Part shown: positions 1 to 32,000 of the stretch, in pieces
How the letters are laid out: every line of letters starts with the position of its first letter
Position numbering within the stretch: the stretch's first letter is position 1
Assembly (NCBI GenBank): GCA_964510585.1
Contig: CAZECW010000025.1
Coordinates: 1-32,000, forward strand
DNA from: an uncultured archaeon
Lineage (GTDB): Archaea; Asgardarchaeota; Jordiarchaeia; Jordiarchaeales; Jordiarchaeaceae
Length of the DNA stretch: 32,000 bases
Direction of reading: 5' to 3'
Translations under genes and position numbers: made by a program
Notes under the pieces: generated by a model
What the model saw: only the letters and a program-made list of their open reading frames with translations
What the model was told of the DNA's origin: nothing
Databases searched by the model: none

Positions 1-2
1 CC

Positions 3-155
3 CCAAAATGCCCCAATTGTGGGGCGAAGATGGAGTTTGCGTACTCATCAGGGATGGGTAAGCCTCCCCCTGGGTTTGAAGTTGTGAAGGAACTTGGATT
101 TGGGGAGAGGATAACTGATTGGAACCACATCATAAGCAGTCCAATTTATCGATAA
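3..155 (+). CDS. 3' end of a gene truncated by the window edge; Zn-ribbon-like hypothetical protein
   Basis: Frame 3 is open from the edge to TAA at 153-155 and reads PKCPNCGAKMEFAYSSGMGKPPPGFEVVKELGFGERITDWNHIISSPIYR; CPNCG is a Zn-knuckle motif. Confidence 0.55.
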   Translation, partial: PKCPNCGAKMEFAYSSGMGKPPPGFEVVKELGFGERITDWNHIISSPIYR

Positions 156-178
156 TTTCCCCGAAAGGGGTTTTGTTC

Positions 179-709
179 CTAAAAATCGATGCCTTTTCTG
201 GCTTGCAATCCTTGGGTTACAAAGGGATGCTTTATCATTTTCATCTCGGTGACTAGGTCTGCCATTTCCAGTAGTTTGGGATGCATGTATCTGCCTGTGA
301 GAATAACTTCTTGGTGTGGTGGCTTAGCCTTCAATATCTCTATTACATCCTTTACATTTATTAATTCCATCTCTATGGCCACGCCCACCTCGTCTAGTAT
401 CAGGATGTCGTATTCTCCCTCCTCAATTGTCTTTTTTGCCAGTGCTAAGGCCTTTTTAGCTTCTTCTATGTCTACTTTTTCGGGTTCGGCAATTATTTCC
501 GGTCTTCCAAACTGGGTTATTGTGAGATTGGGCCAGTTCTTAGCGGCTTTTATTTCTCCATACTTCACTTCCCCCTTCATAAATTGAATCATGTGTACTT
601 TGAACCCATGCCCTGTTGCTCTAAAGGCTAATCCCAGTGCAGCTGTAGTCTTACCTTTCCCCGTTCCGTAGTAAACTTGGATGAGTCCCTTCGTTAACCT
701 TTGACTCAT
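179..709 (-). CDS. cobO: Cob(I)yrinic acid a,c-diamide adenosyltransferase (CobA/CobO/BtuR type)
   Basis: GLIQVYYGTGKGKTTAALGLAFRATGHG, QFMKG, YDILILDEV, EVILTGR, ADLVTEMKMIKHPF and ARKGIDF are family signatures. Confidence 0.93.
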   Translation of the reverse strand: MSQRLTKGLIQVYYGTGKGKTTAALGLAFRATGHGFKVHMIQFMKGEVKYGEIKAAKNWPNLTITQFGRPEIIAEPEKVDIEEAKKALALAKKTIEEGEYDILILDEVGVAIEMELINVKDVIEILKAKPPHQEVILTGRYMHPKLLEMADLVTEMKMIKHPFVTQGLQARKGIDF

Positions 710-715
710 TTTTAC

Positions 716-1684
716 TCACTCCTCAAATTTTCTTATAAGCGGTTGAATAAGTTTATCTGCGGCAGAGTAGATGTTCTCTTCTTTTGAATAGACCCGATCT
801 ACAAGATTTTTAATTTCTTTATCCTCTTTAAGAAACTTGGAAACGTATTCTTCTACAATCTGCAGCACGATTTCCTTGATCTTCTTCTCGATGTGGTTTT
901 TCCGTCTCTCCTCAAGTGCACCCGTTAGTTCAACATGCTTCCTGTGTTTCTCGATAGACTCCAAAAGTTCTCGGATTCCCACACCCTCGGTAGCTATGGT
1001 GCAGAGAACGGGTGGACGCCAACCAGTTTGCCGAGTGTAAGAATCCAGCGCCAACTCTAACTGAAGTGCCAGCTTGTCCCCATCCATATCCGCCTTGTTT
1101 ACTACCAGTATATCCCCAATTTCCATAATTCCCGCCTTCTGGGCTTGTATGGAATCGCCAGCTCCCGGTATAAACACGCAGATTATAGTATCTGCAATTT
1201 TCATAATGTCGACTTCGGCTTGCCCCGCCCCTACAGTTTCTATAATTATATAGTCCTTACCGTAAGCGTCGAATACAGCAGCAATGTCATAAGTGGCCTT
1301 AGAAAGCCCTCCCGAAACCCCCCTAGATGCTACGCTCCGAATGAATATTTCAGGGTCAGAAACAATTTCCCTCATTCTAACCCTATCCCCTAAGAAGGCT
1401 CCTCCCGAGAAGGGGCTGGAGGGATCAATAGAGATTATACCAACGGTCTTTCCCCTACTTCTCATCTCTTGAGCTAACTTGGAAATAAGGGTGCTTTTTC
1501 CGCTACCCGGAGACCCAGTTACACCAATGATATAAGCCCTTCCCGTATTTTTATATATGATGTCAAAAATTTCCTTAGCCCTATCAGGCTCGTTCTCCAC
1601 GATTGTAATAATTTTTGCGAGCGCGATGCGGTCTTTCTCCCTAAACTTTGAGACAAGCTCCTGTATATTATCTTCTCTGCGCAT
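716..1684 (-). CDS. meaB: Methylmalonyl-CoA mutase-associated GTPase MeaB (ArgK/MMAA family)
   Basis: IGVTGSPGSGKST, IDPSSPFSGGAFLGDRVRM, IETVGAGQAE, GDSIQAQKAGIMEIGD, VNKAD. ATG at 1684 preferred over TTG at 1690. Confidence 0.93.
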   Translation of the reverse strand: MRREDNIQELVSKFREKDRIALAKIITIVENEPDRAKEIFDIIYKNTGRAYIIGVTGSPGSGKSTLISKLAQEMRSRGKTVGIISIDPSSPFSGGAFLGDRVRMREIVSDPEIFIRSVASRGVSGGLSKATYDIAAVFDAYGKDYIIIETVGAGQAEVDIMKIADTIICVFIPGAGDSIQAQKAGIMEIGDILVVNKADMDGDKLALQLELALDSYTRQTGWRPPVLCTIATEGVGIRELLESIEKHRKHVELTGALEERRKNHIEKKIKEIVLQIVEEYVSKFLKEDKEIKNLVDRVYSKEENIYSAADKLIQPLIRKFEE

Positions 1685-1992
1685 TCTCAATCATCCCGGA
1701 CTCAATTTTACAAGTTGGAATTCGAGTAGTGCGATGTTTACCTACCTATATATTATTTACTCAAAGGAATAACAGACATAGCATAACAAGTTATTATTGT
1801 GGGGATGTTTGTGTTTATAAGTTGAAAGGAGAAGGTGTAATAAGTACTAACCTTACTCATTATAGCTTTTAGCCAAACGTCAAATGCGATTCACAAAAAT
1901 ATACCCCCATTTGAATAAGAAGAAGCATAGTAAATTAAGGATAGTTAGGTGACCGTTAATCCTAATCAGAAAATATGCTCTTTTCAGAAATT

Positions 1993-2400
1993 CTAAAAGT
2001 AGAAGTGAATATTGAGGGGGTACTCTACACATTTTAGAGTTTTTTTCTCAAGCTCTTTTAGAAGCAGATAGGTTTCAGGGTAGGTGTTTAGATGTTCAAT
2101 TTCATCTATCTTGAACCATTTATACTCCCTGGTGCCTTCGGTTAACTTTTTCACTATTTTGGCTTTAAATACAAAAAATAGGTGATAGTCTTCCTCCTTC
2201 TTTAATTCGTAAACTCTTGCCAAACTTTCAATCTCTATTAGGTACCCCGTTTCCTCTTTTATTTCTCTCTCCGCAGCTTCTATCACTCTTTCACCCTTCT
2301 CCACCTTCCCGCCAGGAATCGCCCATACTTCGTTATCGTTCACCAGAAGTGTCCTGCCCCTATCGTCCCTGATAATCACAGTAGCTACCACCACAACCAT
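1993..2400 (-). CDS. Nudix hydrolase
   Basis: Complete Nudix box GGKVEKGERVIEAAEREIKEETGY. ATG at 2400 chosen; track start is TTG at 2409. Confidence 0.88.
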   Translation of the reverse strand: MVVVVATVIIRDDRGRTLLVNDNEVWAIPGGKVEKGERVIEAAEREIKEETGYLIEIESLARVYELKKEEDYHLFFVFKAKIVKKLTEGTREYKWFKIDEIEHLNTYPETYLLLKELEKKTLKCVEYPLNIHFYF

Positions 2401-2502
2401 TATTAACAACCCTTTTAACGTCTTTATCTCTACTCTACTTCCACGTCTTATTAGGTTAATCTTTTATTTCCCTTTTCCTATTATTTTTTCAAACTTGGAA
2501 TT

Positions 2503-3459
2503 TTGGTGAGGTCACCCTTGCAGTATGACGTGATAATAGTAGGAGCGGGGCCGGCTGGGCTCTCAGCCGCCGCTTTTGCCGCAAGGCGAAAACTAAAAAC
2601 TCTGGTCTTGGAGGCAACCAGTAAAGTTGGTGGAAAACCAGTAAACGTATATGGAACCAAAATAGTGGATGACTTTATAGGTTTCCCAGATGGGGTAAAA
2701 GGAAAAGAGGTAGGAGAAGCCTTGCTCAGACAAGCACAAAAATTTGGAGCAGAAATCAAATGCGAATCAAGGGTTTCCAAGGTCTCGATAGAAAACAATG
2801 ATAAACTGGTAAGCACAGACGATGGGAAAACCTACAGAGCCAAAGCGGTAATAATCGCCACCGGCTCACACTCCAAAAGTTTCGTGGGCGGCATCGAAGG
2901 CGAGGCAGAGTTCAAAAACAAGGGTGTAAGCTACGAACTTCAAAACCCTAACGAAATGAAGGATAAAATAGTATTTGTTGTGGGCGGAGGAGAAACAGCT
3001 GTAGAAACCGCTATTACCTTAAAGGACATAGCGAAACAGGTTTACCTTGTACACAGACGCGACTCCTTTAGAGCGGATGAAATACTGGTGGAACAATTGA
3101 AAAAAAGCAAAATAAACATATTGACTAATTCTAGATTGCAAAAAATCCACGGAGACGACAAAGTAACAGGAGTAACCATATACAACGATGCAACTAAGAA
3201 AGAAATAGAAATGAAGGCTGACCAAGTCATATTTTGCTTCGGGACAGTACCGGCAAGTGAGATGCTAAAAGATCTAAATGTGAAACTCGACGAAAAAGGC
3301 TTAATAATGGTCGACTGCGACCAAAAGACCAATATAGAGGGAATTTTCGCCGCAGGAGACGTAGCAGGCGGAGCTATGAGAATATCGACTGCCATAGGAG
3401 AGGGAGTAAAAGCTGCCCTCAACGCCTACAAATACATAAAACAACCCTACTGGGCCTAG
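2503..3459 (+). CDS. Thioredoxin-reductase-fold FAD/NADPH oxidoreductase lacking the redox CxxC; possible TrxR-type ferredoxin-NADP+ reductase
   Basis: GAGPAG FAD motif, GGGETA and HRR NADPH motifs, GIFAAGDV; the CxxC position reads SYELQN. Start may be TTG 2518, after SD-like GGTGAGG. Confidence 0.8.
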   Translation: MVRSPLQYDVIIVGAGPAGLSAAAFAARRKLKTLVLEATSKVGGKPVNVYGTKIVDDFIGFPDGVKGKEVGEALLRQAQKFGAEIKCESRVSKVSIENNDKLVSTDDGKTYRAKAVIIATGSHSKSFVGGIEGEAEFKNKGVSYELQNPNEMKDKIVFVVGGGETAVETAITLKDIAKQVYLVHRRDSFRADEILVEQLKKSKINILTNSRLQKIHGDDKVTGVTIYNDATKKEIEMKADQVIFCFGTVPASEMLKDLNVKLDEKGLIMVDCDQKTNIEGIFAAGDVAGGAMRISTAIGEGVKAALNAYKYIKQPYWA

Positions 3460-3648
3460 TTTAAAATTCTCCAAAAAAATAAATCTCGTCAAATATTTAT
3501 GGTTCTCCAGATGAAAACATGAATTTACAAATTTAATTCCAATCTAAATTTATCGAGATTTGGTTCTGCACTGCAACCTACAACCATTTATTTTTATGAC
3601 TAAAATTATTTAAAAAATGGAGCTGCCTTATTCCTGCAAGTAATCTTT

Positions 3649-4593
3649 TCATTTGGATGTACCGTACCAGCCGCCTCTAATGTAAAGGTAGGCGTTTACC
3701 GCCGCCGTGGCTCCCTCACCAACAGCAGTAGCAATCTGGAAAACGCCTCCAGTAACATCTCCCGCCGCAAAAATTCCTTCAATATTCGTTCTCTGTTCCC
3801 TGTCTACTACTATGTACCCACCCTCATCCAGTTTGACTCCTGCCTCCTTAGCTAAATCACTAACTGGCCTGTAGCCTACCGCTATGAAAACTGCATCCAC
3901 ATCCAATAAACTCTCCTCCCCCGTTTTGTTATTAGTGAGTCGAATTTTTTTCACCACCTTATCTCCCTCAATACTCCTTACTTCAGTATTCCAGTGAAAC
4001 TTAACTCCCTTCTCCGTCAAAGCCCTCTTGTAGTAAGCTTCAGCCCTCAAATCATCCCTCCTGTGAACTAAATGTACTTCCCCGGCAACATCACTCAAAT
4101 ATAGAGCCTCAGAACAAGCTGTATTGCCACCACCAACCACAAGCACCCTTTTACCCTTAAACAAGGGTCCATCACAAGTTGCACAATAGCTAACTCCTCT
4201 ACCACTAAACTGTTCTTCTCCTGGCACCCCAAGCTTCACATGCTCACGCCCCGTAGCAATTATAACCGCATCGGCCACATATGTCTCTCTGTCCGATATA
4301 ACCCTAACATGCTTTTCTCTCTTCTCTATTTTCCTGACTGGCTCTAAATCATGAATGTCGCATCCGCACCCCTCAGCTTGCTTTCTCATAGCATCCATTA
4401 ACTCCATTCCCCTAATTTTAACAAAACCAGGATAATTCTCAATAATAGCTGCCTCCGCGGCCTGTCCACCACTAACCTTAGCCTCTAAAATCACCGCATT
4501 TAAACCAAACCTAGCCGCATAAATTCCAGCGCTCAATCCCGCAGGCCCAGCGCCAATAATCACCAACTGCTTCTCAACTGGCAAAATAAACAC
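3649..4593 (-). CDS. trxB: Thioredoxin-disulfide reductase
   Basis: GAGPAG, IENYPGF, GRGVSYCATCDG (CxxC intact), GGGNTA, HRR, GIFAAGDV, QIATAVGEG. Confidence 0.92.
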   Translation of the reverse strand: MFILPVEKQLVIIGAGPAGLSAGIYAARFGLNAVILEAKVSGGQAAEAAIIENYPGFVKIRGMELMDAMRKQAEGCGCDIHDLEPVRKIEKREKHVRVISDRETYVADAVIIATGREHVKLGVPGEEQFSGRGVSYCATCDGPLFKGKRVLVVGGGNTACSEALYLSDVAGEVHLVHRRDDLRAEAYYKRALTEKGVKFHWNTEVRSIEGDKVVKKIRLTNNKTGEESLLDVDAVFIAVGYRPVSDLAKEAGVKLDEGGYIVVDREQRTNIEGIFAAGDVTGGVFQIATAVGEGATAAVNAYLYIRGGWYGTSK

Positions 4594-4748
4594 CCTCGAA
4601 CATCAAAATTCAAATATAAACTAACCATTCTAAAATCATCACCAAATAAAAATGTTTCATAGACTGGAATGATTCAGAGCCAAACCATTTAAAGCTTAAA
4701 CAAAAAATAACCTACAATAAGCCTCCTATCACGAAAAGCTTAGCAAAT

Positions 4749-4758
4749 AATATATATT
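4749..4758. promoter_or_regulatory. Palindromic TATA-like element in the divergent trxB / Rab-M20 intergenic region
   Basis: AATATATATT is self-complementary and lies between the two divergent starts. Confidence 0.35.
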
Positions 4759-4839
4759 TAAAAATATAGTAAAATTATGTAAAGCCACCAAAAATATGAG
4801 GAAAAAGGAGAAAATGGCAAAAGCTGCAATAGGGGCAGA

Positions 4840-6573
4840 GTGGATATGGTACCCAAGCATGAAGAATATGCGTTCAAAGTTGTTTGCATTGGGGATGGTG
4901 GTGTAGGCAAGACCAGCCTAATAGTAAGGCTAACCGAGAATAGGTTCTCAGAAGACTACAAAATGACTTTAGGAACTTCTTTTGCCGCTCACACCATAAA
5001 TATTGAGGATAAAATTGTGACTTTACAGATTTGGGATCTTGGAGGTCAGCCCTCCTTCAGTCACTTGAGGTCGTTTTTCTATGCTGGAGCTAAGGGGGCT
5101 GTGATTGTTTTTGACTTAACAGATATTAAATCTTTTAAGAATGTTACAACATGGTATAAAGAGTTGCGTAGCGTTTGCGGTGATGTGCCGATTGTTTTGA
5201 TCGGTAATAAGAATGATTTGGCTGGCAGCCGTGTTGTTGCTAGGCAGGAGGCGGAGATGCTTGCTAGAAGCTTGGGCGCACCTTACATTGAGACTAGTGC
5301 TAAAACTGGTGACAAGGTTAATTTGGCTTTTCAAAGTGTTTCAAGGCGCTTGTTGGGTATCGAAGAAAAGTTACCTATGGTAAAGGGTGTGGTGGTTCCA
5401 GATGTTAAGAGTAAGATTCTGCAGTTTATTGACAGTCGAAGGGACTATCTCCTAAATTTGCTTGGAGATCTAATTTCCGCTCGCTCTGTTAATCCTCCAG
5501 GAAATGAGAAGGTCGCCGCGGATGTTGTTCAAGGCGAGTTGTTTAGGATTGGAATGCAAACTGAATCTTACGAGAAGGAGAGTGGGCGGACCAACGTTGT
5601 GGGCTATGTGGAGAAGGGTAACTCTCCCACTTTAATGATTATTACACATCTGGATGTGGTGCCTGCAGGCGACGGATGGATTTATGATCCGTTTAAAGCT
5701 ACTCCCACTAATGGTAGGATTGTGGGTAGGGGTGTTGTTGATGATAAGGGGCCTATGGCCTCTGTTCTTCTGGCTATTCAAGCGCTTAAGGAGTTTAATT
5801 TTCCCATTCGGGGACGCTTGTTGTTTGTGGCCGTGGCAGATGAGGAAACTGGAAATGAGCTGGGCATAAAGTATCTTTTGAACGAAAAGGGCTTAACCGC
5901 TGATTATGCTTTGGTGGCTGAGCAAACTAAGTGTGAAGCGGTGGAGATTGCGGAAAAGGGCCGTTTGTGGGCAAGGCTGAAGAGTACTGGTGCACAAGGT
6001 CACGGTAGTATGCCGGTGAAGGGTGCGAATGCAATTGTAAATCTCTCAAAAGTTTTGGCCCGCATAGAAAACCTGAAAATGTCCTACACTGAGCATCCTC
6101 TGCTTGGAGCTCCAACCATAAATGTAGGAACAATAAAGGGCGGAGTGGCTATTAATGTGATTCCTGCTTCCGCCGAGGCCACAGTGGATATTAGATATCT
6201 ACCCTCTCAGGATTTGAGGCAGATAATTAACGAGTTGCGCGAATTAGTGAGGAGCGTCCAGAGGGAGAACCCTGGGCTAGAGGTGGCCATTGAGCCCATA
6301 GCTTCGGATCCCCCGACGGAAGTATCTCCGGAAGATCCCGTTGTCAGAGCAATGGTGAGTGTAATAAGGGAAGTGACGGGAAGCCAGCCTAAGCTAATTG
6401 GGATAGGGGGCGCTACAGTGGCGAAGCACTGTATTTCTCACGGTATTCCCACAGCTGTTTTTGGACCAGGGGATCCTAAAGAGGCCCACGCCGCAAACGA
6501 GAGTGTGTCCATAGATAGTTTACTTAAGGCAGCTAAAATTTATGCTCTGACCATATTAAACCTGCTCTCTTAA
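4840..6573 (+). CDS. Fusion of an N-terminal Rab-like small GTPase and a C-terminal M20 (ArgE/DapE-like) metallohydrolase
   Basis: aa ~11-173: GDGGVGKTS, WDLGGQ, GNKND, ETSAK. aa ~190-577: THLDVVP, GRGVVDDKG, ADEETG, VAEQT, GHGS, EAHAANE. No stop between domains. Likely start ATG 4846. Confidence 0.88.
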   Translation: MDMVPKHEEYAFKVVCIGDGGVGKTSLIVRLTENRFSEDYKMTLGTSFAAHTINIEDKIVTLQIWDLGGQPSFSHLRSFFYAGAKGAVIVFDLTDIKSFKNVTTWYKELRSVCGDVPIVLIGNKNDLAGSRVVARQEAEMLARSLGAPYIETSAKTGDKVNLAFQSVSRRLLGIEEKLPMVKGVVVPDVKSKILQFIDSRRDYLLNLLGDLISARSVNPPGNEKVAADVVQGELFRIGMQTESYEKESGRTNVVGYVEKGNSPTLMIITHLDVVPAGDGWIYDPFKATPTNGRIVGRGVVDDKGPMASVLLAIQALKEFNFPIRGRLLFVAVADEETGNELGIKYLLNEKGLTADYALVAEQTKCEAVEIAEKGRLWARLKSTGAQGHGSMPVKGANAIVNLSKVLARIENLKMSYTEHPLLGAPTINVGTIKGGVAINVIPASAEATVDIRYLPSQDLRQIINELRELVRSVQRENPGLEVAIEPIASDPPTEVSPEDPVVRAMVSVIREVTGSQPKLIGIGGATVAKHCISHGIPTAVFGPGDPKEAHAANESVSIDSLLKAAKIYALTILNLLS

Positions 6574-6584
6574 AATTTTAAGGT

Positions 6585-7028
6585 GTGGTTAAAGCTTTGG
6601 TTGAGTCAGAGAAATTTATTCGTTTTAGTGTTTCCCTCCCAGAAGACCTACTTAAAGAATTTGACAAGGTTACAGAGTCTCTTGGAATACAAGGTAGGTC
6701 TGACGCGATACGCAAAGCTATGCGTGACTTCATAGTAAACTATACTTGGATGCACAAGGGTAAGGGTGATATGGTGGGCTCAATAACCATAATCTTGGAC
6801 CACGAGACCACTGGAATAATGGATGAAATCACCGAGCTGCAGCACAGATATTTAAAATTGATAGCCTCCTCCATGCATGTACATTTGGATGAACGTGAAT
6901 GTATGATTGTTCTTGCAGTAAGGGGAAAAGTGGAGGATATCGAAAAACTCAACAATGAAATACTTGCCCTCAAGGGAGTTAAACTGGTAAAGTACACCAT
7001 TATGACCCCAGGAACCGAATTACCATAA
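6585..7028 (+). CDS. nikR: Nickel-responsive transcriptional regulator NikR
   Basis: Ribbon-helix-helix RFSVSLPEDLLKEFD...RSDAIRKAMR; Ni-ligand pattern QH...MHVHLDERECM. Confidence 0.9.
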   Translation: MVKALVESEKFIRFSVSLPEDLLKEFDKVTESLGIQGRSDAIRKAMRDFIVNYTWMHKGKGDMVGSITIILDHETTGIMDEITELQHRYLKLIASSMHVHLDERECMIVLAVRGKVEDIEKLNNEILALKGVKLVKYTIMTPGTELP

Positions 7029-7205
7029 ATTAAAATATGGAAGGGAACACCACTTTCCAAAATGTTTTTATACACCTGCTATTCAAGTGGGTACACCATA
7101 ATCACCTCCAAAAAAGGGATTTTGGAATAAATACTCGCTACCAACAAAGCCTACGTTTTTTCCAGCATAGTAGTCTGCTAGGCCTCCCCTACTAAAGAGG
7201 TGGAA

Positions 7206-8762
7206 ATGTTGCACTTGGAGTTGGATGGTTATTTCGAGTTGAGCGGTGTTCTTCCTAAGGAAGCCCAAAGAGAATTAGAAGCCTTCTTCGAGGAAGCCAA
7301 CAAAAAACTACTTAAAAAAGGAGCGCCCAAAGGAAAAGAATCTGAAGGGGCACAAGTAACCAATTGGGCTCTCAAGGGGAATAAGATAGAACTGCAGATA
7401 ATTAGCGGCAGATACGTTAGGGCGCACACCGCACTACTCAGACTTTCCAACGTATTATCCAACATTCTAGGATCAAAATATCACACTGGTATCCGAAAAT
7501 CTGTCGCCACCAAGTACAGAATTGAAACCCAACTTGAAAAAGCACCCCTAGAACCAGTAACCCTACCCTTCACCAAAGAATTAGAAATCAAGGATAAAAC
7601 TGCCACCATAACTATGGTGGAAATGGATGAGAGTGAACTCAAAAGAAACTATCCAGACCGCCTATTGCGGCGTCTCGAAGAGAAAATCACGGCCCAGTAT
7701 GTTCATGGAAAAGCGGAATACACACGCACCGTTGAAAGAAGCAACAAGGGCTTGGGAAAATACAAGTTGAGAGAAGACCCCACAGAGGCCGCGGTTAAAT
7801 TGGGATGGGTTAAAGAGTTCCCGGGAGCGGGCATATGGCAGATACTGCCCCCGTATGCTGCACTTATCAGAGCCATAGAAAACATAATCATCGACGACAT
7901 AGCAAAACCCCTAGGCTTCCAAGAAGTCATGCTTCCCCGACTAATTCCACTAGAAGTTGAGATGAAAAAAGGACACTTCGGAATAGCAAATGAGATAATA
8001 TGGGCCTGTCCTCCAATATCCCGAGACCCCAAGGAATTCGAGGAAATACTAGACTACGTGGAAATAACTGGCACTCCCCCCGTAGAATTACTCCAGAAAA
8101 AACTCCGCCCCCCAATGTTTGGACTAGCATACGCTCAATGTGAACCCTTCTACGAACTATTCGCCCAAGAAATAGTAGACGTAGAAGAACTTGAGAAAAA
8201 CCCCATAAAATTCTACGACAAAAATGGGCCCACCTGGAGGTGGGAAGGGGGAGGACTAAAAGGCCTAGAACGCCTAAACGAATTCCACAGAATAGAATTC
8301 GTATACATGGCGCCACCCCAAAAATGCATAGAAATAAGAGACCAAGTACTTGAAAAAGCAAAAACCATGATAGACAAAGATTTGGACTTAGAATACCGAA
8401 TAGACGCAACCACCGCCGTATACCTTGAACACGCGGGAATCGCCGAAGAACAGAAAGAGGAAGAATTCGTGAAAACCTACGACCTCACCGTAATACTCCC
8501 ATTCGAAACCAAAAGCAGACCCGAAGCCGAACTAGAAGTCTCCAGCTTCCACGTACACACCGACTTTTATGCCAAAAGATTCCACTTCCGAGACAAAACC
8601 CGCAAAACAGTATACACCGGATGCGTAGGAATGGGTCCATCCCGCTACGCATACGTAACACTAATACGGCACGGATTCAACTATGACGACTGGCCTCAAA
8701 AAATCAAAAAATACATTGGCGAAAAACTACCCGAAGTCCCCAAAACAGTAACCTGGCCATAA
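7206..8762 (+). CDS. serS: Seryl-tRNA synthetase, methanogen-type (rare form)
   Basis: N-domain FEEANKKLLKKGAP and SGRYVRAH, EDPT..AVKLGW, CPPISRDP, YAQCEPF, EFHRIEFV and YTGCVGMG match the methanogen-type pattern. SD GAGGTG precedes ATG 7206. Confidence 0.88.
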   Translation: MLHLELDGYFELSGVLPKEAQRELEAFFEEANKKLLKKGAPKGKESEGAQVTNWALKGNKIELQIISGRYVRAHTALLRLSNVLSNILGSKYHTGIRKSVATKYRIETQLEKAPLEPVTLPFTKELEIKDKTATITMVEMDESELKRNYPDRLLRRLEEKITAQYVHGKAEYTRTVERSNKGLGKYKLREDPTEAAVKLGWVKEFPGAGIWQILPPYAALIRAIENIIIDDIAKPLGFQEVMLPRLIPLEVEMKKGHFGIANEIIWACPPISRDPKEFEEILDYVEITGTPPVELLQKKLRPPMFGLAYAQCEPFYELFAQEIVDVEELEKNPIKFYDKNGPTWRWEGGGLKGLERLNEFHRIEFVYMAPPQKCIEIRDQVLEKAKTMIDKDLDLEYRIDATTAVYLEHAGIAEEQKEEEFVKTYDLTVILPFETKSRPEAELEVSSFHVHTDFYAKRFHFRDKTRKTVYTGCVGMGPSRYAYVTLIRHGFNYDDWPQKIKKYIGEKLPEVPKTVTWP

Positions 8763-8778
8763 AAAACCAAAAACAAAA
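8761..8778 (-). terminator. U-rich terminator candidate for leuS
   Basis: Minus strand reads TTTTGTTTTTGGTTTTTT about 60 nt after the leuS stop. Confidence 0.45.
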
Positions 8779-8820
8779 CCCCACACCCCTCCACCCAGAC
8801 AAGAATAAACCCCACACCCC
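8776..8820. repeat. 14-bp direct repeat AAACCCCACACCCC (two copies)
   Basis: Exact copies at 8776-8789 and 8807-8820, between the convergent serS and leuS. Confidence 0.8.
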
Positions 8821-8837
8821 CACTAAAACTTATTCAA

Positions 8838-11669
8838 TTAGGTTTCGATGAGAACTCCTGGTTTTAACGGTTCAGCCACCCTTGCCTTCTCATGCTTCGA
8901 CTCCTCAGCCCTCAGAACCTCAACCTTAGCTCCAAATTCCTTAGATAAGAAATCCGCCGCCTCAGACAAAGTCTTAAACTCCATTTCCTGAGTAAGCATT
9001 TCATGGCGGGGATTCTTAAGCAATTTTTGCGCATAGTTCACAGCATCTTTTCCCTGCCTCTTAACCTCAGCATCAGCCATAACTCTCTTTATCAAATCTT
9101 CCCTACTCTTCAAGGACTCCGCTAAAATCTTGTACTTCCAACCCTGAGCCACAAAAAGAGTAATCTTAGAAGGCTTCTCAATTCTGGCAACCTTAAGAAT
9201 CTCCTTTATATCCTCAATAGTGTCGCCTATGAGCTTCTCCCGAAGCTCCAACTCCTCATCAAAATACTTCTCATCATAAGTCGGCCAAGGCTCCTGGACA
9301 ATGAATCTCTTGTGACCGATACTCTCCCAAATCTCCTCACAGATATGAGGAGTCACAGGAGACACCAGCAGAATCATAGTCTCCACAGCCTTCCTTAAAA
9401 CATCCGAATATTCCTCAGTACGCTTCATATACCAACGAATATCATTCCATAAATCAAAAAACCCCTCCTGAAGAGCAGAGCGGTTCCTCATAACCTCATA
9501 ATACTCGGTAGCCGCCTTAATATGCCTATGAACTCTACTCAAAAGCCAACGATCAATATCCCTATCCAAAGGCTTAGTCTCAGGCAAACTAGTAGCAAAA
9601 TCATAAAACAACTCCAACCTCCTACGGAGACTCACAACCTCCTGAGCCCGCCAATCCGGATCCACCAACCCCTCAGCCGAATAAGCCAACTCAAAACGAG
9701 TAGGATCAGCATTATACTGATCCAAAGCCTCCTTAAGAGTAATAAAAATCCCCCGCGACTTACTCATCTTCTGCCCCTCGATCTGAATCATACCATTAGC
9801 CCCCACCATCCGCGGCCACTTATCCTCAGGCCAAATAGCCACATGCTGAAACAAGAAAAACGTCAAATGATTAAAAATCAACTCCTTAGCCGAATTCCTA
9901 AGAGAAACAGGATACCAATACTCAAACTCATCCCTCATCTCCTCCAACAACTCCTCATCCAAACCACTCCTCCCAGCAACCTCCTCCACATTTCCCTTAC
10001 CTAAAAAAATATAATCAAAAACCTCACGAGTCAACTTCTCTGCCGGAATCCCCAAACCATAAATATGCTTAGCAACAGTGTAAAAGGCCATATAAACCGT
10101 AGAATCCGATAAAGTCTCCACAATCCAATCCGGATCCCAAGGAAGCCTAGTACCCAAACCACTCCGCCGCACACAAGCCTTATCCTCCAACCAATCCACC
10201 GTATACTCAAAAGCACTCCTAGCCTCATCTGGAACAATAACCATACGCCCCAAAAGCTCCCTAACCCGCGCCTTCCACTCCGGATCACTATACTTCAAAA
10301 ACCACTGATTCTCCAAAATCTTCACAATAGTACGCGTATTGCAACGACAAACCACGGGCTCCGCAGTCTCCCACAAGCTACTCGCCTTACCTTCACTCAC
10401 AAAATCCGCAATCAACTCCTTCTTAACCTCAGCAACACTCCGCCCCACATACTTACCAGTAACCTTTTTAAGAACACCCTTATGAAACTCCTTCCTATAA
10501 ACCTCCTTAGTGATATCCTCCAACCGCCCATCCTTCTGACTCTTAATACCAGCCGCCTCAACAAGCTCCACAGCAGGATGCTCACCAAACCCCTCAGTCT
10601 CAATCAAAGAAATAGGCTTCAACCCCACAACAATACTCGGATCAATACCATACTCTCTAAGAACCTCAGGATTCCTACGCAAATCAGCGATAGCCGCCCA
10701 GTCAAAAGGAGCATGACTCGGAACACTCATAACCACACCCGAAGCATTACCCGGATCAACAAAAGAAGCCGGCAAAATGGGAACCTCACTACCCACCACG
10801 ACATTCCTACAAAACTTACCAATAAGCCTACGCCCCTCGAACTCCTCCAAAACCTCAACCACATGCAACTGATCCCTAAGCTTCTGAACCGCCTCCCTAC
10901 TAACAATCCACACCTCACCATCAACACGAGCCCTAACATAAACCGCATCCGGGTTCAACCACATATTCGTAACACCAAAAACAGTCTCCGGACGCAAAGT
11001 AGCAGCCATAAGAAAAGCATCATCACACTCAAACTTCAACAAAGTATACTCAATAGGAGAAACACCCTCACCCACCAATCGATCATGATCACCAGTAGGC
11101 GACAAACAACGAGGACACCAAACCACAGGATGACTACCCAAAACCACATAACCCTTATCACGCAAAGTCCAATACTGCCACTCAACAAACTTATTATAAG
11201 GAGGATCAACAGTAGTAAACTGCCGCCGCCAATCAACACTAAAACCAATCCGATCCACTGTTTCTATAGCTTCAGCCCGATAATAATCACCAATATATTT
11301 TGGATCCGTAAATTTGCTAATCTCCTCCCGTGGCACACCACTCCTAATCAAAATATCAATCTGCTTCTGATCACCCTCAGCAATACGCTTAGCCACACCC
11401 ACAAGTGGCTCCCCCGTATAATGAAAGGCAAAGGGAAACAACACATTATAACCTTGCATACGCTTAAAACGAGCATAAATATCAACACGCAAACAAGTTA
11501 AGGCATGACCTATATGCAGTGGACCATTCATATAGGCGTAAGGAAATGTAAATAGTTTTCCTTTTGAATATTTAGATTTTCTTTTATTCTTTGGTGGTGG
11601 GTCTGCTTGGAATATTTTTGCCTGTTTCCACTTTTGTTGCCATTTTTTTTCTATTTGGTTCCAGTCCAT
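8838..11669 (-). CDS. leuS: Leucyl-tRNA synthetase (archaeal/eukaryotic type)
   Basis: MDWNQIEKKWQ N-terminus, FPYAYMNGPLHIGH, ATLRPET, editing-domain GVVMSVPSHAPFD, KMSKS. Start set at ATG 11669 rather than the track's 11849. Confidence 0.95.
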   Translation of the reverse strand: MDWNQIEKKWQQKWKQAKIFQADPPPKNKRKSKYSKGKLFTFPYAYMNGPLHIGHALTCLRVDIYARFKRMQGYNVLFPFAFHYTGEPLVGVAKRIAEGDQKQIDILIRSGVPREEISKFTDPKYIGDYYRAEAIETVDRIGFSVDWRRQFTTVDPPYNKFVEWQYWTLRDKGYVVLGSHPVVWCPRCLSPTGDHDRLVGEGVSPIEYTLLKFECDDAFLMAATLRPETVFGVTNMWLNPDAVYVRARVDGEVWIVSREAVQKLRDQLHVVEVLEEFEGRRLIGKFCRNVVVGSEVPILPASFVDPGNASGVVMSVPSHAPFDWAAIADLRRNPEVLREYGIDPSIVVGLKPISLIETEGFGEHPAVELVEAAGIKSQKDGRLEDITKEVYRKEFHKGVLKKVTGKYVGRSVAEVKKELIADFVSEGKASSLWETAEPVVCRCNTRTIVKILENQWFLKYSDPEWKARVRELLGRMVIVPDEARSAFEYTVDWLEDKACVRRSGLGTRLPWDPDWIVETLSDSTVYMAFYTVAKHIYGLGIPAEKLTREVFDYIFLGKGNVEEVAGRSGLDEELLEEMRDEFEYWYPVSLRNSAKELIFNHLTFFLFQHVAIWPEDKWPRMVGANGMIQIEGQKMSKSRGIFITLKEALDQYNADPTRFELAYSAEGLVDPDWRAQEVVSLRRRLELFYDFATSLPETKPLDRDIDRWLLSRVHRHIKAATEYYEVMRNRSALQEGFFDLWNDIRWYMKRTEEYSDVLRKAVETMILLVSPVTPHICEEIWESIGHKRFIVQEPWPTYDEKYFDEELELREKLIGDTIEDIKEILKVARIEKPSKITLFVAQGWKYKILAESLKSREDLIKRVMADAEVKRQGKDAVNYAQKLLKNPRHEMLTQEMEFKTLSEAADFLSKEFGAKVEVLRAEESKHEKARVAEPLKPGVLIET

Positions 11670-11779
11670 TCTTGTCGCCCTTGAAGATGGTGTGTTGTTA
11701 GGTTGGTTATCTATTGAGTCATTATTTAAGAATTGTGTGCAACTTTTGTTGAAACTGACATTTGTGTCTTTAATTATTT

Positions 11780-12208
11780 TTATTCTTCTGGCCATTGTCC
11801 TAGTTCTAGTATGAACCCACATTTTTCTTGCGTGTCTAGGTAAGCCCATTTTACTCCGAAGATTTCTCCTCTGTCGAGGATTTTTACTCCAATTTTTTCT
11901 AGGTTTTTTAGTTCTTTTTCAATATCCTTGCAGTGATAGCTTACGTGGTGGAGTCCTTCTCCTTTTTGTTTGAGCCATTTGGAGTGTATTGTGTCTCCTT
12001 CTAGGGGTTGGATTAGCTCGATTTGTAGGTCTCCCTGCTGGTATATGCCGATTTTCACTTTGCCGCCTGGTACTTCTGTTTCTATTGTGGGAAATGGTCC
12101 TATTCCCAGCTTTTCTAGGAATTTTGCGGTCTTTTCCATGTCTTTTACTACTATTCCTAGTTGGCTGATTTTGTAGTCTGTTACCTTTTCGCTTGATGTG
12201 GTTTCCAT
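11780..12208 (-). CDS. VOC-family protein (methylmalonyl-CoA epimerase/glyoxalase-like)
   Basis: QLGIVVKDME, QIELIQP, GEGLHHVSY, ILELG. Confidence 0.85.
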   Translation of the reverse strand: METTSSEKVTDYKISQLGIVVKDMEKTAKFLEKLGIGPFPTIETEVPGGKVKIGIYQQGDLQIELIQPLEGDTIHSKWLKQKGEGLHHVSYHCKDIEKELKNLEKIGVKILDRGEIFGVKWAYLDTQEKCGFILELGQWPEE

Positions 12209-12344
12209 TTTTATGCCTCCTTTTTTTGGGTTGTTGTTTAGAGTGTTTTGGTTCTTAATTTAATTTTCTATTTTAGATAATTTAAAAAGTGTGAGAGTTA
12301 ATTATTGGGTGATTTAATCTGTCTGGAATTTTGGGGTGTTTGTT

Positions 12345-12803
12345 ATGTTGGAGGATGTTGAGGAAATTAAAAAGTTGAAGGCTAAGTATTGCTATTATGT
12401 GGATGGGTATTATGAGGATTCGTCGTGTCTGGATTTGCTTTTGAGAGAAGTGTTTGCTGAGGATGCTTTTGTTGATTTTGGACCTTTTGGGAGTGCTAAG
12501 GGTCGGGAAGAGATAAGGAACTTCTATGTAAACGTGGTTTTTGGGGTGCTTTCTTTTAGTATGCATATGTTGCTTAACCCTCTGATAGAGATTAATGGTG
12601 AGAGTAGGGCTACGGGTAAGTGGTATTTTTTTGTTCCAAGTACTATGAGGGAGAACAATTTGGCCGGTTGGCTTGCGGGAATATATGATGATGAGTACGA
12701 GAAAAGGAATGGGAAGTGGTTTATAAAATCGCAGAGGGTTAAATGGTTCTTTGGCACCCCCTACGATAAGGGCTGGTCTAGAGAGAACATGATTCCTAAA
12801 TAG
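12345..12803 (+). CDS. SnoaL-like / NTF2-fold protein (LinA/BaiE-like)
   Basis: EEIKKLKAKYCYYVD, FAEDA, GREEI, MHMLLNPLIEING, ATGKWY, YDDEYEKRNGKWFI. ATG at 12345; track start is GTG 12336. Confidence 0.82.
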   Translation: MLEDVEEIKKLKAKYCYYVDGYYEDSSCLDLLLREVFAEDAFVDFGPFGSAKGREEIRNFYVNVVFGVLSFSMHMLLNPLIEINGESRATGKWYFFVPSTMRENNLAGWLAGIYDDEYEKRNGKWFIKSQRVKWFFGTPYDKGWSRENMIPK

Positions 12804-12994
12804 GAAGCAATTTGACTCCTTCATAGTCGGTAACTCGGTCATTCAAAATTGGATGTTGTAGGGGTCCCACTTTAGTGGTGAGTGAATTTTTTGGGTCTAG
12901 ATGATTTCGAGCCTCAGCCATAACTATTTATGGGTTGTGGAGCAAGTTGTATTAGTATCTCGTACCTGTTGGTAATTTGTTTTGGGGTGGTTTT

Positions 12995-14281
12995 GTGAAG
13001 GCTAGGGTTGTTGTTGAGGATGTTTCGGAAATTAGAGAGTCTTTGCTCCGGGTTTTTGATGCTTTTGGTGGTGTTGAGGAGTTTGTTAAGCCTGATTCTA
13101 AGGTTTTCATAAAGTATAATGGTGTCCACTTTGGTAGGGTGATGTATACTGATCCTAGGGTTATAGGTGAGATGGTTAGTATTGCTAGGGAATTTACTGT
13201 GGATAAGGTTTATGTGATGGAGAATTCTACTCAGGGCAATTTTACTCGTATGGTCGCTGAGGTTAGTGGTATTGCTCAAATTGTTGAGGAGAGGGGGGGT
13301 GAGAATCTGTACTTGGATGAGCAGAAGCCGGTTATGGTGGAGATGGGTGATGAGCGTATTCCTACTAAGTTTCCTGAGATTTTGTATGATAACCTTATTC
13401 GCAGGAAGGGTAGCAATGTTCTGATTAATATTCCCAAGCTTAAGACGCATTGGGAGACTACTGTTACGCTGGGCATTAAGTGTTTTCAGGGGCTTCTTTA
13501 TGATTGCGATAAGCTTGTGAATCATAATTATAAGTTGCATCAGAAGCTTGTGGATACTGTAAAGTTTATTCGTCCGGATTTTACGATTATTGAGGGTATT
13601 ACTGCCACCCGGTTTGGCCATTTTCCCCCCGAGACTTTGCTTTCGGAGTGTGTGGTTCCATTGAATATTTTTATTGCTTCGAATGATGTGGTTGCATGTG
13701 ATACAGTGGGTGCGAAAATTCTGGGTTATGATGTTGAAGAGGTGAAACATATTAAGCTTGCCGCGGAGCAGGGACTAGGGATCGGTGACCTTAAAGATAT
13801 TGAAATTATCGGTGACATTTCGCGTTTCAGAGAGCGTTTCCCATATACCCCCTGTAGGGACTGCCCCAGTGAGGTGCGCTTTATTAGGGGGAGGGAGATG
13901 GCCTGTGTGGAGGGCTGCTATGGAAACACATTATTGGCTCTCCTCTATTTCTGGTACGATTTTAAAGGTGAGGGCGGCTTTAACATTATTGCAGGTAAGG
14001 GTGTTAGTGAGGACGAACTGGACAACCTTCTGCCCGGGGACATTTTAATCGTTGGGCCTTGCACAATTGAAGAGAACTTGGACAGGATTCGTGAAAAGTA
14101 TCCTGAACGCAAAATTTATACTATACCTGAATGTAACGATATTGCCAAAATTACTGCGTATCTGTGTGCCATGATGAAAATTGATGTTCTTAGCATGATT
14201 CCAATGGACACGAATAAAACGCTCGAAATAATACAACAGGCCCTGCAACATGGATTAGACGCAAATCTTCCCCTCCTCTAA
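12995..14281 (+). CDS. DUF362-domain protein with Cys-containing C-terminal extension
   Basis: FDAFGGVEEFVKPDSKVFIKYN, TDPRV, INIPKLKTH, VTLGIK, DVVACDTVG; extension contains CVEGC and GPC. GTG 12995 follows SD-like GGGGTG (track start 12977). Confidence 0.78.
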   Translation: MKARVVVEDVSEIRESLLRVFDAFGGVEEFVKPDSKVFIKYNGVHFGRVMYTDPRVIGEMVSIAREFTVDKVYVMENSTQGNFTRMVAEVSGIAQIVEERGGENLYLDEQKPVMVEMGDERIPTKFPEILYDNLIRRKGSNVLINIPKLKTHWETTVTLGIKCFQGLLYDCDKLVNHNYKLHQKLVDTVKFIRPDFTIIEGITATRFGHFPPETLLSECVVPLNIFIASNDVVACDTVGAKILGYDVEEVKHIKLAAEQGLGIGDLKDIEIIGDISRFRERFPYTPCRDCPSEVRFIRGREMACVEGCYGNTLLALLYFWYDFKGEGGFNIIAGKGVSEDELDNLLPGDILIVGPCTIEENLDRIREKYPERKIYTIPECNDIAKITAYLCAMMKIDVLSMIPMDTNKTLEIIQQALQHGLDANLPLL

Positions 14282-14470
14282 AAGCTCATCCTTATTGGGC
14301 GGCCCCTCCCCCCTTTGTGTTTTAATCCCCTTCTCCCTAGTTTCTCCCTTTTTATAAAGTATGATAAATGCTTAAATATGGAAAATAGATATGGTTAATT
14401 TAATTTGCACATGTATATAGAATTAGTGTTACACCCCTCTGAGATAAAGCTAGTTGAGGGTTGAGTTGGT

Positions 14471-15691
14471 ATGACAAAAATTTTCTTCACCAAAGAAGAA
14501 TTACGTTTCAGAGAGGAAGTTCGGGAATTCGCAAGAAGAGAGATAGCTCCATATGCCGACGATGTTGAAAAAGGAATGTATCCAGGGCCGCTCCTGAAGA
14601 AAATTGCTGAGGCGGGATACATGAGACAGCTGCATCCAATTGAGTACGGTGGAACCAACAAGGGCTTGGTGTACGAGATGATTGTCGCCGAGGAGATTGC
14701 TGCAGTTAGTGCACCCACCGATATGTCGCGTACTGCTTCATCTACACTATGTGCGATTCCCATATCTCGATTCGGTACTGATGAACAGAAAAGAAAGTAC
14801 CTGACACCTATAATAAGGGGAGAAATGATTGGGGCAATAGGCATTACAGAGCCAGATGTGGGGTCTGATACTGCTGGCATGAAAACTCGCGCAATAAGAG
14901 ATGGAGATGAGTATGTCATCAATGGTGAGAAGAGATTTATAACGAATGGGGCGGATGCGGATATTATTACTCTATTTGCCATTTCGAATCCGGAAGTGCC
15001 AGCGAAGCGGGGCGCTAGTGCTTTTATTTTTCCAACAGATACAGAAGGATTTAAGGTTGAGAAGGTTTACAACCTTCTGGGTATGCACGGTATGCGCATT
15101 GCACATTTGAAGTTTGAGAATTGCCGTATCCCCGCTGAAAATCTTCTTGGTAAGGAGGGTATGGGTTTTAATATCCTTATGGACGAGTTGGACACTGAGA
15201 GGATTTCTATTGCAGCAGAGATGATTGGAATTGCCCGGGCAGCATTTGAGATAGCCGTGAAATACTCCACCGAGCGTGTGCAGTTCAATAGGCCAATTAA
15301 CTGGTTTGAGGGGGTAAGTTTTAAGATTGCTGATATGGCTACCCAGCTAGATGCGGCGGAGCTTTTAACTCTACGTGCAGCACGGATGGTAAATCGTGGT
15401 GAAAATGCCAGCAAGGAATCAGCTATGGCTAAGGTGTTTGCAGTAGACCACGCCTTTGAAATTTGTAATCAGGCACTACAAATACTGGGCGGCATCGGGT
15501 ACACAACCGAATACCCTGTTGAACGCTATTTAAGGGATGTTAGGATTGGTATGATTGGCGGCGGGACGTCGGAAATAATGAGGTTTCTGATTCAGAGAGA
15601 GGTCTATAGGGAATTTGAGCAAAAGGCGGGAAAGGAGAAGCAAGCTATACCTGTTGAAGTTTCAAGCACTTCTGGCAGAGAGAACCCCTAA
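14471..15691 (+). CDS. Acyl-CoA dehydrogenase
   Basis: FGTDEQKRKYL, AIGITEPDVGSD, INGEKRFITNG, ILGGIGYTTEYPVERYLRD, IGGGTSEI. Confidence 0.93.
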   Translation: MTKIFFTKEELRFREEVREFARREIAPYADDVEKGMYPGPLLKKIAEAGYMRQLHPIEYGGTNKGLVYEMIVAEEIAAVSAPTDMSRTASSTLCAIPISRFGTDEQKRKYLTPIIRGEMIGAIGITEPDVGSDTAGMKTRAIRDGDEYVINGEKRFITNGADADIITLFAISNPEVPAKRGASAFIFPTDTEGFKVEKVYNLLGMHGMRIAHLKFENCRIPAENLLGKEGMGFNILMDELDTERISIAAEMIGIARAAFEIAVKYSTERVQFNRPINWFEGVSFKIADMATQLDAAELLTLRAARMVNRGENASKESAMAKVFAVDHAFEICNQALQILGGIGYTTEYPVERYLRDVRIGMIGGGTSEIMRFLIQREVYREFEQKAGKEKQAIPVEVSSTSGRENP

Positions 15692-15710
15692 GGATTAATC
15701 CTCTAGTTAA

Positions 15711-15720
15711 ACTTTTTTTG
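15711..15720 (+). terminator. Oligo-T terminator candidate after the acyl-CoA dehydrogenase gene
   Basis: A T7 run lies about 20 nt after the stop codon. Confidence 0.4.
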
Positions 15721-16106
15721 CTCCCTTCTTGACAGTATCCCTAGGAGGATTTCTTGTTTCCTACGGTACTGGGAGCGGCTTCCACACCACTTTTCATATA
15801 TGGAAGGAAAATCAGGAAATAGTAGCAAGTCTGACACTGGCAAACGGCTCTTTTTTGGTTGGCGTTTCTTGGATGTCTGTTTTTAACAGGATTTTAAACC
15901 CGATATTTTTACTGGGGATATATACAAACTTTTAATAAAACATTTAAATTATGGGGGATGACTGAATAAGTGGTATAATTTATGTTTCGCCTGCGTGAAA
16001 AGATATTAGAATTAGGTTTTGAGTAGTGTTTCAAAGTTGATTTGGATAGTTTGGAAAAATGGGTACCCTGAGAGCTGATTTAATGTTTTGCTGGAGTTGA
16101 ACGTTT

Positions 16107-16613
16107 ATGGTTTTGCGAGAAAGCTTGAATAAATTGACTCCGGAGAAGGAGATTGAGTTTCTTCGCGGAGCCTATTTTGGTGTGGATGGAGTTTGGTTTC
16201 TGGTTTGTGAGGATGAATATGATTTTGATGAGGCTCTTTACTTAGATGGTGAGGTTTGGAAACGTTTCGCTAAAATCCTGGCGAAGAGGGTGAAGAGATT
16301 ATTTGATGTTGAGGGCGAGGATGCGGAAACTGTGGCTGACACCCTTGCTTTACGCTGGACTATGGAAAAATGGGAATTTGAGGTTTTAGAGTATAGTGCA
16401 AAGAGGAGTGTACTACGGGTTACAAGTTGTCCTTGGCTTGAGGGGTTAAAAAAGTCCAATAGGGAGAAATTTATACCTAAAATATGCGACCCAGTTTGCG
16501 AGATTGTTTATCACAGCTGGGCGGAAGCCATTAACCCAAAAATCGAGGTAGAGAAACCGAAAACGAGGGGAAAAGGAGACACGTATTGCGATTTCATATT
16601 TACTCTAAAGTAA
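16107..16613 (+). CDS. DUF6125 / ATC-hydrolase-like small-ligand-binding protein
   Basis: YFGVDGVWF, EALYLDGEVW, VTSCPW, CDPVC, GDTYCDFIF. Confidence 0.65.
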   Translation: MVLRESLNKLTPEKEIEFLRGAYFGVDGVWFLVCEDEYDFDEALYLDGEVWKRFAKILAKRVKRLFDVEGEDAETVADTLALRWTMEKWEFEVLEYSAKRSVLRVTSCPWLEGLKKSNREKFIPKICDPVCEIVYHSWAEAINPKIEVEKPKTRGKGDTYCDFIFTLK

Positions 16614-16692
16614 TAGTTTCAGGTTGGGGCAAAGATAGGTTAAAGAAGAAATTGATATTTTATGCTACACCTTTCTTATGGTGGTGATGTAG

Positions 16693-17103
16693 ATGTCGCT
16701 TGGCGGCAAGATAAGAAACTTTCTGGGCGACGATCCTAAGAAGCTTGTTGATGAAATACTCAAGAGCATGAAAGAAGAGTATGGTGAAATTCCCTTTATT
16801 GCAAAATCTATGAGTAGTCAGAGACCAGAAGCATTTATTTTCAATGCCCTACAAACCCTATTTATATTGAAAAGGCCTAAAGCAGTTCCTCAAAAAACAG
16901 CGGAGCTCTTAGCCATCGCAGCCGCTACCGCCATTGGATGCGAACACTGTATAGATTTTCATATAAGGGCCGCTATGCGCCTTGGAGTGTCCAAGGATGA
17001 AATATTTGACGCCATAATGGTTGCCGGCCTAATCTCTCAGACGTCAAAATTAGCCGTAGGCCTAAGAAAGCTGGAGAGGGCTTCCCTATCAGATTCACCT
17101 TAG
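16693..17103 (+). CDS. Carboxymuconolactone decarboxylase / AhpD-like protein
   Basis: KTAELLAIAAATAIGCEHCIDFHIRAAMRLGVSKDEI, with CxxC and His intact. Confidence 0.85.
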   Translation: MSLGGKIRNFLGDDPKKLVDEILKSMKEEYGEIPFIAKSMSSQRPEAFIFNALQTLFILKRPKAVPQKTAELLAIAAATAIGCEHCIDFHIRAAMRLGVSKDEIFDAIMVAGLISQTSKLAVGLRKLERASLSDSP

Positions 17104-18233
17104 GGTTCCTTATGGAAGTGGTTTCCAGCGAATAATTCAGCTATATCCACTATCTTAATTTTGCTCCGAGATTTCAATAGATTTTGCAGACAGGAGGGGC
17201 AAGATGTGATTATAGCATCAACTCTTAACTTTTCCGCCTCATCTATTTTGAGTTCCGCAGCATTCCGAGCAGTTTCTTGGTCGTAGGCTCTCAATAAACC
17301 TCCTCCCCCACAACATATCGCTTCGTCCTTGCACTGATTGTATTCCTCAAGCTTCAACCCCGGAATACTTTTAAGCGCTCTTCGCGGCTCTTCTATTACC
17401 CCACATCCCCGAGCTAGTTCACAAGGATCTTGGTAAACTACACGTAGGTCACCCACAGATTCTGGTTTAATTTTTCCCTCCTCCACGAGTCTGGATATGA
17501 ACTGGGTTATATGTTCCACTTTGAAGGGAACTTCAGTGATTTTGGGGTAAACATCTCTCCACATTCTAAAACAGGCGGGACACGATGTTACCAATGTCTT
17601 TATTTTGAGATCCTTGAAGGCCTTCACGTTTTCTTCTATAATTTTTTTCGCTTGCCCCAGTCTTCCCGCCATAAGTAGGGGAGCCGCACAGCAGTTCTCA
17701 TCGGGGCCTAGAATTGTGAAGTCTACGTTTGCCTTTCGGAAGATTTTTATGGTCGCCAAAGGAATTCTTGCAGCGGAGGGGCTATATGCAGAGTTGCAGC
17801 CAACAAAATACCCTACCTCAGCTGGAACCTTCACCCTGTCTTCCACCGGCTCTTCTGATTCGTAAGTCCACATCAACCAGTCCTCCCTCTCTGCTCCATG
17901 GACATTTCCACTATCCTGAATATTATCTACTACTTGTTTTACATTTGTGGGAAGCTCATCTTCCCCTAATTGACTTCTAAGGTACTCAACGACTAGGGGA
18001 ACCGGGACGCCTCTGGGACAGACCTTCACACAAGCCATGCACAGGGTGCAGTTAAAGGAGTTTTTGGCAGAGTGCTTCTCTCTCTCTGGGGTTCTGAAGC
18101 CCTCGGAGGCAAAATATCTAGAGTTTACTGGTGAACTTGCTCTGGCCACAGGGCAGAAGGCGATGCAGGTGCCACATCTTATACATTTGTCTGTTTTTTT
18201 GAGAAGTTCGGCTTTTTCACCCAATTCTAGCAT
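17100..18233 (-). CDS. glpC: Fe-S/CCG-domain subunit (GlpC/HdrD-like) of anaerobic glycerol-3-phosphate dehydrogenase
   Basis: Two CxxCxxCxxxCP motifs (CIRCGTCIAFCP, CTLCMACVKVCP), two CCG domains (NCCAAP, ICCGGG); overlaps the glpB stop. Confidence 0.78.
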   Translation of the reverse strand: MLELGEKAELLKKTDKCIRCGTCIAFCPVARASSPVNSRYFASEGFRTPEREKHSAKNSFNCTLCMACVKVCPRGVPVPLVVEYLRSQLGEDELPTNVKQVVDNIQDSGNVHGAEREDWLMWTYESEEPVEDRVKVPAEVGYFVGCNSAYSPSAARIPLATIKIFRKANVDFTILGPDENCCAAPLLMAGRLGQAKKIIEENVKAFKDLKIKTLVTSCPACFRMWRDVYPKITEVPFKVEHITQFISRLVEEGKIKPESVGDLRVVYQDPCELARGCGVIEEPRRALKSIPGLKLEEYNQCKDEAICCGGGGLLRAYDQETARNAAELKIDEAEKLRVDAIITSCPSCLQNLLKSRSKIKIVDIAELFAGNHFHKEP

Positions 18234-19387
18234 CCCCTCAAATATTTTATTACTTCAACTGCTGATGAGTATCCTGTACATAGGGATGTTCCCAATCCTG
18301 TCATGTAATTTTCTGAAATGGCTGAACAGGCAGCAAAAATATTCTTAAAGCTCTTCCCGTTAAAGACAAGTCTCATCTTTCTATCAGTTTTAAAATACTC
18401 TCTTGCCTGTAGATTTAGGGATGCTTGAAAACCGTTTCCACCCTTTATATTGATTGTATCACTCATTAATTGTCCAGTGGCTATTATGACCACCTTGGAC
18501 CATATTTCCTGTTTAGTATCATTTTCCACTATTTTGATTTTGCAGCCTTTTCCTGTATCCTTTATCTCAGTCGACTGCCATCCTAGTTTAATTTCAACTC
18601 CATTCTCTATACATGGCTTTTCTAGCAATTGTTGTAGTCTTAGTCCGGGAACAGAAGGCGGGAAGGACATAGTTTCAAAAACCTTAGTTCCCAAACTGTC
18701 TTCAAACTCATGTATGATCTCCTCTGTTCGACGCAAACCTAGAACTGGGGGAAACGCCAAATAATCATAGCTTCCCAAATTAAGCCCATTCAGACTTTTG
18801 ATTATATCCTCACTATTAGATTCCAGCAAGAGCGCCAGCGGTACTGGTTGAATTTCGCTCCTATCCAGTTTTACATAGTCTGCGGCCACTCCCCAAATCT
18901 CTCTTAGTGAACGAGCGATTAAAGCTGGGGTGTGGTTTACCAGGTGGCGGAAACCAACTACCAAAACCTTGGAGCCTTCAAGGTTATCTCTTGTTCCCCT
19001 CATTATGCTGGACTGAGCCAATAGAGTGGGTTTAAACAGTCCTAGGGGAGTTAAAAGAGTCTCATTTGTTTCCAGATTTCCCTCATACCTAATAAAAGAA
19101 TCATACTTCTCTCTAAACTCCCGAAAAGCTTCCAAAATTCTTTCCACGCCAACTATAGCGTAAGGGTGGCTGGGATTCCTACTAACAAAATCTTTCAGCA
19201 CTTCCAAGGGCTTTTTGACATCCCTACCGTTAAAATACCCCAGAAAATCTATGGTTCCTGATGAAAGCACTGTGCTGCCTAGACCGGATGCAACCACCAT
19301 AGTGGGGAGCTTCGCCTCGCTGGTTTTTCTGGCAGCCACCAGACCTGCCATACCACAGCCAATCACAGCTACATCAACTTCATGCAT
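18227..19387 (-). CDS. glpB: Anaerobic glycerol-3-phosphate dehydrogenase subunit B
   Basis: VIGCGMAGLVAA, SSGTIDFLG, TPLGLFKPT, FPPVLG, PPSVPGLRL; lies between glpA and glpC. Confidence 0.85.
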   Translation of the reverse strand: MHEVDVAVIGCGMAGLVAARKTSEAKLPTMVVASGLGSTVLSSGTIDFLGYFNGRDVKKPLEVLKDFVSRNPSHPYAIVGVERILEAFREFREKYDSFIRYEGNLETNETLLTPLGLFKPTLLAQSSIMRGTRDNLEGSKVLVVGFRHLVNHTPALIARSLREIWGVAADYVKLDRSEIQPVPLALLLESNSEDIIKSLNGLNLGSYDYLAFPPVLGLRRTEEIIHEFEDSLGTKVFETMSFPPSVPGLRLQQLLEKPCIENGVEIKLGWQSTEIKDTGKGCKIKIVENDTKQEIWSKVVIIATGQLMSDTINIKGGNGFQASLNLQAREYFKTDRKMRLVFNGKSFKNIFAACSAISENYMTGLGTSLCTGYSSAVEVIKYLRGC

Positions 19388-20957
19388 CCTCTTTACCTCG
19401 GTGTCTTATGTTTCCCACCATCTCAAACATGACTTTGGCGAACATGAGTTGCCTAAGTTGGTCTCCCCTAAGTATGTGAGCAACCTTCCACTGTTCATCT
19501 AGGAACTCGACTAGTGAATTCAAAGCTTGTTGCGCCGAAAATTTGAGGTCTTCAACCATGACTTCTGCGGCGCGATGCACGCAGAGTTGGCCTTGGCAGG
19601 TTCCCATACCCAATCTGGTGCGCCTTTTGACATCTCTCAAGTTCTTAGCGAATAATGCTTCAAAACTGTGAACTATCTCTGCTCTGGAAACTAGACTACA
19701 CTCGCATATTAAGCCAGGTTTCTGAGGCATTGCCGACGACATTGTACCATACTTATTAATAATCTCTTTAGCGGTTAAGGAGTTAACTTGAAAACGCCTT
19801 TGAATCTCCTCAAGTGGTGGCGGGGGCCCCTCACTTCCAAGGATTGGCTCCTCTGCAGTTCTACAATTTGCTCTAATTCCCAGCTTCTCACAAACTAGGT
19901 CCGCTGTCTTTTCAGCCATAAGCCTATAAGTGGTGAGTTTCCCTCCCGTAATTGTTACAAACCCTTCCACTCCATCTTCCTCATGGTCAACTAATAACAT
20001 TCCACGTGTAGCTGTACGTCCCGAACCCTCCCCAAAAAGAGGGCGAACCCCCGAGAAAGCTCTTATAATCCGAGATTCTGCAACAATGGGAATCATCTCC
20101 TCCCCCTCCTTCATAATTTTTTCAACCTCCTCATTTTCTGGAAGAATGTTATCCGGGTTTTCTACGAAGGTTGAGGTAGTTCCCAAAATCATTGTAGAAT
20201 AGTGGGGTACGATTATGTCTCCATCCGAGGGGTAACGGAGATGATTAATCACATGATTTATTACTCGATTATTGAGAACTACTAGAGTACCCTTGTTAGG
20301 TCTAATATTCAGCTTTATTCCCACTTGCCTCGCAACAATACCTGCCCAGGCTCCAGTAGCATTAACCACAATTTCAGAAAAATACTTTTCACTCTTCCCG
20401 TTTCTCAACACCTCAACGCCTACAACTGCTCCATCACTTAATATGGGTCTGGCGCTGGTGTAGTTTAGAGCTTCGGCCCCATTCTGCAGTGCAGAAAGCA
20501 CGTTGGAGACGACAAGTAAGAAGGGATCTATGGAGCCATCATTAACCCAAACCGCAGCTTTAATATTTTTGGTCAGAAAGGGCTCCTTCTCTAATGCTTC
20601 TTCAACTGTTATTTCTCTATGTTCAACTTTGGTTTTGCTACAACCTTTAAGAAAAGAATCTAAATATTCCAAGTCCTCATTTCTGGTTGCTACAAATAGC
20701 CCCCCAGTATCCTCAATGGTATGCTTGGCAATCCTTCTGAGAATAATATTTTCCATGGCGCATTCTTGCGCTGACTCAGGGTCACTGATTACGTAGCGTG
20801 CCCCACTGTGCAAAAGTCCATGATTTTTGCCTGAGGCTTCTGAGGCTAAGTCTCCTCTATCAACAAGTAGGGTGCGCACTCCCCTTAGCGATAAGTCTCT
20901 TAGAACACCACTTCCTACTACTCCTCCGCCTATAACAATTACATCAAATTTTGACAT
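19380..20957 (-). CDS. glpA: Anaerobic glycerol-3-phosphate dehydrogenase subunit A
   Basis: IGGGVVG, SGKNHGLLHSGARY, GGKLTTYRLMAE; C-terminal BFD-like cysteines (LICEC...RTRLGMGTCQGQLC). Confidence 0.9.
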   Translation of the reverse strand: MSKFDVIVIGGGVVGSGVLRDLSLRGVRTLLVDRGDLASEASGKNHGLLHSGARYVISDPESAQECAMENIILRRIAKHTIEDTGGLFVATRNEDLEYLDSFLKGCSKTKVEHREITVEEALEKEPFLTKNIKAAVWVNDGSIDPFLLVVSNVLSALQNGAEALNYTSARPILSDGAVVGVEVLRNGKSEKYFSEIVVNATGAWAGIVARQVGIKLNIRPNKGTLVVLNNRVINHVINHLRYPSDGDIIVPHYSTMILGTTSTFVENPDNILPENEEVEKIMKEGEEMIPIVAESRIIRAFSGVRPLFGEGSGRTATRGMLLVDHEEDGVEGFVTITGGKLTTYRLMAEKTADLVCEKLGIRANCRTAEEPILGSEGPPPPLEEIQRRFQVNSLTAKEIINKYGTMSSAMPQKPGLICECSLVSRAEIVHSFEALFAKNLRDVKRRTRLGMGTCQGQLCVHRAAEVMVEDLKFSAQQALNSLVEFLDEQWKVAHILRGDQLRQLMFAKVMFEMVGNIRHRGKEDA

Positions 20958-20965
20958 AGTGATCT

Positions 20966-22501
20966 CTACACAGAAAATTCTGAAAGCCTCGCGTAAATAT
21001 TCTTATCCTTCAAAGCCATGTAAACATCATTGTGTACTTTATATAGCTTATCGTAAATCTCTCGATTCTTTTCATCAGGCTCCTTTCGCTCACCTATCTG
21101 CACCATACTTTCCGCTGCATCTGAAACACTTCTGTATATTCCTACACCCACACCAGCTAAAATGGCTGCGCCCAGTGAAGTGGCCTCCTCCACCTTCCCT
21201 CTAGCCACTGGAATATTATAGATATCTGCCTGAATCTGATTCCATAGTGGGCTGCGTGTGGCTCCTCCTGTGATTCTAACTTCCTCAAATTCTAGGCCTA
21301 ATTCCTTCATAACCTCAATGTTTTTACGAACCTCGAAACAAGCGCCCTCCATTATAGCTCTGATGAGGTGCGCCCTAGTGTGGCCAAGAGCCAAGCCTAC
21401 TATAACTCCTCTTGCATCTGGATCCCAGTAAGGCGCCCCCGCGCCCACAAAGTGGGGTAGTAAGATTATTCCTCCAGAGCCTGGGGGTGCCTGTTCTGCC
21501 ACGCTGCATAGGATGTCGTAAGGATCTTTTCCCAATATTTCTGCCACATTCTTTTCTGGATGCCCCAGCTGGTCTCTAAACCATCTATATACGCTACCAG
21601 TGGTAAACATGCTAGCTTCAACAACCCATTTACCGGGATCGGCGTGGCAACTAAACAGTACACGTTTTTTAGGGTCACGCTTGGGTTTTTCGGTGTAAGC
21701 TAGGAGAAAGGTTCCTGTACCCATAGTTGCCTTAATTCTTCCCGGCTTTATTACCCCCACCCCTAATGCGCCACACTGCTGATCTCCCCCTCCTGTAACC
21801 ACCGGTGTTCCTTCTGCAAAACCAGTCTCTCTCGCCGCCTTCGCGGTTACCTCTCCAATTTTTTCCCCGGAAGCATGTGATTCATTCAATTTTTCGGGTG
21901 GGATTTCCAAGGCGTCGCAAATCTTGTCAGACCACCTAAATTTTTCAACATCAAAAAGCAAAGTCCTTGAAGCATTTGACCAGTCGGTTACAAACATATT
22001 TGACAATTTCATTTCGATGAAGTCATGAACCAGCATGAATTTATAAGTGGAATTGAAAACTTTTGGTTCATTCTCTTTTATCCAGAGAATCTTGGGGGCT
22101 GAAAAATAAGGATCAACTGTGAGACCAGAGATCCGGTATACTTCATCAACACCCACTATCCTCTTTATTTCATCGCATTGTTTAACCGTCCTGCGATCCT
22201 GCCAAACAATAGCATTCCTCAAAGGATTTCCATCTTCGTCGACTGGAACCGTAGTCTCACGCTGATTAGTGACGCTTATACCGACAATATCTTCGGGAGC
22301 GATGCCTGCTTTTTCTATGGCCCTTTTCGAGGTGTTACAAACAGCCCTCCACCAATCCAACGCGTTTTGTTCCACCCAAGCTGGGCGAGGAAAAATACTC
22401 GGGTATTCTTCATAATCTCTAGAAATTTCCACTCCATTTTCATCAAAAATTATGGTTCGGCAACCAATAGTGCCCGCATCCACAGCCGCTATTAACTGCA
22501 T
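20966..22501 (-). CDS. glpK: Glycerol kinase (FGGY family)
   Basis: DAGTIGCR, TNQRETT, NAIVWQDRRT, DWSNASRTLLFD, GDQQ, GAGAPYWDPDARG; first gene of the glp operon. Confidence 0.85.
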   Translation of the reverse strand: MQLIAAVDAGTIGCRTIIFDENGVEISRDYEEYPSIFPRPAWVEQNALDWWRAVCNTSKRAIEKAGIAPEDIVGISVTNQRETTVPVDEDGNPLRNAIVWQDRRTVKQCDEIKRIVGVDEVYRISGLTVDPYFSAPKILWIKENEPKVFNSTYKFMLVHDFIEMKLSNMFVTDWSNASRTLLFDVEKFRWSDKICDALEIPPEKLNESHASGEKIGEVTAKAARETGFAEGTPVVTGGGDQQCGALGVGVIKPGRIKATMGTGTFLLAYTEKPKRDPKKRVLFSCHADPGKWVVEASMFTTGSVYRWFRDQLGHPEKNVAEILGKDPYDILCSVAEQAPPGSGGIILLPHFVGAGAPYWDPDARGVIVGLALGHTRAHLIRAIMEGACFEVRKNIEVMKELGLEFEEVRITGGATRSPLWNQIQADIYNIPVARGKVEEATSLGAAILAGVGVGIYRSVSDAAESMVQIGERKEPDEKNREIYDKLYKVHNDVYMALKDKNIYARLSEFSV

Positions 22502-22541
22502 TCACATTCACCTCTTTTAAACTTCCAAGGGGAGTAAAACA

Positions 22542-22558
22542 ATCAGTAATATACTGAT
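22542..22558. promoter_or_regulatory. Perfect inverted repeat ATCAGTA-ATA-TACTGAT, candidate operator of the glp operon
   Basis: 7-bp arms and 3-bp spacer, 41-57 nt upstream of the glpK ATG and downstream of a TTTTATA box at about 22600-22606 on the minus strand. Confidence 0.55.
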
Positions 22559-22963
22559 AATCTCTAATAAGAATAGCTCTCAAATACGAAACATTTAGCT
22601 ATAAAAATATTTTTCATTCTTCACATAAAGGTAGAATCAAATAGATAACCTATTTCTTGTCTTTGGCTGCAAAGTGCTGTCTTCTAACCAGTCCCTAGGG
22701 CATTTGCAATTTAGCAAGCACCAATCTCTTAAAACACATAGAAGGCGGTGCTTATGTGCATTGTCTGAGGATAGCCTCACAGTTTTTTCAGAAATGTGGG
22801 GCTCAACAGTTGATAGATTACAAAAAAGCAATCCCATTTACAAATATGCAAAAAATCGTCCCTCCCAGTTTGGAACCCTAGATAGTTTACACGCCCATAC
22901 TTATTCTCCGTTAAGAAGCACATTTACCTTCCACAAAATCTACATTTTTAAATGTGTCTTTCT

Positions 22964-22980
22964 CAAAAAAAGAAAATAAA
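22964..22980 (-). terminator. U-rich terminator candidate after the gelsolin gene
   Basis: Minus strand reads TTTATTTTCTTTTTTT about 30-45 nt after the stop. Confidence 0.4.
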
Positions 22981-23009
22981 TAAGGGTCTTTTTGAGAGCT
23001 GGTGTGGAG

Positions 23010-23615
23010 CTAGAGACCTAGAATCTTTTTTAGCTTGTCTGGCTCCTCGCCCTCTTCAACAAAGACTTCTTTTTGTACTCCTACACGCTCCGCGTCGAAT
23101 TTTCTGGCTATTCTACCACCTACAACTTTTTCTCGAACGCTACTTTTTTTACCTTGCCAGATATACACTGTATCGTGGGTATCTATCAAGAAAACATCCT
23201 CTGAGTCTAGAGACGCTTTGGATAGTGGCACTTGAACGAATTGTATATCATCGAGAGTTTCAAACTCTTCCCCTGATATCCTGTACATAACAACTGGGTG
23301 TGTTTTTTTCTCCATTTTTTTGAGTATAGATTTGGCGAGGTCTTGATCCACTATGCGCATTGGACCTACTGTTTTCCTAAATTCTAGTGGTTCACTACCT
23401 TGGTGTACTGTTTCTACGCGAGGTTTGCCTTTGCGTTGCTTATCTATGAGGTCGCTTATGAAGGCGCCAGCGAATTTTTCATCAACTGTTGTTTTTTCAC
23501 CCAACCATATCCATATTCGGTCTCCAGCGTCGACAACATAGGTGTCTCCAGTTGAGAAAACAGGTTGCATTATTTCCTCATAATCGCCTTCCTTAACTAA
23601 GTAAATTTTTGCCAA
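23010..23615 (-). CDS. Two-domain gelsolin-like actin regulator
   Basis: Two repeats of the gelsolin core: FSTGDTYVVD...IWIWLG...EKFAG...VHQGSEPLEF and LDSEDVFLID...VYIWQGKKSSVREK...VEEGEEP. TTG start. Confidence 0.88.
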   Translation of the reverse strand: MAKIYLVKEGDYEEIMQPVFSTGDTYVVDAGDRIWIWLGEKTTVDEKFAGAFISDLIDKQRKGKPRVETVHQGSEPLEFRKTVGPMRIVDQDLAKSILKKMEKKTHPVVMYRISGEEFETLDDIQFVQVPLSKASLDSEDVFLIDTHDTVYIWQGKKSSVREKVVGGRIARKFDAERVGVQKEVFVEEGEEPDKLKKILGL

Positions 23616-23804
23616 GAGAAAACCTTCTACAATAATTTGTGCAATTTATATATTAAATTATTGTTATATTAAATTACCCCTATTGAGCGACTGGATGACG
23701 CCTTATTTAAAAGCTGAATTTTAATGGGAATTATGTTATAGAAACTTAGATTAACTTTTTAAATAGTTCTTTGATAAGGGTAAACAGCTTTTTGAGGTGT
23801 TATT

Positions 23805-24968
23805 ATGAATGTGGCTATAAACTATTGGAAGAGAGTAGAAAATATTAGAGCGGCCATGGAAAGAAACGGATTTGACGTTCTAGTTTTAACGAGAAATAAG
23901 GAGCTTACCTACATTTCTGGGGTATTTATCCCTTGGAGAAGTGCAATGGTTATACCCCTAGATGGCGAAATTCAACTCTACACAGTGCTAAGTGACGCTG
24001 AAAGGATTAAGGATGAAACCTGGCTAGAAAATATTTCAGTTTACGCCCCTATTCCAACCCTTTCTTGGACTGATCAAGTAATTGCATACCTTAAACAAAA
24101 CAATTTAGAAAAATCTACTGTGGGTGTTAACTTAGGCTACACAATTAGAGTTAATGAAGGATACCTATTTGCCTCCGAATATGAAGAGCTAAAAAGCGGG
24201 CTTCCAGACGCCGAGCTGAAAAACGCGGTTCAAGCCCTCGATGAGGTCATTGTAATAAAGGAGAAAGGGGCCATCAAGCTTTTGAGACAAGCTGCAGCAA
24301 TCGCCGATATTGGTATTGATACGGCTCTGGAAACCATTTATCCAGGTATGAGCGAAACAGAGCTTGTGGGTGTTATCGAGGAAGCCATGAGACACGCGGG
24401 GAACCAATGGGCTTGGGCTCTAACTGGGGGTCACGAAGTTGGCACTGGCGACAGAGCCACATACCATATGGGCGCCACTACTCCCGCAACCCAGCGTATA
24501 ATACAACATGGAGACAATGTAGTCGTAGACCTACACAGCATGTACGAAACATATCTGTCAGACCTCACGCATAATATCATCATCGGTAGTCCAACAAGTG
24601 AGCAGAAGAAACTTGCGGAAGTTTATGTCGAAGCTGTAAACACTCTCCTCGACTCTATGGGGCCCGGAGTGAAAGTCGGAGATATTGCCAAGAAGGTAAC
24701 TGAAACTGTCACTAAGGCGGGATACGGAAGTAATGTGGTTCAAATGTTTGGTCACGGAATTGGTGCGATAGGAGACGAGTGGTATCTTCCCATAATCCAA
24801 TATGGCCCCTATAGCGAGAAGACCTTGGAACCGAATATGGTAGAGATTGCTGTATGTATTTTAAATAAACCTGGGGTTGCAGGCTACCGCTTAGAGTACC
24901 CTGTGTTGATAACTAAAAGCGGCGCTGAGCCTCTAGCAAAGACACCTATAGAACCCACCATAATATAG
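23805..24968 (+). CDS. M24 (Xaa-Pro peptidase/creatinase fold) protein with an altered metal site
   Basis: Creatinase-like N-domain, LLRQAAAIAD, VVVDL...YLSDLT, FGHGIG, RLE.PVLIT; SD GAGGTG before the ATG. Confidence 0.82.
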   Translation: MNVAINYWKRVENIRAAMERNGFDVLVLTRNKELTYISGVFIPWRSAMVIPLDGEIQLYTVLSDAERIKDETWLENISVYAPIPTLSWTDQVIAYLKQNNLEKSTVGVNLGYTIRVNEGYLFASEYEELKSGLPDAELKNAVQALDEVIVIKEKGAIKLLRQAAAIADIGIDTALETIYPGMSETELVGVIEEAMRHAGNQWAWALTGGHEVGTGDRATYHMGATTPATQRIIQHGDNVVVDLHSMYETYLSDLTHNIIIGSPTSEQKKLAEVYVEAVNTLLDSMGPGVKVGDIAKKVTETVTKAGYGSNVVQMFGHGIGAIGDEWYLPIIQYGPYSEKTLEPNMVEIAVCILNKPGVAGYRLEYPVLITKSGAEPLAKTPIEPTII

Positions 24969-25407
24969 AAAATCTCTAGCTAAACAATGTTAAATCAGAC
25001 CGTTTTCCAAGCATTACTAAAATAGTATAGAAATCCTCCTTCAAAACCAAGAAATAGAGAAGCAATCTCCCTCCGCTTCCCCAAATTTTCGCATTTTTTT
25101 CCCTTTTGATTGTTTTTAGTTACACATCCAGAGCTTCATCTAAAATCTATTCGTGGAAAATACCCCCAGAAGGCTTGCTAATTACTTCAGAAAAAAGGAA
25201 TACGCAGAAAAGTGTTGAATCTAGAAGCAATAAACTCTAATTTAACTTTGTCAAGTTAGAATTATTGAATAAAATTCATAAAATTTCCAAATGTTTTTTA
25301 TATTAAAATTGGAGTTGCGGATTAATTTTTGTAATTTAAATTAAGTCACTGTTTTCTGAAGAAAAGTTTTATTATTCACGGATTGCCATTATTTATTAAA
25401 GTGAGTA

Positions 25408-26850
25408 GTGGAGCTGACCTTTGTGTCATTTATTGAAGAGCCTCATCTTACTCGAAGTAGGCAAAGATTCAGACTTTTAGCTTCCAATTGTGATAAACTC
25501 ATTAAATCGGTTCTTCAAGTGGTAAATAGCTACAAAGATGGTGGTTTGAACAGACAGGAATTTTTCAGGGATATTCGAGATCGCCAAAAAATAGATGTTG
25601 GTGTCTTAGACAAGGAATTTCTAGAAGAATTGGAGAACAGTGCAGGTATTTTGTACATGCGGGGCGAGTACCGTCTTAATATGAACCGCTTATTAATGCT
25701 AATAAACATGTTTCTCAAAGAAATCGAGCGGGTTGATAAAGATAGGGCTGATGAATTAAGAAAAAATGTTAATCAAATTAATCTCAAAATTGACACTCTT
25801 ACCGGCGAGACCACTGAGGTTGCAAAGACCGCTAAAACAAAGCTACCAGAATATGAGGAAATCGAAAAAGAAGAAATAATTCAAGAACCCGCTGTAGTGG
25901 GGGAAAAGGCGGGATTAGAACCTGTAGATAAAGCTCTCACCACCTATATTAAAGAGTATGACAAACTAAGCCTTGTACAGATATCCTCAGTTTTAGGCAT
26001 ATCTGAAAATGAAGTCAAGAAGAGATTAAGTTACCTGTTAGAACAGGGGATTCTAGTCGGCAAAATACAAGATGAGTATTTCCTAAGAGAAGCAGTAAGT
26101 GTGATACCAACCCCATCAGAATTAGTAAAAGCAGAAGCTGTCACAGAGGTAACAAAAATCACTAAAGAGGCAGTTACACCGACACAAGAAGTAACCGTGA
26201 AACCGCCTGCGATAAAAAGTATTGAGACGCCTATGGTTGAAGAAGCCATCGCTAAAAAACCAGTTCTTAAAGAGCTCGAGGTTGAGAAGCCAGAGGTAAT
26301 AAAAACCACTGTTGAGGAGCCTGTAGTTGAAGAGCCCGTAGTTGAGGAGCCTGTAGTTGAAGAGCCCGTAGTTGTTGAACGTATCGAAAGTGTGGTCACT
26401 AAGGAGGCCGTTGTTGAGACGCCTATGGTTGAGACTGCAGAGGTGGCGCCGCCTGAAGAGGTGACTTATACCCCTAAAGAGATCAAGGAGATTTACAAGA
26501 GGATGAAGATTTTTATTGAGATGGTTTCCCAAGTTCTTGAAATGGTTGTAGTTCCCGATAAGCCTGGATTTGATAGGAAGGCTCTGTACAAGTTGATTTA
26601 TGATTACTACTTCCTTCCCATCGATGGGTCTTTTGATGTGGAACCATTTAAGGAGCTAGCCAAAGAGGGAGTAGTTCGCGTGGAGGAAAACTGGATTAGA
26701 ATTGACTTGGGCAAATCCCTTTCACTTTTCAAAAACAAGTACCTTCCCGGGATTAGGAAGGTTAAAAAGAGAACCGCGTCTAAGCTGGAAAAAGCTTTAG
26801 ACGAAAACATAGAGCAAATGATAAATAATCTCCTAAAGACTAGTGCTTAG
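25408..26850 (+). CDS. Hypothetical protein: N-domain, PCI-like winged helix, E/V/P/T-rich repetitive linker, C-domain resembling the N-domain
   Basis: aa 175-226 YIKEYDKLSLVQISSVLGISENEVKKRLSYLLEQGILVGKI fits a PCI C-terminal winged helix; linker carries (VEEPV)x4. Start uncertain (GTG). Confidence 0.72.
   Translation: MELTFVSFIEEPHLTRSRQRFRLLASNCDKLIKSVLQVVNSYKDGGLNRQEFFRDIRDRQKIDVGVLDKEFLEELENSAGILYMRGEYRLNMNRLLMLINMFLKEIERVDKDRADELRKNVNQINLKIDTLTGETTEVAKTAKTKLPEYEEIEKEEIIQEPAVVGEKAGLEPVDKALTTYIKEYDKLSLVQISSVLGISENEVKKRLSYLLEQGILVGKIQDEYFLREAVSVIPTPSELVKAEAVTEVTKITKEAVTPTQEVTVKPPAIKSIETPMVEEAIAKKPVLKELEVEKPEVIKTTVEEPVVEEPVVEEPVVEEPVVVERIESVVTKEAVVETPMVETAEVAPPEEVTYTPKEIKEIYKRMKIFIEMVSQVLEMVVVPDKPGFDRKALYKLIYDYYFLPIDGSFDVEPFKELAKEGVVRVEENWIRIDLGKSLSLFKNKYLPGIRKVKKRTASKLEKALDENIEQMINNLLKTSA
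26311..26370 (+). repeat. In-frame tandem repeat, 2 x 30 bp (4 x 15-bp VEEPV units)
   Basis: GTTGAGGAGCCTGTAGTTGAAGAGCCCGTA occurs twice exactly, head to tail. Confidence 0.95.
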
Positions 26851-26992
26851 CGGCGATGAGGGTCGTTCAGATTAGTCTGATTCACTCCATTTTTGGGCTC
26901 TGAATGGGTAGAGGGTTCCCATGGTTACTTCCTTGTGAGGCAGAATAGAAAGAATCCAAATCTCCGGCTACGGTTTTGGTTGATTTTATAGG

Positions 26993-27280
26993 TTAGATGT
27001 TCTTGCAGTAGCCTATTATTTCAAAGTCTTCTTCGTCGAATTCGTTGGCAGTCCATTCTTCTATTTCTTTTATCATTTCTTTTATTTTTTCTGGCGGTCC
27101 GTAAATTGTATCCTTTGTTACGTTAAGTCTGTATTTTGACTTTGCGCAATCTTCTATGGCTAATTTTAGGAATTTTTCAGCTTTGTCTTCGGATATACGA
27201 AACTTTTCAGCTAATCCCGGAATTATCTGCCTCTTTTTTTCCACAAGTTCGACAGAAGAAACGTTCTCGCTCATTTCCAT
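26993..27280 (-). CDS. Small acidic hypothetical protein
   Basis: 95-aa ORF with a typical charged helical composition, directly downstream of and co-oriented with the TIGR00300-like gene. Confidence 0.65.
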   Translation of the reverse strand: MEMSENVSSVELVEKKRQIIPGLAEKFRISEDKAEKFLKLAIEDCAKSKYRLNVTKDTIYGPPEKIKEMIKEIEEWTANEFDEEDFEIIGYCKNI

Positions 27281-27354
27281 ATGGGCTCCGTTATACTTTT
27301 ATTGTTTAGGGGGTTTAACTTTTTGCTTATTCTCTTTTTTATTTTTCTATTATT

Positions 27355-28578
27355 CTATACTGTGCCTTCTAGTTGCCATAGTTCCTGTACTAATCTAGGA
27401 AGGAATGCTCCAACGTCGCTTATTATCCCTATGGCGTAGGTTCCTCGATCTGTAAGTTTTGTAACCACCGCTGGGTTTATGTCTATACAAATTGTTTTTA
27501 CAGTGGATGGGAGCATGTTTCCCACAGCTATGGAGTGTAGTGTGGTTGCGAGCATAAGTACTAAATCTGTGTTTCTCAATGCCTTCCTCATTGCGTCCTG
27601 TGCTTCCATTACGTCAGTAATGACATCCGGTATAGGGCCATCGTCTCTTATGGATCCTGCAAGTACCAGTTCCACATTGTTTCTTATGCATTCGTACATG
27701 ATTCCGCTTTTTAGGATTCCCTTCTCAACCGCGTCCCGGATTGAGCCTGCTTTTCTGATTACATTTATAGCCATTAAGTGATGGCGGTGTCCTCCTTCAT
27801 AGTTCTCAAGTGTTTTTAAATCCATTCCGAGGCTGGTTCCGTACAGAGAGTTCTCTACATCATGTACTGCTACTGCATTTCCTGTTAGTAGCGCCTGAAC
27901 GTAACCCATTCTTATTAATTCGGACAGTGCTGCCGATGCTCCAGCATGGATGACTGCGGGACCCGGAACCACTACGATTTTTCCGCCTTTTTTTCTAAGC
28001 TCAAACATCTCTTTTGCTATCATGCGTGTAAGGGATAAGGTGGGTTTTTCTGATGATATGGCGCTGCTCATAAAGCTGAAAACCTCTTTTTTTCGTGACC
28101 TTTCTGGGGGGATAACTTTTATGCCCTTGTTTCCAACAACAACTAGTTCCCCCTTCTTTACTTTTCTCATTGGTATGCTGTAGGGTTTACCCTCTCTAAT
28201 CACTATGACTTTGTCCATTTCTTGGTTTTCTGTTTTTATCCATTCCCCGTTTATCATAATAAATGTGGGATGATTAGTCGTTGAATAGAAATTATCCGGT
28301 AGCACTCCATCGTCAGGGGCGGGGATTAGTTCTGCGTCCACCGCCTTTTCAGTTACCACCGCACCTAACTTCTGAAGTTCCGCAAGAATCATATCGAGGT
28401 GTTGTCGATCTTTGCCAAAAATGCGTATATGGGCGTGTGAATACTCGTTTTTAGTTTTCCCAATCCTGAACTCCAGTACCTCGAATTCTCCGTTTAAATC
28501 ATAGATTGCTCCAAATATTTTGGGAAGTATCATTGAATCTATTATATGCCCTGTTAACTCAATCTCAGCTTCAATCAA
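27355..28578 (-). CDS. TIGR00300-family LOR/SDH-domain protein (ornithine cyclodeaminase-like, related to the ArgZ C-terminal region)
   Basis: LTGHIIDS, PDDGVLPDNFYSTTNHPT, FMSSAISSEKP, GPAVIHAG, GNAVAVHDVE, LAGSIRDDGPIP, KLTDRG; SD GAGG before TTG. Confidence 0.88.
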   Translation of the reverse strand: MIEAEIELTGHIIDSMILPKIFGAIYDLNGEFEVLEFRIGKTKNEYSHAHIRIFGKDRQHLDMILAELQKLGAVVTEKAVDAELIPAPDDGVLPDNFYSTTNHPTFIMINGEWIKTENQEMDKVIVIREGKPYSIPMRKVKKGELVVVGNKGIKVIPPERSRKKEVFSFMSSAISSEKPTLSLTRMIAKEMFELRKKGGKIVVVPGPAVIHAGASAALSELIRMGYVQALLTGNAVAVHDVENSLYGTSLGMDLKTLENYEGGHRHHLMAINVIRKAGSIRDAVEKGILKSGIMYECIRNNVELVLAGSIRDDGPIPDVITDVMEAQDAMRKALRNTDLVLMLATTLHSIAVGNMLPSTVKTICIDINPAVVTKLTDRGTYAIGIISDVGAFLPRLVQELWQLEGTV

Positions 28579-29024
28579 TATTTATTCCTCTTTTAGGTTG
28601 GTACAGGCCTTCCTAGGTAAATTGATGCGGTTTTTGGGTGTTTGTTTGTTCTGTTTTTTATAACTCATATTTTGGTGTCTTGGGTGTGCAATAAGAATTG
28701 TATATTATAATATTTTTGGAGTTATTTTTGGCACTGCTAAACCCGGTTTACCTTCTGTGTGTATTATAGTTTTGTCTTCTTCTGCTCTTTTTTGGTTTAA
28801 ACCAAGCTCATATCCATTCTTTAAAACTTAGGGTTTCCTGTTTCAAACGATACTTTTCAAAACTTCTTCAATTCGTATGTGGAGGCTTATGTTGGGTTAC
28901 CTCTGCTTGGTTCTTTTGAAAAATTATTGTAGTAAGTTTTTGTGGCTTTTATATATGATTTTACAATAATTATGGTGAAACTTTAGGGCAATTTAAGTAT
29001 CTTGAAAAAGTGGATGATGAAAAT

Positions 29025-32000
29025 ATGCAGGATATTTTGGGAAAAATGTCTAGGTCTAATTTGCATCCTTTTCTGTGCCTTATCCTTCTATTACAAATTA
29101 AGTTTGTCTTGTTTAAGGTTGGTCAGCTGACCTTGAGCACCAGTTTTGTGAATCTTTCTCACTCCATTAACTCAGAATCATTTGTCCTGCCTTTTCTCAT
29201 ATTTTTTGGTGCAGTGTTTTTTGATGGAAAAAAGGTGCCTTTTTCTCGTTATCTCCTAACGCAGGATAAAATTAGATTACTTAGGGGAAAAAATGTCTTA
29301 TCAGAGGAGACTGTTTTCCAATTACTTCCCCCTTCTGAAAAGGATGGATTTAACTCTCCCTTGTGCCAAAATTTTTTGGTTCCAGATGTAGAGCTAGATG
29401 AGCAACTGGAGTATGCGTACGAGATAAATGTTAGGGGGGAAACAATTTCTCCTTGCCTTTACATTTTTTCAAAGCAACCAATCATTGAAGAAGATTTAGA
29501 TGAAAAAGTTCAATCTGTTCTGTCAACCTTTAACCTAGGCGCCGATTATACTAGAATGCGTTTCGAGATATTGGAAGAAGAGTTTTTGGGTTTGATAGGA
29601 GGAGCTTATTTCACTGCGATTCGAAAGGTTAAGGGTGAAAAAAATATTTTAATTCTGGACGCGGATGGAAACCCAACTTACATTGCTGTGCTTACTTTGA
29701 AGGGTGCCCCAAATTGTGAATCACTAGATCCACAGTGCTTAGATCTTTTCTTGAAATCTATTGAAAACTTGGATACAAATTTAAATCTCGTAATTCCTTT
29801 TCGATTTTTAAAAAGAAGGAAATCTGAACAGACTTATAAGAACTTAAAAACAAGTGTTCGGGTTAAAAGTAAAACTCCAATTAAATACTGTGAAGCCTCT
29901 CCCTACATAGTTGTGAGGGGCGCCTCTCTAGAGAGCATTAAAAATCACATGAAGAGAGTGCACGCCGCCGCCAGTGCTGCATGGTCCGGAGTTAGGGAAA
30001 GAATTAATGTAGAGTTCTTGGACTGTAGCATAATTAAAAAATTCCTACACAACATAATTTGTAGGCGACTCCTTCCAGATAAAGATGTCTTTTTCATAAA
30101 AAATTTAAGTATTTATTTGAAAGTTCCCACTTCAACTAACGAGAAAAAGTTAAACTTTCCAATTGCCAATGAAAATCTGAAGGGCAATATTTCTAACAGC
30201 GATAAAATCCTATTGGGCGAAACTGCTTTGAGTGGACGCACAGTATCCGTTTGGATGGATTATGAAAATTTGTTACACTACGTGGTCATTTTTGGCGAAT
30301 CCTACGAAAAATCTTTTTTTATAATGAGCTTCCTCAAAAAAATTAAGAAGCCTTGGATAGTTTTCGATTTTAAGGGCGATCTCTCAAAGTTGAAGGATCT
30401 GTTTAATGATTCAATTTCATTTTTCAGTCTTAATTCTGGGTCTGAGCAACTTAAAATAAACCTCTTTGATCCTAAAGATAAATCGCCGGAGGAACACGCC
30501 TCATTCCTAATTAGTATTTTCAAAAAATTTTTTGAAAACAAATTGGAAAATATGCAGGAGCCACTTCACAGAATTCTGAGTCACTTCAGTAATGTGTTGA
30601 GATGTGAACATGGTCTCAGAGAGTTCGACAACGCCTTTAATGAAGTACTAAAAATTAATGATTCTAAAAAGCAGACCATCATAAGAGAACTTACACTCTT
30701 GCTCCACAATCTTCAGCAAGGTGTCCTAAGTAATGTTTTCAGCAGTAGCCACTCTAACATAGGCACAGAAATAGCTGATAAGCGTGTAATCATCGATTTA
30801 AATCATCCATACTCTGAAACAGATGCGACTGGCATAAAATTTCTCACAACCTATATTCTAGAAATATTATCTCGTGGTTCGTCTGAGATAGTAAATGGCT
30901 TAAAGCACGTAACGGTAATAAACTGCCCCGAAAACGGTTCAGAACTGATTAATTTTTTAACCAAGAAAGTTTTAGATAAATCCACTTTGCTAAAAAAAGG
31001 TGAGGGTCTAATTCTATCTGCCACCCATCCTCAAGACTTTAAAAGCATCTATAGTTTGGATTCATGTTATACAATTATTTTTGGCGGTCTAAGAGAACCT
31101 AGAAGAGGTTCTGAAATAATAGGTGGGATAAATCCAGAAGAAATAGAGAATCTCGGCGGGAAAGCTTTAATGATAATTCCGGGAACAGGAAACAAAATAA
31201 AATTTGAACCTATTTGGGATAAAAACCTAATTAAAAAAGAAGCGACAATTCCTGCGCTTAAAGTTGAACCTATCGATAACCGTTTCAAAGCACCGGCCAC
31301 TTTGGAAATGGAAGAGGCTAGTGACAAACTTGAGTTGAAACATCAGCCCCTCCCAGTAAAGAATACCTTCGTGACCGCCGATCAATTTCTCAGAGGAGTC
31401 CGTAACTCGAAAATTTCATTCGAACCCCCATATAATTTAAGTAGTGAGCAGGTCGCAGTCCTCATAAATCAGGTTTTAGCCATTCTTGATAGTGAAATAT
31501 ACTTAACAGATCTTTTTATATCAAAAATAATAGGAATACCCCCCAAGACTGTAAACAAAATTATGCGTGAAGTCTTAAATACAGATTCGGAAATTCAAAG
31601 AATATATGTTCCCGTAGTTGGAAGCAAAACCAATATTCCTCTGTACTACTCCAAATTCGGACCCAAATACGAAAATGTGCAGGACAAGTATTTGAAGGAT
31701 ATACTAGAGGAGATGTGCTTTAAAAACGGCATCAATTTCTCGCTAAAAAGAGATACCGAAACCGGAGCAGATGGTAAAATTGAATCCTACACTTTTAAAC
31801 TGTTTGTTCATATACCTAACGATGATGAGCTAAAAAGCACATTTCAAAAATTATTTTTGAAGTTTAACAGAGTTGCAGTTTTGTTCCTCCACGAAAAAGA
31901 TCTTGAAAAGGCCGAGAAGCTGAACAGTCAATGGAAAATACCTATACTTATGGGTAGCCTAATCAATCTTAACACATTTCTCACAGAAATAGTGGAGTCC
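29025..32000 (+). CDS. Large (>990 aa) protein truncated by the window end: N-terminal hydrophobic segments, degenerate HerA/VirB4-like P-loop domain, winged helix, possible nuclease-like C-terminus
   Basis: Manual translation of frame 3 is open from 28959 to the end, so the track omits it (no stop). Contains ILLGETA..., HYVVIFGESYEKS, WIVFDFKGD, INLFDP, VIIDL, VTVINCPE, GEGLILSATHP. Start uncertain (GTG 29010, ATG 29025 or ATG 29046). Confidence 0.75.
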   Translation, partial: MQDILGKMSRSNLHPFLCLILLLQIKFVLFKVGQLTLSTSFVNLSHSINSESFVLPFLIFFGAVFFDGKKVPFSRYLLTQDKIRLLRGKNVLSEETVFQLLPPSEKDGFNSPLCQNFLVPDVELDEQLEYAYEINVRGETISPCLYIFSKQPIIEEDLDEKVQSVLSTFNLGADYTRMRFEILEEEFLGLIGGAYFTAIRKVKGEKNILILDADGNPTYIAVLTLKGAPNCESLDPQCLDLFLKSIENLDTNLNLVIPFRFLKRRKSEQTYKNLKTSVRVKSKTPIKYCEASPYIVVRGASLESIKNHMKRVHAAASAAWSGVRERINVEFLDCSIIKKFLHNIICRRLLPDKDVFFIKNLSIYLKVPTSTNEKKLNFPIANENLKGNISNSDKILLGETALSGRTVSVWMDYENLLHYVVIFGESYEKSFFIMSFLKKIKKPWIVFDFKGDLSKLKDLFNDSISFFSLNSGSEQLKINLFDPKDKSPEEHASFLISIFKKFFENKLENMQEPLHRILSHFSNVLRCEHGLREFDNAFNEVLKINDSKKQTIIRELTLLLHNLQQGVLSNVFSSSHSNIGTEIADKRVIIDLNHPYSETDATGIKFLTTYILEILSRGSSEIVNGLKHVTVINCPENGSELINFLTKKVLDKSTLLKKGEGLILSATHPQDFKSIYSLDSCYTIIFGGLREPRRGSEIIGGINPEEIENLGGKALMIIPGTGNKIKFEPIWDKNLIKKEATIPALKVEPIDNRFKAPATLEMEEASDKLELKHQPLPVKNTFVTADQFLRGVRNSKISFEPPYNLSSEQVAVLINQVLAILDSEIYLTDLFISKIIGIPPKTVNKIMREVLNTDSEIQRIYVPVVGSKTNIPLYYSKFGPKYENVQDKYLKDILEEMCFKNGINFSLKRDTETGADGKIESYTFKLFVHIPNDDELKSTFQKLFLKFNRVAVLFLHEKDLEKAEKLNSQWKIPILMGSLINLNTFLTEIVES

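Follow-up and report, generated by a model that had tools for sequence, protein, structure and literature searches.

Does the open reading frame at positions 4840-6573 encode a single protein in which a small GTPase is joined to a metallohydrolase, and if it does, which of the two halves serves the other? The window analysed (the whole stretch of 32,000 nt) carries this frame on the + strand, with 577 codons and no stop if GTG 4840 is taken as the start. The single frame between the two halves that the earlier note had described was thus recovered. ATG 4846 is the start kept in relatives and also the start of the recorded product. Residue numbers below follow the 577-aa numbering (GTG 4840 start). 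The gene and its parts are as follows.

4846..6573, + strand: whole fusion gene, 575 aa from ATG 4846, with stop codon TAA at 6571-6573
4864..5355, + strand: Rab-like small-GTPase (G) domain, residues 9-172, supported by Pfam Ras and solved Rab relatives
5356..5397, + strand: inter-domain linker of about 14 aa (approximately residues 173-186), holding the non-conserved Met180 (ATG 5377)
5398..6570, + strand: ArgE/DapE-type M20 metallohydrolase, residues 187-577, a catalytic domain with an inserted lid

The fusion is one genuine gene for a Rab-like GTP switch plus a complete M20 domain, and not a read-through of two genes. An artefact, in which two genes were merged by an overlooked stop, a frameshift or chimeric assembly, has a negligible probability. 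The same frame is open, uninterrupted and single-copy in 11 of 11 Jordarchaeales genomes searched (49-98% identity, no internal stops), the identical 575-aa protein is recorded on seven contigs from four public sources (NCBI, JGI, Logan and ENA), and the junction DNA contains no long homopolymer run. Close relatives with two separate genes, a prospect that had been raised for this locus, were not encountered: a search with the fusion as query found no unfused ortholog across the 11 genomes. The proposed search for the Ras + M20 architecture gave 15 fused protein clusters in public data. The host is an Asgard archaeon, and the cluster mates of the fusion protein carry Jordarchaeia/Freyarchaeota labels. 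Both halves are under strong purifying selection (dN/dS mostly 0.02 to 0.2). Met180 had been suggested as an ancestral or internal start; relatives carry L, V or I at this position, therefore it is not a conserved internal start. The architecture had been called unfamiliar, and so it proved. Sequence and fold searches found no solved structure that joins both domains, and no paper was found that describes a Ras/Rab + M20 architecture.

The G domain matches Pfam Ras (PF00071) over residues 13-171 with an E value of 1.6e-51. All G-boxes listed in the earlier note were located by residue, as shown below.

4891..4917, + strand: G1 / P-loop GDGGVGKTS, residues 18-26, kept in all 11 Jordarchaeales genomes (GDGNVGKTS in one)
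4966..4968, + strand: switch I threonine T43, invariant within the fused family
5032..5082, + strand: G3 / switch II WDLGGQPSFSHLRSFFY, residues 65-81, including the catalytic Gln70; near-invariant in both Jordarchaeales families
5206..5217, + strand: G4 NKND, residues 123-126
5296..5304, + strand: G5 SAK, residues 153-155

P-loop, switch I Thr, DxxG(Q) (WDLGGQ, residues 65-70), NKxD and SAK, the marks of the Ras superfamily, are all present. The reported RabF-like segments are also there: TLQIW (61-65), FYAGA (80-84) and IVFDLT (89-94) resemble RabF2, RabF4 and RabF5, while switch II (PSFSHLRSFF) deviates from RabF3. The best solved relative is the Thorarchaeota Rab 7EZB (3.1e-41); eukaryotic Rab1, Rab2, Rab11 and Rab21 match at about 1e-37 or weaker. 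The G1-G5 motifs and the catalytic Gln are shared with Asgard Rab-like GTPases and eukaryotic Rabs, which the RabF-like words resemble in part. The switch II of the fusion, however, reads GGQPSF(S/A)HLRSFFY, whereas that of Asgard Rab-like proteins is usually GQERF...YYRGA. Unlike stand-alone Rabs, the G domain of the fusion always precedes an M20 domain and lacks a C-terminal Cys prenylation motif (CC, CXC or CAAX). The protein terminates in ...LNLLS, in agreement with the noted absence of a CAAX or CC tail.

The second half was predicted to be a complete ArgE/DapE-like enzyme, and alignment to the solved E. coli ArgE (7RSF) and E. faecium DapE (7UOI) bears this out at every metal and catalytic position. 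The di-metal site (H270, D301, E336, E361 and H550), the general base E335 and a lid with its His are all in place.

5647..5649, + strand: H270, metal ligand in the HLD motif (ArgE/DapE alignment; codon read in the DNA)
5740..5742, + strand: D301, bridging metal ligand in GRGVVDDKG (ArgE/DapE alignment; codon read in the DNA)
5842..5847, + strand: E335, general base, and E336, metal ligand, in the ADEE motif (ArgE/DapE alignment; codons read in the DNA)
5920..5922, + strand: E361, metal ligand in VAEQT (ArgE/DapE alignment; codon read in the DNA; Gly in the whole sister family)
5944..6276, + strand: lid / dimerisation domain, residues 369-479, including H388 (codon 6001-6003, HGS motif)
6487..6489, + strand: H550, metal ligand in HAANE (ArgE/DapE alignment; codon read in the DNA)

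Pfam places Peptidase_M20 (PF01546) at residues 267-573 (E value 7.5e-35) and M20_dimer (PF07687) at residues 370-476 (E value 3.3e-25). The ArgE/DapE deacylase model TIGR01910 scores 291.5 bits against an NCBIfam cut-off of 217.6 (293.2 bits in the genome search). The equivalog models scored cover DapE, ArgE, LysK and PepV and none reaches its cut-off: TIGR01246 scores 146.5 (cut-off 361.8), NF009557 170 (284), TIGR01892 190.8 (297.7), NF001747 115.2 (288) and NF005591 164.9 (435). The M20 domain is one of eight ArgE/DapE-subfamily paralogs in the same genome. It shares metal ligands, general base, lid His and fold with the ArgE/DapE deacylases 7UOI, 5VO3 and 7RSF, but differs from them in bearing an N-terminal GTPase domain and in falling under every equivalog cut-off. 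ArgE, DapE and CPG2 are homodimers mediated by the lid, and a DapE active site is complete only with the lid His contributed by the other subunit.

The linker is as short as had been claimed (about 15 aa). In an AlphaFold2 model its pLDDT is below 50 at residues 176-185, and the two Jordarchaeales families are identical at only 30% of positions over residues 173-200. For the chain as a whole the pTM is no higher than 0.68; with the low-confidence linker, this means that no fixed orientation of the G domain to the M20 domain is predicted. When the G domain (1-176) was predicted in complex with the M20 part (186-577), GTP and Mg, the score was 0.00, which speaks neither for nor against binding. 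The M20 domain itself has a block-mean pLDDT of about 86 to 98. Foldseek matched its fold to DapE 7UOI and 5VO3 with a target-normalised TM of 0.85 to 0.88, and the closed, product-bound DapE 5VO3 superposes on it with a target-normalised TM of 0.88.

The fused family is wider than the window's genus. It is carried by all genomes sampled from Jordarchaeales and from an Odinarchaeia-type class: 18 of 18 genomes in these two classes have the fusion, and none has it split. Three candidates were scored per genome in the genome searches, one of which missed the Odinarchaeia-type copies and the other the Jordarchaeales copies, and absence elsewhere rests mainly on exhaustive protein searches. The G motifs are intact across all four lineages. 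A single origin of the fused G domains would fit the tree (AU p = 0.28). The hosts are thermophiles, and either one ancestral fusion or transfer between thermophiles in a common habitat could underlie the distribution.

By residue comparison, the M20 active site goes from intact through partly lost to fully lost across the family, and the G motifs stay intact throughout. This stepwise decay of the hydrolase is the new finding that the wider family brings. The window's own family keeps all seven tracked residues (H270, D301, E335, E336, E361, H550 and lid H388, the last kept throughout), with dN/dS of about 0.04 to 0.06 for the M20 domain versus 0.05 to 0.13 for the G domain. In the sister Jordarchaeales family E361 is replaced by G in 5/5 genomes and 6/6 clusters, at a position that is E or D in 47/47 unfused homologs. 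The substrate loop 520-529 is rewritten in this sister family, and one member carries E335G and another H388Y. The family's M20 domain has roughly double the dN of its G domain, and its stem in the M20 tree measures 0.61, compared with 0.22 in the window's family. When the two Jordarchaeales families are set against each other, conservation is lowest in the lid, at 39.5% identity versus 63% for the G domain.

Odinarchaeia-type family 1 has lost six of the seven tracked residues (D301C, E335G, E336L, E361S, H388E and H550N) and has a linker about 45 residues longer. The tail of Odinarchaeia-type family 2 has no Pfam match, yet it is colinear with M20 and the alignment spans the full length. This tail matches the M20 part of family 1 by BLASTP (3e-6) and the M20 profile by hhalign (3.9e-4 over 194 columns). 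Predicted secondary-structure elements of the Odinarchaeia-type tail follow the same order as in the window's M20. The Odinarchaeia-type model has a low mean pLDDT of 56, and the first non-Rab match in its fold search is the M20 enzyme 1XMB with a poor TM, which is weak support. These proteins are annotated as "Rab family GTPase" (557-563 aa, e.g., MEM2108977.1) or "M20/M25/M40 family metallo-hydrolase" (612 aa, MFX0096261.1). They share with the window's protein an end-to-end colinear architecture and intact G motifs, and differ in the loss of six of seven or all catalytic M20 residues.

Other multi-domain Ras proteins were compared with this family. Lokiarchaeia-type Ras-zinc-ribbon proteins (540-660 aa "GTP-binding proteins" with similar G domains) were considered as members with a hidden M20 domain and rejected: Pfam detected no M20 in them, BLASTP similarity ends past the G domain, and hhalign against the M20 profile gave an E value of 0.3 over only 21 columns. 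Ten other multi-stretch matches of the exhaustive search (P0227 apart) were checked and found to be tandem Ras or Ras-only multi-domain proteins, not Ras + M20. A HEAT-Ras fusion is also encoded in the window's genome, and multi-domain Ras proteins are common there and across Asgard archaea.

The genes around the fusion are listed below.

1993-2409, - strand: NUDIX hydrolase, a neighbour far below every NCBIfam cut-off
2503-3459, + strand: thioredoxin-reductase-like gene
3649-4593, - strand: thioredoxin reductase
6585..7028, + strand: NikR nickel-responsive regulator (Pfam NikR_C + RHH_1; NF002169 162 bits, cut-off 111)

The NUDIX/thioredoxin-reductase block (1993..4593) is kept beside the fusion in both Jordarchaeales families. 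NikR starts 11 nt past the stop codon of the fusion and adjoins it only in the window's genus; the sister family lacks this adjacency. No pathway emerges from the gene neighbourhoods of the fusion. Among the Bathyarchaeia and metagenome loci that hold the nearest unfused M20 relatives, no neighbour recurs consistently, hence they give no clue to the substrate.

What, then, does the fused protein do? The earlier note had left a choice between a GTP-switched amidohydrolase and a Rab switch dimerised by the M20 lid. In the sister lineages the G domain is intact and one, several or all catalytic M20 residues are lost, which favours a Rab switch carried or dimerised by M20 at the family level; the GTP-switched amidohydrolase does not stand as the shared function. 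We give about an even chance to the reading, drawn from sequence comparison, that the protein is a small-GTPase switch for which the M20 body provides a platform for dimerisation or ligand binding. Because related lineages lose the hydrolase step by step but keep the switch whole, the enzyme body probably serves the switch. GTPase activity would be the function common to the whole fused family and the M20 body a built-in platform of the G domain. By analogy with M20 homodimers, the lid would pair two G domains. The M20 domain may also act as a ligand-binding sensor, its open or closed state being coupled to the nucleotide state, so that small-GTPase signalling would be tied to an N-acyl-amino acid or small peptide being bound or turned over. 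Two observations run against the platform reading. The low conservation of the lid (39.5%) sits badly with the lid as its key element, and in the window's family constraint is tighter on M20 than on the G domain, so the enzyme could be the main function.

The latter possibility has a definite form, in which the protein is chiefly a hydrolase and the nucleotide state of the G domain opens or closes the active site, an allosteric on/off control. The window's family, which retains every catalytic residue and has the lower dN/dS in its M20 domain, would fit such a GTP-gated enzyme, as would the resemblance of the model to closed DapE and a short linker that holds the G domain near the catalytic domain. 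The monomer model, however, predicts no fixed interface, and the G domain is intact in sister lineages after the active site was damaged or destroyed; therefore control of hydrolysis cannot be the family-wide function, and we consider this account unlikely. For the window's own copy, the stronger constraint on M20 together with the retention of all catalytic residues suggests that it is probably a working deacylase or peptidase tied to the GTP switch. The two activities could also be independent, joined as an uncoupled "Rosetta-stone" fusion for equal amounts or a shared location, e.g., if the GTPase anchored the hydrolase at a partner or a membrane. The low-confidence, poorly conserved linker, its greater length in Odinarchaeia-type family 1 and the abundance of multi-domain Ras proteins (HEAT-Ras in the window's genome, Ras-zinc-ribbon in Asgard) are consistent with this. 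Against it, no genome of the 18 has a split form, and the catalytically dead M20 body is still under purifying selection, which would be puzzling were the body without any role linked to the G domain; we regard such an uncoupled fusion as distinctly unlikely. Metallocentre-loading GTPases are known and belong to the G3E family. A G domain that loads or exchanges the M20 metals in a GTP-dependent manner would agree with their existence and with the position of NikR in the window's genus. Here the G domain is Ras/Rab-like and not G3E, no Cys- or His-rich metal-binding motif was seen, NikR is no neighbour in the sister family, and the G domain persists after the metal site is lost, all of which makes an assembly factor very improbable.

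The platform reading has parallels in known systems. In Roco proteins (LRRK2 and bacterial Roco) one polypeptide covalently unites a Ras-like G domain, a device for dimerisation and a domain that is an enzyme or pseudo-enzyme, a logic that the fusion would share by analogy. It differs from Roco in having no COR, LRR or kinase domain and in the N-terminal position of its G domain: the Pfam search found no COR domain after the G domain, where M20 stands, and the Pfam "Roc" match of the fusion is generic Ras-like similarity only. Rag/Gtr proteins have a G domain and a C-terminal dimerisation domain and take part in nutrient sensing, where enzyme folds act as ligand sensors (the pseudo-enzyme SAMTOR). 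The likeness to Rag/Gtr and SAMTOR is an analogy only, ligand sensing by the fusion being putative; Gtr1_RagA (PF04670) scores 18.4 against a cut-off of 22, and the fusion has no roadblock or longin domain. A bolder proposal, to which we assign a low probability, is that the fusion is a nutrient- or metabolite-sensing archaeal GTPase with M20 (a pseudo-enzyme in Odinarchaeia) as its built-in sensor and dimeriser, in which an N-acyl-amino acid or peptide would bind, the lid would then close, and the nucleotide state of the Rab-like switch would thereby be set. If true, it would be a one-polypeptide counterpart of the eukaryotic sensor-plus-Rag logic and the first Asgard small GTPase with an input readable from its own sequence.

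Asgard genomes carry Rab/Ras-like GTPases by the dozen, nearly all of them with uncharacterised inputs and effectors. The fusion writes a partner domain into the same polypeptide as the GTPase, and its function is therefore testable with a single recombinant protein. The family also offers a natural experiment, from an intact enzyme to one lost ligand, a dead site and an unrecognisable remnant with the switch always intact, a series that shows an enzyme turning into a pseudo-enzyme module of a signalling protein. Public annotation captures one half at a time: "ArgE/DapE family deacylase" misses the GTPase and "Rab family GTPase" misses the M20 remnant.

PADLOC defence models gave no match for the window's protein or for two Odinarchaeia-type forms. 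A redox role was considered, since both C113 and C531 stay unchanged in every fused form from Jordarchaeales and a thioredoxin reductase is a conserved neighbour. C531, however, stands where unfused homologs have Leu or Phe, which suggests a buried position.

The fusion gene (window 4840-6573, +) is one open frame of 577 codons. The start Met of all relatives corresponds to ATG 4846, and the exact sequence of the 575-aa product from this codon is on record in seven contigs (NCBI, JGI, Logan, ENA). Met180 (ATG 5377), which an earlier note proposed as a possible ancestral or internal start, is not conserved in the relatives. The following Pfam domains were found (residue numbers of the 577-aa form):

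13-171, Ras (E 1.6e-51)
267-573, Peptidase_M20 (E 7.5e-35)
370-476, M20_dimer (E 3.3e-25)

The protein also scores 291.5 bits against TIGR01910 (NCBIfam, ArgE/DapE deacylase subfamily; cut-off 217.6). When the protein is aligned to the solved structures of ArgE (E. coli) and DapE (E. faecium), H270, D301, E335/E336, E361 and H550 fall on the metal ligands and the general base; the lid His is H388. The alignment bears out the full ArgE/DapE-like enzyme with all metal and catalytic positions described in the earlier note, and every motif quoted there was found in its place. The GTPase is apparently competent, and so, apparently, is the hydrolase in the window's genus.

In a search of 400 Asgard genomes, every genome of the window's family (6 of 6) and of its sister family in the same order, Jordarchaeales (5 of 5), had one uninterrupted fused copy. 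The copies are 49-98% identical and carry no internal stops. A missed stop at the junction, or two separate genes in all close relatives, had been considered earlier; both are contradicted by the open fused copy in all 11 genomes. The fusion gene is neither an artefact nor a read-through. No unfused ortholog was detected in the Jordarchaeales genomes with the fusion query; the closest unfused M20 proteins (~50% identity) come from Bathyarchaeia and other lineages. Strong purifying selection was found on both the G and M20 halves. Fifteen fused clusters are present in the protein database, and the named ones are all labelled Jordarchaeia, Jordarchaeales, Jordarchaeaceae, Freyarchaeota or Freyrarchaeum, which are synonyms (bioRxiv 10.1101/2024.02.28.582541). 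Since the genome searches scored only three candidates in any genome, and known fused copies escaped both of them, absence from other Asgard lineages rests mainly on protein-database searches. Besides the single fused copy, the window's own genome encodes seven further ArgE/DapE-subfamily paralogs and ~20 further Ras-like genes. One of the latter (L005:598-1767, +, a locus on contig C17) has N-terminal HEAT/Armadillo repeats fused to a Ras-like domain 51% identical to the G domain of the fusion.

The component families, and multi-domain small GTPases as a kind, are already known. Our literature search found no paper describing the Ras+M20 architecture, and public annotations of the fusion proteins name one half only.

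The M20 half is preserved to different degrees. All catalytic residues are retained in the window's family. The sister family has Gly in place of the metal ligand E361 (5/5 genomes and 6/6 clusters), a position occupied by Glu or Asp in 47/47 aligned unfused homologs, and the loop GIGGATVAK (520-529) is rewritten. On top of the E361 loss, one sister genome carries E335G and another H388Y. The M20 dN is ~2x the G-domain dN in the sister family and the direction is opposite in the window's family; the M20-tree stems measure 0.61 and 0.22 substitutions per site, respectively.

When 1.84 billion cluster representatives were searched exhaustively with a profile, only two of the best 150 matches were fused representatives, the Jordarchaeales form and a new form, P0227. 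P0227 and its relatives, from MAGs with Hodarchaeota or Promethearchaeota labels, combine an intact G domain with a linker ~45 residues longer and an M20 part carrying D301C, E335G, E336L, E361S, H388E and H550N. The class holding these genomes comprises seven genomes (1.3-2.0 Mb), all with a G domain and a ~390-residue tail. In four of them the protein record reads 'Rab family GTPase [Candidatus Odinarchaeota archaeon]', and Pfam did not detect M20 in the tail. This tail aligns colinearly with M20 end to end, matches the P0227 M20 part (BLASTP 3e-6) and the M20 profile (hhalign 3.9e-4, 194 columns), and has the predicted secondary-structure elements in the same order as the M20 of the fusion. 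For a Lokiarchaeia-type Ras-zinc-ribbon protein tail, used as negative control, hhalign reached E 0.3 across 21 columns. All four lineages (window's, sister and two Odinarchaeia-type) retain intact G motifs.

The control belongs to a large family of Asgard proteins, 540-660 aa long (P0134, P0207 and ~90 alike), from Lokiarchaeia, Hermodarchaeia, Thorarchaeia, Odinarchaeia and Hodarchaeales, with a Rab-like G domain, ~350 residues without convincing Pfam match and a C-terminal zinc ribbon. By the same hhalign comparison it is unrelated to M20; no characterisation of the family was found.

In the AlphaFold2 model the M20 part is predicted with block-mean pLDDT of ~86-98, the G domain lower with poorly predicted switch regions, and residues 176-185 below 50. 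The whole-chain pTM is 0.68, so a fixed orientation of the two halves is not predicted. The fold of the M20 part can be overlaid on DapE structures, among them 5VO3, a closed complex with product (target-normalised TM 0.88). Sequence and fold comparison to solved structures found no chain with both domains.

ArgE, DapE and CPG2 are homodimers joined via the lid; the DapE lid shuts over the substrate, and the lid His of the partner subunit completes the active site. We give an even chance to a reading in which the GTP switch is the function common to the fused family and the M20 body its platform. On this view the M20 body would bring two G domains together and perhaps take up a ligand, and its hydrolysis of an N-acyl-amino acid or small peptide has probably been retained in the window's genus. 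A GTP-gated hydrolase, one of the two readings offered in the earlier note, fits the window's genus but is unlikely overall: because the active site is dead in some lineages, gating cannot be what keeps the fusion there. A GTPase and a hydrolase fused but uncoupled are hard to reconcile with dead M20 bodies kept under purifying selection, and we consider this quite improbable.

With support 90/90, the fused forms cluster in the G-domain tree with three paralogs encoded in the window's genome. A single origin of the fused G domains is possible, since one clade is not rejected (AU p = 0.28). Transfer between Jordarchaeia and Odinarchaeia is also possible, because both are thermophilic and co-occur in hot-spring samples (Eme et al., 2023, PMC10307638).

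The genes around the fusion are as follows.

716-1690 (-), MeaB-type G3E GTPase (Pfam E 5.9e-91), 3 kb upstream of the fusion
1993-2409 (-), NUDIX hydrolase gene
2503-3459 (+), thioredoxin-reductase-like gene (TIGR01292 277 bits, cut-off 343)
3649-4593 (-), thioredoxin reductase-like gene (TIGR01292 366 bits, cut-off 343)
6585-7028 (+), NikR nickel-responsive regulator
7200-8762 (+), seryl-tRNA-synthetase-like gene of the rare 'methanogen type', 520 aa (PF18490 tRNA_bind_4 N-terminal, class II core)

NikR is probably co-transcribed with the fusion gene because it starts 11 nt past the fusion stop codon; it adjoins the fusion only in the window's genus and not in the sister family. The NUDIX and both thioredoxin-reductase-like genes stay near the fusion in both families, and in the sister family NUDIX lies directly upstream on the same strand (gap 47-95 nt). 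No pathway is indicated by these genes and NikR. The thioredoxin-reductase-like pair is ~40% identical and tail to tail, and only the second passes TIGR01292. The seryl-tRNA-synthetase-like gene is kept beside the fusion in the window's genus. The MeaB-type GTPase has no relation to the Ras-like domain, and its placement was judged coincidental. Elsewhere in the window, ORFs of 278 aa (12914-13750, -; without Pfam match) and 434 aa (12977-14281, +) overlap almost fully on opposite strands. At two sister-family loci carrying the fusion, a stand-alone Rab-like GTPase (L030:5051-5623, -; L027:7336-7830, -), which shares 46-47% identity with the G domain of the fusion, is encoded 1-4 kb downstream of it, with thiolase, ChsH2-like and ribose-5-phosphate isomerase genes in between.

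Follow-up and report, generated by a model that had tools for sequence, protein, structure and literature searches.

We have identified a sharp reversal of strand composition within the leucyl-tRNA synthetase gene (leuS) of an uncultured Asgard archaeon, and the leuS region ranks among the strong members of a class of two-armed keto-skew domains, which number about 150 in this genome of a Freyarchaeia/Jordarchaeia genus. From a fixed centre, the strand that runs 5' to 3' outward has been pushed almost to pure G/T at unconstrained sites, in a DNA-level, strand-symmetric and mutation-driven pattern, while the proteins have been kept intact by selection. Silent sites at 85-100% of one base class, with heritable, same-direction reversals completed within one to 20 codons, signify a local strand-discriminating process in the lineage, and this discrimination is far stronger than replication or transcription is known to give. 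The flips mark the action of a local, hitherto undescribed process that acts unequally on the two DNA strands.

The features of the window (the whole 32,000-nucleotide stretch that was analysed) are collected in Table 1. Silent codon positions in leuS pass from about 90% A/C to about 85% G/T, the change being spread over about 20 codons. On the plus strand, third codon positions are 87% A/C in 7,200-11,500 and 85% G/T in 11,560-14,000, with a base make-up of 48% A, 39% C, 7% G and 6% T in the left arm and of 55% T, 31% G, 7% A and 8% C in the right arm. The switch zone corresponds to leuS codons ~37-57 (FTFPYAYMNGPLHIGHAL), directly before and over the HIGH motif, and the best change point lies at about codon 45. 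The left plateau extends for 2.2 kb, mostly at keto skews of -0.8 to -1.0 in 40-codon bins, and the outer left arm takes in the leuS 3' end, a 75-bp spacer (keto skew -0.76) and all of serS. The right plateau is 2.1 kb long and spans the first ~36 leuS codons, the VOC and SnoaL genes, most of the DUF362 gene and the intervening spacers. Across 9.5-11.25 kb, GC skew stands at about -0.5 and AT skew lies between about +0.2 and +0.4, and both signs are opposite to the right of the switch (AT skew -0.4 to -0.5 at 11.5-12.5 kb; GC skew +0.3 to +0.56 at 12.0-13.75 kb). A weak right tail (+0.2 to +0.5) reappears at 14.6-16.5 kb.

The flip had been noticed from manual codon counts, and every one of these was reproduced exactly: A/C endings in 19 of 20 serS codons (8460-8519), 21 of 22 VOC codons (2-23) and 23 of 27 leuS codons within codons 2-31, and G/T endings in 20 of 20 leuS codons at 9959-9900, 13 of 13 at leuS codons 58-70, and 29 of the first 32 SnoaL codons after its ATG. 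The leuS codon numbers in these counts start from the true start at 11669, and the reversal does fall within one gene. Fading of the right-hand bias by ~13.8 kb was likewise borne out, the skew there being +0.15.

Table 1. Positions of the skew features and genes in the window
Feature	Coordinates	Strand	Remarks
Centre/switch zone, mixed	11500..11560		Third-position change point best at 11,532
Left arm, saturated plateau	9318..11499		Plus strand 90-100% A/C at third positions
Left arm, outer fading part	7200..9317		Skew from -0.8 to -0.1 at serS start
Right arm plateau	11561..13650		~85% G/T at plus-strand third positions (+0.5 to +0.85)
Right arm end, within DUF362 gene	13651..14281		Skew from +0.65 to +0.15 in ~250 nt
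Inverted repeat, 8 bp perfect, 12-nt loop	11509..11536		CCTATATG (11509-11516) / CATATAGG (11529-11536)
leuS, leucyl-tRNA synthetase, 943 aa	8838..11669	-	ATG at 11669 is the true start (MDWNQIEKKW); coding-strand third-position keto skew (k3) +0.68
serS, seryl-tRNA synthetase, archaeal type with tRNA_bind_4 domain	7200..8762	+	Coding strand A/C-ending (k3 -0.48)
Glyoxalase/VOC-family gene	11780..12208	-	Coding strand A/C-ending (k3 -0.68)
SnoaL-like gene, ATG at 12345	12336..12803	+	G/T-ending (k3 +0.57)
DUF362 gene	12977..14281	+	G/T-ending (k3 +0.50)
Second, weaker skew domain	3649..6573		Step 0.42, centre ~4,830-5,000

The 8-bp inverted repeat sits exactly at the leuS centre, where it is encoded by the codons for A-Y-M and H-I-G, and is probably incidental, since an equally long one occurs at only 3 of 93 centres. 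Two opposed TATA-like boxes are also found at this centre. The centre of the second, weaker domain lies at a divergent gene pair, a thioredoxin-reductase-like gene (-) and a Ras-GTPase/M20 peptidase fusion (+).

A chance origin of the flip is excluded. Against a genome-wide standard deviation of 0.129 for 500-bp keto skew, the leuS step of 0.72 is the third largest in 3.78 Mb, and within-gene codon shuffling yielded no gene with a step of at least 1.1, compared with 33 observed. So sharp a junction could come from a chimeric assembly, from the breakpoint of a recent inversion or from the joining of horizontally acquired pieces with different codon dialects, and assemblers as well as recombination can cross over at conserved motifs. 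However, the switch is bridged by contigs of three independent metagenome assemblies from different studies (X2, 10528-11807, with 0 differences; X14, 11156-12253; X5, one 18-kb contig), and five congeneric genomes (G001-G005, one of them closed) flip at the same leuS codon. The leuS frame and protein are intact, with 83-97% identity across the genus, and inversions would be expected to produce down jumps as often as up jumps, whereas 36 and 0 were observed. The flip is not a chimera, given the bridging contigs and the shared codon, and we regard artefactual or junctional origins together as having almost no probability.

The genome holds 146 sharp A/C-to-G/T jumps, approximately one per 25 kb, which answers the earlier note's call for a genome-wide count. 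Polarity is uniform: among steps of at least 0.5, 36 go up and none down, and in-gene steps of at least 1.2 divide 25 to 2. Centres are between one or a few and ~20 codons wide, and the mean arm profile is symmetric, staying level to 1 kb and reaching zero by 3-4 kb; individual arms end within 2-4 kb, typically hold a plateau of ~2 kb per side, and traverse genes of both orientations. Genes within 3 kb of in-gene centres move alike in plus-strand terms whichever way they point (-0.32 and -0.14 on the left, +0.24 and +0.26 on the right, against baselines of -0.07 and +0.07), so that the orientation independence first seen around leuS holds genome-wide. Genes flanking centres show no outward co-orientation. 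The centres are intergenic in 54% of cases, and nearly half lie in genes. Convergent gene ends carry a ~4-fold excess of centres, while divergent promoters are depleted among them and show no mean jump, and coding strands turn A/C-ending toward gene 3' ends. In-gene centres favour conserved protein motifs (mean conservation percentile 0.755, n = 7 genes, p ~ 0.01). Of 10 ABC ATPase paralogues, 5 have their flip exactly at Walker B (DEP|T.GLD), as against 2% at random sites, and a strong flip is found at homologous sites of paralogues in 9.6% of cases versus 2.2% at random sites. The paralogues with co-located flips are only 53-71% identical in DNA and have therefore undergone no recent conversion. 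The strength of one centre, C173:24493, varies among lineages: four species have it strong, two weak. A search of the centres, which the earlier note had also suggested, revealed no shared sequence motif, hairpin, intron or known RNA, no GC dip and no AT-rich anomaly; CTATA, ACTATA and GATATA k-mers are mildly enriched, and A/T hexamers show no positional excess.

The skew reflects mutation pressure filtered by selection, because spacers are skewed too and codon positions 1 and 2, with keto skews near 0 in the domain genes, hardly at all. Beside another centre, unconstrained spacer DNA consists almost exclusively of G/T. C>T and A>G have about equal shares in the pattern, and y3 and r3 move together in every domain gene. 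Selection rather than mutation could be invoked, given that A/C-ending codons are Watson-Crick read and G/T-ending codons wobble read, whereby a flip could programme translation speed, or given selection for unstructured RNA. Sharp in-gene flips do run from A/C-ending (5') to G/T-ending (3'), and they tend toward conserved motifs, the same motif in paralogues. Yet non-coding spacers are skewed as much as codons, the arms pass through opposite-oriented neighbours with a sign set by the DNA and not by the gene, and the in-gene 5'-to-3' rule is the mere strand symmetry of an upward jump. The spacer and neighbour-gene data largely refute selection as the cause, which we consider very improbable. 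An ML model indicates that the arms of the leuS domain are eroding now, in which case the skew is not a steady-state footprint; we infer that, at the time of the genus ancestor, the process acted more strongly on this locus than at present.

The earlier note had proposed a site of bidirectional replication initiation or unwinding. The fixed point and the kilobase-range asymmetry in both directions stand, as does the polarity (the strand running 5' to 3' away from the centre is G/T-rich), but a chromosomal origin does not fit with ~150 such points and 2-4 kb arms. Each centre might instead be a local initiation or unwinding site, perhaps dormant and origin-like or recombination-dependent, at which the lagging-strand template is exposed mostly in the first ~2 kb. 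The polarity is the same as at origins, sharpness is limited to upward jumps as at human N-domain borders, the arms are symmetric and independent of orientation, and the spacing is similar to eukaryotic origin density. Yeast origins prefer convergent intergenic regions, and the placement of the centres resembles this. On the other hand, nearly half of the centres lie in coding sequence, at conserved motifs; the leuS centre itself is in coding sequence and not in an intergenic AT-rich unwinding element. As the earlier note had stated for cdc6/orc1 and ORB elements, a scan of 22 window ORFs (179-19387) yielded no Orc1/Cdc6 domain, and only short two-copy chance repeats, none of them ORB-like, occur at 10.8-12.4 kb. 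The skew falls to zero without running to a terminus, and the lack of outward gene co-orientation also speaks against origins. In the closed congeneric genome G005 (3,576,204 bp), ~8.8 kb of foreign-looking DNA adjoining the centre shows no skew, and cumulative GC skew has been reported to be consistent with bidirectional replication (PMC11291895). The leuS switch is probably not a replication origin, and local initiation at every centre is unlikely.

Transcription alone had been judged insufficient, and the present data agree: the coding strands of serS and VOC are rich in A/C, and centres avoid divergent promoters. G/T enrichment of coding strands downstream of promoters is not the pattern found, serS and VOC being reversed and neighbours being shifted whatever their orientation. 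A more elaborate possibility, which we hold to be doubtful but more probable than replication initiation, is that cryptic bidirectional in-gene starts and read-through at convergent ends give rise to ribosome-free RNAs and R-loops, in which the displaced non-template strand (5' to 3' outward) deaminates. Translation would keep ordinary mRNAs from leaving a mark, and cryptic promoters would last only where amino-acid constraint shields them from their own mutagenesis. The polarity fits the established C>T and A>G bias of the non-template strand, and the enrichment of convergent 3' ends, the depletion of divergent promoters and the increasingly A/C-ending coding strands toward 3' ends are all in keeping with R-loops. 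Sharp centres look like transcription start sites, promoter gain or loss could underlie the lineage-specific strength of C173:24493, and both the mildly enriched k-mers and the opposed TATA-like boxes at leuS would suit promoters. Human genes have GC skew and R-loops at both their 5' and 3' ends (PMC3787257). Against this, A/T hexamers lack a positional excess, and a G/T-rich arm is absent downstream of the 16S and 23S rRNA genes of G005, which among untranslated genes are transcribed the most. The SnoaL and DUF362 genes lie in sense and, although presumably translated, are fully skewed; symmetric plateaus of ~2.1 kb are unexpected from two independent transcripts, and cryptic intragenic promoters would have to out-mutate every real promoter.

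The closest described pattern is that of GRINS, which have been linked to gene conversion and occur most often in Streptomyces. By definition these are duplicated regions (>80% identity, >500 bp), located in bacterial genes such as those for PKS; the GRINS paper mentions single-copy skewed regions too and makes no mention of archaea (PMC8256042). Our best, tentative explanation is DNA synthesis in the course of repair or recombination, anchored at fixed sites and akin to GRINS in single copy. A break or nick would recur at the centre, and DNA synthesis or strand displacement of the D-loop or gap-filling type would then proceed outward over a limited distance, with one strand exposed as single-stranded DNA or made in an error-prone step. 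The keto/amino axis could arise because the displaced strand deaminates or because EndoMS/NucS cleaves G.T and A.C mismatches unequally. Centres might recur at convergent gene ends, or where a short, highly conserved sequence finds other DNA to pair with, in a paralogue or a foreign homologue. The genome encodes EndoMS/NucS, the only mismatch system searched for. This nuclease prefers G-T, G-G and T-T mismatches and has little activity on A-C; it introduces double-strand breaks and limits homeologous recombination, and actinobacteria rely on it (PMC8228993).

Repair synthesis is supported by the mutational, DNA-level nature and the uniform polarity of the pattern, by the symmetry of the arms, which is more easily reconciled with a symmetric DNA transaction than with two unrelated transcripts, and by the flips at homologous paralogue sites, the conserved motifs at in-gene centres and the lineage-specific strength at a single site. 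In turn, a homology trigger does not predict the ~4-fold convergent-end excess or the 54% of centres that are intergenic; pairing between paralogues cannot be general, as leuS, RtcB and PurD each have a single strong match per genome searched; NucS is present also in relatives without the strong flips tested; and the centres have no common motif, hairpin or composition anomaly. The earlier rejection of 5'-to-3' resection on polarity is valid only where deamination strikes the exposed strand: keto-base lesions, G.T-biased mismatch handling or displaced/nascent-strand exposure would reverse or restore the sign. Canonical resection with deamination of the 3' tail gives the opposite polarity, and repair synthesis therefore needs a displaced or nascent strand, or a bias in mismatch handling. 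A more far-reaching version, in which the centres would be ~150 fixed bidirectional DNA synthesis starts per genome, triggered by pairing of conserved sequence with non-identical DNA that EndoMS/NucS cuts, or by another site-anchored break, has only a small probability.

If the centres are such synthesis starts, an Asgard archaeon would possess a dense, heritable map of recombination-dependent initiation sites, and the same chemistry would explain actinobacterial GRINS. A mechanistic handle on GRINS, which are found in antibiotic synthase genes, would follow. Skewed DNA also distorts codon-usage, horizontal gene transfer and phylogenetic inferences. Long spurious ORFs and wrong start calls arise because skewed DNA is depleted of stop codons; leuS was called 60 codons too long in this way, and the resulting 1003-aa ORF reaching 11849 is rejected as a spurious extension.

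Four known systems bear comparison. Replication origins (bacterial GC/keto skew, archaeal oriC and human N-domains) share the sign, the restriction of sharpness to upward jumps and the irrelevance of gene orientation, but leuS-type domains have a far larger amplitude (85-100% at silent sites), arms of 2-4 kb and ~150 centres, many of them in genes and without the sequence features of origins. Transcription and R-loop skew is alike in substitution types, kilobase range, sharp starts and the link to closely spaced convergent gene ends, whereas here the sign tracks DNA position and not annotated gene direction, centres are underrepresented at divergent promoters, and rRNA genes carry no mark. Vertebrate mitochondrial DNA, with strand-displacement replication, shows near-saturated C>T and A>G on the displaced strand, at silent sites and with intact proteins, yet its gradient is one-armed, genome-long and graded with single-stranded time, in contrast to a two-armed, local plateau. 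Like GRINS, the leuS domain has mean absolute GC and TA skews of >0.15 over >500 bp and correlated GC/TA skews (keto versus amino) that are intense and strongest at third positions, together with an abrupt sign change in functional genes and a slight shift in amino-acid use; for GRINS, recombination or gene conversion is the suspected mechanism. Unlike GRINS, it has no second copy in the genome, where blastn of 5,001-17,000 returned three matches of 129-191 bp at 67-71% identity, and it comprises several unrelated genes and spacers, with two arms and uniform polarity, in an archaeal host.

The keto skew (G+T-A-C) of the plus strand reverses inside leuS, running from -0.12 to -0.40 in 500-bp windows across 7.0-11.5 kb and from +0.20 to +0.38 across 11.5-14.0 kb. 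The six manual codon counts on which the earlier note had based this switch were all reproduced exactly. Third-position skew on the coding strand is -0.48 in serS, +0.68 in leuS, -0.68 in the VOC gene, +0.57 in the SnoaL gene and +0.50 in the DUF362 gene, while codon positions 1 and 2 of these genes lie near zero; the effect thus sits at silent sites. Left-arm third positions on the plus strand are 48% A, 39% C, 7% G and 6% T, and those of the right arm are 55% T, 31% G, 7% A and 8% C. In 40-codon bins, the left arm is saturated between 11,478 and ~9,318, where it forms a plateau of mostly -0.8 to -1.0; values of -0.25 to -0.8 follow over the end of leuS, the spacer (-0.76) and the 3' half of serS, and -0.1 is reached where serS begins. 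The right arm holds +0.5 to +0.85 as far as ~13,650 and falls to +0.15 by 13,820. The plateaus therefore extend ~2.2 kb to the left and ~2.1 kb to the right of the centre, for which a third-position change point was placed at 11,532, within a mixed zone at 11,500-11,560 that corresponds to leuS codons ~37-57 (FTFPYAYMNGPLHIGHAL).

The source MAG, that of an Asgard archaeon, comprises 3.78 Mb in 217 contigs, and the leuS step of 0.72 between adjacent 1-kb windows is its third largest (SD of 500-bp skew, 0.129). The earlier note had asked whether a chimeric join could account for the switch. Three further public hot-spring runs, which belong to different studies, have contigs that span it, one of these contigs being 18 kb long, and the homologous leuS codon flips in 5/5 other genomes of the genus (-0.14 to -0.71 on one side, +0.49 to +1.00 on the other). 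Step size, bridging contigs and the shared flip together exclude chance or an assembly artefact. The flip is weak and one-sided in the sister family, and absent from Odinarchaeum.

Stop codons are scarce on both strands of the skewed DNA, giving rise to long shadow ORFs of up to 339 aa, and such domains will mislead gene callers. The mechanically called leuS ORF reaches 11849 (1003 aa). Its alignment to relatives outside the genus begins only at residue ~55-65, and the orthologue in the closed genome of a congener (G005) has 943 aa and the N-terminus MDWNQIEKKW; leuS therefore truly starts at the ATG at 11669, and the paucity of stop codons in skewed DNA is the sole cause of the extension. Elsewhere in the window, a single ORF at 4840-6573 (+) encodes a Ras/Roc-family small GTPase domain (residues 13-171) fused to an M20 peptidase with a dimerisation domain.

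Genes and false reading frames in and around the leuS domain
Feature	Coordinates	Strand	Remark
serS	7200-8762	+	
leuS	8838-11669	-	
glyoxalase/VOC	11780-12208	-	
SnoaL-like	12336-12803	+	
DUF362	12977-14281	+	
acyl-CoA dehydrogenase	14471-15691	+	
long shadow ORF	10482-11501	+	stop-depleted skewed DNA
long shadow ORF	12282-12842	-	stop-depleted skewed DNA
long shadow ORF	12914-13750	-	stop-depleted skewed DNA
false N-terminal leuS extension, 60 codons	11670-11849	-	stop-depleted skewed DNA

The genome-wide count of switches proposed in the earlier note places leuS in a class. Between 1-kb windows, jumps with an absolute step of at least 0.3 comprise 146 upward (A/C to G/T on the plus strand) and 56 downward cases; the ratio becomes 60 to 9 at 0.4 or more and 36 to 0 at 0.5 or more. 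Third-position steps of at least 1.2 within genes number 25 upward and 2 downward, and none remain after codon shuffling. The mean domain profile is symmetric, with a plateau at ±0.25 to 1 kb, a return to zero by 3-4 kb and a step within ~20 bp that is partly by construction, the centres having been placed at the skew minimum. Genes less than 3 kb from in-gene centres show the same-direction DNA shift in either orientation (contig C196 is an example), and an unconstrained spacer beside another centre is nearly pure G/T, so the domains are a mutational asymmetry at the DNA level. On the strand running 5'->3' outward, C>T and A>G changes have built up, about equally at pyrimidine and purine sites. 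Selection on codons is excluded, as the right-arm spacers at leuS are skewed as the codons are (+0.36, +0.45 and +0.23) and the sign is fixed on the DNA. Heat is not required, since G005 comes from wetland soil.

Genes contain 66 of the 143 classifiable centres; the other 77 are either intergenic or no more than 60 nt from the end of a gene. Intergenic centres fall between convergent (30), tandem (40) and divergent (7) genes, against length-based expectations of 19%, 56% and 25%. A mean jump is present at convergent ends, and third positions grow A/C-ending toward the 3' ends of genes. Ordinary transcription fails as the cause: serS, VOC and the jump-free divergent promoters contradict it, bearing out the view of the earlier note that transcription alone is insufficient. 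A variant in which read-through without translation and cryptic starts in both directions give rise to R-loops would agree with the polarity, the excess at convergent ends and the sharpness of the centres. It is weakened by the symmetry of the plateaus, by the full skew of the sense genes SnoaL and DUF362, by the failure to find a promoter signal at centres (no positional excess of TATA-like A/T hexamers) and by the unmarked rRNA genes of G005, where no G/T arm was found downstream of 16S or 23S; the upstream side of 16S has ~2.5 kb of moderately A/C-rich DNA. These 16S (C1:1804896-1806517) and 23S (1836803-1839888) genes are unlinked, ~30 kb apart, and no rRNA genes were detected in the MAG under study.

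Many in-gene centres coincide with conserved motifs. With five distant Asgard orthologues as the reference, conservation at the switch fell at percentile 0.56 in leuS, 0.87 in atpB, 0.68 in rbcL, 0.96 in rtcB, 0.96 in purD, 0.45 in actin and 0.82 in a thiolase, a mean of 0.755 over the seven genes (p ~0.01). Among ten ABC ATPase paralogues (40-76% identical in amino acids and 53-71% in DNA), five have the flip exactly behind Walker B, between DEP and T.GLD, compared with 2% of random sites, and over all paralogue pairs a strong flip recurs at the homologous site in 9.6% vs 2.2%. In a genome of another Asgard family (G021:C1:605082-606488), V-ATPase B has a third-position flip from -0.54 to +0.26 at the same codon as here (PDLTGYITEGQ); the flip may have recurred independently at this one motif. 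The RtcB ORF at C58:4017-5039 has 340 aa and matches the Pfam RtcB profile only from position 95, the open frames of four relatives having 487-509 aa; an intron or frame break may have split off its 5' part.

The centres were searched for common features. No k-mer occurred in more than ~15% of them when compared with synthetic-junction controls, hairpins were not enriched (MFE -14.2 vs -13.2, p 0.11; equal inverted-repeat lengths), no local GC anomaly was seen, and Rfam returned nothing at 20 intergenic centres (E<=0.01) except one tRNA ~350 nt off. At the leuS centre, TATA-like words form an 8-bp inverted repeat, a length found in only 3/93 centres. BHB mini-introns were rejected, there being no jump at those of ppsA (C56, ~9207-9234) or hypD (C97, ~2600), as were tRNA genes, which have only a weak mean jump (0.13) where detected. 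ARAGORN found 5-7 tRNA genes and Rfam (RF00005) 9 in this 96% complete genome; they are probably intron-laden, heavily interrupted or otherwise atypical. Presence of NucS does not discriminate: besides the genus, relatives in which the strong flips tested are missing have the protein too.

The earlier note had proposed a site of bidirectional initiation or unwinding. A fixed, two-armed centre is upheld; a replication origin as such is not supported. There are too many centres, nearly half of them in genes, origin features were not found (GC dip at centres, ORB-like repeats in 10.8-12.4 kb, Orc1/Cdc6 among the 22 ORFs scanned at 179-19387), the arms are short and the flanking genes are not co-oriented outward, and cumulative GC skew of the closed congener is reported to be consistent with bidirectional replication (PMC11291895).

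Three congeners (G001, G003 and G004) are collinear with the window region at 91-94% DNA identity. G005 retains the leuS-serS arm at full strength and has, directly upstream of leuS (~1,398,100-1,407,050), ~8.8 kb of unskewed DNA with unrelated genes, ~6.4 kb of it between ~51-bp direct repeats of sequence that lies upstream of leuS (1400490-1400540 and 1406965-1407016). This insert is probably an integrated mobile element; a DNA search did not find SnoaL or DUF362 at the locus. Erosion was assessed with a two-state non-stationary maximum likelihood (ML) model of third positions. Without among-site rate variation and with Met and Trp codons kept in, it gave keto frequencies of 0.15 now, 0.07 at the root and 0.35 at the present-process equilibrium for the left arm (2dlnL 20.4), and of 0.80, 0.82 and 0.58 for the right arm (2dlnL 21.3). 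Parsimony counts run in the same direction, though parsimony polarisation alone was judged to be biased ~2-fold and was superseded by ML. The skew at leuS is therefore now eroding; under the model, the present process is biased in the same direction and too weak to sustain it. At C173:24493, four species (that of the MAG, G001, G003 and G004) have strong arms and two (G005 and G002) weak ones, while a centre near C173:37000 is of equal strength in both. Outside the genus, most of the centres tested do not recur. In the flank at 5000-7030, third-position divergence between G001 and G004 is ~7-9x below that of the skew arms (5 changes/1070 sites), which may reflect recent gene flow between this pair there.

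Site-anchored repair or recombination synthesis is the basis that we tentatively favour for the domains. The steps we infer begin with a break or nick that recurs at the centre. Synthesis or strand displacement would then proceed outward over a limited distance, and either deamination of the displaced strand or an EndoMS/NucS asymmetry between G-T and A-C would give rise to the keto/amino axis. NucS, which makes double-strand breaks at G-T, G-G and T-T, scarcely any at A-C, and keeps homeologous pairing in check (PMC8228993), is encoded in this genome. The earlier note had argued that resection from a central break predicts the opposite polarity, an argument that holds for deamination of 3' tails and no further. 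Repair synthesis would tie together the effect of conserved motifs and paralogues, the symmetry of the arms and the likeness to GRINS (PMC8256042).

The literature searched yielded no report, for Asgard or other archaea, of domains with two arms and uniform polarity, and archaea are not mentioned in the GRINS paper (PMC8256042). No second copy of the leuS domain was found in the genome, so that the region lacks the repeats that define GRINS; it does have the skew by which they are recognised, and GRINS are the closest described pattern.
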